DNA from: Schmidtea polychroa
Lineage: Eukaryota
Length of the DNA stretch: 64,000 nt
Assembly: GCA_044892525.1 (NCBI GenBank)
Contig: CM097885.1
Location: 4,838,001 to 4,902,000 of the forward strand
Reading direction: 5' to 3'
The notes under the pieces are model-generated. The model saw only the letters and a list, made by a program, of their open reading frames with translations, was not told where the DNA came from and did not search any database. Position 1 is the first letter of the stretch; each line of letters opens with the position of its first letter. Of the stretch, positions 1 to 64,000 are shown one piece after another. The position numbers and the translations under genes were made by a program.

Positions 1-1445
1 TTTTGCTCAAAGATTCAACTATCACAATTGAACATGGGAAAAGATATGGTCTTATTGGTAGCAATGGATCCGGTAAATCTATCCTATTCAAAGCCATTCA
101 AATGGGCTTATTCGACTTTCCAAAGGATTACACAATCGGAATTGTCGAAGAAGAATGTCTTGCTGATGGAACTAAAGTTGTCGAATGCTTTGTTGGTAAA
201 GATGAAGTTGAAGATTTCATGGTGAGATTTGCTGACGTGAAAAGCAGAGCTGTCAACAAGAAGAACAAAGATGTTGAAGTACCAAAACTCGTGAAAATAT
301 TAGATGGAATGGGATTTACTGCTGAAAAGATGAATGACCACGTTGGTAATTTATCTGGTGGTTGGAGAATGAAGATTAGTTTGGCAACTGTTCTGATGGC
401 TGAACCAGATCTTTTACTTTTAGATGAACCAACTAACATGTTGGACGATAGAACTATCAAATGGTTGTCGGGATTTTTGAAAGAATGGAAGACGAATTTA
501 TTTTTCATTTCTCATGACGGAGGCTTTTTATCTAACGTTGCAACGGATTTGTTATCAATTGAAAATAAAACTGTCGTACATTATGCTTGCAAATACTACG
601 AATGGTTGAGGAATCAAGAACTCGACAGAGATAAAGTTAGAAATCAAATCCAAGAACAAAAGGCACAGAAAGCTGAATTGATGGAATACATAAAAAAGTT
701 CGAAAAGACAAAAAAGAAAGAAGTCGCTGCTAAAAGACAACAAATAAAAAAGATGCCCGTCATTGATGAAAGTATTCTAGAACCGAGAGAAATCTGGAGA
801 TTTCCCGCTTGCTTGAAAATCAAGTGCGCTACAATTGAAACGAATGAAATGGGATTCAGTTTTGGTCCCGCTAAAGAAATATTTAGAAACATCACATTAC
901 GCGTTCAACCCGATTCTAAAATCTGCATCCTCGGAGACAACGGTTGCGGTAAAACTACTCTATTGAAGATCTTCATGAAAATCCTCAAACCCACCAATGG
1001 AAACATGTTCTTAAATGATCGAACAAATGTCGGCTACTTCAGCCAGCATTACGTCGACCATTTGGAACTGGATAAATCAGCAATTGAAATTATGCAGATC
1101 CGAGTTCCCAACTGCAAACTCGAAACTTATCAAAGTCATTTGTTGAAATTCGGAATCACAAGTGAAGATTGGAACATTCCCGTCAGATGTTTATCATCGG
1201 GACAAAAGTCAAGAGTAGCTTTCTCCACTATTTACATGCAGAAGCCTAACTTTTTGATTTTCGATGAACCGACAAGTCATTTGGATAAAGATGGAACTGA
1301 AGCTTTAGAAGATGCTTTGAGGAAATTCAAAGGAGGAGTTATTGTTGTTACTCACGATGGAAGGATGATGTCAAATGTTTGCAAGGATTTGTGGTACATC
1401 CAGAACAGAACTGTCAGCGTTGTTGAGGACGGCTGTATGATATAA
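1..1445 (+). CDS. ABCF: ABC-F family ATPase (GCN20/ABCF3-like), copy 1, 5' end cut by the window edge
   Basis: Two nucleotide-binding domains (GSNGSGKS/LSGGW/LLLLDEPTN and GDNGCGKT/LSSGQ/LIFDEPTSHLD), coiled-coil linker, no transmembrane segments, intronless. Matches the 539-aa copies from residue 60. Confidence 0.93.
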   Translation, partial: LLKDSTITIEHGKRYGLIGSNGSGKSILFKAIQMGLFDFPKDYTIGIVEEECLADGTKVVECFVGKDEVEDFMVRFADVKSRAVNKKNKDVEVPKLVKILDGMGFTAEKMNDHVGNLSGGWRMKISLATVLMAEPDLLLLDEPTNMLDDRTIKWLSGFLKEWKTNLFFISHDGGFLSNVATDLLSIENKTVVHYACKYYEWLRNQELDRDKVRNQIQEQKAQKAELMEYIKKFEKTKKKEVAAKRQQIKKMPVIDESILEPREIWRFPACLKIKCATIETNEMGFSFGPAKEIFRNITLRVQPDSKICILGDNGCGKTTLLKIFMKILKPTNGNMFLNDRTNVGYFSQHYVDHLELDKSAIEIMQIRVPNCKLETYQSHLLKFGITSEDWNIPVRCLSSGQKSRVAFSTIYMQKPNFLIFDEPTSHLDKDGTEALEDALRKFKGGVIVVTHDGRMMSNVCKDLWYIQNRTVSVVEDGCMI

Positions 1446-1879
1446 ATAAATGTTTAGATAAATTATTTCATTATTTCGCCTGTTTAACTTGTAAGCAATT
1501 AAATATTATATCTTTTTTATACTGTTGTTGATTTTGATCAAGTATGAAACGAACCTTATATAGTTCAACAAATGATCCGGTAGTTCCTTTGGTGTTACAT
1601 TTGAAAGGTTTATTGTAAGGTTAATAAAGAATTATTATTATTGTTTTATATTTTAATCTATTTATTTTTCGTATTAAACTGGTTAATTGATTAAAACAAA
1701 AAATTAATTTATTAGATCATTTTTTATGAAATTGGATCTAACATTTTTGATCCGAATCCCAAAAACAATTATTAAGCAAAAATAAAAGAATTTACGAATC
1801 AAATTTAAAATGAAACCTTGAAATATTGTTATTATCCTTATTATTATTATTATTGTATTAAGTCAAAATGAATAAAGGT

Positions 1880-1978
1880 TTTGTTCTTATCAATTTTCAT
1901 TTGCTTGACTCCAAGTTTATAAGCCAACAGAGCCTGTTCTCCAGTTTGGCCATATTTTGAAATCTTAGCTTCAAATTC
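1880..1978 (-). pseudogene. EEF1A: EF1-alpha gene fragment
   Basis: Manual translation EFEAKISKYGQTGEQALLAYKLGVKQMKI resembles eEF1A [29 protein letters not shown]. Confidence 0.8.
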
Positions 1979-2549
1979 TTCTAACACTCGCCTTGCGTTC
2001 ATATAAACCCGACTTCTCCTTTCGATAATCTCCTAGCGATGACGCTGTTATTAGAAGTTTCGAAAGCATTATAATCTCTCCAAATTGTTTCAATACGGAC
2101 CATTGGAATAACAATAGCCCAAATATAAATTCGACGTGTGGCAATTGTCTTTTGACTTTCAACATATTGACGTTTGACTTAAGTTGTTTTTAATAAATTC
2201 ATATAATCTGACCAAATAGGAAAAGATTTAAATCCAAACCCCTTTTTATTTACTGCATAATCATAAGCTTGAGCAATTCTTTCTTTGAACCTAGGAGTTT
2301 TGTTATCTTTATCTTTTATATGAGACAAATAAAGTTTTCTTAATTCGATGTGATAAGTACATATTCCTTTAATAGTTTTTCAACATTTTCAAACGCTTCA
2401 ACCTATTAACCGATTAAGCATTGGTCGACCTTCTTCAATAGATGTATTTGTACATCTCTAAATAAAACGTTCCATGCTTCCCATGGATTTTATTTAATTC
2501 AATCCTCGGCCATCAATATTTTATCAGGATTGCTAACTTTATTTTCCAT
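1970..2549 (-). pseudogene. CSTF3: CstF-77 (HAT-repeat cleavage stimulation factor) N-terminal pseudogene
   Basis: Manual translation gives EAWNVLFRDVQ, LYLSHIKDKDNKTPRFKERIAQAYDYAVNKKG, PIWSDYMNLLK, IPMVRIETIWRDYNAFE and RSRVYMNARRVLEEFE, collinear with CstF-77 motifs (AQAYDFALDKIG, LWRDYNKYE, DYMNARRV). Contains stops and frameshifts. Confidence 0.85.
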
Positions 2550-3104
2550 ATTCAAAACAAGTTCCAACATATATGTTTTTTAAACAAAAATTCATAATAT
2601 AATTTCTCACATTCAGGAAAATTCTAATACATTAAATTCCAAAATCAATTCGAATCACCTCAAACACATTGTCCACGCCTGTGTGCGCACACATTCATGA
2701 AACAACAACGCCCAAACAGACGCAATAAAAATGACCAAAGATAAATCACCATTCCACGCGTCTGTGTGCCTGACACAATAACCACCACAGTAGTACACAG
2801 GCGTGAGGCCGAATTCATACAGCCAGTCAGATGGAGCAGTCATTCCCTCATCTGACTGGTCGAATCAATTATCATAAGTATTATTAGAATTCTCATCCGT
2901 TAAAACATTAATATCTGTTTGCAAATCACTAAATAATTCATAAATTTTAGTTAATATATTATAAACTCGTTCTTTCTTTTTGTTTCTTATTTAAACAAAT
3001 AAATTTCAATCTTTCTTTTAAAATATTTTTCGATAAAAATATTTTTAAAATTTAACAAAATTTCTAATAAAACTTTTAGAATCTTTCATCTTCCTCATAA
3101 GTAC

Positions 3105-3201
<97 letters not shown>

Positions 3202-3202
3202 T
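3105..3202. repeat. (ATT)n microsatellite
   Basis: Direct reading. Confidence 0.95.
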
Positions 3203-3442
3203 TGTAATCTCAGCGGTATAAGTTATAATAATAAGTGTAAATATTATACAAATTATTATAAGAATTATTAATTATAAAATATATTTTATAAATATTAAAT
3301 TATTAGCAAAACAAATAATGTTGTAAAGTTTATGAATGTTTATTTTTTCCTTTTGGTATAAATTAATGTATTGTATGAAGAATTATTATTCATTATTGAT
3401 ATTAACATAGTTATTGGTATTGTTAATAATATTATTTAATTA

Positions 3443-3735
3443 CTAGTTAATTGCAAGGCGCCTAAGGCGCCCGTTGACAAATAATTTACTCAATCAGAAT
3501 CATACGGAATCAAACATTCTAATCCTAATCTAAATCACTTACAAAAATATCATAATGTTCCCCTCAAATTTCATGCACACAGATATATTATAAGCAGTTT
3601 ATTTTGGCTCTTGATAACTGATATTGAATAATTTTTTAATCATACATAATTGTTTTAATCACTTTTATTGATTCATTAGAATATGTACAAAATTATATCA
3701 AATAAACAAAATGATAAAATAAACTGCTTACAATA

Positions 3736-3810
<75 letters not shown>

Positions 3811-3995
3811 TTTTATTATTATTATTATTATCATTATTATTATTATTATTATATGAAAATAAACTACTTACAATTGTAAATGATATATCATTTGTAAACA
3901 CACAATTTTAAATGATATCAACCAATCAGCGAGCGTTATAGAATCAGTCAGTGAATCAGTCAGTGAATCAGTGATGAGCGTAATTATATAATAGA
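3443..3995 (-). mobile_element. Non-autonomous Helitron-like element
   Basis: Minus strand starts TCTATTATATA with CTGA/TCAC microrepeats and ends with a GGCGCC-TTA-GGCGCC hairpin followed by CTAG|T. Internal (ATT)n at about 3737-3852. Confidence 0.65.
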
Positions 3996-4418
3996 ATTAT
4001 TTGTTATTATTATGATTATTAGTAGTATTATTAGCTGTATTAGTAAAACATAGTGATAATGGTGACAACAAACACAAAATTTATTTGTCTAAACCTTTAT
4101 GATATAATATCCTTCGGAGTGTTTTCTTGTTTTCTATCGTTAGGATTATTGTTATTTCATTGTTTTTATGCTGATTAGCATTATTATTCTTATTGTAGTA
4201 TCAAGGTGATCGCGGATAATATATAAGTAAGATAGGTAGGTAAGGGTTAAAATATCGAAATAACCAGTATCTTTAATACAGCAATAGACTCCAATAATTA
4301 TGGAAAGGTTATAATTATTTCATATTACGGGTTAAAAAATAATAACATAAAGATTCAAAATAACTAAATCTCAAAATTTTTACCTAATTCGAGGATGAAT
4401 TTTTTAATGGGGGAGATA

Positions 4419-5023
4419 TGTTGAGGATACCTAAATAACAAATTTATAAATAAATTAATAGAATTACTTGGGGAAAGATCGTCATGACAAATTGTGACGA
4501 TCTATGGGAACTCGGAGATGAAAACAAAAGTAAAAAGAAATAAAAAGTGAGAAAGATAAATCAAATAAAAGAAAACCAACAAGTAATTAAAACAAAGGTC
4601 ATTGTTAATTAAGATGTGCAAACGAAGGAGGAATTTCAAATTCCAGAAAACAAAAATATGGGAAAAGCCGTATTTTGACTGTTTGTTAAATATAGCGAAA
4701 TAGCAGGAAAAGTCGGCACAATAAAAAAAGAGAAAAAACAGGACATATCTGGATATCTGTCAGAGAAAAGGCAGAAATAGCGGGGAATACAGAGACAAAA
4801 AGAAAAGGAAAAACAAAATTATCTCAAGTACCGCAAATCAGGCAATCTATAAAAAGAAGACACAGATATTAGAGTTAGTCAGAAGAAAGTTAGAGAGTTA
4901 GAATTAGAAGGAGAGTTAAATTTAGAGAATTTAAAGAAAATAAATCGAGAATTAACAAGAGAGTTAAAGGAGAATTAAATGGAGTGAATCCAGAGTGACG
5001 GAAGAGAACTGTTGTTAATAAAC
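4419..5023 (+). mobile_element. Left part of an LTR (Ty3/gypsy-like) interrupted by the Polinton
   Basis: Polypurine tract AATGGGGGAGATA immediately before TGTTGAGGAT. Upstream DNA reads PNSRMNFLMGEIC*, like a gypsy pol C-terminus. Purine-rich body. Confidence 0.5.
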
Positions 5024-5288
5024 AGTAGTGAGGAATCTATGCACCCCAGCACCCCCACCCTCAAAAAAAACAGCGCTATTGACCCATATTTTCCACATTT
5101 ATATATGCTTTTTTACCCCATATTCTTCACTTTTTTTAACTTTTAAACTTTGTCCCCTATTGCCATTAACCCTTAATTTCTTCCCTTAAAAGTAAAAAAG
5201 TTCGGAATAGATGTATTTATAGATTAGTAATTCCGAGAAAAGGTAACGGGGTGCATAGATTCCTCACTACTTGGTTTTAAGGATTTAA
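5024..5288 (+). repeat. Polinton left TIR
   Basis: Reverse complement of 19282-19543 apart from homopolymer-length differences and a few substitutions. Followed by tandem TAAGGATT(T) repeats to about 5347. Confidence 0.95.
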
Positions 5289-5408
5289 GGATTTAAAGGA
5301 TTTAAGGATTTAAAGGATTTAAGGATTTAACGTTATAAGGATTTAAAAATTAATAAAAATTAATATCAAAACCAAAACATCGTATCCAACCAAAAAATTC
5401 TTTTAAAA

Positions 5409-8400
5409 ATGGAAGCTATTTTCAATTGTGAAATTTGTGAAAAATATTTTAAAAATAAAACTGCTTTAACATCTCATAAAAAATCAAAAGACCATTTAAT
5501 AAAAGCTAACACACTAGATGACACTAATTCCAAAATCTGTACTAAATGTAAAGATAGATATTTATTTTCAGGTTATAAGAAACATTTTAAAAATTGTATT
5601 GGAGTTCCTAAAAACAGAGAAATATTCGAATGTTCAGCATGTGGAAAAAAGATGAGGATAAAATCTTTTTACTTAAGACACATAGAAGATTGTGGTCTTG
5701 AAGCAAAAGATTCTGATTCAAACTCAATGACTGAAAAAGCTGAAAAACTAGAGTTTAATTGGGATGACTTCAATCACACCGATGTAATTGCAGAAGTAAA
5801 ACGAGGACCCAGATCAATCATGCAATATATAAGAGAAAATAAAAAAAAAATAATATCATCAATGGATGATGCTATAAAAAAATTTGGTAGATCAAGATTT
5901 AATGTTATAAAAGTTAAATTTACAGGAAATGCAAAATACTGGAGAGGAGATGATTCGATCGCAATGCCTCTAGATGTAAAAATTGAAACCTCATATAAAT
6001 ATTTATTTTCTACAAAAGCAGGAAATAAACTTGTTAATGATATAGCTAAAGAATTGGAAGAAAAACAAGAACAGGTGGAACAAGAACTAGGAGAATCTAA
6101 TTTAAGATTCCACTCTTTTCAAAACATAGAGATTGAATACTGGAGAGGTGCACCACCAAATCCTAAATCTTTTATTCATACACCATTCACCTCCAACCAT
6201 GTTATAAATGTACAGAATAAAGATAATAAATGTTTTCAATGGTCAATACTTGCACACTTACATCCTCAAGCAACTAACCCACAGAGAGTTCAAAAATATG
6301 AAGAATATGAATCTGAATTAATATATCCAAAAGATTTTTCCCACCCAATGAAAATTGAAGATGTTCCAGCATTTGAAAAATTAAATAATCTTAAAATTAA
6401 TATTTATCAATTCATTCCAACCAAAATTACAAAAACTAGAAAAAATAAAAATTATAAACAAATTATTCCTATTTACATTTCTAATATGGAAATCTCAGAT
6501 GAAAAGAGAGAAGTAGATCTTTTAATATTAGAAGAAGGTAAAGCAGACGAAGAGTTTGATGGAGAAGAATATGGTGAAGAGGTTCAAAGTATTCACCCGA
6601 AGGTTATGGAAGCAGAAGAAGGCATTTCATTAGAACCAGAAGCAGAAAGCACTGCGTCCGGAGGCACTATGTTAGATAAAAAACTTCATTATATCTTAAT
6701 AAAGAATTTTCAAAGTTTTATGAAAGGAAACACACTCATTCGTGGAGGCATATGTTGTAAAAGATGTTTATATCATTCAACTTCAAAACTTGCTGCTATT
6801 AAACATGAGAGACTCTGTTGTAAGAATCAACCTGCTTTAATAAAAATGCCACACAAGAAAAATGCTAATATGAGGTTTAAAAACTATTCCAATCTATTAG
6901 AAGCATTGGGAGTGGTTTATTGTGATTTTGAAGCTATAAATGTAAAACTAAGACGAACAAAAACTAATACTGTAAAACTAACAAAACAATTACCCTCTGC
7001 TTATAAAATGTTTTTCAAAAGTAATTATCCAGAACTTGTAGAATCTAGAGAATATTCATTTAGGGGAACTTCTGACAAAGAGACTCTAGACCATTTTGTT
7101 GAAACTTTAAATAATCTAGAACATGAATTATATATAATATTAAAATCCAACTTTCCTATGAATTTTTCAGAAGAACAAGAGGAAGAATATAAAAATGCAA
7201 CACACTGCTGGATGTGCAAACAAGAGTTTGAGGATGAGGAGTCAACTAGTGAACTAAAGGTTCCTGACCATGATCATTTTAAAATAGAAAATAATTACAG
7301 AGGAGCGGCCCATAAAAATTGTAATCTCAATTGTAAAAAACCAACACACATACCATTTATATTTCACAATCTTTTTGGCTATGATATTCACCTGTTCATT
7401 AAACATCTAGCTGCAAATGCTAAAAACTCTTTCAAGGTTATTGGACTTACAAAAGAAAAATATAAAAGCATTCAATATGGATGCTTTAAGTTTTTGGACT
7501 CCTTAAATTTCTTAGGGATGTCTTTGGATGGCATTGCAAAAACTATGAACCCTGAGGATTTTAAATATACAAAAGAACATGTGTTATTAAAAAACAATAT
7601 TCCATTAGAGGAATATAATACCTGTCTAGCAAAAGGAATCTATCCATATGATTATATAGACTCCTTTGAAAAATATAATGAATTACTCCCAGCTCAAGAA
7701 GATTTCTTTTCTGTTTTAACACAATCAGGGATTTCTGATCAGGAATATTCCCGTGCACTTAAAATGTGGAATCTTTTCAACTGTAGAAACCTTGGAGAAT
7801 ATACTGACATGTATCTTTCCTTAGATGTTTATATCTTAGCTGATTGCTTCGAGACATTTTCAAAAGCTTTTGAATTAAAACCTTATAATTATATAACCGC
7901 TCCCTCTCTAGCTTGGGATATATTATTATATACCATATGGACTGATGAAGATGTAGCAGTAAGAAATAAAACTATTGAATTATTAGTTGACCTTGATATG
8001 TTTAATGTATATAAACATAATATTAGAGGAGGTATTTCTTCAGTACAAGGGAATAGAGAAATAAATGCTAATAATTTTACAACTCTTTATCCTAAATTTT
8101 TCAAAGATACTGATGCTCTATATGTAGAAATAACAAACCCAGAAGATCGTGAGGAAATACTGGAAGGTCTTTCTAATCCTTCTGAAATAATGTATATAGA
8201 TGCAACAGCTTTATATGCAGGAGTAATGACTCAATACCTTCCAATTGGCAAGTTCACCTGGGAAGAGCCCACTGAGGAATTAATACAAGAAATTCTAAAA
8301 ACACCAAAGAATTCACAATATGGATATGTCATAGAATGCGATCTTGAATATCCCAATGAAATAAAATCCAGGACAAGATTCTTTCCATTTGCTCCAGTAA

Positions 8401-9800
8401 GAAGAAAGATCTCGACTGAAGAACTTTCAGACTGGCAGATGGCTCAGGATAGATCGCCCTGTATAAAACTTTTATGCGATCAGACCGATAAAACTGATTA
8501 CCTTTGTCATTATAGACTCCTTCAGTTTTATCTCTCCCATGGAATGGTTTTAAAAAAAGTACATTCCATTATTAAATTTCGACAAGCCCCTTTTATGAAA
8601 AAATTCATAGAGGGAAATATTTTGAAAAGAAATGCAGCAAAGAGAGCTGGAAATGCATTTCTTGATATGATTTACAAACTCCTGAACAATGCGGTCTTTG
8701 GAAAGACCATGCAGAATATAGACAAGTACACACGTGTAGAGCTTTTGACCAATACATCCAAAGACCTTAATAGGTACAACCGGATAATTGGAAAGCCCAC
8801 ATTTAAAAATGCCGAGATATTCTCTAGTAACCTTATAGCTATAGAGATTAAAAACTCTGTAAAAACTTATAATAAACCAATCTTTATAGGTTTTTCAATT
8901 TTAGAACTTTCAAAGCTTCAAATGTATGAGACCTACTATGATGTTCTAGTACCCCATTTTGGAGATCGAATATCCATGCATGCTATGGACACTGATAGTA
9001 TGTTTTTAAAAGGTCATAGTAAAGATTTAAAAAAGGAAATAAGTGAAAACGAAACCTTAAATAAATTAATAAACAACTCTGGAGAATTATTTACTTTTAA
9101 AGATGAAAAACCAAATACTCCAATAACTGGAGGAGTGTTTATTAGACCTAAACAATATTCTCTTGAAATGAAAGACAAACCAATTATGAAAGAGCATACA
9201 ATAAAATTTATAATAGGGGAGGGAGAAGGATCTGTTGAAATAGATCACACATTTGAATATCCTTCATTCCCTGAAAACCCGAAAAGCTATAAAGAAAATA
9301 AAAGTAAAGGAATTCAAAAATCAGTGTCAAAAACCTTCACACATCAAGAGTATAAAGATTCATTAAATATAAATAAAAATAAAATTGCTAAAACCCATCA
9401 TCTTAAATCAGAGAAACATAATATATATCTTGAAGAGTGTAACAAGATTGCTATAACAAATTATGATGATAAAAGATTTATACTTTCTGACTTGAAGACA
9501 ACATTACCTATTGGAAATGATTTAATCCCTATAATAAAAAATCTTGATAAAATAAATGAAATTTATAACCTAGAGATTACAGACCTTCAACTTGCTAAAG
9601 TAGAAATCCAATATCCTGAAATATTAATTCCTAAACCTTTATATAATCAAGTTCAAAATATAAAACCTATAGAACTTAAATATTTTAATACTGATCCTGA
9701 ATATATCCAAGGACTAACACCAGAAGACTTTAAATCACATAAATTAATGTTAAAAAGCATTACTGCAGAAATAATTATAAATCAATTACGACTGGTCTAG
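5409..9800 (+). CDS. pPolB: Protein-primed family B DNA polymerase (1463 aa) with N-terminal C2H2 fingers, vOTU-like region and endonuclease VII-like insertion
   Basis: Exonuclease motifs YCDFE and FHNLFGYD; polymerase motifs YIDATALY, YKLLNNAVFGK, MDTDS; DNKCF...HYILI (vOTU-like); CWMC...DHDH...YRGAAHKNCN (EndoVII-like). Confidence 0.97.
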   Translation: MEAIFNCEICEKYFKNKTALTSHKKSKDHLIKANTLDDTNSKICTKCKDRYLFSGYKKHFKNCIGVPKNREIFECSACGKKMRIKSFYLRHIEDCGLEAKDSDSNSMTEKAEKLEFNWDDFNHTDVIAEVKRGPRSIMQYIRENKKKIISSMDDAIKKFGRSRFNVIKVKFTGNAKYWRGDDSIAMPLDVKIETSYKYLFSTKAGNKLVNDIAKELEEKQEQVEQELGESNLRFHSFQNIEIEYWRGAPPNPKSFIHTPFTSNHVINVQNKDNKCFQWSILAHLHPQATNPQRVQKYEEYESELIYPKDFSHPMKIEDVPAFEKLNNLKINIYQFIPTKITKTRKNKNYKQIIPIYISNMEISDEKREVDLLILEEGKADEEFDGEEYGEEVQSIHPKVMEAEEGISLEPEAESTASGGTMLDKKLHYILIKNFQSFMKGNTLIRGGICCKRCLYHSTSKLAAIKHERLCCKNQPALIKMPHKKNANMRFKNYSNLLEALGVVYCDFEAINVKLRRTKTNTVKLTKQLPSAYKMFFKSNYPELVESREYSFRGTSDKETLDHFVETLNNLEHELYIILKSNFPMNFSEEQEEEYKNATHCWMCKQEFEDEESTSELKVPDHDHFKIENNYRGAAHKNCNLNCKKPTHIPFIFHNLFGYDIHLFIKHLAANAKNSFKVIGLTKEKYKSIQYGCFKFLDSLNFLGMSLDGIAKTMNPEDFKYTKEHVLLKNNIPLEEYNTCLAKGIYPYDYIDSFEKYNELLPAQEDFFSVLTQSGISDQEYSRALKMWNLFNCRNLGEYTDMYLSLDVYILADCFETFSKAFELKPYNYITAPSLAWDILLYTIWTDEDVAVRNKTIELLVDLDMFNVYKHNIRGGISSVQGNREINANNFTTLYPKFFKDTDALYVEITNPEDREEILEGLSNPSEIMYIDATALYAGVMTQYLPIGKFTWEEPTEELIQEILKTPKNSQYGYVIECDLEYPNEIKSRTRFFPFAPVRRKISTEELSDWQMAQDRSPCIKLLCDQTDKTDYLCHYRLLQFYLSHGMVLKKVHSIIKFRQAPFMKKFIEGNILKRNAAKRAGNAFLDMIYKLLNNAVFGKTMQNIDKYTRVELLTNTSKDLNRYNRIIGKPTFKNAEIFSSNLIAIEIKNSVKTYNKPIFIGFSILELSKLQMYETYYDVLVPHFGDRISMHAMDTDSMFLKGHSKDLKKEISENETLNKLINNSGELFTFKDEKPNTPITGGVFIRPKQYSLEMKDKPIMKEHTIKFIIGEGEGSVEIDHTFEYPSFPENPKSYKENKSKGIQKSVSKTFTHQEYKDSLNINKNKIAKTHHLKSEKHNIYLEECNKIAITNYDDKRFILSDLKTTLPIGNDLIPIIKNLDKINEIYNLEITDLQLAKVEIQYPEILIPKPLYNQVQNIKPIELKYFNTDPEYIQGLTPEDFKSHKLMLKSITAEIIINQLRLV

Positions 9801-9824
9801 GAATTAGAATTTTAACACTATAAA

Positions 9825-10379
9825 ATGATGGAAACTAAAAATCAAGAAAATAACATTTTTGAAATTATAAAAAATATTACTAATTTAAAGGATAACAGAT
9901 GTAAAGGAATACAGAGAGTGGTTGCAAAAAATCTTTCTCATCAAGATTATATAGATACATTGAATCCAAATCATAAAGATAAAATTGATGAAATACATCA
10001 ACTTAAAAGTGAAAACCATGATATTCACTTGATAGAATCTCAAAAAATATCATTATCAAATTATGATGATAAGAGATTCATACTAAGTGATTTAAAGACA
10101 ACTCTACCTATTGGAAATAATTTAATCCCTATAATAAAAAATCTAGAAAAGTTGAATAAGTTATATGATACAAAGATTACTGATCTTGATATTTATAATG
10201 TTGAAATTATTTATCCCGGGAGAGAAATCGAGAAACCTTTATATTCTCAAGTTTTTAATCCTATATGTTTAGAACTTAAATATTTTAATACTGATCCTGA
10301 ATATATAAAAGGTCTAAGTGATAAAGAATTTAAAGATCATAAATTAATGATTCATAGGTTGGCTTTCAACCATAACTGA
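9825..10379 (+). CDS. Stand-alone paralog of the pPolB C-terminal (thumb plus tail) region, 184 aa
   Basis: Shares KGIQ, NYDDKRFILSDLKTTLPIGN and ELKYFNTDPEYI with the last ~165 aa of pPolB. Has its own TAAAATG start. Confidence 0.85.
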   Translation: MMETKNQENNIFEIIKNITNLKDNRCKGIQRVVAKNLSHQDYIDTLNPNHKDKIDEIHQLKSENHDIHLIESQKISLSNYDDKRFILSDLKTTLPIGNNLIPIIKNLEKLNKLYDTKITDLDIYNVEIIYPGREIEKPLYSQVFNPICLELKYFNTDPEYIKGLSDKEFKDHKLMIHRLAFNHN

Positions 10380-10473
10380 AACCAACGATATTTAATTTTT
10401 TAATAATAAAATGTCGACAATTAATTTAAGCAACTATAGCAACCTGATCTACTTTTTTAAAAATACACCCATT

Positions 10474-11085
10474 TTATAAGTAAGAATTCTTTAACCATTT
10501 TTCTCGAGATGTTTTTTTATTACTTATAACATTAGCCACCATGCCCTCCCTTTTTAATCTTATAACCTCATTCTTTATATCTTGTATTATTTGATTTGAT
10601 TTCATTATTTCTTCGTCTGTCAGGATTCCATCTTCCAAAGCTTTTAATTGAAATAAAAATAATTTAGAGATTCCTAATTCTATTGATAAACAAACTTCTC
10701 TATATAAACTTTTCTTTTTAGAAGTATAAGATAATGAAACTATTTCAGTTAAGAAACCATCAGCCACAGAAATACTTCCAAGTATTACAGGTGCAAGAGT
10801 AACAACTGGTAAAGTTATGGGTAAAATAACTGTTAATATTGCAGATGCAAATCCTAAAGAATAACCTATAACTTTTAAAACTGTATTCCTTTTATTCCAT
10901 CTATTTTTAATTTTTTTATAATGCTCTAATAAATCTTGTAAATGTAAGGTTTCTGATTTAAATTCTTTTACTCTCATAATTTCAAGTTCTGTGGGAGCCG
11001 AGGCCTTGGAACCTTTGTGACCTTCGGAATAATATCCTGATGATCTCAATTCTGGGTAAATTTTTTCTTCTCTTACTTCTTCCAT
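10474..11085 (-). CDS. Polinton membrane-associated protein (203 aa)
   Basis: N-terminal IYPEL, coiled coil, then a long hydrophobic hairpin VIGYSLGFASAILTVILPITLPVVTLAPVILG. Lies in the virion gene block. Confidence 0.7.
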   Translation of the reverse strand: MEEVREEKIYPELRSSGYYSEGHKGSKASAPTELEIMRVKEFKSETLHLQDLLEHYKKIKNRWNKRNTVLKVIGYSLGFASAILTVILPITLPVVTLAPVILGSISVADGFLTEIVSLSYTSKKKSLYREVCLSIELGISKLFLFQLKALEDGILTDEEIMKSNQIIQDIKNEVIRLKREGMVANVISNKKTSREKWLKNSYL

Positions 11086-11093
11086 TTTAATAA

Positions 11094-12104
11094 TTAAAAA
11101 AATAAGACTTTATTCTTCTGAGCACCATCTGGTACCAATACTCGGATATCAAAAGAAACTCTTGTTGAGAGGATGTCTTTATACAATTCTCTCAATGCTT
11201 TACGAACTTCATCAACATCAACCTTTTTTTCATAAAATATTAAATCTATATATTGTACAAGTGAACTAGAAAAATGAATATTCTTACTTTTAACTTTATG
11301 TAGTCCATGTGAATGAGTATTAACATACCAATCTCCGTGTGGTAAATCATAACTAGTCATTATAACATCACCCTTTTCAAGCTTACTATTATAATCACAT
11401 TTCACAAACCATTTCATTCTTTCATTATCATCATCAAACAAAAAGAAATAAGGATCAATAATTTTTACAACCATAAAAACACCCCATTCTTTACTGTTTG
11501 TTGTTATTAAACTTGGTTCTATAAAATGTTTATATGTATGGGGTAATAATGTTTTATTCTGTTCTAATTCAGCAGCTCTTTTTCTAATACTATGTGTGGT
11601 GTTAATGTGTGTTCCATGAGACTCTAAATTTGAAATTCTTTTATTAAATGATGTAATCATCTCATTTATTATATTATATATTGCATTAAATTTAGTATTC
11701 ATAATTTGTTTATCTTTAGAATTTAATATAGCAGTATTTAACTTTACAACTTGTTCAGTTAACAGACTTTGTAACTTGTCAAATTTATCATTAAATCGTT
11801 GTTCGATATTATTAAGCTTTGATTCCATTGAATCAATTTTTGTTGTTAATGAACTTTCAATTCTTGTTGTTGTTAAATCAGTATATTTTTTAACACCATC
11901 TACATATTTCTTATTAACTGCATCAGCTTCATCAGTTGGAAAAGATAATTCTTTTATCTTGTGTCCATTTAAAATTAAATCACCCTTCATTGAATCACCT
12001 CTTTCATTAATATATTTATTTTCTGTTAAAGTTAATATTTCTTCTGTATTAAACCCTGTTTTTATTGTTCCACCACCTCTATTACATGGAATATAAGAAC
12101 TCAT
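11094..12104 (-). CDS. Fibre/spike-like protein (336 aa)
   Basis: MKGDLILNGHKIKELSFPTDEADAVNKKYVD resembles trimeric fibre/adhesin neck motifs, followed by a long coiled coil and a globular C-terminus. Adjacent to penton. Confidence 0.6.
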   Translation of the reverse strand: MSSYIPCNRGGGTIKTGFNTEEILTLTENKYINERGDSMKGDLILNGHKIKELSFPTDEADAVNKKYVDGVKKYTDLTTTRIESSLTTKIDSMESKLNNIEQRFNDKFDKLQSLLTEQVVKLNTAILNSKDKQIMNTKFNAIYNIINEMITSFNKRISNLESHGTHINTTHSIRKRAAELEQNKTLLPHTYKHFIEPSLITTNSKEWGVFMVVKIIDPYFFLFDDDNERMKWFVKCDYNSKLEKGDVIMTSYDLPHGDWYVNTHSHGLHKVKSKNIHFSSSLVQYIDLIFYEKKVDVDEVRKALRELYKDILSTRVSFDIRVLVPDGAQKNKVLFF

Positions 12105-12144
12105 TTATTAATAATTTAAAATGGACGGAGTCCCCTGAGAGGAA

Positions 12145-12909
12145 CTAAACCTGTTTCAAATGTAAATACATTGAAATCTCTTCTCCATTAAAATCAATCA
12201 ATTCTCCTTCTTGATTAAGAATTTTAAAATTAATATCCATTATATATTTTCTACATAAAGGTAAATAATTTGGAGGATTCATTCTTTCAACTATTTTATA
12301 TCCCATAGGAACTGTGTTTGAGGGAAAGGAATATAAAACATTTGTTTGTTTACCATTATTATAAGAACCTGTTATACAATCGCAATGAATATTTATTGTG
12401 TTTGTATTTATTATTTTTATAATATGTTCTGATGTTATTATTTTATCTTCTTTTATTGTTATATCCATAGGTTTAAATCCTAAAACTGTGTGAAAGAAAC
12501 AATTATCTAAAAAACTAATTTTTATATTCTTCAAAGTCATTACACATTTTGAAGTTGGTATATCCATTTTAATTTTAATACCTTCATTTGTTTTTTTAGA
12601 AAGTATATCATTTAAATCTTTTATCTCATATGCCCCAGGTTCTATTGTTATAATTTCTGGTTTATGCCCATCACGAGTTTGAATAGTAAATTTATTATTA
12701 TCTTTAGTTATATTAAAAATAGTATTATAAGCACAAAACCATAATAGCCCCAATTCATAATTTAAATTTTGATCTAATTTAATTGAATCTTGAAAGTTTA
12801 TAGTAAACTCTGATTCTTTTGAATTTATAGATAAAGTTCTTGAATATTTATCTGACATTATGTTTACCATTTTTTTTAAATTATCTTCCGGAGGGTTGTG
12901 AAGCTCCAT
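12145..12909 (-). CDS. PX: Minor capsid protein (penton)
   Basis: IEPGAYEI, VLGF, INIHCDCITGSYNNG, LYSF and NQEGELIDFNGEEISMYLHLK are typical Polinton penton motifs. Confidence 0.88.
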   Translation of the reverse strand: MELHNPPEDNLKKMVNIMSDKYSRTLSINSKESEFTINFQDSIKLDQNLNYELGLLWFCAYNTIFNITKDNNKFTIQTRDGHKPEIITIEPGAYEIKDLNDILSKKTNEGIKIKMDIPTSKCVMTLKNIKISFLDNCFFHTVLGFKPMDITIKEDKIITSEHIIKIINTNTINIHCDCITGSYNNGKQTNVLYSFPSNTVPMGYKIVERMNPPNYLPLCRKYIMDINFKILNQEGELIDFNGEEISMYLHLKQV

Positions 12910-12957
12910 TTCTTTAGTAGTAAATTCATATAGTAAAAATCCTTATAGTAAAAATCC

Positions 12958-13422
12958 TTATAGTAGAGATTCTAGATCATTATAAATTTCTTGAATTATA
13001 GATTCAAAATCCTGCGTATGCCCCTTTCCCTCTCCCTTATTCAATCTATACAAAACATATAAACTTAAAATACCACATATTTTAGTATTCAAAGGTTGAA
13101 CTTGTAAAGAGTTAAAAGTATAACCATTTGGGGAATCAATCGGAGAACCCCTCAAGAGATAATCTTCAACTTCTTTAGTAGGTTTAATCCCAAAAGAATC
13201 AAAGTAGATAGATTTCTTATATATACAAACCCAATGAGATCCTTTTTCATTTGAATTTTGATAATTGATTATTATATTCAGGGGACTCTCCAGACTTGAT
13301 AATTCATCATTCATTAATATTTTAATTTTTAAATTTAAATAATTTGCATAATCTTTTAAATCAAAATTTGTTTTTGCATTTATTCCAAATGTTTTTAAAA
13401 AATCTAATATTGAAGGAGTCAT
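12958..13422 (-). CDS. PRO: Adenain-like cysteine maturation protease
   Basis: GSHWVC, YFDSFG, QVQ and ICG supply the His/Asp/Gln/Cys catalytic residues. Confidence 0.93.
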   Translation of the reverse strand: MTPSILDFLKTFGINAKTNFDLKDYANYLNLKIKILMNDELSSLESPLNIIINYQNSNEKGSHWVCIYKKSIYFDSFGIKPTKEVEDYLLRGSPIDSPNGYTFNSLQVQPLNTKICGILSLYVLYRLNKGEGKGHTQDFESIIQEIYNDLESLL

Positions 13423-13444
13423 TTTGTATTTTAAAACTTCGTAT

Positions 13445-14326
13445 TTATAACTTCGTATACTTATTAAATTTATCTTTTGAAATTATTCCTTGTTTTAACA
13501 AATCTTTAGAAATCTTTAAAATATCAGAATCTAAATTATTATGTCCTGCTTTCCTTGCAGCTAATAGTTTTCTTAATTCAATAAAAAGATTGATGGGATT
13601 TGGTTTACCACCTTCACTAATTAATCCCTCTCCCTCTGTAACAACATAAATCTTTTCATTTTTATTTAAATAATTCTTTAAATCTTGAATATATTTTGCT
13701 TTAGAACTAGCTCTTATTAATCTTATTAAATTTAAATATTTTTTAATTTCTTCAACATCATCTGAAGAATATCCACAAAGTAATCTATAAAAATCATCTG
13801 TAAATTCAAAGTCTAAATATTCATTATTATAAACATTTTGTGAATGAATACGTGATTTATTTTCTGAATTTGAATATAAAGTAAAGTTTTGTTTATTAAT
13901 TGTTATTATTTGATATCCTTCAGTATTAGTATTAAATGTGGGTCTAATTGAAGGAGGTAAATCATCTCTAATTTTAGGATCAACTTTAAGAGGTTTTGTT
14001 TTTAAAAACATTTCTTCTTCTTCCACATTAGAAATTCTTCTGCGTTTTCTTTGATTTCTTTCAGGATGGTTTTCACTGGATTCTTTTTCTTTATCCTGCC
14101 ACTCTAGTTCTTTTATTTTTTGTTTTTTATCTTCTAACTCTTTAAATTTTGCTTGCTCATTGAAATCTTCCAACTCTTTTATAGCTTTAATTGTTGGCCC
14201 CTGTTGTTGTGTTATTACCTCATTTAATATTATAGATTCAGCATGTTGAGTTGTATCTTTTTTATTATATTTATCTTGTTCTGATTGTAATTTTTTTAAA
14301 AGTGCTAATCTTTCTTCATATACCAT
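13445..14326 (-). CDS. Conserved Polinton protein, putative core protein (293 aa)
   Basis: N-terminal coiled coil, NLS-like RKRRR, GEGL putative cleavage motif, C-terminal LRKLLAARKAGHN motif. Confidence 0.65.
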   Translation of the reverse strand: MVYEERLALLKKLQSEQDKYNKKDTTQHAESIILNEVITQQQGPTIKAIKELEDFNEQAKFKELEDKKQKIKELEWQDKEKESSENHPERNQRKRRRISNVEEEEMFLKTKPLKVDPKIRDDLPPSIRPTFNTNTEGYQIITINKQNFTLYSNSENKSRIHSQNVYNNEYLDFEFTDDFYRLLCGYSSDDVEEIKKYLNLIRLIRASSKAKYIQDLKNYLNKNEKIYVVTEGEGLISEGGKPNPINLFIELRKLLAARKAGHNNLDSDILKISKDLLKQGIISKDKFNKYTKL

Positions 14327-14348
14327 TTTAATGGTATCAAAAATGGTA

Positions 14349-14927
14349 TCATAGTTCGAAGGGCTTCAAGTATAATCCTTTACCATTTTTAGTTTTACAA
14401 AGGCATCCATTCTTTAAAGATTTACATATTTTTTTTAAATCTTCTTTATCTTTTGAAGATAAAGATTCAGATGTAGAAATTTGATTTTTTAAAAAATCAT
14501 TTAAACCTCTACCTTTATAAGGATCAAGATAGAGACCTTTGCCCTGAGACTTTTGCCGACTCCCCTCATATGGATTAAGATAGAGACCCTTTCCAACGGA
14601 CACTCCCCCTTTAGCTTGCCCTACCTTCTTCATTGAATCGATTTCAGTTTGTAGTTTTTCTTTTTCTAGGTCTGTCTTTTGAGATTCTTTAGCTTTTTGA
14701 ACTGTAGTTGCAATTCCTCCAGCTATTCCAGCAGCACCTGATAAACCAGCAATGATTGCAGGTATTAAAGCAGCTAATGGAAGAATGCCACCTTCTTTAG
14801 CTTCGTGGATCTTCGCTCTAACTTGTTCTTTTACATGTTTTCCAATAAAATATTTTTTACCATCAATTACTACTGATTTATTTTTATTTGAATTTATTAA
14901 TTCTTGCAAAGATTCTTCAGTTGTCAT
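14349..14927 (-). CDS. Core/cement protein with an adenovirus pX-like motif (192 aa)
   Basis: GGILPLAALIPAIIAG resembles adenoviral pX GGFLP. Three GKGLYLxP repeats are putative adenain sites. Confidence 0.75.
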   Translation of the reverse strand: MTTEESLQELINSNKNKSVVIDGKKYFIGKHVKEQVRAKIHEAKEGGILPLAALIPAIIAGLSGAAGIAGGIATTVQKAKESQKTDLEKEKLQTEIDSMKKVGQAKGGVSVGKGLYLNPYEGSRQKSQGKGLYLDPYKGRGLNDFLKNQISTSESLSSKDKEDLKKICKSLKNGCLCKTKNGKGLYLKPFEL

Positions 14928-14942
14928 TTTATAATAAATAAA

Positions 14943-15749
14943 ATGGATGTACGAAGTCCAATAATTTGGAAACCAATTTTAAATAGACATAAGAGTAAAT
15001 TTAATAATAAAGTATTTCCTGATAATTTTAGATTATTAATTGTTGGTTCTTCTGGATGTGGAAAGAATGTACTTGTTTTGAGAATGTTACTTGAAGATGA
15101 TTTTTTAGATTATAATAATTTAATCTTTTATTCTACAACCATAAATCAACCAGAATTACAACTTTTGAAATGTGGATTTGAAAATAAATTAACTAAAAAA
15201 GCAATAATTGATATTTTTAAAAATCAACATAGGTGTCCTGAAGAAGTTTTTCAACCTTGTGATATGGTTGATTGGTATAAGGAAAAGATTTTAGAATCAG
15301 ATATTAGTAATAAAAATGATTATATTTGTGAAGAAGGGCAGGAGGCAATTCAAGTTTTATTCTCTAATAAACCTGAAGATGTTTTACATTGTGATTTACT
15401 TCCTAAAGATAAAAAGAATCTAGTTATATTTGATGATGTTGTCAACATGAAAAATCAAGAGATTCAAAAGAGTTACTTTACACGAGGTCGACATAATAAT
15501 TGTAATGTTATTTATATATCTCAAACATATTATGCTTTAGATAAAAATTCAATAAGAAATAATTCCAATTGTTTTATATTTTTTAAATTAGATCGCCGTG
15601 ATAAGAATATGATTTATAATGATTTATTTTCAAATGTTGAACCTGATAAGAATATGTTTGATATGTTTGTTGATAATCATTGGAAAGAAAAATATAATTA
15701 TATTTATTTGGATAGAGAAGAAGCTGAAATATGGAAAAGTTTGTTTTAG
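14943..15749 (+). CDS. ATP: A32/FtsK-like genome packaging ATPase
   Basis: Walker A GSSGCGKN, Walker B LVIFDD, RGRH, YISQ and IRNN. Likely start is the ATG at 14943; the ORF track starts at a TTG. Confidence 0.93.
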   Translation: MDVRSPIIWKPILNRHKSKFNNKVFPDNFRLLIVGSSGCGKNVLVLRMLLEDDFLDYNNLIFYSTTINQPELQLLKCGFENKLTKKAIIDIFKNQHRCPEEVFQPCDMVDWYKEKILESDISNKNDYICEEGQEAIQVLFSNKPEDVLHCDLLPKDKKNLVIFDDVVNMKNQEIQKSYFTRGRHNNCNVIYISQTYYALDKNSIRNNSNCFIFFKLDRRDKNMIYNDLFSNVEPDKNMFDMFVDNHWKEKYNYIYLDREEAEIWKSLF

Positions 15750-15760
15750 GGCTTGTCGAC

Positions 15761-17146
15761 TTAAAAATCTGTTTTCTGTAGTTCATTATTATAAAATCTA
15801 CCTAATATTTTTTCATTATTTAAATCAAAGATGCTATATGTTATTGGAGTTGTATAATTTATTTTATTTATAATAAAAATTTCATTTGTCCATTTTGCTG
15901 TGAATCCTTTTTCAAATTTATTTTTATATTTAAATATTCTTACTCGGTCACCAATTTTAAACTTTGGTTTTTCAATAACATCATTTTCAATATTTACCAC
16001 TTTAATGGTTTCAGGCTTCATGGAAGCATTTAAAGGTGTTAATTTTATAGAACTATGTACATCATTATTATATTCATTTACAATCTTTTGTAACAATTCA
16101 TTGTTCCATTTTTGTTTTCCAATAGCAGTAAAATATTTCCACATTTTATTTTTTAATGTTCTATTTAATCTTTCAACTACGACTGCTTTTCCTTCGTTTT
16201 CTGTTGAATAGAATTTAATATCATTTTCATTTAAAAACTTTGTAAAAACTTTGTTATAAAATTCTGTTCCTTTATCACACCATAAATATTTTGGGATTCT
16301 TTGATTTTCTTCAAATATATTTTCAAATGCTTCTGTAATAGAATATCCTGTTTTATTTTCTAAACACCTTGCAAAAGCAAATCTTGTATATAAATCTATT
16401 ACAGTTAAAATTATTTTATATTTTTCAGGGTCTGATGATTTGGGCATAAAGACTAAATCTGCAGACCATGTTTGATCTTTTTCATGTACTTGAACTTTTA
16501 AATATTTTTTATTTTTTCTAAATTCATGGTGTAATTCCTTTGCATATTTTATTTCTGATTCTGTTGGGGTTTGTAAACTAGTCTTGGATATATTCTCAAG
16601 GGATCTTTCAATGTCTGCTTGTTCGATAATCTTTTTATAAGCAACATCTTTTGCTATTCTAGGAAGTCTTGCACCCATGGTGATCGGACTGTGTCCTAAG
16701 CCTATGAAAATCTTACCTTTCATTGCTAATTTAACTAGAGCTCTTTGAATCTTTTCTTGGGTTGATGGATTTTGGATACTATTTAAATCATGTATTAAAT
16801 TCACATCTGCAACATGTCTATCTCTAAGATTTGTTGAATTGTATGCAATGTCATGTTTAAAAGCTGCTTGATCAATTCTATTTATTGGTTCTTCTCCTTG
16901 TTTGGGATTATTATTTTCATCTAATCTAATATCTAATCTTGTTCCTGGTCCGGTGTAGTTGTGTTTAAATAAATGTCTTTCACCTGGATATTTTTCTGTA
17001 GTAAAAGGTTTTAATATTGAAGATGTTGTTTTTGAAGATTGTAGATCGCCTCCTGTATGTTTTTTAGTTTTTAAATGACTTGCTTTATGATGTCTTGTAA
17101 CTTGACAATTACAAGTTTCACATCTCCAATATTTATTTAGAGACAT
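15761..17146 (-). CDS. INT: Retroviral-type integrase with N-terminal C2H2 finger and parvovirus-like phospholipase A2 domain
   Basis: DDE motifs WSADL, WCDKGTEF, VVERLNRTLK and C-terminal KFKIGDRVRI. PLA2-like HNYTGPGT...PINRIDQAAFKHDIAY. Confidence 0.95.
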   Translation of the reverse strand: MSLNKYWRCETCNCQVTRHHKASHLKTKKHTGGDLQSSKTTSSILKPFTTEKYPGERHLFKHNYTGPGTRLDIRLDENNNPKQGEEPINRIDQAAFKHDIAYNSTNLRDRHVADVNLIHDLNSIQNPSTQEKIQRALVKLAMKGKIFIGLGHSPITMGARLPRIAKDVAYKKIIEQADIERSLENISKTSLQTPTESEIKYAKELHHEFRKNKKYLKVQVHEKDQTWSADLVFMPKSSDPEKYKIILTVIDLYTRFAFARCLENKTGYSITEAFENIFEENQRIPKYLWCDKGTEFYNKVFTKFLNENDIKFYSTENEGKAVVVERLNRTLKNKMWKYFTAIGKQKWNNELLQKIVNEYNNDVHSSIKLTPLNASMKPETIKVVNIENDVIEKPKFKIGDRVRIFKYKNKFEKGFTAKWTNEIFIINKINYTTPITYSIFDLNNEKILGRFYNNELQKTDF

Positions 17147-17175
17147 TTTAAAATGTTAAAATATCAGGGATTATA

Positions 17176-17776
17176 TTAAGAATCTCCCCTAACATTTTCG
17201 ATTATTGAAATCTTTCCACCATATAATTTCATTTCTATTTTCTTTTCTTCTAATATTAATGTATATACTTTAGCTTTAAAATTAGAATCCTTTGTTACAT
17301 GAAGTGTAACATCAACATTATTTATGGCTAATCGATCATCTTGGTCTGATACATTTATACAAAATATAGAATATAAATTTTTGAAATCTTCTAAACTTAA
17401 TTGCGGTTCAACTTTGAAATCATAACATGTTTCAATATAATTTAGATATGGGAATATGTTTTCATTATTTTCAATATTAAATTCCATTCTATTTATTGGA
17501 TAATAAGAACTATTTAATTGAATTTGTATTGTTTTTAAATTATCATCTCCAATCTTTTGAATAAATAGATTGTTATTTTTTTGGAAAGATGAATCTGTTT
17601 CTTTGAATCCAATGTTTGAAGAGATTGAAAAACTATATCACCCCTACGATTTAAGTTTGCAATAGATCCTGAAGTTGGGGAGATTTTAAGTACATCGTTT
17701 TTCTTGATTTCATGAGTAAATTCTTTATTATAATCAAGATTTAATTTTTTTTTTCTTGAATTTTTATATTATTCAT
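17176..17776 (-). pseudogene. PY: Major capsid protein (double jelly-roll) with a large internal deletion and frameshifts
   Basis: ATG at 17776, frameshift in an A10 run, then N-terminal LNLDYNKEFTHEIKKNDVLKISPTSGSIANLNRRGDIVF joined out of frame near 17614 to C-terminal IGFKET...IQLNSSYYP...FKNLYSIFCINVSDQ, which continues into the 103-aa ORF 17176-17487. Confidence 0.8.
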
Positions 17777-17832
17777 TTCTATATATTAAAATTTGCACAC
17801 ACAAAATAGGATTAATTAAATATATTATGTAA

Positions 17833-17912
17833 GCCATTATAGCGGAGTGGGAATAGGCTTCAATTTTATCACCGGGAGTACCGGGTTCAATTTTCGATTT
17901 TGGTCAATTTTT
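17833..17912 (+). ncRNA. tRNA-like Pol III cassette 1 (putative)
   Basis: A box TAGCGGAGTGG, degenerate B box GGGTTCAATT, tRNA-like spacing, T-runs downstream. Confidence 0.4.
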
Positions 17913-18075
17913 ATCGATATTTTTTTTCAACGGAATCTGATTCAGCGTACTGATTTTAGTATATATTTAAATTTTCAGATGGATCTGAGTGGTAGTTGTC
18001 GAGAAAATGAATAATTAATTATCAATTTCATCAATAAATAGTCACACATTAACAACTTATTTTATATTGAGTATA

Positions 18076-18156
18076 GCTCTAATAGCTTAGTGGTAATAGC
18101 ACTCGACTGCATTGCCAATACCAATGGGTTCAAATCCCATTTCGGTCATTTTTTTT
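18076..18156 (+). ncRNA. tRNA-Cys-like Pol III cassette 2 (putative)
   Basis: A box TAGCTTAGTGG (18083-18093), D stem GCT/AGC, GACTGCA anticodon-loop remnant, perfect T arm ATGGG-TTCAAAT-CCCAT, T8 terminator. Anticodon and acceptor stems do not pair. Confidence 0.6.
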
Positions 18157-18320
18157 CAAATTTTTTTTTAAACAAAATATTGATCAGCATACTCGATTTA
18201 GTACTTGTACAAATTTTAAAGGTGATTGGTCAACGGCAACTCTTGGAAATTTAAGATCAAAAACGTTTTAACTTAAGCTACCAAAAATTAATATATCCAA
18301 TAAAAAAAATATTTATAAAA

Positions 18321-18617
18321 ATGGATGAGTTAAAAGAAAGAATGAGAAATGAATTGAATGAAGTTAAACATAAGAGAATGAAAAGAAGAGAAGAAGAACC
18401 ATTAGAATACATCAAAGAGTTGATGGTAGATAATGAAAAGTATCGACATTTTTATATGAAGGCTGTAGATGTTGCTGATATAAGATTGAAGAAAATGAAA
18501 CAATTACAGGAAAGAGTTAAAGAACTTGAATCGATTATTTATAGTCTAAAAAATGACAAAAATTCAAACCTTGATGGCGCAGTGGGAATAGACTGGCACA
18601 GTGGTTCAAATGGATAG
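18321..18617 (+). CDS. Small coiled-coil hypothetical protein (98 aa)
   Basis: Charged helical ORF with the same TAAAA-ATG start context as other Polinton genes. Confidence 0.55.
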   Translation: MDELKERMRNELNEVKHKRMKRREEEPLEYIKELMVDNEKYRHFYMKAVDVADIRLKKMKQLQERVKELESIIYSLKNDKNSNLDGAVGIDWHSGSNG

Positions 18618-18667
18618 TGGTTCAAATGGATAGTGGTTCAAATCACATCTGAGGTTAGTTTTTTTTT
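18567..18667 (+). ncRNA. tRNA-like Pol III cassette 3 with triplicated B box (putative)
   Basis: A box TGGCGCAGTGG, three AGTGGTTCAAAT copies at 16-bp spacing, AACCT/AGGTT closing stem, T9 terminator. Confidence 0.45.
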
Positions 18668-19281
18668 CAACATAAAATAATATTAAAAATTTGAAAATAA
18701 TATTGAAAATAGTGTGGGTATCTTATATTTATAAAGTACTTGTATATTTTATTTTATTTTTTTATTAATTAATTATTTTTTAAACATAAATATGAAAAAA
18801 AAAATATTGAAACGGGTGATGGTGGCGAACCGGTAATTATCGCCACCTGTCTTTCGAACACCCCCGGATCGATCCCGGTAATGTGCACATTTATTTCTCA
18901 GTTGTTTTCGGACCTCTTTCGAATTCGCTTTCGAATTCATTTGTACTTTCGAGCAGCACACTTAAAACGCCGATGAAATCGTATTCGAGCGAGAAGCGAA
19001 TAATAAGGTGTGCTGCTATTATCGGATTGATTCTGATGTATGAGTCTGGCCAGCTTGTATATTGGAAGAGATTTGATAAACGAAAGAGGTTGAATAAAAA
19101 AAAATGATCCGGATCAAAAAAAAAACTGTTGAGAGGACAGTGAAAAAAAAAAAAAAAACCACTGTCCTCTCAGAGCAGTTTTACTATTTCATAAAATTTT
19201 TTATTTTTAAAACTTTCAGGCGACCTAGATCATTATGAATTAGGTAATCTGATATTCTTATAACATTAAATCCTTATAACA

Positions 19282-19543
19282 TTAAATCCTTAAGACCAAG
19301 TAGTGAGGAATCTATGCACCCCGTTACCTTTTCTCGGAATTACTAATCTATAAATACATCTATTCCGAACTTTTTTACTTTTAAGGGAAGAAATTAAGGG
19401 TTAATGGCAATAGGGGACAAAGTTTAAAAGTTAAAAAAAGTGAAGAATATGGGGTAAAAAAGCATATAAATGTGGAAAATATGGGTCAATAGCGCTGTTT
19501 TTTTGAGGGTGGGGGTGCTGGGGTGCATAGATTCCTCACTACT
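19282..19543 (-). repeat. Polinton right TIR
   Basis: Inverted copy of 5024-5288, ends ACTACT followed by ATAAAC. Confidence 0.95.
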
Positions 19544-19731
19544 ATAAACAATTGATTAGGAGAGTGACGAGAATCCTTTGTATAATTGAATATAAAGTGG
19601 AAGCGGAGTGAATAAATTTGTGGACAAAGCAAATAGAACAATCGATCAATGTACCCTGTAATTGAGTTGGTTAAGGTCTAGTAAATATTGTTGTTGTTAC
19701 AGAAATTATACGAGAAGGATTATTCTTCACA
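19544..19731 (+). mobile_element. Right part of the interrupted LTR
   Basis: Continues from the TSD, contains AATAAA, and ends ATTCTTCACA, an imperfect inverse of the TGTTGAGGAT start. Confidence 0.4.
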
Positions 19732-20614
19732 TAGTGTCGCAATAAGCTCTGTGTGATTAATTGCTTTATTGTTAATTGGTTGTAATTGCATATTGTACGA
19801 TCTATTGAAAATATTAAAAAAACTTATCTTGTTCGGGATTGTTAATTTGTGAACTAAAAAACACGCTTTGGAATCAGAGTAAAAAATTTGAATTTACAAA
19901 TATTGTCACCAACCCAATAAACCAACAAATGATTCACTTTATCCATTGTATTTGCAAACTGTGTGAGCTCAACTTTGACATGCATATGCTCTTTGAATTC
20001 ACATTTAGTCTATTGTTATAGCTTTTAGCTTTTTTATATGATTTCTTTTTTTAATTTTATAAAAAAACTTTATTTGATGCAAAAAAATCAACCCATGAAA
20101 AATCACCACAATATGCATACAATAATTGTTTATTATATATAATAGTTTAATTTTACTATAATAAAAACGATAAAACAATACAAATACATTTTATTTATAT
20201 TTCCCGCAGATTAAGTTTCCAATAACAAATATGCTCAAAGGTTCCATTTGTTAGGATTGATCTAGTGGAATAAGAACATTGTTTCATCTGACTCCGAAAA
20301 TAAACTCTCTGACGTGTAGGTAATATAAATATGATAATATGAATTAATAAGACAACATTGGTTTTCTGTTTAAAATATATATATTTTTATGCAAATTACA
20401 GATTATGAAATACCCAAAAATGCCACTACTATGAAGATTCGAAATCGGTTATGCAAACCGTTCTCAGATAAAGATGTCATACGCTGATGTCAGAGGCAAT
20501 ATCTCTGACTTTTCATTCTGAGTTTTTTAAACCCATTTATATAATATTTCTATTTCTAGTAATTATTTATCTATGTATAATATTTATTTATATATTTATA
20601 GTATTTATTACTTT

Positions 20615-20812
20615 CTAGTAGATATTAGCCCCTTACGGCTACCATTTTAGCCAATCCAACCCCAACACATTGACGTCTTCTTTATTTTCATCAAAATTTC
20701 CTGAGTCCTTTTACGCATTAAAGCGTTTTTAAACCAATTGGTTGAATTTCAGCCAATCACCAATGTATACCTGTACTGACTACTGTAAGCCATTTTCATA
20801 TAACGTATATGA
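20615..20812 (-). mobile_element. Short Helitron-like relic (also copied at 34482-34679)
   Basis: A|TC start on the minus strand, AGCC/GGCT hairpin, CTAG end. Confidence 0.35.
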
Positions 20813-21062
20813 TTTATACAGTAAGTAGAACACGCTTTGAAATGTATGCTTTTTTGTTTGAATTATCCATAAATTATGAATCTACAAAGAATCTATTGGA
20901 TTCTCATGGAAAATCTTTATTGCTTCATTTATCAACATTTGTAGACTAATTGTAGTTAATTGCAGAATATTTATAGGAAAGCATTACAATATGAATGCAT
21001 GATTAACAAAGACATTGTAATAGAAATGCTTGATTTTGATTGGTTAAGAACATGAAAAACAC

Positions 21063-21622
21063 CGAATGCCGACAATCCGCCAACACGGCAATCCAGCAAG
21101 TACGACAATTAGCCAAACGACAATCCGCCAAATGACAATCCGCGAACAGACAATCTGCCAACACTAAAAAATTGGCCAACGCTGACATTTATAAAAATAA
21201 ATATTTATAGGTCATCATATTAAAATTAATTCACATGTACTTGTACAACAACTGTGCCTAAATAATCATTCAAATAAAAGCATTAAAATCAAATACCAGT
21301 ACCTTTGCGACATGTTGAATGTGAGTAGTACTCTTGTGATCAATACCCATAAGGGGTCAAAACATCTTGTCAGATAAACTCAGTTTATCTCTCAGTCAGT
21401 TAAATTGTTTAAATATTTAATTAAAATTTTATATTAAACAATTACTAGTTGATTCTTATCTTTCAGCGGAGAATTTATTTTTAAAATTTTAAAAATATAA
21501 TAAATTTAAAATGTATGTATGTTAAAAAGAACATTTATCAACTTTTTGCCAGATTGTCGCTTTGAACTTTTTGGCGGATTGTCATTTGGCGAATTGTCGT
21601 TTGGCGGATTGTCGTACAACCG
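21063..21622. mobile_element. MITE with modular TIRs (Mutator/Foldback-like)
   Basis: Tandem 15-bp GACAATCCGCCAAA units at the left and inverted copies at the right, flanked by the direct repeat AAAAACAC (21055-21062 and 21623-21630). Confidence 0.8.
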
Positions 21623-22526
21623 AAAAACACATATTAGATAAAAGTATGAAAAATTAAAATAAATGATTTTGGTTGCGGATAAAGTATATTTTCCAAGATA
21701 TATATTAAAGTTTTATTACATTCGTATAGGACTAGTTGCACAAAAACGTTTTGTAAAATGTTAATTGACGAATCAAAACATATTTTTTAAATTTAAAATA
21801 TTAAAATTCAAAAAATTATTTTGAACAGAAATAATATTTCTGGCGAAGAAAATATTCCAAATCAAGCAATAAATACTAGATGATAATATAAGTGTTCTGG
21901 GTGGCCTAAAGGGTAATAAGGAATATCAAATAATAAAAATATATAAGTATGATGACAAATTGTAATAAACACTTTTTTAAATGCATTTATTATAAATATT
22001 ATGATAAATATTATTAGAAATATTATTATAAATATGATAATAAATTATAAATATAAATATTTTAAAAACCATTTTATCCTTATTTACAAATATTTTTTTA
22101 ACACTTCCTAATAAATATTTTAATTAAAATTTAAATTTTAATATTAATTTAAAAAATAAATAGAATTATTGTTATGTAATTTCTGATGGAATATTTAAAC
22201 AAACAAATAAAATTATTATAAAAATAAAATTTCAATATAATTTTATACCAAGTGAGATTTGGAATTATCATTTATTGAAATTTATTGGCCCGAATAAATC
22301 TTGGTCACAAATATAAATAATATTATTTAAAATATAAATATTATTATTAAATTATATTGAATAAACTTTAAATATTTACATTTAAAATTTTTATTAATAA
22401 AAATTAATAAAATTTTTAATTAATTTAAATTTTAATAAATTAATTTAAATATGAGAAAATTTGTAAATATTTGTTTGAATATATTTATTTCTTATTTCAT
22501 ATTTAACATTTGACATCCTCTCAACA

Positions 22527-24146
22527 ATGCCTCCGAAATTTCTTACAAAATCCGAAAGGAAAACATTGGAAGAAGAACAAGATCAACAATTGATCAGTTG
22601 CATCAAATTGTCCCATAATTTTGTCAACAAAACCGAAGATCAAAGCGCACCAATGAAATCATTTGCACTTGAAAATTTGAACATGACGATCCTTGAAAAG
22701 GTTTTGCTCAAAGATTCAACTATCACAATTGAACATGGGAAAAGATATGGTCTTATTGGTAGCAATGGATCCGGTAAATCTATCCTATTCAAAGCCATTC
22801 AAATGGGCTTATTCGACTTTCCAAAGGATTACACAATCGGAATTGTCGAAGAAGAATGTCTTGCTGATGGAACTAAAGTTGTCGAATGCTTTGTTGGTAA
22901 AGATGAAGTTGAAGATTTCATGGTGAGATTTGCTGACGTGAAAAGCAGAGCTGTCAACAAGAAGAACAAAGATGTTGAAGTACCAAAACTCGTGAAAATA
23001 TTAGATGGAATGGGATTTACTGCTGAAAAGATGAATGACCACGTTGGTAATTTATCTGGTGGTTGGAGAATGAAGATTAGTTTGGCAACTGTTCTGATGG
23101 CTGAACCAGATCTTTTACTTTTAGATGAACCAACTAACATGTTGGACGATAGAACTATCAAATGGTTGTCGGGATTTTTGAAAGAATGGAAGACGAATTT
23201 ATTTTTCATTTCTCATGACGGAGGCTTTTTATCTAACGTTGCAACGGATTTGTTATCAATTGAAAATAAAACTGTCGTACATTATGCTTGCAAATACTAC
23301 GAATGGTTGAGGAATCAAGAACTCGACAGAGATAAAGTTAGAAATCAAATCCAAGAACAAAAGGCACAGAAAGCTGAATTGATGGAATACATAAAAAAGT
23401 TCGAAAAGACAAAAAAGAAAGAAGTCGCTGCTAAAAGACAAAAAATAAAAAAGATGCCCGTCATTGATGAAAGTATTCTAGAACCGAGAGAAATCTGGAG
23501 ATTTCCCGCTTGCTTGAAAATCAAGTGCGCTACAATTGAAACGAATGAAATGGGATTCAGTTTTGGTCCCGCTAAAGAAATATTTAGAAACATCACATTA
23601 CGCGTTCAACCCGATTCTAAAATCTGCATCCTCGGAGACAACGGTTGCGGTAAAACTACTCTATTGAAGATCTTCATGAAAATCCTCAAACCCACCAATG
23701 GAAACATGTTCTTAAATGATCGAACAAATGTCGGCTACTTCAGCCAGCATTACGTCGACCATTTGGAACTGGATAAATCAGCAATTGAAATTATGCAGAT
23801 CCGAGTTCCCAACTGCAAACTCGAAACTTATCAAAGTCATTTGTTGAAATTCGGAATCACAAGTGAAGATTGGAACATTCCCGTCAGATGTTTATCATCG
23901 GGACAAAAGTCAAGAGTAGCTTTCTCCACTATTTACATGCAGAAGCCTAACTTTTTGATTTTCGATGAACCGACAAGCCATTTGGATAAAGATGGAACTG
24001 AAGCTTTAGAAGATGCTTTGAGGAAATTCAAAGGAGGAGTTATTGTTGTTACTCACGATGGAAGGATGATGTCAAATGTTTGCAAGGATTTGTGGTACAT
24101 CCAGAACAGAACTGTCAGCGTTGTTGAGGACGGCTGTATGATATAA
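22527..24146 (+). CDS. ABCF: ABC-F family ATPase, copy 2 (539 aa)
   Basis: Full-length intronless ORF with two nucleotide-binding domains. Confidence 0.93.
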   Translation: MPPKFLTKSERKTLEEEQDQQLISCIKLSHNFVNKTEDQSAPMKSFALENLNMTILEKVLLKDSTITIEHGKRYGLIGSNGSGKSILFKAIQMGLFDFPKDYTIGIVEEECLADGTKVVECFVGKDEVEDFMVRFADVKSRAVNKKNKDVEVPKLVKILDGMGFTAEKMNDHVGNLSGGWRMKISLATVLMAEPDLLLLDEPTNMLDDRTIKWLSGFLKEWKTNLFFISHDGGFLSNVATDLLSIENKTVVHYACKYYEWLRNQELDRDKVRNQIQEQKAQKAELMEYIKKFEKTKKKEVAAKRQKIKKMPVIDESILEPREIWRFPACLKIKCATIETNEMGFSFGPAKEIFRNITLRVQPDSKICILGDNGCGKTTLLKIFMKILKPTNGNMFLNDRTNVGYFSQHYVDHLELDKSAIEIMQIRVPNCKLETYQSHLLKFGITSEDWNIPVRCLSSGQKSRVAFSTIYMQKPNFLIFDEPTSHLDKDGTEALEDALRKFKGGVIVVTHDGRMMSNVCKDLWYIQNRTVSVVEDGCMI

Positions 24147-24383
24147 ATAAATATTTCGATAAATTTTTTTGTCTCTTTCATTGATAAAATTTAATTTAAC
24201 TTTTCAAACGTTATTTAAACTTTTTTTATTAGTATCAATTGTTTTAATTATAAAATTCCTAATCAAATAAGATGAATATTATTTTTCATCGTTCATTTAA
24301 GCTTTTCCTCTTAGCTAAAAATGTCGACAATTAATTTAAGCAACTATAGCAACCTGATCTACTTTTTTAAAAATACACCCATT

Positions 24384-24995
24384 TTATAAGTAAGAATTCT
24401 TTAACCATTTTTCTCGAGATGTTTTTTTATTACTTATAACATTAGCCACCATGCCCTCCCTTTTTAATCTTATAACCTCATTCTTTATATCTTGTATTAT
24501 TTGATTTGATTTCATTATTTCTTCGTCTGTCAGGATTCCATCTTCCAAAGCTTTTAATTGAAATAAAAATAATTTAGAGATTCCTAATTCTATTGATAAA
24601 CAAACTTCTCTATATAAACTTTTCTTTTTAGAAGTATAAGATAATGAAACTATTTCAGTTAAGAAACCATCAGCCACAGAAATACTTCCAAGTATTACAG
24701 GTGCAAGAGTAACAACTGGTAAAGTTATGGGTAAAATAACTGTTAATATTGCAGATGCAAATCCTAAAGAATAACCTATAACTTTTAAAACTGTATTCCT
24801 TTTATTCCATCTATTTTTAATTTTTTTATAATGCTCTAATAAATCTTGTAAATGTAAGGTTTCTGATTTAAATTCTTTTACTCTCATAATTTCAAGTTCT
24901 GTGGGAGCCGAGGCCTTGGAACCTTTGTGACCTTCGGAATAATATCCTGATGATCTCAATTCTGGGTAAATTTTTTCTTCTCTTACTTCTTCCAT
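24384..24995 (-). CDS. Polinton membrane-associated protein, copy 2
   Basis: Same protein as 10474-11085. Confidence 0.7.
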   Translation of the reverse strand: MEEVREEKIYPELRSSGYYSEGHKGSKASAPTELEIMRVKEFKSETLHLQDLLEHYKKIKNRWNKRNTVLKVIGYSLGFASAILTVILPITLPVVTLAPVILGSISVADGFLTEIVSLSYTSKKKSLYREVCLSIELGISKLFLFQLKALEDGILTDEEIMKSNQIIQDIKNEVIRLKREGMVANVISNKKTSREKWLKNSYL

Positions 24996-25003
24996 TTTAA
25001 TAA

Positions 25004-26014
25004 TTAAAAAAATAAGACTTTATTCTTCTGAGCACCATCTGGTACCAATACTCGGATATCAAAAGAAACTCTTGTTGAGAGGATGTCTTTATACAATTCT
25101 CTCAATGCTTTACGAACTTCATCAACATCAACCTTTTTTTCATAAAATATTAAATCTATATATTGTACAAGTGAACTAGAAAAATGAATATTCTTACTTT
25201 TAACTTTATGTAGTCCATGTGAATGAGTATTAACATACCAATCTCCGTGTGGTAAATCATAACTAGTCATTATAACATCACCCTTTTCAAGCTTACTATT
25301 ATAATCACATTTCACAAACCATTTCATTCTTTCATTATCATCATCAAACAAAAAGAAATAAGGATCAATAATTTTTACAACCATAAAAACACCCCATTCT
25401 TTACTGTTTGTTGTTATTAAACTTGGTTCTATAAAATGTTTATATGTATGGGGTAATAATGTTTTATTCTGTTCTAATTCAGCAGCTCTTTTTCTAATAC
25501 TATGTGTGGTGTTAATGTGTGTTCCATGAGACTCTAAATTTGAAATTCTTTTATTAAATGATGTAATCATCTCATTTATTATATTATATATTGCATTAAA
25601 TTTAGTATTCATAATTTGTTTATCTTTAGAATTTAATATAGCAGTATTTAACTTTACAACTTGTTCAGTTAACAGACTTTGTAACTTGTCAAATTTATCA
25701 TTAAATCGTTGTTCGATATTATTAAGCTTTGATTCCATTGAATCAATTTTTGTTGTTAATGAACTTTCAATTCTTGTTGTTGTTAAATCAGTATATTTTT
25801 TAACACCATCTACATATTTCTTATTAACTGCATCAGCTTCATCAGTTGGAAAAGATAATTCTTTTATCTTGTGTCCATTTAAAATTAAATCACCCTTCAT
25901 TGAATCACCTCTTTCATTAATATATTTATTTTCTGTTAAAGTTAATATTTCTTCTGTATTAAACCCTGTTTTTATTGTTCCACCACCTCTATTACATGGA
26001 ATATAAGAACTCAT
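25004..26014 (-). CDS. Fibre-like protein, copy 2
   Basis: Same protein as 11094-12104. Confidence 0.6.
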   Translation of the reverse strand: MSSYIPCNRGGGTIKTGFNTEEILTLTENKYINERGDSMKGDLILNGHKIKELSFPTDEADAVNKKYVDGVKKYTDLTTTRIESSLTTKIDSMESKLNNIEQRFNDKFDKLQSLLTEQVVKLNTAILNSKDKQIMNTKFNAIYNIINEMITSFNKRISNLESHGTHINTTHSIRKRAAELEQNKTLLPHTYKHFIEPSLITTNSKEWGVFMVVKIIDPYFFLFDDDNERMKWFVKCDYNSKLEKGDVIMTSYDLPHGDWYVNTHSHGLHKVKSKNIHFSSSLVQYIDLIFYEKKVDVDEVRKALRELYKDILSTRVSFDIRVLVPDGAQKNKVLFF

Positions 26015-26054
26015 TTATTAATAATTTAAAATGGACGGAGTCCCCTGAGAGGAA

Positions 26055-26819
26055 CTAAACCTGTTTCAAATGTAAATACATTGAAATCTCTTCTCCATTA
26101 AAATCAATCAATTCTCCTTCTTGATTAAGAATTTTAAAATTAATATCCATTATATATTTTCTACATAAAGGTAAATAATTTGGAGGATTCATTCTTTCAA
26201 CTATTTTATATCCCATAGGAACTGTGTTTGAGGGAAAGGAATATAAAACATTTGTTTGTTTACCATTATTATAAGAACCTGTTATACAATCGCAATGAAT
26301 ATTTATTGTGTTTGTATTTATTATTTTTATAATATGTTCTGATGTTATTATTTTATCTTCTTTTATTGTTATATCCATAGGTTTAAATCCTAAAACTGTG
26401 TGAAAGAAACAATTATCTAAAAAACTAATTTTTATATTCTTCAAAGTCATTACACATTTTGAAGTTGGTATATCCATTTTAATTTTAATACCTTCATTTG
26501 TTTTTTTAGAAAGTATATCATTTAAATCTTTTATCTCATATGCCCCAGGTTCTATTGTTATAATTTTTGGTTTATGCCCATCACGAGTTTGAATAGTAAA
26601 TTTATTATTATCTTTAGTTATATTAAAAATAGTATTATAAGCACAAAACCATAATAGCCCCAATTCATAATTTAAATTTTGATCTAATTTAATTGAATCT
26701 TGAAAGTTTATAGTAAACTCTGATTCTTTTGAATTTATAGATAAAGTTCTTGAATATTTATCTGACATTATGTTTACCATTTTTTTTAAATTATCTTCCG
26801 GAGGGTTGTGAAGCTCCAT
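26055..26819 (-). CDS. PX: Penton, copy 2
   Basis: One E>K change relative to copy 1. Confidence 0.88.
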   Translation of the reverse strand: MELHNPPEDNLKKMVNIMSDKYSRTLSINSKESEFTINFQDSIKLDQNLNYELGLLWFCAYNTIFNITKDNNKFTIQTRDGHKPKIITIEPGAYEIKDLNDILSKKTNEGIKIKMDIPTSKCVMTLKNIKISFLDNCFFHTVLGFKPMDITIKEDKIITSEHIIKIINTNTINIHCDCITGSYNNGKQTNVLYSFPSNTVPMGYKIVERMNPPNYLPLCRKYIMDINFKILNQEGELIDFNGEEISMYLHLKQV

Positions 26820-26867
26820 TTCTTTAGTAGTAAATTCATATAGTAAAAATCCTTATAGTAAAAATCC

Positions 26868-27332
26868 TTATAGTAGAGATTCTAGATCATTATAAATTTC
26901 TTGAATTATAGATTCAAAATCCTGCGTATGCCCCTTTCCCTCTCCCTTATTCAATCTATACAAAACATATAAACTTAAAATACCACATATTTTAGTATTC
27001 AAAGGTTGAACTTGTAAAGAGTTAAAAGTATAACCATTTGGGGAATCAATCGGAGAACCCCTCAAGAGATAATCTTCAACTTCTTTAGTAGGTTTAATCC
27101 CAAAAGAATCAAAGTAGATAGATTTCTTATATATACAAACCCAATGAGATCCTTTTTCATTTGAATTTTGATAATTGATTATTATATTCAGGGGACTCTC
27201 CAGACTTGATAATTCATCATTCATTAATATTTTAATTTTTAAATTTAAATAATTTGCATAATCTTTTAAATCAAAATTTGTTTTTGCATTTATTCCAAAT
27301 GTTTTTAAAAAATCTAATATTGAAGGAGTCAT
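26868..27332 (-). CDS. PRO: Adenain protease, copy 2
   Basis: Same protein as 12958-13422. Confidence 0.93.
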   Translation of the reverse strand: MTPSILDFLKTFGINAKTNFDLKDYANYLNLKIKILMNDELSSLESPLNIIINYQNSNEKGSHWVCIYKKSIYFDSFGIKPTKEVEDYLLRGSPIDSPNGYTFNSLQVQPLNTKICGILSLYVLYRLNKGEGKGHTQDFESIIQEIYNDLESLL

Positions 27333-27354
27333 TTTGTATTTTAAAACTTCGTAT

Positions 27355-28236
27355 TTATAACTTCGTATACTTATTAAATTTATCTTTTGAAATTATTCCT
27401 TGTTTTAACAAATCTTTAGAAATCTTTAAAATATCAGAATCTAAATTATTATGTCCTGCTTTCCTTGCAGCTAATAGTTTTCTTAATTCAATAAAAAGAT
27501 TGATGGGATTTGGTTTACCACCTTCACTAATTAATCCCTCTCCCTCTGTAACAACATAAATCTTTTCATTTTTATTTAAATAATTCTTTAAATCTTGAAT
27601 ATATTTTGCTTTAGAACTAGCTCTTATTAATCTTATTAAATTTAAATATTTTTTAATTTCTTCAACATCATCTGAAGAATATCCACAAAGTAATCTATAA
27701 AAATCATCTGTAAATTCAAAGTCTAAATATTCATTATTATAAACATTTTGTGAATGAATACGTGATTTATTTTCTGAATTTGAATATAAAGTAAAGTTTT
27801 GTTTATTAATTGTTATTATTTGATATCCTTCAGTATTAGTATTAAATGTGGGTCTAATTGAAGGAGGTAAATCATCTCTAATTTTAGGATCAACTTTAAG
27901 AGGTTTTGTTTTTAAAAACATTTCTTCTTCTTCCACATTAGAAATTCTTCTGCGTTTTCTTTGATTTCTTTCAGGATGGTTTTCACTGGATTCTTTTTCT
28001 TTATCCTGCCACTCTAGTTCTTTTATTTTTTGTTTTTTATCTTCTAACTCTTTAAATTTTGCTTGCTCATTGAAATCTTCCAACTCTTTTATAGCTTTAA
28101 TTGTTGGCCCCTGTTGTTGTGTTATTACCTCATTTAATATTATAGATTCAGCATGTTGAGTTGTATCTTTTTTATTATATTTATCTTGTTCTGATTGTAA
28201 TTTTTTTAAAAGTGCTAATCTTTCTTCATATACCAT
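27355..28236 (-). CDS. Conserved Polinton protein, copy 2
   Basis: Same protein as 13445-14326. Confidence 0.65.
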   Translation of the reverse strand: MVYEERLALLKKLQSEQDKYNKKDTTQHAESIILNEVITQQQGPTIKAIKELEDFNEQAKFKELEDKKQKIKELEWQDKEKESSENHPERNQRKRRRISNVEEEEMFLKTKPLKVDPKIRDDLPPSIRPTFNTNTEGYQIITINKQNFTLYSNSENKSRIHSQNVYNNEYLDFEFTDDFYRLLCGYSSDDVEEIKKYLNLIRLIRASSKAKYIQDLKNYLNKNEKIYVVTEGEGLISEGGKPNPINLFIELRKLLAARKAGHNNLDSDILKISKDLLKQGIISKDKFNKYTKL

Positions 28237-28258
28237 TTTAATGGTATCAAAAATGGTA

Positions 28259-28837
28259 TCATAGTTCGAAGGGCTTCAAGTATAATCCTTTACCATTTTT
28301 AGTTTTACAAAGGCATCCATTCTTTAAAGATTTACATATTTTTTTTAAATCTTCTTTATCTTTTGAAGATAAAGATTCAGATGTAGAAATTTGATTTTTT
28401 AAAAAATCATTTAAACCTCTACCTTTATAAGGATCAAGATAGAGACCTTTGCCCTGAGACTTTTGCCGACTCCCCTCATATGGATTAAGATAGAGACCCT
28501 TTCCAACGGACACTCCCCCTTTAGCTTGCCCTACCTTCTTCATTGAATCGATTTCAGTTTGTAGTTTTTCTTTTTCTAGGTCTGTCTTTTGAGATTCTTT
28601 AGCTTTTTGAACTGTAGTTGCAATTCCTCCAGCTATTCCAGCAGCACCTGATAAACCAGCAATGATTGCAGGTATTAAAGCAGCTAATGGAAGAATGCCA
28701 CCTTCTTTAGCTTCGTGGATCTTCGCTCTAACTTGTTCTTTTACATGTTTTCCAATAAAATATTTTTTACCATCAATTACTACTGATTTATTTTTATTTG
28801 AATTTATTAATTCTTGCAAAGATTCTTCAGTTGTCAT
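28259..28837 (-). CDS. pX-like core protein, copy 2
   Basis: Same protein as 14349-14927. Confidence 0.75.
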   Translation of the reverse strand: MTTEESLQELINSNKNKSVVIDGKKYFIGKHVKEQVRAKIHEAKEGGILPLAALIPAIIAGLSGAAGIAGGIATTVQKAKESQKTDLEKEKLQTEIDSMKKVGQAKGGVSVGKGLYLNPYEGSRQKSQGKGLYLDPYKGRGLNDFLKNQISTSESLSSKDKEDLKKICKSLKNGCLCKTKNGKGLYLKPFEL

Positions 28838-28852
28838 TTTATAATAAATAAA

Positions 28853-29659
28853 ATGGATGTACGAAGTCCAATAATTTGGAAACCAATTTTAAATAGACAT
28901 AAGAGTAAATTTAATAATAAAGTATTTCCTGATAATTTTAGATTATTAATTGTTGGTTCTTCTGGATGTGGAAAGAATGTACTTGTTTTGAGAATGTTAC
29001 TTGAAGATGATTTTTTAGATTATAATAATTTAATCTTTTATTCTACAACCATAAATCAACCAGAATTACAACTTTTGAAATGTGGATTTGGAAATAAATT
29101 AACTAAAAAAGCAATAATTGATATTTTTAAAAATCAACATAGGTGTCCTGAAGAAGTTTTTCAACCTTGTGATATGGTTGATTGGTATAAGGAAAAGATT
29201 TTAGAATCAGATATTAGTAATAAAAATGATTATATTTGTGAAGAAGGGCAGGAGGCAATTCAAGTTTTATTCTCTAATAAACCTGAAGATGTTTTACATT
29301 GTGATTTACTTCCTAAAGATAAAAAGAATCTAGTTATATTTGATGATGTTGTCAACATGAAAAATCAAGAGATTCAAAAGAGTTACTTTACACGAGGTCG
29401 ACATAATAATTGTAATGTTATTTATATATCTCAAACATATTATGCTTTAGATAAAAATTCAATAAGAAATAATTCCAATTGTTTTATATTTTTTAAATTA
29501 GATCGCCGTGATAAGAATATGATTTATAATGATTTATTTTCAAATGTTGAACCTGATAAGAATATGTTTGATATGTTTGTTGATAATCATTGGAAAGAAA
29601 AATATAATTATATTTATTTGGATAGAGAAGAAGCTGAAATATGGAAAAGTTTGTTTTAG
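28853..29659 (+). CDS. ATP: Packaging ATPase, copy 2
   Basis: One E>G change relative to copy 1. Confidence 0.93.
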   Translation: MDVRSPIIWKPILNRHKSKFNNKVFPDNFRLLIVGSSGCGKNVLVLRMLLEDDFLDYNNLIFYSTTINQPELQLLKCGFGNKLTKKAIIDIFKNQHRCPEEVFQPCDMVDWYKEKILESDISNKNDYICEEGQEAIQVLFSNKPEDVLHCDLLPKDKKNLVIFDDVVNMKNQEIQKSYFTRGRHNNCNVIYISQTYYALDKNSIRNNSNCFIFFKLDRRDKNMIYNDLFSNVEPDKNMFDMFVDNHWKEKYNYIYLDREEAEIWKSLF

Positions 29660-29670
29660 GGCTTGTCGAC

Positions 29671-31056
29671 TTAAAAATCTGTTTTCTGTAGTTCATTATT
29701 ATAAAATCTACCTAATATTTTTTCATTATTTAAATCAAAGATGCTATATGTTATTGGAGTTGTATAATTTATTTTATTTATAATAAAAATTTCATTTGTC
29801 CATTTTGCTGTGAATCCTTTTTCAAATTTATTTTTATATTTAAATATTCTTACTCGGTCACCAATTTTAAACTTTGGTTTTTCAATAACATCATTTTCAA
29901 TATTTACCACTTTAATGGTTTCAGGCTTCATGGAAGCATTTAAAGGTGTTAATTTTATAGAACTATGTACATCATTATTATATTCATTTACAATCTTTTG
30001 TAACAATTCATTGTTCCATTTTTGTTTTCCAATAGCAGTAAAATATTTCCACATTTTATTTTTTAATGTTCTATTTAATCTTTCAACTACGACTGCTTTT
30101 CCTTCGTTTTCTGTTGAATATAATTTAATATCATTTTCATTTAAAAACTTTGTAAAAACTTTGTTATAAAATTCTATTCCTTTATCACACCATAAATATT
30201 TTGGGATTCTTTGATTTTCTTCAAATATATTTTCAAATGCTTCTGTAATAGAATATCCTGTTTTATTTTCTAAACACCTTGCAAAAGCAAATCTTGTATA
30301 TAAATCTATTACAGTTAAAATTATTTTATATTTTTCAGGGTCTGATGATTTGGGCATAAAGACTAAATCTGCAGACCATGTTTGATCTTTTTCATGTACT
30401 TGAACTTTTAAATATTTTTTATTTTTTCTAAATTCATGGTGTAATTCCTTTGCATATTTTATTTCTGATTCTGTTGGGGTTTGTAAACTAGTCTTGGATA
30501 TATTCTCAAGGGATCTTTCAATGTCTGCTTGTTCGATAATCTTTTTATAAGCAACATCTTTTGCTATTCTAGGAAGTCTTGCACCCATGGTGATCGGACT
30601 GTGTCCTAAGCCTATGAAAATCTTACCTTTCATTGCTAATTTAACTAGAGCTCTTTGAATCTTTTCTTGGGTTGATGGATTTTGGATACTATTTAAATCA
30701 TGTATTAAATTCACATCTGCAACATGTCTATCTCTAAGATTTGTTGAATTGTATGCAATGTCATGTTTAAAAGCTGCTTGATCAATTCTATTTATTGGTT
30801 CTTCTCCTTGTTTGGGATTATTATTTTCATCTAATCTAATATCTAATCTTGTTCCTGGTCCGGTGTAGTTGTGTTTAAATAAATGTCTTTCACCTGGATA
30901 TTTTTCTGTAGTAAAAGGTTTTAATATTGAAGATGTTGTTTTTGAAGATTGTAGATCGCCTCCTGTATGTTTTTTAGTTTTTAAATGACTTGCTTTATGA
31001 TGTCTTGTAACTTGACAATTACAAGTTTCACATCTCCAATATTTATTTAGAGACAT
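29671..31056 (-). CDS. INT: PLA2-integrase, copy 2
   Basis: T>I and F>L changes relative to copy 1. Confidence 0.95.
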   Translation of the reverse strand: MSLNKYWRCETCNCQVTRHHKASHLKTKKHTGGDLQSSKTTSSILKPFTTEKYPGERHLFKHNYTGPGTRLDIRLDENNNPKQGEEPINRIDQAAFKHDIAYNSTNLRDRHVADVNLIHDLNSIQNPSTQEKIQRALVKLAMKGKIFIGLGHSPITMGARLPRIAKDVAYKKIIEQADIERSLENISKTSLQTPTESEIKYAKELHHEFRKNKKYLKVQVHEKDQTWSADLVFMPKSSDPEKYKIILTVIDLYTRFAFARCLENKTGYSITEAFENIFEENQRIPKYLWCDKGIEFYNKVFTKFLNENDIKLYSTENEGKAVVVERLNRTLKNKMWKYFTAIGKQKWNNELLQKIVNEYNNDVHSSIKLTPLNASMKPETIKVVNIENDVIEKPKFKIGDRVRIFKYKNKFEKGFTAKWTNEIFIINKINYTTPITYSIFDLNNEKILGRFYNNELQKTDF

Positions 31057-31085
31057 TTTAAAATGTTAAAATATCAGGGATTATA

Positions 31086-31686
31086 TTAAGAATCTCCCCT
31101 AACATTTTCGATTATTGAAATCTTTCCACCATATAATTTCATTTCTATTTTCTTTTCTTCTAATATTAATGTATATACTTTAGCTTTAAAATTAGAATCC
31201 TTTGTTACATGAAGTGTAACATCAACATTATTTATGGCTAATCGATCATCTTGGTCTGATACATTTATACAAAATATAGAATATAAATTTTTGAAATCTT
31301 CTAAACTTAATTGCGGTTCAACTTTGAAATCATAACATGTTTCAATATAATTTAGATATGGGAATATGTTTTCATTATTTTCAATATTAAATTCCATTCT
31401 ATTTATTGGATAATAAGAACTATTTAATTGAATTTGTATTGTTTTTAAATTATCATCTCCAATCTTTTGAATAAATAGATTGTTATTTTTTTGGAAAGAT
31501 GAATCTGTTTCTTTGAATCCAATGTTTGAAGAGATTGAAAAACTATATCACCCCTACGATTTAAGTTTGCAATAGATCCTGAAGTTGGGGAGATTTTAAG
31601 TACATCGTTTTTCTTGATTTCATGAGTAAATTCTTTATTATAATCAAGATTTAATTTTTTTTTTCTTGAATTTTTATATTATTCAT
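31086..31686 (-). pseudogene. PY: Deleted major capsid gene, copy 2
   Basis: Same lesions as 17176-17776. Confidence 0.8.
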
Positions 31687-31985
31687 TTCTATATATTAAA
31701 ATTTGCACACACAAAATAGGATTAATTAAATATATTATGTAAGCCATTATAGCGGAGTGGGAATAGGCTTCAATTTTATCACCGGGAGTACCGGGTTCAA
31801 TTTTCGATTTTGGTCAATTTTTATCGATATTTTTTTTCAACGGAATCTGATTCAGCGTACTGATTTTAGTATATATTTAAATTTTCAGATGGATCTGAGT
31901 GGCAGTTGTCGAGAAAATGAATAATTAATTATCAATTTCATCAATAAATAGTCACACATTAACAACTTATTTTATATTGAGTATA

Positions 31986-32066
31986 GCTCTAATAGCTTAG
32001 TGGTAATAGCACTCGACTGCATTGCCAATACCAATGGGTTCAAATCCCATTTCGGTCATTTTTTTT
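31986..32066 (+). ncRNA. tRNA-Cys-like Pol III cassette 2, duplicate (cassettes 1 and 3 duplicated at about 31743 and 32477)
   Basis: Same sequence as 18076-18156. Confidence 0.55.
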
Positions 32067-32230
32067 CAAATTTTTTTTTAAACAAAATATTGATCAGCAT
32101 ACTCGATTTAGTACTTGTACAAATTTTAAAGGTGATTGGTCAACGGCAACTCTTGGAAATTTAAGATCAAAAACGTTTTAACTTAAGCTACCAAAAATTA
32201 ATATATCCAATAAAAAAAATATTTATAAAA

Positions 32231-32527
32231 ATGGATGAGTTAAAAGAAAGAATGAGAAATGAATTGAATGAAGTTAAACATAAGAGAATGAAAAGAAGAG
32301 AAGAAGAACCATTAGAATACATCAAAGAGTTGATGGTAGATAATGAAAAGTATCGACATTTTTATATGAAGGCTGTAGATGTTGCTGATATAAGATTGAA
32401 GAAAATGAAACAATTACAGGAAAGAGTTAAAGAACTTGAATCGATTATTTATAGTCTAAAAAATGACAAAAATTCAAACCTTGATGGCGCAGTGGGAATA
32501 GACTGGCACAGTGGTTCAAATGGATAG
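32231..32527 (+). CDS. Small coiled-coil hypothetical protein, copy 2
   Basis: Same protein as 18321-18617. Confidence 0.55.
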   Translation: MDELKERMRNELNEVKHKRMKRREEEPLEYIKELMVDNEKYRHFYMKAVDVADIRLKKMKQLQERVKELESIIYSLKNDKNSNLDGAVGIDWHSGSNG

Positions 32528-33148
32528 TGGTTCAAATGGATAGTGGTTCAAATCACATCTGAGGTTAGTTTTTTTTTAGTGTGGGTATCTTATATTTATA
32601 AAGTACTTGTATATTTTATTTTATTTTTTTATTAATTAATTATTTTTTAAACATAAATATGAAAAAAAAAATATTGAAACGGGTGATGGTGGCGAACCGG
32701 TAATTATCGCCACCTGTCTTTCGAACACCCCCGGATCGATCCCGGTAATGTGCACATTTATTTCTCAGTTGTTTTCGGACCTCTTTCGAATTCGCTTTCG
32801 AATTCATTTGTACTTTCGAGCAGCACACTTAAAACGCCGATGAAATCGTATTCGAGCGAGAAGCGAATAATAAGGTGTGCTGCTATTATCGGATTGATTC
32901 TGATGTATGAGTCTGGCCAGCTTGTATATTGGAAGAGATTTGATAAACGAAAGAGGTTGAATAAAAAAAAATGATCCGGATCAAAAAAAAAACTGTTGAG
33001 AGGACAGTGAAAAAAAAAAAAAAAACCACTGTCCTCTCACAGCAGTTTTACTATTTCATAAAATTTTTTATTTTTAAAACTTTCAGGCGACCTAGATCAT
33101 TATGAATTAGGTAATCTGATATTCTTATAACATTAAATCCTTATAACA

Positions 33149-33410
33149 TTAAATCCTTAAGACCAAGTAGTGAGGAATCTATGCACCCCGTTACCTTTTC
33201 TCGGAATTACTAATCTATAAATACATCTATTCCGAACTTTTTTACTTTTAAGGGAAGAAATTAAGGGTTAATGGCAATAGGGGACAAAGTTTAAAAGTTA
33301 AAAAAAGTGAAGAATATGGGGTAAAAAAGCATATAAATGTGGAAAATATGGGTCAATAGCGCTGTTTTTTTGAGGGTGGGGGTGCTGGGGTGCATAGATT
33401 CCTCACTACT
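33149..33410 (-). repeat. Duplicated Polinton right TIR
   Basis: Copy of 19282-19543. Confidence 0.95.
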
Positions 33411-34929
33411 ATAAACAATTGATTAGGAGAGTGACGAGAATCCTTTGTATAATTGAATATAAAGTGGAAGCGGAGTGAATAAATTTGTGGACAAAGCAAA
33501 TAGAACAATCGATCAATGTACCCTGTAATTGAGTTGGTTAAGGTCTAGTAAATATTGTTGTTGTTACAGAAATTATACGAGAAGGATTATTCTTCTCATA
33601 GTGTCGCAATAAGCTCTGTGCGATTAATTGCTTTATTGTTAATTGGTTGTAATTGCATATTGTACGATCTATTGAAAATATTAAAAAAACTTATCTTGTT
33701 CGGGATTGTTAATTTGTGAACTAAAAAACACGCTTTGGAATCAGAGTAAAAAATTTGAATTTACAAATATTGTCACCAACCCAATAAACCAACAAATGAT
33801 TCACTTTATCCATTGTATTTGCAAACTGTGTGAGCTCAACTTTGACATGCATATGCTCTTTGAATTCACATTTAGTCTATTGTTATAGCTTTTAGCTTTT
33901 TTATATGATTTCTTTTTTTAATTTTATAAAAAAACTTTATTTGATGCAAAAAAATCAACCCATGAAAAATCACCACAATATGCATACAATAATTGTTTAT
34001 TATATATAATAGTTTAATTTTACTATAATAAAAACGATAAAACAATACAAATACATTTTATTTATATTTCCCGCAGATTAAGTTTCCAATAACAAATATG
34101 CTCAAAGGTTCCATTTGTTAGGATTGATCTAGTGGAATAAGAACATTGTTTCATCTGACTCCGAAAATAAACTCTCTGACGTGTAGGTAATATAAATATG
34201 ATAATATGAATTAATAAGACAACATTGGTTTTCTGTTTAAAATATATATATTTTTATGCAAATTACAGATTATGAAATACCCAAAAATGCCACTACTATG
34301 AAGATTCGAAATCGGTTATGCAAACCGTTCTCAGATAAAGATGTCATACGCTGATGTCAGAGGCAATATCTCTGACTTTTCATTCTGAGTTTTTTAAACC
34401 CATTTATATAATATTTCTATTTCTAGTAATTATTTATCTATGTATAATATTTATTTATATATTTATAGTATTTATTACTTTCTAGTAGATATTAGCCCCT
34501 TACGGCTACCATTTTAGCCAATCCAACCCCAACACATTGACGTCTTCTTTATTTTCATCAAAATTTCCTGAGTCCTTTTACGCATTAAAGCGTTTTTAAA
34601 CCAATTGGTTGAATTTCAGCCAATCACCAATGTATACCTGTACTGACTACTGTAAGCCATTTTCATATAACGTATATGATTTATACAGTAAGTAGAACAC
34701 GCTTTGAAATGTATGCTTTTTTGTTTGAATTATCCATAAATTATGAATCTACAAAGAATCTATTGGATTCTCATGGAAAATCTTTATTGCTTCATTTATC
34801 AACATTTGTAGACTAATTGTAGTTAATTGCAGAATATTTATAGGAAAGCATTACAATATGAATGCATGATTAACAAAGACATTGTAATAGAAATGCTTGA
34901 TTTTGATTGGTTAAGAACATGAAAAACAC

Positions 34930-35489
34930 CGAATGCCGACAATCCGCCAACACGGCAATCCAGCAAGTACGACAATTAGCCAAACGACAATCCGCCAAAT
35001 GACAATCCGCGAACAGACAATCTGCCAACACTAAAAAATTGGCCAACGCTGACATTTATAAAAATAAATATTTATAGGTCATCATATTAAAATTAATTCA
35101 CATGTACTTGTACAACAACTGTGCCTAAATAATCATTCAAATAAAAGCATTAAAATCAAATACCAGTACCTTTGCGACATGTTGAATGTGAGTAGTACTC
35201 TTGTGATCAATACCCATAAGGGGTCAAAACATCTTGTCAGATAAACTCAGTTTATCTCTCAGTCAGTTAAATTGTTTAAATATTTAATTAAAATTTTATA
35301 TTAAACAATTACTAGTTGATTCTTATCTTTCAGCGGAGAATTTATTTTTAAAATTTTAAAAATATAATAAATTTAAAATGTATGTATGTTAAAAAGAACA
35401 TTTATCAACTTTTTGCCAGATTGTCGCTTTGAACTTTTTGGCGGATTGTCATTTGGCGAATTGTCGTTTGGCGGATTGTCGTACAACCG
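34930..35489. mobile_element. MITE with modular TIRs, duplicate
   Basis: Copy of 21063-21622. Confidence 0.8.
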
Positions 35490-36393
35490 AAAAACACATA
35501 TTAGATAAAAGTATGAAAAATTAAAATAAATGATTTTGGTTGCGGATAAAGTATATTTTCCAAGATATATATTAAAGTTTTATTACATTCGTATAGGACT
35601 AGTTGCACAAAAACGTTTTGTAAAATGTTAATTGACGAATCAAAACATATTTTTTAAATTTAAAATATTAAAATTCAAAAAATTATTTTGAACAGAAATA
35701 ATATTTCTGGCGAAGAAAATATTCCAAATCAAGCAATAAATACTAGATGATAATATAAGTGTTCTGGGTGGCCTAAAGGGTAATAAGGAATATCAAATAA
35801 TAAAAATATATAAGTATGATGACAAATTGTAATAAACACTTTTTTAAATGCATTTATTATAAATATTATGATAAATATTATTAGAAATATTATTATAAAT
35901 ATGATAATAAATTATAAATATAAATATTTTAAAAACCATTTTATCCTTATTTACAAATATTTTTTTAACACTTCCTAATAAATATTTTAATTAAAATTTA
36001 AATTTTAATATTAATTTAAAAAATAAATAGAATTATTGTTATGTAATTTCTGATGGAATATTTAAACAAACAAATAAAATTATTATAAAAATAAAATTTC
36101 AATATAATTTTATACCAAGTGAGATTTGGAATTATCATTTATTGAAATTTATTGGCCCGAATAAATCTTGGTCACAAATATAAATAATATTATTTAAAAT
36201 ATAAATATTATTATTAAATTATATTGAATAAACTTTAAATATTTACATTTAAAATTTTTATTAATAAAAATTAATAAAATTTTTAATTAATTTAAATTTT
36301 AATAAATTAATTTAAATATGAGAAAATTTGTAAATATTTGTTTGAATATATTTATTTCTTATTTCATATTTAACATTTGACATCCTCTCAACA

Positions 36394-38013
36394 ATGCCTC
36401 CGAAATTTCTTACAAAATCCGAAAGGAAAACATTGGAAGAAGAACAAGATCAACAATTGATCAGTTGCATCAAATTGTCCCATAATTTTGTCAACAAAAC
36501 CGAAGATCAAAGCGCACCAATGAAATCATTTGCACTTGAAAATTTGAACATGACGATCCTTGAAAAGGTTTTGCTCAAAGATTCAACTATCACAATTGAA
36601 CATGGGAAAAGATATGGTCTTATTGGTAGCAATGGATCCGGTAAATCTATCCTATTCAAAGCCATTCAAATGGGCTTATTCGACTTTCCAAAGGATTACA
36701 CAATCGGAATTGTCGAAGAAGAATGTCTTGCTGATGGAACTAAAGTTGTCGAATGCTTTGTTGGTAAAGATGAAGTTGAAGATTTCATGGTGAGATTTGC
36801 TGACGTGAAAAGCAGAGCTGTCAACAAGAAGAACAAAGATGTTGAAGTACCAAAACTCGTGAAAATATTAGATGGAATGGGATTTACTGCTGAAAAGATG
36901 AATGACCACGTTGGTAATTTATCTGGTGGTTGGAGAATGAAGATTAGTTTGGCAACTGTTCTGATGGCTGAACCAGATCTTTTACTTTTAGATGAACCAA
37001 CTAACATGTTGGACGATAGAACTATCAAATGGTTGTCGGGATTTTTGAAAGAATGGAAGACGAATTTATTTTTCATTTCTCATGACGGAGGCTTTTTATC
37101 TAACGTTGCAACGGATTTGTTATCAATTGAAAATAAAACTGTCGTACATTATGCTTGCAAATACTACGAATGGTTGAGGAATCAAGAACTCGACAGAGAT
37201 AAAGTTAGAAATCAAATCCAAGAACAAAAGGCACAGAAAGCTGAATTGATGGAATACATAAAAAAGTTCGAAAAGACAAAAAAGAAAGAAGTCGCTGCTA
37301 AAAGACAAAAAATAAAAAAGATGCCCGTCATTGATGAAAGTATTCTAGAACCGAGAGAAATCTGGAGATTTCCCGCTTGCTTGAAAATCAAGTGCGCTAC
37401 AATTGAAACGAATGAAATGGGATTCAGTTTTGGTCCCGCTAAAGAAATATTTAGAAACATCACATTACGCGTTCAACCCGATTCTAAAATCTGCATCCTC
37501 GGAGACAACGGTTGCGGTAAAACTACTCTATTGAAGATCTTCATGAAAATCCTCAAACCCACCAATGGAAACATGTTCTTAAATGATCGAACAAATGTCG
37601 GCTACTTCAGCCAGCATTACGTCGACCATTTGGAACTGGATAAATCAGCAATTGAAATTATGCAGATCCGAGTTCCCAACTGCAAACTCGAAACTTATCA
37701 AAGTCATTTGTTGAAATTCGGAATCACAAGTGAAGATTGGAACATTCCCGTCAGATGTTTATCATCGGGACAAAAGTCAAGAGTAGCTTTCTCCACTATT
37801 TACATGCAGAAGCCTAACTTTTTGATTTTCGATGAACCGACAAGCCATTTGGATAAAGATGGAACTGAAGCTTTAGAAGATGCTTTGAGGAAATTCAAAG
37901 GAGGAGTTATTGTTGTTACTCACGATGGAAGGATGATGTCAAATGTTTGCAAGGATTTGTGGTACATCCAGAACAGAACTGTCAGCGTTGTTGAGGACGG
38001 CTGTATGATATAA
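36394..38013 (+). CDS. ABCF: ABC-F family ATPase, copy 3 (539 aa)
   Basis: Same protein as copy 2. Confidence 0.93.
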   Translation: MPPKFLTKSERKTLEEEQDQQLISCIKLSHNFVNKTEDQSAPMKSFALENLNMTILEKVLLKDSTITIEHGKRYGLIGSNGSGKSILFKAIQMGLFDFPKDYTIGIVEEECLADGTKVVECFVGKDEVEDFMVRFADVKSRAVNKKNKDVEVPKLVKILDGMGFTAEKMNDHVGNLSGGWRMKISLATVLMAEPDLLLLDEPTNMLDDRTIKWLSGFLKEWKTNLFFISHDGGFLSNVATDLLSIENKTVVHYACKYYEWLRNQELDRDKVRNQIQEQKAQKAELMEYIKKFEKTKKKEVAAKRQKIKKMPVIDESILEPREIWRFPACLKIKCATIETNEMGFSFGPAKEIFRNITLRVQPDSKICILGDNGCGKTTLLKIFMKILKPTNGNMFLNDRTNVGYFSQHYVDHLELDKSAIEIMQIRVPNCKLETYQSHLLKFGITSEDWNIPVRCLSSGQKSRVAFSTIYMQKPNFLIFDEPTSHLDKDGTEALEDALRKFKGGVIVVTHDGRMMSNVCKDLWYIQNRTVSVVEDGCMI

Positions 38014-39059
38014 ATAAATATTTCGATAAATTTTTTTGTCTCTTTCATTGATAAAATTTAATTTAACTTTTCAAACGTTATTTAAACTTTTTTTATTAGT
38101 ATCAATTGTTTTAATTATAAAATTCCTAATCAAATAAGATGAATATTATTTTTCATCGTTCATTTAAGCTTTTCCTCTTAGCTAAAAGCTTAAATTATCA
38201 TTAAATTGTTTAACATTTAATTAATCCTGCTATCAAGAAATTATCATGTTATATATTATATAATTTGTGAGCTATTCTAAAATATAAATTAAAAAATCCT
38301 TACTTATTCATTAATTATTTTTATAGAAACTCAACCAAATTATGATGTGATTTTTTTAAATATTATTGTGATTAAATTATAAAACGTTTTATTCGAAATC
38401 TTGGTTTTAAATGGATCCAATTAATACCAGAAGTTCTGTAGCTAACATGAGGACTGCACTAGCTCAAATACTCCGAAACTAATCTGAAGCCCCTAATTTC
38501 AAATCGTGTATTAATCTGCGGATTGCAAATTTAACTGTATATGGTAACACGGGGATGATATGAACTGCTCACACGCATAGTTTATTCAAAAATAAATGTG
38601 TCTATACATTTAATACAATCGTTATGATATTTGTTTTTGCATACTATCAGTAATACCAGGATACATTGTCGAAACACTTGAAATTTCAAATAACTGATCG
38701 CCGGATTTCTGCTTCTCTGCTTTCTTTTTATCTCTTCGACTAAATGGTGGCTTCTGAGCTCTCTTTTTATACTGTTCATGAAAGGCCAATTACCTAAGAA
38801 ATTGTGCTAAATCATCTCTCCAGGAATCCTTAATCAATATATCAGGGTTCAATTTGGCATTCAACCATACCCAATACCCCATTTCAATATTGTTTTTTTA
38901 TTTTTAGTAAATTTTAATTAATTTTGCACTTTTATTGTTTTTCCCCATTTTTGTTATGATTTCTTTTTATATATGAATTTTTGGTTTTTGCGCTAACCCA
39001 ACATATGTTATCTCATGAAAACCACCAGTTAAGATTTCCAAGAATGATTGCTGAAACGA

Positions 39060-39500
39060 AGCTTTTGGACATATGAATCTTTCATATCCAATGGTAATAA
39101 CTCTTTCATCTAGTAGTTCATAACTTTTTTAAATTAACGATTTTTATTAACAGCAATTTGCATTTCTTTTTCAAAATCAAGACTAATGTAATACAAGTTT
39201 ACTTCAATATTTCAAACAATATCTCTTTCGATAGTAGCTGTAAAAATGTATCCACTGTCTGTCATAATTTTCATTAGATCATCAGTTAAGTCTCTTCCGG
39301 TTAAATTAATTTTATTAATAGCACTAGGTAACAGGTAACTTTCATATATTACCATAGTGCGAAATACGGATCGCTAGAGTCCAGAACCATACTAGAGGTA
39401 CGACCTGAAGTGTACAAATAAAAAACTAATTGAATTGCAACATACATCATTGGTGCATTAAATGTCTCCAACATAATTTGAGACATGGATTCTCTATCAG
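39060..39500 (-). pseudogene. ACT: Actin pseudogene fragment
   Basis: [62 protein letters not shown] and VITIGYERF, with stops and frameshifts. Confidence 0.88.
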
Positions 39501-40285
39501 CTTTGGGAATATCGAAAAGAACTTGTCCATCAGTTTTTGAAGTTGCATTTAGCAGTAATCTATTTAAAATGCACAAACTAACCCTTATATCATTAATTTT
39601 ATGGTCAACACAAATGAATCCTTATCCAGTCTTTGAGTTAAACTATTTAACACGTTCATTGACTTCAATTTTATTCATAATTGAAATAAAAAGACTCAAA
39701 AAAGGATTTATTTTTAAATATCAAAATTCCAGAAACAAAAAACAACGTTCAGCAAAAGTAATCCAAATCGAAAATTCCAGAAAAACAGACTTTTTTAAAC
39801 TACTGACCAAATCATTCGATAAGGATTCGATAAATTCTAATAAAAATCAAAACTCGACTACTCGCGTCTCCAGTCAGAGAAGAAGAAGAAATGTTTGTGT
39901 GTGTACAGACGCGAGTAGTCAGAATTAACCAATGATATGCGACATGCGGAAGTAGTGAGCAGATTCTCGAGTCTAGTCACAAAGATAGGTTCGAGTCTCT
40001 TAGGTAATATGGATGATCGCCAAATAAACTCAAAACTAGTCTGACATAAGAAATTTAATTAAATTCCCTTCTAAAACTTTTTTTTACTAATTCAGTTATC
40101 CGAAATTCAGAAATCATTTATCATATTAAATGTTATTGTCTCACCCCAATCAACAATGGCCAGCATGGCGATATAATTTAATTTAGGTATTTTATTTTAA
40201 AATATTTAAATAACACCAAAATATCTCTTCAAGAAATTATATTTTTGTTTTTCATAAACTAATTTGTAATTCTTGTTCAAATAAC

Positions 40286-41565
40286 CAGTGCCGGATTAAG
40301 CCAACTGGAGGCTCTGGCCTAGGACAACTTGGGAGGCCCCTACTTAATAGAATCTCATCATGAGGAACGAAATTGTGAACTCTTCTCATATAATAATTTA
40401 ATAAATGATAGTATATGAAATAAATGTACTGTACGTACAAAGTTAAAATTTGAGAACTGATTAAAAGATTGTTAATAAATTTATAACCTTTAATAATACC
40501 GAAAATAAGACATTTATATAGAACATTCATAACCCCTAAGTGGTGACACTATATACAAAGTCATAACAGTTTCTTTCGAGCTTTATTAATGCAAACTTAA
40601 CAATAATATCATTGACATCAATAGCTTTCAGTTTATCACTTTCTATGCTTAGATCTGACAACCTATCTTGGGACATCGTTGACCGAAGATCATTCTTAAT
40701 TCCTGTACAGTTTGTAACCATTAAACACAGAAACAATCTGAATATTGTTTCCAAATTAGGAAAAGCTGTCTGAATTTTCTCAAGGAATATTATTTGATAC
40801 ATTTCTTTGTGGCTGAAAGTTTCTTTTTCAGAGTGAGCTTGTTTGACGTACAGGTGGAAGTGAATGAGTTCATCGACTAGACAAAGGTTAGCATCCTTTG
40901 ATACTCTTGCATCAATATCTCAATGCCATTATGAATCTGTTCCCTGGGTGCTTTTAAGTTCACCAAAAACGAAATATTTTCAGCTACATTCCTATACACT
41001 GTTGCTCTTCTGTCTAAGTTGGCTTCAAGAGCATCCAAACGGTATATATGAACTTATTCTAAACCTGTCTCGTGAAGAAAGTTCGTCTAAGGCTTTTGGT
41101 GCTGACCCATCATTGTTTTGTTTCTTACGTAATCTCTGCCTTTTATTGGCATTTTTGTACTGAACATCCGGTAGAGTAATTTTTGTTTGGTGTTCAATTT
41201 AATCAAAATTAGCCCGAGTATTTGATACAAACTGCAATAATGAGCTGTAAATGTTTGCACATGTGCTCAAAGAAATTTGCGAGCTTTGGAGGGTTTTGCT
41301 AACTTTATGAAATTGGTCTAGTAAATGTGTCCAAAGGTGAAGCATGAAAATGAATTCGAATTCTTCCATTTTCTTCAGAAGATTTTTTAGCTTGTCGTCT
41401 GTTATCTCCTTTTTCAGTTTCATCACTGTAAATATGACTGAGGGCTTCAATAATGTTAGCATAGCTTTTGGTAATAGCTGCTGTAGCTTTGGCATGAGCC
41501 TCCCATCTCGTGTCTGTCAAATGTTTAGGAACTTTTGGACGCACTTCTCGCAGGGCAGATAACAA
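40286..41565 (-). mobile_element. hAT transposon 3' relic (degraded transposase plus one TIR)
   Basis: TIR CAGTGCCGGATTAA at 40286. LTDTRWEAH and the dimerisation domain FPNLETIFRLFLCLMVTNCTG...IKNDLRSTMSQDRL. Frameshifted. Confidence 0.88.
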
Positions 41566-41892
41566 ATTTGTTGAAATATTTTTTATTAAAACATTTTTAT
41601 TTGTTCTTTGTTTATTTTGAAGCGCAAAATTCGATTTTGAAATTTGTTTAACGTGTAAATTTTAATTCAAATGACTTGGATTCGGTTGCAAAAATATCAA
41701 CCGACTCCAACTACGTTTTATATACTTTCTTTAATGAAAACGTTACGGTGTGTGTCAATAAATGGATTAGATTCAGAATTTATATGAAATTCACCGTGCC
41801 ACCGTCCTTCAATACTCGATATCCAATCAGCCCTGACCGTCACAGCATCATCACCGCGCAATTTCAATATATCGTTCATCTTTCGCGTTTAA

Positions 41893-42135
41893 CCCTTTCC
41901 AGCCCAGTGATTCCAAATGGAATCATTAGTTAAAAACTCAGTTAAAAACCATCTATCCATCTTACGTATGGTACCTATGTGCCCAATGTTGCCAAATGGA
42001 ATCATACTGATTTTTTCTAAGGGGGCAACAAAAAAAATGAAGTAAAATATTTTTATGATAAAATAAGTAGTTTTGGTACCTACTTACTGCATATATATAT
42101 ATTTTTTGTTTTGAAAAAATTTGGGCTGGAAAGGG
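41893..42135. mobile_element. piggyBac-type MITE
   Basis: 14-bp TIR CCCTTTCCAGCCCA with TTAA on both sides. Confidence 0.85.
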
Positions 42136-42852
42136 TTAACATTATTAAATCTCATTCTCTTGCTTAGACATCCCATTAATATGCACAATTATTACTTTTA
42201 CTGTTTGGTTTTAGTGCGCTTTTGGTTGCGTTTATAAAATATCAGTTTTTGTTTGCAATATAACGCATAATAAAAAAACTACATTTTCATTATAAAGACC
42301 TTGTACACGGTTTATAACAACTCATGTCTTAATAAGCATTGGGGGGGGGGGGGGTTTCAGAGGTTATCTCAGTCTGGGAACGGCATTGATATCAAGTTGG
42401 ATGATATTCACAAATTATCCCGAGTATGAACACAATAATAATTTCGTTAAAGAAATCTGTAAAGGTGCTGAAGCCTCCCCCTCATTTAGAACGAGTTTTG
42501 TAGGATTGTTGAAATTTTAAATGTTTCACTCAGTTACATAAATAATATAATTTAGCACATTTGGAACACAGGATTCATAAGCTGCACTTTTAGGCGGCCC
42601 AACCGACCCCCTTTGACCACACATTTTCATGATTCTAACTAGTAAAAATTAGCAGGAAATTTTTTGATTTTTATGCCATTTTATTTCAAGGCTCCAGAAA
42701 ATATTTATAATAAGATCGACAGTGCAAGCACAAAGTAGAAATCGCATTAAAACAATTGATATTGAATGAATTAAAACAAAATAAATTAAAAAAGACAATA
42801 ATTTCTTGAAAAATTTACAGTGAAATGATAAATAAATATGACAATTCAATCG

Positions 42853-44994
<2,142 letters not shown>

Positions 44995-45092
44995 CTAATA
45001 ATAATTCCTTATTAAATACAAATCACAATTAATTTCGTTAAACTTTCTAATTGATCTCCATGAGCCACTTCGGGATTCTCATTTTCTCTAGA

Positions 45093-45651
<559 letters not shown>

Positions 45652-46876
45652 CTGAAAACCCTACTGATATTTCTTGTATGCGAAATTATTAAAGGTTTGA
45701 TAATTGAGCGAATTATAGAAATCTTTATGGGCGATTGAATCGCTTTTAGACCTTGCGTGCATGACAAAAATGTTTGGTATTTATGAGTAAAATGTCTTCA
45801 TTTCACAATTTATATGATCCGATTAGTCGATATTCACATTTAGGCACTTATCTCAAGGATGATTGGCCGTTAACAACATAAACTGTGCTGATCACATTTA
45901 TGCGTTCGAGTTCGAATATGTGAATTGCAATACAACGATTGGTCAATGTCCATTGAATTGTTTCGGTCGGAATAAATAGTAAAATTCGAAGAGATAAATC
46001 GGAAATTGCAGAGAAGAGTACCGTCGACAACTGAGGAAATGGTTAATTGAGATTGTTGGTAGTACACTATGGACAGGATGATAAAGGTGACAGGACATTA
46101 CAGTCATTACCGTCACGGACAATGGTAATCATTAACTGCACGCATAACACAATACCAAATTACATCATCCGGTGACTGTTTTGTGACGATAAATGACACG
46201 AATCTTTGTTAATTGAAACAAGAAAAGAGTGACCTTCGATTTACTATATAATACTAATAGTGGTTACGGATGAAATCAGTTTAGTATTTTTATAAGTAAT
46301 TTGACTATAACCTGTGTGAAATATTTATTATTATAGTCCAGGATGTGACCGTGATATATTATATTTTTACGGTGGAATTCACTATTGAAATACAAGTAAA
46401 TGCTGTGGGTACCGAATATATCATCCACCAATAAAGGTTTTGTCCCATATCTGGACTAGGCAAGTGTGGAAATGTGAGACCCTTTTCAACATGTTTGATA
46501 AAGGTTCATGTCACTGTATGTTGATGAGTACATAGAATGTGAACTTTTCCGTGACAGACTTGCATTTATGTAAATTACTTCAACTCACCAAAATTTAATT
46601 AAGAAATCAAGTAAAACATTTTAAGAGACTTTAATAATGATTTAAGTTGATTATCTTTATGAAATTGCACTCATTCCTTTAATTGGATTATTAATTAGTT
46701 TAAGCAGGACAACAATCATTTCTGACTTCATTAAAACAATAAGAAATAACAAATATTCAATCTTCATATAACATATTCACAATTCTATATCAAATCATTT
46801 CATATCTTGGCACTCAACCCCTCTAATTCAGTATCAATTAGTTAGTATCAATATGAACCCCACCCCCCACTAAATA

Positions 46877-46941
<65 letters not shown>

Positions 46942-49790
46942 CTCTGGAAATTTTTTTTTAATTATAGCTTAATTAAATTTCAATTATTTAATTAATTAAT
47001 TTGTATCTTGAAATAATTTCATCTAAGGACCCTTATAGATTTAAAATTATTATATTCATTTTTCTCTTTTTATTTTCTACCTGCTTATATTTTGTCTAAG
47101 TTATTAACGTTTATAGAGAAACAGGATTTAAGGAGAGAAATAAAGGCGCTATAACGAATACCTCATTCGCCCGAGTGCAAAGTGAAAAGAGCGTATTGAA
47201 TAGGGAAATGAAATAAAGCGTAAATGACTACTATTCATAAGTGAAATTGTTCAAAATGTTCATTTAGGAAGTGCAGTGAGGTTGGTCCGCTGAATTCTTG
47301 AAAGAGTACATTGGAAATGGTTATGGACAGTGATAAGTTGCACATTCTGATTGTCAGAAATGGTTAATATAAAATTACGTGCTTAGAAATTCAGAAACGG
47401 TCATTCACCAAAACAAACGCGCACGAAATCTGCCAACGCAGACAATTATTTCACAAAATTATTGATTATTCTAGGTCACAGATAAAATTTATGCTTTATT
47501 AATCTTAGCACAATCGCACATGAAGCTAAAAACGGCTATTGGATATTGAACGACTTCAATGAAGTTTTAACAAGGCTAACAGACGATGACAATGCTCGTG
47601 TAAGGACAGACCATAAAGATGCAAATTGATATATACCAAATCACTGTACTAATTACTAAGGAAGGAATTACTAGGATAAAAATGTGATTTTACATGTAGT
47701 TTTGCTTAAGTGGAAAGGTCTTTCGATTATCATCTTATATTATGTCATTTAGGATGACTGTGGTAAGGTGATTTCTTCGTTAATATTGATAGTCAGGGTA
47801 TGCATAATTATAAATATGCTTTCATACTTAATATCCATAAATCAAAAACAATGGAAGAATAGTATCAGTTAAGAGTTATTCTCCAATGAAGGCTATACCG
47901 AGCCCCTGAGACATTTTATTAACTTACAAATATGATATTAAGAATAGAAAAAAGGTTTTGTATTGAATCAAAACAGCAACGTTAAAATTATCCCTTTATA
48001 AATGTTTATTTATTAAAACAAAAGTTAAATATTTCGACACGGATTTAAGGGAGAAGGAGAGAAAATACATACTAAAGCTACTTTTTAGGATTCTGCAATT
48101 ATCATTGAAGATTCCTTGAGAATTAATCACAGAACATTTGATAAAAAAAGGCCAATGCCTAAAAGCGAAGATAAATATGCTTGAAAGGAAGAAAGAAAAG
48201 CTGCTATCTGTGGATTGAAAAGATTACTATAATCATCATCAGTGAAACGGGTAATACATTCAATATACCAATTCATCATATTACAGCATGGGGACAATAT
48301 TATTACCCTAAGTAATGCCTTCAAAATAAATATATAATGGAAGAGTCCGAGCTCCTTTACAGAAAATTAATTCAGAAGAACAATTTCTAACTATTGCAAT
48401 TGACATCTCAGGTCAGTTTACGGGGACTTCACAAATATATTAATGTATATATTAGGAATTATAGACAATTACTCTACGAGTTTGATTCCAATGGGAAATA
48501 TGGAAGGAAAATCACAGATTCAGTAAATTTCAAAATTTTGAATAGCAGAAAGCCTTTAATTTGGATATTTAATATTAAAAATATTCACATTCTTATATTA
48601 TTTAGAAAGGGACGAATTGATTGAAAGATTATTTAATGCCGTAAAATTTATGTTATATAAGAAAAAAGGCCAAATTAGAAGTAGGTGATACAGATAGTTG
48701 AATTCTGGTAACAAAGAATAAAGAAGAAATCTAAAGTATTCTCGTACTTGAAAAGAATAAGGCTTACATTAACGGATATAGAACAAATTCTTTTGAAAAT
48801 AATTAGTTATTATGATTATGAAGCATAATTACAAGAGCATTTAGTCAATGTTCATCAGAAAGAAACTGAAAATATAGAGGTAGGTTGTAAATAAATATAA
48901 GAAATAATAAATATTTATTTATTCAAATTCAAAATATGATTGTTTTCATATTATTTAAACAAACTGCTTTTAACTAATAATCTAACTTATTAATGGTAAT
49001 GTTGATAATAAATATTCATAAGCTTAGTTATATAATAATTTAATTTACTCTCCAAACACAGAAAAATCAAGAAAATTCGGACGGAATTTATACTAATAGT
49101 TGGAATAAAGAACTCAAATTTGGTGATTAAAAACGAGTCATGGATTTAAAAATAAATATATTGGACAAATTAATATACAAAACAAAGAAATTGACAAATA
49201 AATAAATTTTATTGACGTCAGAGAATAAAAAAAGGTTCGAAAGAAAAGTGAAAAACACCTTTATATGGTAGAGAATGACAAGCAAAAAACTTGACATCAA
49301 CTGGATGATATCCTATCAGAACAATGAGAATAATTCGATATTACAACAATGACTTCAATACTTATTGGAACCCTTCGAGAGAAATAGCATGTTTACAAAA
49401 CAACTTGGAATTCACAACCACTTGACTACAGTTTTTGATGTCGATGATCGATATATTTGATCTAGTTGCTTTCTTAGCATTAACTTGAATTTAATCGATT
49501 TTTAATTCTTTTTTCTCGTCTGTCCTTTTCCTTTAAAATTGTGTTTCCATTTATAGATTTTAATCTAATGACACCTAATGAAATCGACTTAAATTTAGAT
49601 TCCTTCCTCCAGTACATCCCCTTTGGTCATCTTCAGATTTTCTATTATCCCTGACAGCTGTCAAGATATATAATTTTTAAGCGTGTGTAAATTTCACTGT
49701 TTATTCATTGGGAGGAGTTTTGTGACAGACAGACAAGGACATATTTTCAGTTTAATAGAATAGATTACTTAAAATAAATGTACTTTATAC

Positions 49791-50057
49791 CAGTGGTTCT
49801 TAACCGAAGGTGCGAGAGACGCCTCTAACAATATAAATTATTTTAGCGATATTTGAAAAACTACTTGAATTAGCTTTTAATAAAAATAATATTGTTTTGT
49901 ATTGGATATATAAAATATACATGTTTTTTAAGAACACTATATATCGCAAAAAATGTATTTTTCTAAATAAAAAAATCAAGACATTTTTCAAAGGGGTGTT
50001 GAGAGCTATTTTCTGATTCGAAGGGGTGCGACTCACTTATAAGGTTAAGAATCACTG
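49791..50057. mobile_element. hAT (Charlie-like) MITE
   Basis: TIRs CAGTGGTTCTTAACC / GGTTAAGAATCACTG and imperfect 8-bp TSD CTTTATAC / CTCTATAG. Confidence 0.8.
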
Positions 50058-50699
50058 CTCTATAGCAAAAACTATTCAATCACCAATATGAGATTAATTC
50101 GCTTATTAGCAAGGTTATGTTGCCCTGTGAGCAACCAAAATCTATAGGAATGCAGATCCCTGCTGTTTCTGCCCTCCATTTTTACTCAACCCCTTACACA
50201 CAATAAATGTTATGAAACCGCATACACACAATCACTATTGTTTTATTAGATGATATCAACATGGCACCATTAGAACCATTGACTAGGCTGATTTGATACT
50301 CCATAATTGTAACATTATGTGTGTGGCTAAGTGCATTCAAGCGATTGGCCCTAGCTTCTTAGTGTAACATTGATTTTGAAACTCCTAGAAAGTAAAGCAA
50401 GTGGTAGACAAAATTGGCGTGAATGAGTAGAGAATCTCAAAGCTGAATAGGCAGCATGGAGAAATATTTTATATTTCTGATACATTTATAATGAAATATT
50501 TTTATTTTAAAGTCTATTGATAATCTATTATAGTACTTGCTTTTTATCTGACCACCAAAAGTCTTCACATTTTATTGTTTTATTTTTTTGTATCAACTGT
50601 TGGCAACACCGCGAAAAAGCGCATGATACGTCATATTACAGAAACCATCTTGTTTAATGTTTTGTGGTTTTTTTTTAATTTTAAATTTAAACGTTAAAA

Positions 50700-51092
50700 A
50701 TAATGAACTTAATTTAGTTATCAGCAGTCATACATGACAAATCTAGTAGCGTTCGCCTTCTACAGCAGCGTGGTATTTTACACAATTCACCCATATGTAC
50801 CAACAACCATGATATGGTACTGTCGTTGATGGATATTCACGATCGCTGGTGGTGCAGAGACCATTTATTTACAACGAGACACGCTTAGATTGAAGTTATG
50901 TTTCAAACAAGTCATCCTATTTATCTACTGTTGTAACAAGGAGCTGACTAGCATCAAGTTCTCTGAAAATGAGATGGATATTTCGAAATCTACTGTGATC
51001 GATTGGAACATGTATATGTGTGATGTATGTGAAGCAGTCTAATAGGTAAACTTGTAATTATTGGAGGGGGCCTAACACGATAATTGAAATAT
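50700..51092 (+). mobile_element. Merlin (IS1016/ISXO2-like) transposase relic
   Basis: VILFIYCCNKELTSIKFSENEMDISKSTVIDWNMYMCDVC followed by frameshifted IIGG/PNTIIEI. Confidence 0.65.
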
Positions 51093-53098
51093 TTGGGTGG
51101 TCGGATAAAAAACAACTATCTTTAATATTAATAGCATAATTCGTGGGGCTTGAAAACCGAAACAAATATGATGAACACAAATGAGTACGGGGAAAATTAT
51201 TGTAAATCAATTATTTGATCCTTTGAAAATGCAAACTCCACAGGGTAAATTGCCGCGCCATGCTGTAACTTTTGGGGCCCTATGTAGACACTAAAATCTT
51301 GATTTTAATAAAAAAAATAATACAAAGAAATTATAAAGCAATTTTTCTAGCTCTTTTGCTGGCAAATCCATCAATTATATCATTGTAATCAATTGTTCTG
51401 GCTGTTACATTTTCAATCGCCAGTACTGCTAATACATAAAGCCTTTCCTGTGACATTGTAAACCGTAGATAATTTTCAATTAATTTTAGTCTTGAAAACG
51501 ATCGCTTTTGAATTTTCTTCTTTGGTTTTGTCTTTCAATTCGTGATAGTTTTGCTATTGGAGATTTTCTAATGTATTTAATATATGGGGGGGGGATCCTG
51601 AAAAATAGGGGACCCCAGTGGGATTGAACGTGTGATAGTGCGGCACTGGTAAATTGATCTAATAACATGCTTTTCTAACATTTCCCCATTTGCAAATTCT
51701 ACTACATTTTATAAGTTATAATTGATAAAAATTATATTAATAAAAAATTTTATTAAGTTATTTAAAAATTAAAAAATAATTTAAAAAATAAATATTTATT
51801 TCTTTTTTGGTATATATTATTGTAAAATTAGAAAATTACATTAAGTTTTTGAAGAACAGGGTGACTGGTTTCCTTATTATAGGAGATCGATAATACCCAC
51901 CCCACCTCACCACGTCCGTCTTCCCCTCCCCTTTCCTGCATTAGTCTAATTCCCCTAAATGTATAAAAAATTGACCAATAACTTTATAAAATAGCCTTAA
52001 TAAAATTTCAAAATTAGCATTGAGTAGTTGAGAATGTAAGTGAAAATATACTAATATTATTATTAGTATCATTAATACCGAGGCCCAGCAAATACTATTA
52101 ATTAATTTATATCTATCACATCTGGCATTGAAACATATTAATGAAATCTCAATCTGACATTCCTTATCGTAAATTTGTTACATTAAATAGCTATTATAAT
52201 TAAATTAGATTGAGTCTGAGATGTTAAATTGAGTTTCAAATAATAAATAATCAAAGCATAAGAAAAATAATTACATGTTTTCATTTTCTTCAATAATTAA
52301 AGATTCGTCTTGAATATTTCCGGTGGACATTGTACAATATTACAATAAGTAGATTACAATTGTATACATTAGAAATGCAAATTTACTTCACACACAAATC
52401 TAGGTCAACTGTAAAATTAAAAGTATATTGGCATTTTATATAGTTGTTTAATTCTATTACGGTTTAATTTTTTGTAAAGATTTGCAATTAATATTTTGAA
52501 ATTAAAAGTAGTTGTTTCAACACGTTAATAAAAGAGAAATAAAAAATTATTTTTTCAAATTAAAACTTCTAAAAGTCAATAAGAACTATTTGAAAATATT
52601 AAAAAGATGTTAATTATTTTGTTTTAATATTCAGTTTAATATTATATGATTTGTGCAAGCACAATTTAACCCACTTTAACGTGAAATATTTTTCGATATA
52701 ATTCTGAAAGGTAATTTTTATAATGTATTATTGCAAAAAGATAGATTGACCTAAAATATACTAAAAAATAACTTATACTTTCAATAGATTAAGTAAATAT
52801 TGACCCCAACATTTAAAATGCATATGACAACTTTTCATATATCAAATTCTATTATTATTATTATTTTTCTATTAAGAACATTTATGATCTTATAAACTGA
52901 TAATTTAAGTAATAGTAGAAACAATATATGAGGAAATGAATTTAGTTATTCTGAACCCAATTATTTTTTTTCATTTGCTTAATATTTAAAAAGTTAAATA
53001 AATTTATTTCATTTAGTCATATTAAACTTGTTTATATTGATGAAACTTTGTTTATAATTTTAGTGATTTTTCAAAGCTTATGTAAACATTTTAAAGTA

Positions 53099-55367
53099 AT
53101 GTCGCTATCAGGATTGAAAAAACAATTTAATAAAGCCAATCAAGTATAAATAATAGGATTGTTATTATATATGTAAATTAAAACATTTCTTTTAATATTA
53201 GCATTAGTTTTTAATTTTAATTTTCATGTGATATTACGCAATTAATTTCATATTTGATTTAATATTACAAACAGACGTTGTTTCACTTTATTATTAATTT
53301 TAATTTTTAAGTTGATTAGTGAAAAAATTGGTGGCGCCAAAGGCACTGAATTAGATTCAGAATTTTTGGAATATGAAAAGGTTTCCAAAATATTTTTGAA
53401 GAAAATAATTTATGAATATTATTTCGATATAGAAAATTGATATCCTAGGGAAACTAATTGAAGAAATGATTGCAAGAACTCACGAATTTATGCAGCCCAA
53501 TCCTGCTACGCGAGCCAGATTAATGACTATGAATACTTTACATAAGTTCAGTGGAAAAGGCAAAAGTTCTTTATATCCTCAACCAGAAGGACTTTTAGGG
53601 GAGTGCATGATGAAATATGGCAAAGATCTCGGGGATGATTCTCAATTTGGTAATGATTTTATTAATAATTAATTAATCGTTTTATATTTAAAATTACTTT
53701 TAATTTTATTGAATAATTTTTATTTATTGATTTACATATTATTTAATGATTTAATAATTTTTTTATTGATTTATTAATAATTTCTAGGCAATTAGAAACA
53801 TTCTAAATGAAGATAAAAATGAAATATTAAAAAATAATTTTAATATTATTATTTATTTATTAATAATTATTTTTAATATAATTTTAAATTAAAGATATAA
53901 TTAATAAAATCAATAATGAATTATTAAAAATTGATGCGGAAATTTGATGTTAAATTGGAAAATATTAAATTTAAATAAAGATAAAAAATTTTATGAAACT
54001 GAAAAAATTAAATAATTATTTATAAATAATTTATTATTTTTAAATTATTATACATTCTTTGTTTATTTAGAAATATATATTATTTTTGTATTTTGTTTTA
54101 TTATTTATAATATTTATTTAATAATTATTATTTATTTATGTTAATTTTATTATTAATATTTTATTTTCTTATTTTTAAAATAATTATCATTAATTTATAA
54201 GGAAGTTTCAATTTTAATTATCAAATTGAAAAATTTGAGCTATTTTTTAATGATTTTATTAATAATTAATTAATCGTTTAATATTCAAAATTATTTTTTT
54301 TATTTTATTGAATAATTTTTATTTATTGATTTACATATTATTTAATGTATTTTAATATTTTTATTGATTTATTAATAATTTCTAGGCAAATAAAAATATT
54401 CTAAATAAAGATAAAAAATTTTAAAAAAACTGAAAAAATTAAAATAATTTAATGAAATAATTTTCAATAAAATTTCAATTAATGATTAATTATTAATATA
54501 AATCAAGTTTCAATTTTAATTAATGAATTGAAAAATGTGAGCTATTTTTTATTGATTTTATTAATAATTAATTAATCGTTTAATATTCAAAATTATTTTT
54601 TTATTTTATTGAATAATTTTTATTTATTGACTTACATATTACTTAATTAATAAAATCAATAATGAATTATTAAAAATTGATGCCGAAAATTCGTGTTAAA
54701 TTGGAAAATATTAAATTTAAATGAAGATAAAAATTTTTTAAAAAACTGAAAAAATTTAAGTAAATTATTATTTTAAAATTTAATATTTTTTTGTTCATTT
54801 TATTATTTTTAGATTAATTATTATTAATTTACAATTAATTATTAATATAATTCAAGTTTCAATTTTAATTAATGAATTGAAATTTTTGAGCTATTTTTTA
54901 ATGATTTTATTAATAATTAATTAATCGTTTAATATTCAAAATTATTTTTTTATATTATTGAATAATTTTTATTTATTGATTTACATATTATTTAATGTAT
55001 TTTAATATTTTTATTGATTTATTAATAATTTCTAGGCAATTAGAAACATTTTAATGAAGATAAAAAGGAAATATTAAAAAAATAATTATAATAATATTTA
55101 TTATTTTAAATAACTTTTTTTAATTTCTATTGATTAAAATTTTGAGTTTATTTATTTATTAATATAATTTTAAATTAAAGATATAATTAATAAAATCAAT
55201 AATGAATTATTAAAAATTGATGCCGAAAATTCGTGTTAAATTGGAAAATATTAAATTTAAATAAAGATAAATATTTTTTAAAAAGCTGAAAAAATTTAAA
55301 TAAATAATTATTTTAAAATTTAATATATTTTTTTGTTAATTTTGTTATTTTTAGATTAATTTTAGAT

Positions 55368-55398
<31 letters not shown>

Positions 55399-57759
55399 TA
55401 AATATTTAATATATAGAGGGCCTCGCTAAAAATAATCCAGTCAGGATCCGGGCCTGCCATTTGCTTTGAGCTTATTTGGCTCATATATATTTATATATTT
55501 ACTTTTTCATTTTTTTAGTAAATCCCAAATAAACTAAAAAATAATTATTAATCTATAAATATTATAAGATCTTTTTTTCAAAATTCACCAATGATTTATT
55601 TTTTATTGACATTGTATTTATTAAAAAGCTTGACTATGAATTACTGATTTAAATAACTGATTTAATAAATACAATTTATAAATAATTATTCGACCTTAAA
55701 ATTGATCTATAATTAATCATTATTTAATTCTTTTTCCAATTTCACCACTGATTTCTTTTCCATTGTATTTATTAAAAAGCTTAAAGACTGAATCAGTAAA
55801 TATATCGATTTTCATAGTCAAGCTTTTTAATAAATATTTAATTCTTTATCTAGGAATAAATTCTATTATTTTAACCTGACAATGTTATTATTTGTCTTTA
55901 TGAATTTATAATTCAAATAAAGCTTGAGATACAATTGAGAAACAATTTATAATCCGTATAATGTAACAATTAAGCTTCTCGGAACTAATATTACTTTTTG
56001 GAAGTTTAAATTTGGAATGTTTTATAAATGGTTTAAAAATTGACCCAGGAATGAATGAAAGAGCTATTTTGAAAAGTCAACAAAGGGACAGGATGTTGGT
56101 AATAATATTACTAGGGGTAAATCAAATTCTAAGAGCAAGGCAGGGTTTGAAGTGACTAGCAAAAATGAATAAACTAATTGAAACAGAGTCACTGTTCCAT
56201 CTAAAATGTAATCGAATTTTGAGGGAATCAAAGAGCATGGAGAAATGATCCCTGAAGCGTATTAAATAGTTGTTTGATGGCCTGTCTTGCAAGCAATCTG
56301 CATTCCTCTCTTAAATACATAATTTTTGATAGGATTTATTTTCTATGAATGAATTGTAATATTAATTGCAAATAAAATTCTATGATTTGTTGTTCAAATA
56401 TCTAATTGCTACTCCTATCATATGAATGTGATGATTAATTATAAGGCAAATCCCAGACAATTACGAAGGCGTACCATAACATCTAGTTTAAGGGAAAATG
56501 AAAAGTTTGGAAGTATTTAGAAAGAGGTGCGAAAAGGGAATATTTATTGATGGACCATTTGACATTTTGCAAAGTTCTGGCAATCGGTTGCTACAGTAAT
56601 ATCAGTTATTATTGGGTGTATATGAAACGCTTCAACTGTAGATATTTGCAATATATACATTGCGAGTTCATAGAAATAATTACTAAATTTTCACCCATAT
56701 AATCCATATTTCTCATAGTAATTTGTCAAATGTTCTCATGAAATGGTGTCAAGGTTTTATTTGCTATTTGGCTGTGACTTGCCTTGTATAAGATAATAAC
56801 CTGTGTATCATTTCTTTATAGTCGGGGAGATTTAGTAAATTCATTGATCACATAAACTGGAGGGGAAGGCATTGTTTTATCTTATGATAATGGAAACGCG
56901 TAATAGCACAACTGATTAAGGGGGGGAGTAATCTAATGCCGACTGGCTGAATGCAAGTATTATCACCGCAATCTATTGTGCCCCCCCTTCACCACAAGCC
57001 TTCTTGTTACAAATGTAGCAATTATCCACAGTAAACTATTACATTTGCCTAAACAAAAGCAAACAAATGTTTAACTGAATTTATCAACAACTGAATGAAA
57101 GAACATTTACCCGAAATATATGCAGTTTTGCTGCTGTATTGTAGGTGTTATTGTTGGGTTGGCATCGTAGTTTTCATGGTGATGTTGGGGGCGTCCGTTG
57201 GCTCTGTAGCAGAACGAATCCGATTGGTCAGTAATGAAATCAACAATCGTGTATGCACTTAGTCAAATCTCACTAAGAATTCCAGTCAGCCTGATGGGGC
57301 TATCATTCATCATTTCTTGTAAATAACTATCACCATTGGTTACCAATATGTTCGCCATTGACCTACATGTTTTGAGGGAATATTTCTCTAGTTATCACTC
57401 ATTGGAAATTGTTTCAATGATTTCATTAATATTTGACACTAGAATTGCAGCTCTGTCAGCCCATTAGCCATGGAGACTATCCAAATGTCCCTAATGGCCA
57501 AGCAATTGAATTGTGAAATTTATGAATTTTTCTTTTTCCGTCGTTTTAGTTGTGACTTTGACAATGGCGCATTCTTATTATTTGCTTTACTTTATTACAT
57601 GCAATAGCATTACGCTACAATAATTTCTGGAAATGGAGTACTTTAATTTCATGTACTCAAAATTATAATTATTTTCATGATAATAATTATATGAAAATAA
57701 AAATAAAAGAATACCCATCAACTGTTTATCATTTACAGAGTCATCACGTGAATAATACA

Positions 57760-57839
<80 letters not shown>

Positions 57840-58683
57840 TAAATTGGTGTAAAATAAAGTCCGAAGCATGATTTAAGGAAATTCAAAAAAATAATGATTG
57901 AAGTCCAAAATTTATTTAAAAAATTAAGAAATTTCAAAAGAAGTGAACACGAGAGGATGGCAAATGATAAGAAACACAAATATAGTAATATAAAATTCAG
58001 ACAGTTATTAAAAAATACAAACAGATTAATTAAATATAAAAAAAATTATTAAAATTACTAAAAACTTCAAACTTAACAGGTGAAATGTCTATCTTATCTT
58101 TTATGGAAGAGAGAAACAAATGTATAAACGTTGTTTTGAAACGAAAATTGTTTTAAAGGTGAATATAAGGTTTTAAAATCCAGTCAGATTCGTTAAAGTA
58201 TTATACTCAATGCTCCAATAGGGTTACCTTAGGTAACTTACCTACCCTTAGGTCAATTACATTCAATTATGATTATTGACTGGATTCGAAAGATTGTAAA
58301 CTGGTTAAGTATGTGGAATCAAACTAGCAATTCAGTCCCACCGAACTATATAATATAGCTCAACAATAATAATATACACCATTTCAACTCAAACTGCTAT
58401 AAATCATTATGGAATTGAGACAGGAAACCCAGTGTAATGAGTACATTCTCTTCTTTTGTTTCCCTTTCCAGAAGGCATTGTTTGGAGGAATTCATGTTTT
58501 ATTTCGATTGGTACATTCGATTGTGATGTTGATGTTGAATTTTATACAGGTGAAGCCCTCATTGAGACAGGAGATGTGTTTCGACAAATGGCCGAAATCA
58601 AATATCAGTTGGAGGACAATATCAAACAGAATTTCCTCGAACCTTTCAGCAATTTACAAATTCGGGAATTAAGAGAAATTAAT
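53099..58683 (+). CDS. EndoA: Endophilin-A, first four coding exons (N-BAR); remainder not found in the window
   Basis: Exons 53099-53143 (MSLSGLKKQFNKANQ), 53312-53380 (LISEKIGGAKGTELD), 53433-53649 (QPNPATRA...YPQPEGLLG) and 58550-58683 (EDNIKQNFLEP), GT-AG and in frame. Confidence 0.93.
53651..55360. repeat. Complex AT-rich tandem repeat in endophilin intron 3
   Basis: TGATTTTATTAATAATTAATTAATCGTTT recurs near 53654, 54251, 54553 and 54902, interleaved with AAATTGATGC(C/G)GAAA blocks. Confidence 0.8.
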
Positions 58684-58943
58684 GTAAGTTCATTAATTTT
58701 CTGTTTTTCTGCTTTTGGGACCAGGAGATGTCCTCATATATATTCTAACCTCATATGGGGTGGGTTAGTTTCATATGGATAAATGGGCTATGAGCGATTG
58801 CAACTGGCAAAGTTATTAACGATGACAAACAATTATTACTAAATTACAATTAATACTTATAATGAAGTTGAAATAATATTTTATCAATGAAAGAGACAAA
58901 AAAATTTATCGAAATATTTTTATCGAAATTTATCGAAATATAT

Positions 58944-60563
58944 TTATATCATACAGCCGTCCTCAACAACGCTGACAGTTCTGTTCTGGATGTACCACAA
59001 ATCCTTGCAAACATTTGACATCATCCTTCCATCGTGAGTAACAACAATAACTCCTCCTTTGAATTTCCTCAAAGCATCTTCTAAAGCTTCAGTTCCATCT
59101 TTATCCAAATGGCTTGTCGGTTCATCGAAAATCAAAAAGTTAGGCTTCTGCATGTAAATAGTGGAGAAAGCTACTCTTGACTTTTGTCCCGATGATAAAC
59201 ATCTGACGGGAATGTTCCAATCTTCACTTGTGATTCCGAATTTCAACAAATGACTTTGATAAGTTTCGAGTTTGCAGTTGGGAACTCGGATCTGCATAAT
59301 TTCAATTGCTGATTTATCCAGTTCCAAATGGTCGACGTAATGCTGGCTGAAGTAGCCGACATTTGTTCGATCATTTAAGAACATGTTTCCATTGGTGGGT
59401 TTGAGGATTTTCATGAAGATCTTCAATAGAGTAGTTTTACCGCAACCGTTGTCTCCGAGGATGCAGATTTTAGAATCGGGTTGAACGCGTAATGTGATGT
59501 TTCTAAATATTTCTTTAGCGGGACCAAAACTGAATCCCATTTCATTCGTTTCAATTGTAGCGCACTTGATTTTCAAGCAAGCGGGAAATCTCCAGATTTC
59601 TCTCGGTTCTAGAATACTCTCATCAATGACGGGCATCTTTTTTATTTGTTGTCTTTTAGCAGCGACTTCTTTCTTTTTTGTCTTTTCGAACTTTTTTATG
59701 TATTCCATCAATTCAGCTTTCTGTGCCTTTTGTTCTTGGATTTGATTTCTAACTTTATCTCTGTCGAGTTCTTGATTCCTCAACCATTCGTAGTATTTGC
59801 AAGCATAATGTACGACAGTTTTATTTTCAATCGATAACAAATCCGTTGCAACGTTAGATAAAAAGCCTCCGTCATGAGAAATGAAAAATAAATTCGTCTT
59901 CCATTCTTTCAAAAACCCTGACAACCATTTGATAGTTCTATCGTCCAACATGTTAGTTGGTTCATCTAAAAGTAAAAGATCTGGTTCAGCCATCAGAACA
60001 GTTGCCAAACTAATCTTCATTCTCCAACCACCAGATAAATTACCAACGTGGTCATTCATCTTTTCAGCAGTAAATCCCATTCCATCTAATATTTTCACGA
60101 GTTTTGGTACTTCAACATCTTTGTTCTTCTTGTTGACAGCTCTGCTTTTCACGTCAGCAAATCTCACCATGAAATCTTCAACTTCATCTTTACCAACAAA
60201 GCATTCGACAACTTTAGTTCCATCAGCAAGACATTCTTCTTCGACAATTCCGATTGTGTAATCCTTTGGAAAGTCGAATAAGCCCATTTGAATGGCTTTG
60301 AATAGGATAGATTTACCGGATCCATTGCTACCAATAAGACCATATCTTTTCCCATGTTCAATTGTGATAGTTGAATCTTTGAGCAAAACCTTTTCAAGGA
60401 TCGTCATGTTCAAATTTTCAAGTGCAAATGATTTCATTGGTGCGCTTTGATCTTCGGTTTTGTTGACAAAATTATGGGACAATTTGATGCAACTGATCAA
60501 TTGTTGATCTTGTTCTTCTTCCAATGTTTTCCTTTCGGATTTTGTAAGAAATTTCGGAGGCAT
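58944..60563 (-). CDS. ABCF: ABC-F family ATPase, copy 4 (539 aa), antisense after endophilin exon 4
   Basis: Full ORF; protein matches copy 1 over the overlap (KRQQ variant). Confidence 0.93.
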   Translation of the reverse strand: MPPKFLTKSERKTLEEEQDQQLISCIKLSHNFVNKTEDQSAPMKSFALENLNMTILEKVLLKDSTITIEHGKRYGLIGSNGSGKSILFKAIQMGLFDFPKDYTIGIVEEECLADGTKVVECFVGKDEVEDFMVRFADVKSRAVNKKNKDVEVPKLVKILDGMGFTAEKMNDHVGNLSGGWRMKISLATVLMAEPDLLLLDEPTNMLDDRTIKWLSGFLKEWKTNLFFISHDGGFLSNVATDLLSIENKTVVHYACKYYEWLRNQELDRDKVRNQIQEQKAQKAELMEYIKKFEKTKKKEVAAKRQQIKKMPVIDESILEPREIWRFPACLKIKCATIETNEMGFSFGPAKEIFRNITLRVQPDSKICILGDNGCGKTTLLKIFMKILKPTNGNMFLNDRTNVGYFSQHYVDHLELDKSAIEIMQIRVPNCKLETYQSHLLKFGITSEDWNIPVRCLSSGQKSRVAFSTIYMQKPNFLIFDEPTSHLDKDGTEALEDALRKFKGGVIVVTHDGRMMSNVCKDLWYIQNRTVSVVEDGCMI

Positions 60564-62041
60564 TGTTGAGAGGATGTCAAATGTTAAATATGAAATAACA
60601 ATTAAATATATTCAAACAAATATTTTTTAATTTTAATTTATTTAAAATTTTAATCTTGATTTTGTTTTTTTGAATGAAATTTTGATAAATTTTAAATTTT
60701 AAAGTTAAATTTTAGTTTGTTATATAATTTTTATTTTTTATAATAATATTCGATCATAATAAGATTTCACAAATTCAATTTAAAATTTATTAAAAAGGCC
60801 TTGCAGACTATAAATCAAAATATCGATATATTTACTGATTCGTAGTCTTCAAGCTCTTTTTAATAAATACAATGGAAAAGAAGTCAGTGGTGAAATTGGA
60901 AAAAAAAGTCAATATAAAATATTATTAAAAAAATTTATTTTTTAATACTTTAAATAAATTTTTTTTAAATATTTTTCAACATCATTAATTTCTATTTAAC
61001 AATAAAAATAAAAATTAATTTTTCAATTAACAATTGTTTATATTTTCAATATTAATTTTGACGTGGTTCCCATTATTCTAGGTCTTGCAATCCTTAATAT
61101 CACGTCTTATTATATGATCCTTTAGCATTACCAACTGTGCATTTCTCATTAACCCTTTCACTCTAAGCATCATCATTGTTTGGAACTTTATTTTTTAAAT
61201 TTATTTTAATATTTAAAATTATTTTTAATTTGTTATATATATATATTTTATATGATTTCTATTCTTAATTAAAACATATAAAATGTTTAAAGAAACGATT
61301 TCACAATTCTATTTAAAATTTTTCTTTTAAAAAAATATATATATTTTTATTATTTCATTTTTAAAATAATTTACTCTAAATTTTGAAGAAATCAAGGTCA
61401 ATATTTTATATATAATTTTTGACTATGTTTCTTGATCGAGGTTCTGTAATTCCTAATCACTACTTATTCTATGATCTTATCATTAATATGTCTTACTAAT
61501 ATTAATGGAAACAGAATTGGTCTCAAAACATTTTTTGTTTCTCACTATATTGAAATTAAACTTTATCTGGGCTTACTGGATTTCTAAGGTTTTGGGGGTT
61601 TTTCGTGTGCATTAAAATTTTGTAATAAACTTTAATGTTAAATTACAAAATTTAAAATTCTACATATTTTTGAGTGTTTTTAAAATTAATTTGAACATAT
61701 CAAGTCAAAAAATCATGTACTAGAAAACGTATTGTACAATTGACAATGATTATGTAATCGTATGGATAGAGGATGGATTTGTCAATGTTTCTCAACCGCT
61801 CTATCTGTCCTGGAGATTATGAACATTACTTATCTAGTTGAATAATTAATATTTCTCAGCATAATAAAGTTTGTAAAGTGAAAATGGACAAGTAAAAATT
61901 TTAAATTTAATCAGAAAAAAAGAATCATTTTTGAAGCGATATAATAATATCACCAGGTCATCAAATAATCGTTTAAAATACTCAACAGAATTGTTTTAAT
62001 TTTTTAAATTAATTAGAAACCTTGTGGTAACAGTTATGACA

Positions 62042-62078
<37 letters not shown>

Positions 62079-63084
62079 ATTCTTATGAATATTTATCTCT
62101 CCCTTATTATGTGACTAAATTTCCTTTTTTTTTGATTGTCAACGGATCGATTTGGGTGCATAGAAATTATTTGTTTGGCTAATTCATTCCGGGAGATTAT
62201 CAAGGATAATTCTGTGTATTGGGGGAAATTGGGATAAATCCTACAAGGAGAGAGACGACAAGAAATATCGATCACAACTGCTGGAAACGGTTCATTAACT
62301 CCGTTTCAACAAATACTAGAATGAAACCTGACCGTAATCCAATAGAAGGGCAAATATTTAACACTGCTCAGTGTGAGAAATTGTTTTTCTCTGCCTTAGA
62401 TGTGCCAATTGAGCTTGCAATTCTATTTTTATTGTTTTCCATTCCGTCAATTAAAATTTAATATTCAACTTTTGGCATAGTTTTGTTTCCTATCTGATTT
62501 CTGGTAACCGTGCTATTATTATGTGCAAACGCATTTTCAAGTTCCTCATTGTTCTGTCTATGTACCTCACAGTTCGCCACTTACAGAATAATTAATGGAA
62601 TCAAATGAGCCAATTTAACTCAGTATGAATTTGTTAGCGAGTGTCTCGCCTCACTAATCTCCAATATTAACAATTGTAGGTAATAATAACCTTGCAATGA
62701 ATACGACAACATGTTTATTACCCCATAAATTAAACTGATTATAATTTGAGGATGGAATAATTCACAGGAATTTTGCAGAAAAGGGGGGGGGATTTTTTAA
62801 CATTTGATTAGAAGGTAGTTAGGAGCCCACTGCAACAATTACCCCCCCCCCTAGAAAAAAAAATTGTTGCGACTCACATTTTTTGTTGCAACTTTTTATT
62901 ACGCAATTGTTCCACACTATAGTGAGGGGGTCTCGATGGTCCTGGGATTTTCAATACAAAAAAATTTGAAAATTTAAATGGAAATTTTTTTTTTAAGTTA
63001 ATTTTAAATGTAAAATTTTTTAAATACAAATTTCAAAGTTAATTTCAATGAAATATTTTTCAAAGTCAAATGAAAATTTTAATG

Positions 63085-63146
<62 letters not shown>

Positions 63147-64000
63147 TAATAATAATGTAATAATAATAATCATGTAATAATCATGTATTTTTAACTAGGT
63201 GCTAACAAATAAATAAATACTTACAACATGATACCACATACTAACTAAATCTCAATCAACCAAGTACTAACAACCAACTAAATCTTCTTCATTGTATCTT
63301 ATGAAATGCTTTTTAAATTAACTTTTTATATGTCTTCAAAAATATGTTTAATTACAATTAATAGAAAACCTTTTCAAAATGTCTAAATTTAACAAAAATG
63401 TTGATTTTCATCAAAAAATGAATAATTGTCAACTCATCACCACATGGAATTCAAAATAATTTAAATTACAATGAAAGACTAATGAATTCTAATTTACAAA
63501 ACATTCTTCTTTTAATTGATAACTTATTATTGCAAAGTAAAAATCACATTCAATAAATACTTATTGTTGATCAGTTTTATTATATATACTCTGAGTTTAT
63601 CCGACAGGATGTTTTGACCCCCTAAGGGTACTGGTCGTAAGGGTATTAGTCGTAAAGGTACTATTCGTAAAGGTATTAGTCGTAAGTATACTGGTTAATT
63701 AACTTAAAAAATATTTCATAAAAATTTTCATTAAAAATTATCTTAAAAATTATTCCATAAAAATTTCTATTAAAAAATTTTTCATTAAAATTAACTTAAA
63801 AAATTTTACATTTAAAATTAACTTAAAAAAAATTTCCATTTAAATTTTCATTAAGTTTTTTTCAATCTTTTGATAATAAATTTAAAAATCTTAGTTTAAT
63901 TTTACTTTAATTTACTTTAATTTACTCATTTAGCTTTAATTTAAAATTTAAACCATTGTTTTCTTTAATTTAATTTTTTGAACCTTAATTTACTAATTTA

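Follow-up and report, generated by a model that had tools for sequence, protein, structure and literature searches.

Among described Pol III RNAs of viruses, adenovirus VA RNA is about 160 nt long and inhibits PKR, its main target and a vertebrate protein, or saturates Dicer/RISC. The TMERs of MHV68, according to excerpts of PMC4337559, form a Pol III-transcribed cluster of tRNA-like units at one genome end, with an uncharged role and pre-miRNA-like hairpins downstream, and excerpts of PMC12498455 give the EBER B box as RGDWCRARTCC. Closer to the Polintons (for background, see parts of PMC6431247 and PMC8532177), protist polinton-like viruses carry tRNA, 5S and rRNA genes (PMC12220804, in excerpt) and tRNAs were flagged in MELD viruses (PMC8502044, in excerpt), thus non-coding RNA cargo as such is already known.

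We analyzed a 64,000-nt stretch of the Schmidtea polychroa genome (the window), in which a Polinton bears at one end four units with Pol III type-2 anatomy, i.e., A and B boxes at suitable spacing and an oligo-T run. Three of these (units 1–3) had been listed in a preliminary description, which missed the longer unit 4. Clustering of Pol III tRNA-like units at one end recalls the TMERs, as does a pre-miRNA-like 25-bp hairpin (z = −4.85) downstream of the unit 4 promoter; unlike in the TMERs, the unit 4 head has no cloverleaf, tRNA score or tRNA homology, and units 1–3 have no hairpin trailer. In contrast to VA RNA I/II, the predicted RNA of unit 4 is ~390 nt long with internal A runs and its gene lies at or in a terminal repeat, and no Rfam VA match was detected in the window up to an E value of 5. 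EBV EBERs and the BLV miRNA cluster are likewise Pol III non-coding RNAs with variant boxes, and the EBER consensus allows GGATCRA; they differ in having vertebrate hosts and no homology to unit 4, and the BLV B box lies beyond the terminator. Protist polinton-like and MELD viruses are similar as Polinton relatives that carry host non-coding RNA sequence, but theirs are canonical tRNAs, interpreted as codon supply, or captures without function, whereas the present array has decayed tRNAs and a main unit predicted to make a long structured RNA of no known family. Finally, tRNA-derived SINEs (B2-type, polyadenylated) share the A/B box head, A-rich 3′ part and oligo-T terminator, but unit 4 occupies a fixed position in a DNA element and has conserved long helices, and no dispersed copies with target duplications were seen at six sampled loci. 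Any likeness of unit 4 to VA RNAs, EBERs and TMERs (PMC4337559, PMC8223928 and PMC12498455, each in excerpt) would be one of function, by analogy only.

In line with the preliminary description, no Pol III small RNAs of Polintons were found in the literature searched, although repeat-library annotations in supplements could mention the module described below. Nor did this literature describe, for animal Polintons, any Pol III RNA that is long and structured, the capture of rDNA-spacer tRNA-like units by a transposon, or a link between mir-754 and planarian repeats.

The Polinton and its units 1–3

The Polinton context claimed earlier was borne out by terminal repeats, target duplication and core genes. 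The element (5024..19543, no strand assigned; 14.5 kb) has terminal inverted repeats of ~282 bp with 97% identity, ends in AGTAGT...ACTACT, thus with the AG/CT termini, and is flanked by a 6-bp target duplication, ATAAAC. It encodes pPolB, an A32-type ATPase, a PLA2-integrase and a capsid remnant; PF03175, PF00665 and PF04665 (pPolB, rve integrase and packaging ATPase) exceed the cut-off, and the double jelly-roll capsid PF21738 is weak in this broken copy and above the cut-off in another. The broken major capsid gene (17176..17720, − strand) stands head-to-head with the cassette array and has lost ~0.68 kb internally at 17612, a deletion absent from 28 other copies. A 98-codon ORF (18321..18617, + strand) without a Pfam match above the cut-off stops within unit 3. 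A second, partial copy of the same insertion (24318..33410, no strand assigned) is a tandem segmental duplicate with 99.9% identity and is thus not independent evidence. Genome-wide (781 Mb), first-look searches gave 2,929–3,322 candidates for the core genes, and all 143 ATPase matches scored from 2,929 candidates were 100% identical; this is a very large family of recent origin. When foreign capsid proteins were used to search for diverged families, mostly members of the same superfamily were recovered.

Several other features of the element and the window were noted. The terminal 24 bases (5024–5047 at the left end) recur inverted ~250 bp inside each terminal repeat (5252–5272 and 19299–19322), such that each end can form a large fold-back, and several other terminal-repeat types have the same layout with a different sequence. 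The integrase (15761–17146) combines, in one frame, a parvovirus-type PLA2 domain with a zinc finger-like stretch at its N terminus, and a 184-codon ORF (9825–10379) is a 75% duplicate of the 3′ end of pPolB. The window also contains four near-identical intronless ABC-F-type ATPase genes (102–1445, 22527–24146, 36394–38013 and 58944–60563), two of which were duplicated along with the Polinton in a 13.9-kb tandem unit, a very AT-rich array of 300–650-bp repeats (53600–55400), and a weak mir-753 match (55770–55832; E = 0.025, below cut-off).

The A boxes, B boxes and oligo-T runs of the three units listed earlier were all found in place. Across the 64 kb, a strict A+B pattern matched only units 1–3, unit 4 (at 18823) and the duplicates of these at a distance of 13.9 kb, in comparison with a mean of 0.01 matches in 200 locally shuffled windows and none in 2,000 shuffles of the 1.6-kb region, so the boxes are far beyond chance. 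Unit 1 (17833..17912, + strand), a pseudo-tRNA, has its A box at 17840, a B box at 17884 that lacks C61 of the consensus, and T runs at 17908 (T5) and 17920 (T8). Unit 2 (18076..18156, + strand; A box 18083, B box 18127, T8 at 18149) is a decayed tRNA-Cys(GCA), in agreement with the preliminary description: it scored 32.4 bits with the Rfam tRNA model (gathering score 29), its T arm is paired and its acceptor and anticodon stems are broken, and 25 of 29 columns at its start match host tRNA-Cys(GCA) by eye. The 5′ side of its acceptor is deleted in 7 of 12 sampled copies. No complete cloverleaf is present and ARAGORN called no tRNA, which together with the broken stems of unit 2 excludes a functional tRNA. 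Unit 3 (18566..18667, + strand) has an A box (18575) identical to that of host tRNA-iMet, B boxes at 18603, 18619 and 18635 in a 16-nt repeat, the first only 17 nt from the A box, and T9 at 18659; having three B boxes is a peculiarity of this copy, and 58 of 61 copies carry two. Host tRNA genes themselves form very long tandem arrays (C1:79.33–79.39 Mb, C1:269.25–269.29 Mb, C4:76.66 Mb, C140, C333 and C474), with 1,222 tRNA-iMet and 989 tRNA-Cys pattern matches.

The tRNA derivation and promoter anatomy proposed for the units were supported, as was their relationship by duplication, with local alignment z scores of 5–10 among units 1–3 and −0.8 to 5.8 against host tRNA-iMet, -Lys and -Arg. Units 1 and 2 share a downstream block (79 aligned columns), as had been described. 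The A-box sequence said to be common to units 1 and 3 was confirmed in part: 20 of 26 bases are shared, but AGTGGGAATAG is one of two unit 3 alleles (28 A and 31 C at the variable column among 61 copies). Units 1–3 were all detected in the 30 best DNA matches (unit 3 partly deleted in two) and in all 12 copies chosen by their ATPase alone, and the alignments across copies proposed earlier showed that A and B boxes are kept.

Folding relative to shuffles was not significant for unit 1 (z = +0.4) and unit 3 (z = −0.6), which would make them poor RNA decoys; unit 2 gave z = −2.2. Units 1–3 are thus not the best candidates for the VA-RNA analogues that they had been suggested to be, and the idea fits unit 4 much better. 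Unit 3 is often duplicated, and no other part of the arm varies as much (mean pairwise difference 0.095, vs 0.007–0.037 in neighboring segments; 29 copies). Variants common to at least 3 of 61 copies affect 3 of its 30 box positions (R9, N59 and one Y60) and 20 of the 45 others, a contrast for which the Fisher p value of 0.002 overstates the case, given that the copies share ancestry and are not independent. This would be the expected look of a promoter or TFIIIC site kept as DNA.

Homology of units 1 and 2 to the host rDNA spacer

Units 1 and 2 lie in a 497-bp block (17788..18284, + strand) that is 94–96% identical to host rDNA intergenic spacer, and all 80 bases of unit 1 are identical to a spacer copy. 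In the host, the block is located between the 28S end and the 18S start in tandem repeats, with unit 2 in one to three 243-bp tandem copies. At one such locus (L082), unit 1 and three tandem copies of unit 2 are found between the 18S gene and the 28S end, antisense to the rRNA; its spacer sequence was also detected at the tip of another contig and in a tandem array of 13.5 kb. Occurrences of the spacer-side junction number 772, some of them in a satellite. Upstream of unit 1, this spacer (~45–125 of L082) and that of L092 contain one more tRNA-like unit, likewise with a B box, and the tRNA-like units of this spacer type are all antisense to the rRNA. When unit 2 matches elsewhere were sampled, all seven dispersed picks were Polintons and the eighth was rDNA.

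The preliminary description had foreseen two objections, that the units might belong to a host SINE family outside Polintons and that sister Polintons might lack them. Units 1 and 2 do match host DNA outside Polintons, but this is rDNA spacer and not a SINE. The second objection holds for units 1 and 2, which were absent from eight of eight divergent picks, and in five of the eight for all units; other Polinton lineages join 17787 directly to 18284.

As for direction, a satellite contains unit 2 and spacer flank with 87% identity over 449 nt, a split older than that between Polinton and spacer, and three Polintons (L094, L095 and L101) carry other spacer pieces at other places. Both observations favor transfer from host to Polinton, although they do not prove it, because unit 3 is a paralogue and a second rDNA type is without such units. 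Dugesiids are known for two-type rDNA, and two 18S types are present in this genome; in the one spacer of the second type examined (L121), no such units were detected. Units 3 and 4 were absent from one spacer of each of the two types, by which the second rDNA type was rejected, for that one spacer, as their source. The homology itself is evident, and from sequence comparison we favor the view that units 1 and 2 were captured from the host rDNA spacer by one Polinton lineage. Antisense tRNA-Cys pseudogenes in one of two rDNA spacer types, together with repeated capture by a DNA element, would constitute an unusual route of sequence flow.

Unit 4 and the terminal module

Unit 4 (18808..19202, + strand) begins ~140 bp downstream of unit 3; its boxes are at 18823 (A) and 18866 (B), and its predicted start and end delimit a multi-helix RNA of ~390 nt. 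Its B box (GGATCGA) is the variant used by host tRNA-iMet, and a tRNA-iMet origin is unsupported beyond these 7 nt. The head has a D-arm hairpin and the B box, without an anticodon arm or an Rfam tRNA score, and showed no homology beyond the boxes to four tRNA-like sequences and three host tRNAs (z ≤ 1.3). Downstream are A runs at 19096, 19116 and 19143, the first preceded by an AATAAA-like sequence, and T6 at 19197; a T4 at 18905 could terminate transcription prematurely. No Rfam family matched unit 4 and no conserved ORF was found in it, a 55-codon minus-strand ORF being rejected as not conserved.

The fold of unit 4 (−131.6 kcal/mol, z = −8.0) was not equaled by any of 100 shuffles. It comprises the 25-bp G-U-rich hairpin (19019..19079), which folds on the + strand only (z = −4.85 vs +1.1), a 12-bp helix, and a 3′ hairpin on the + strand with an oligo-A loop (19122..19182), in which an A-U/G-C swap at 19134/19168 is compensatory. 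In a set of 50 full-length copies, a variant common to at least three copies is found at 8 of the 87 pairs called with confidence; pairing is kept in six of these (two A-U/G-C swaps and four G-U/Watson–Crick changes) and broken in two. One of the swapped pairs is A-C in 4 of the 50 copies, and each swap may be a single event. Variable sites were not significantly fewer at paired than at unpaired positions (10/174 vs 20/188, p = 0.13). The A box is intact in 48 of the 50 copies and the B box (GGATCGATYC) in 46, the variation being at Y60 and in the stem and not in the box. Outside this genome, unit 4 relatives were not detected in viral contigs and the exact motif was absent from metagenome contigs; among 18 metagenome capsid loci, most with little upstream DNA, nine were scanned for box pairs and gave one doubtful match.

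Units 3 and 4 form a 660-bp module with fixed ends (18547..19205, + strand). A 23-mer of unit 4 matched 2,986 times genome-wide, and the six loci sampled from these matches are all Polinton ends; a single host source gene could be among the 2,986. The module adjoins several terminal-repeat types and is kept, with all four units present, in the 5 of 12 sampled copies where the neighboring 98-codon ORF is deleted. It is dispensable, as it is present in three and absent from five of eight divergent sisters, and one terminal-repeat type occurs both with it (L074) and without it (L078 and L080). In a module-less sister lineage (L073 and L077), other minus-strand ORFs are located between the capsid gene and the terminal repeat. 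In some elements the module sits inside terminal repeats of ~1 kb at both ends, e.g., in L097/L098 (96% identity over 1,033 nt), and outward-facing module pairs 13–18 kb apart numbered 13 among the first 100 matches, with about one expected. B boxes or whole units are duplicated in L016, L026, L063, L079 and L097.

Hints of transcription were sought in contigs of three runs, which stem from two studies and are guessed to be RNA, aligned over 17000–19550. Contigs of all three cover unit 4 with alleles of several Polinton lineages. Summed contig depth over 18892–19149 was 2,756–11,266 in X1 and 3,598–19,975 in X2, tens of times that of the capsid gene (at most 590 and 214, respectively) despite the similar copy numbers of unit 4 and the core genes. 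As contig depth is unable to rank parts or to show strand or ends, transcription of unit 4 is no more than weakly hinted at. Little or no cover was seen over units 1 and 2, the 18720–18805 spacer and the terminal repeat (none at all in X10); this proves nothing, given that such libraries lose short RNAs without poly(A) tails. Cover of unit 3 may come from mRNA of the 98-codon ORF and that of unit 2 from rDNA, so neither was used as evidence. Contigs of X2 have oligo-A loose ends at 19104.

Possible roles of the arm

We consider it possible, with a rough probability of 45%, that unit 4 is an accessory Pol III non-coding RNA gene that serves the element, in a manner functionally like VA RNAs, EBERs or TMERs and not homologous to them. 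An accessory array of Pol III type-2 promoters, built in two steps, would then occupy the arm that runs from the capsid promoter to the right terminal repeat. The first would be the older 660-bp module, in which TFIIIC would bind the internal A and B boxes of unit 4 and Pol III would make a ~370–390-nt non-coding + strand RNA that, judging from the anatomy, ends near the oligo-T at 19197. This RNA would carry long imperfect hairpins and, by analogy, would most likely be a decoy bound by Dicer/Argonaute, or a source of small RNAs processed by them, that blunts host RNA silencing to the benefit of the element. Unit 3 would mainly act as DNA, providing extra TFIIIC sites with inter-box sequence free to drift. 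In the second step, one lineage would later have captured 497 bp of host rDNA spacer already holding two tRNA-Cys-derived pseudogenes, such that units 1 and 2 would be inessential, either as passengers or as additional TFIIIC sites. In a planarian, according to the part of PMC8532177 consulted, Polintons are targeted by SMEDWI-2 piRNA silencing, which would provide a motive for a counter-silencing RNA.

An unlikely but serious alternative is that units 3 and 4 represent a Pol III gene captured from the host, or a SINE-like parasite, that spreads by recombination among Polinton ends, its RNA being a by-product of no benefit. The patchy presence of the module and the several pieces of host spacer DNA at several places in L094, L095 and L101 are in line with this, as are the tRNA-type head, A-rich tracts and terminator, which resemble polyadenylated Pol III SINE RNAs (excerpts of PMC12358842), and the capture of host rRNA genes, judged non-functional, by protist polinton-like viruses (excerpts of PMC12220804). 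Against it, the pair-preserving changes and the retention of boxes arose among Polinton copies, none of the six sampled loci is outside Polinton ends, and the module has no match in either rDNA spacer examined or in Rfam families.

It is less probable still that the array acts as DNA, with TFIIIC/Pol III sites that stop heterochromatin and keep the capsid promoter (or the whole element, if in both repeats) open and with incidental RNA. tDNA has barrier activity, and the boxes kept without a fold in units 1 and 3, the duplicated B boxes and whole units, and the elements flanked at both ends by the module would all fit; left unexplained are 300 nt of strand-specific, pair-conserving structure in unit 4. 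A barrier role for units 1–3 and an RNA role for unit 4 are compatible and can both hold.

We regard as improbable a role in cis, in which unit 4 would function within a Pol II transcript (as the 3′ end of the 98-codon ORF mRNA) or as single-stranded DNA during strand-displacement replication or packaging. Its position beside or in terminal repeats, the AATAAA-like sequence before the first A run and the oligo-A ends in X2 are suggestive, but the A and B boxes are intact at tRNA spacing, the module is kept without the ORF, the hairpin relies on many G-U pairs, and sister elements replicate without the module. Very improbably, the hairpin RNA would instead feed a host siRNA/piRNA pathway that keeps the family in check, and would persist because a restrained element does less harm to its host, as the long dsRNA-like helices and the planarian piRNA targeting of Polintons (PMC8532177, in part) might suggest, but the module-bearing lineages are the abundant ones (2,986 unit 4 matches vs 2,929–3,322 core-gene candidates).

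Beyond the accessory RNA gene that we prefer, a more tentative and rather doubtful extension would be that this Polinton independently evolved a gene of the VA/TMER class for an abundant ~390-nt Pol III RNA that disarms or feeds Dicer/Argonaute/PIWI silencing, that this gene spreads between lineages as a terminal module and explains the burst to ~3,000 copies, and that the rDNA-spacer promoters reinforce it. In a distant Polinton (L104, a metagenome contig with a 50% identical capsid), a mir-754-like hairpin (1810–1889, − strand; E = 1.4e-7; 48.6 bits, lower than the gathering score of 84) is followed by a T7 run. It hints that small-RNA genes recur in this virus-like group, and a planarian miRNA family may be Polinton-linked; a mir-754 search of the present genome gave no match, with the controls equally silent.

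If the accessory RNA reading is true, a gene for a structured Pol III RNA would be, to our knowledge, the first candidate for non-coding counter-defense in animal Polintons. It would match RNAs of adenoviruses and herpesviruses by convergence, in a host that lacks the interferon targets of vertebrates. Given that lineages in this one genome have no, one or two copies of the module, the question is testable by existing methods. It bears on how animal Polintons stay active under piRNA/RNAi surveillance and on whether they are virus-like in behavior.
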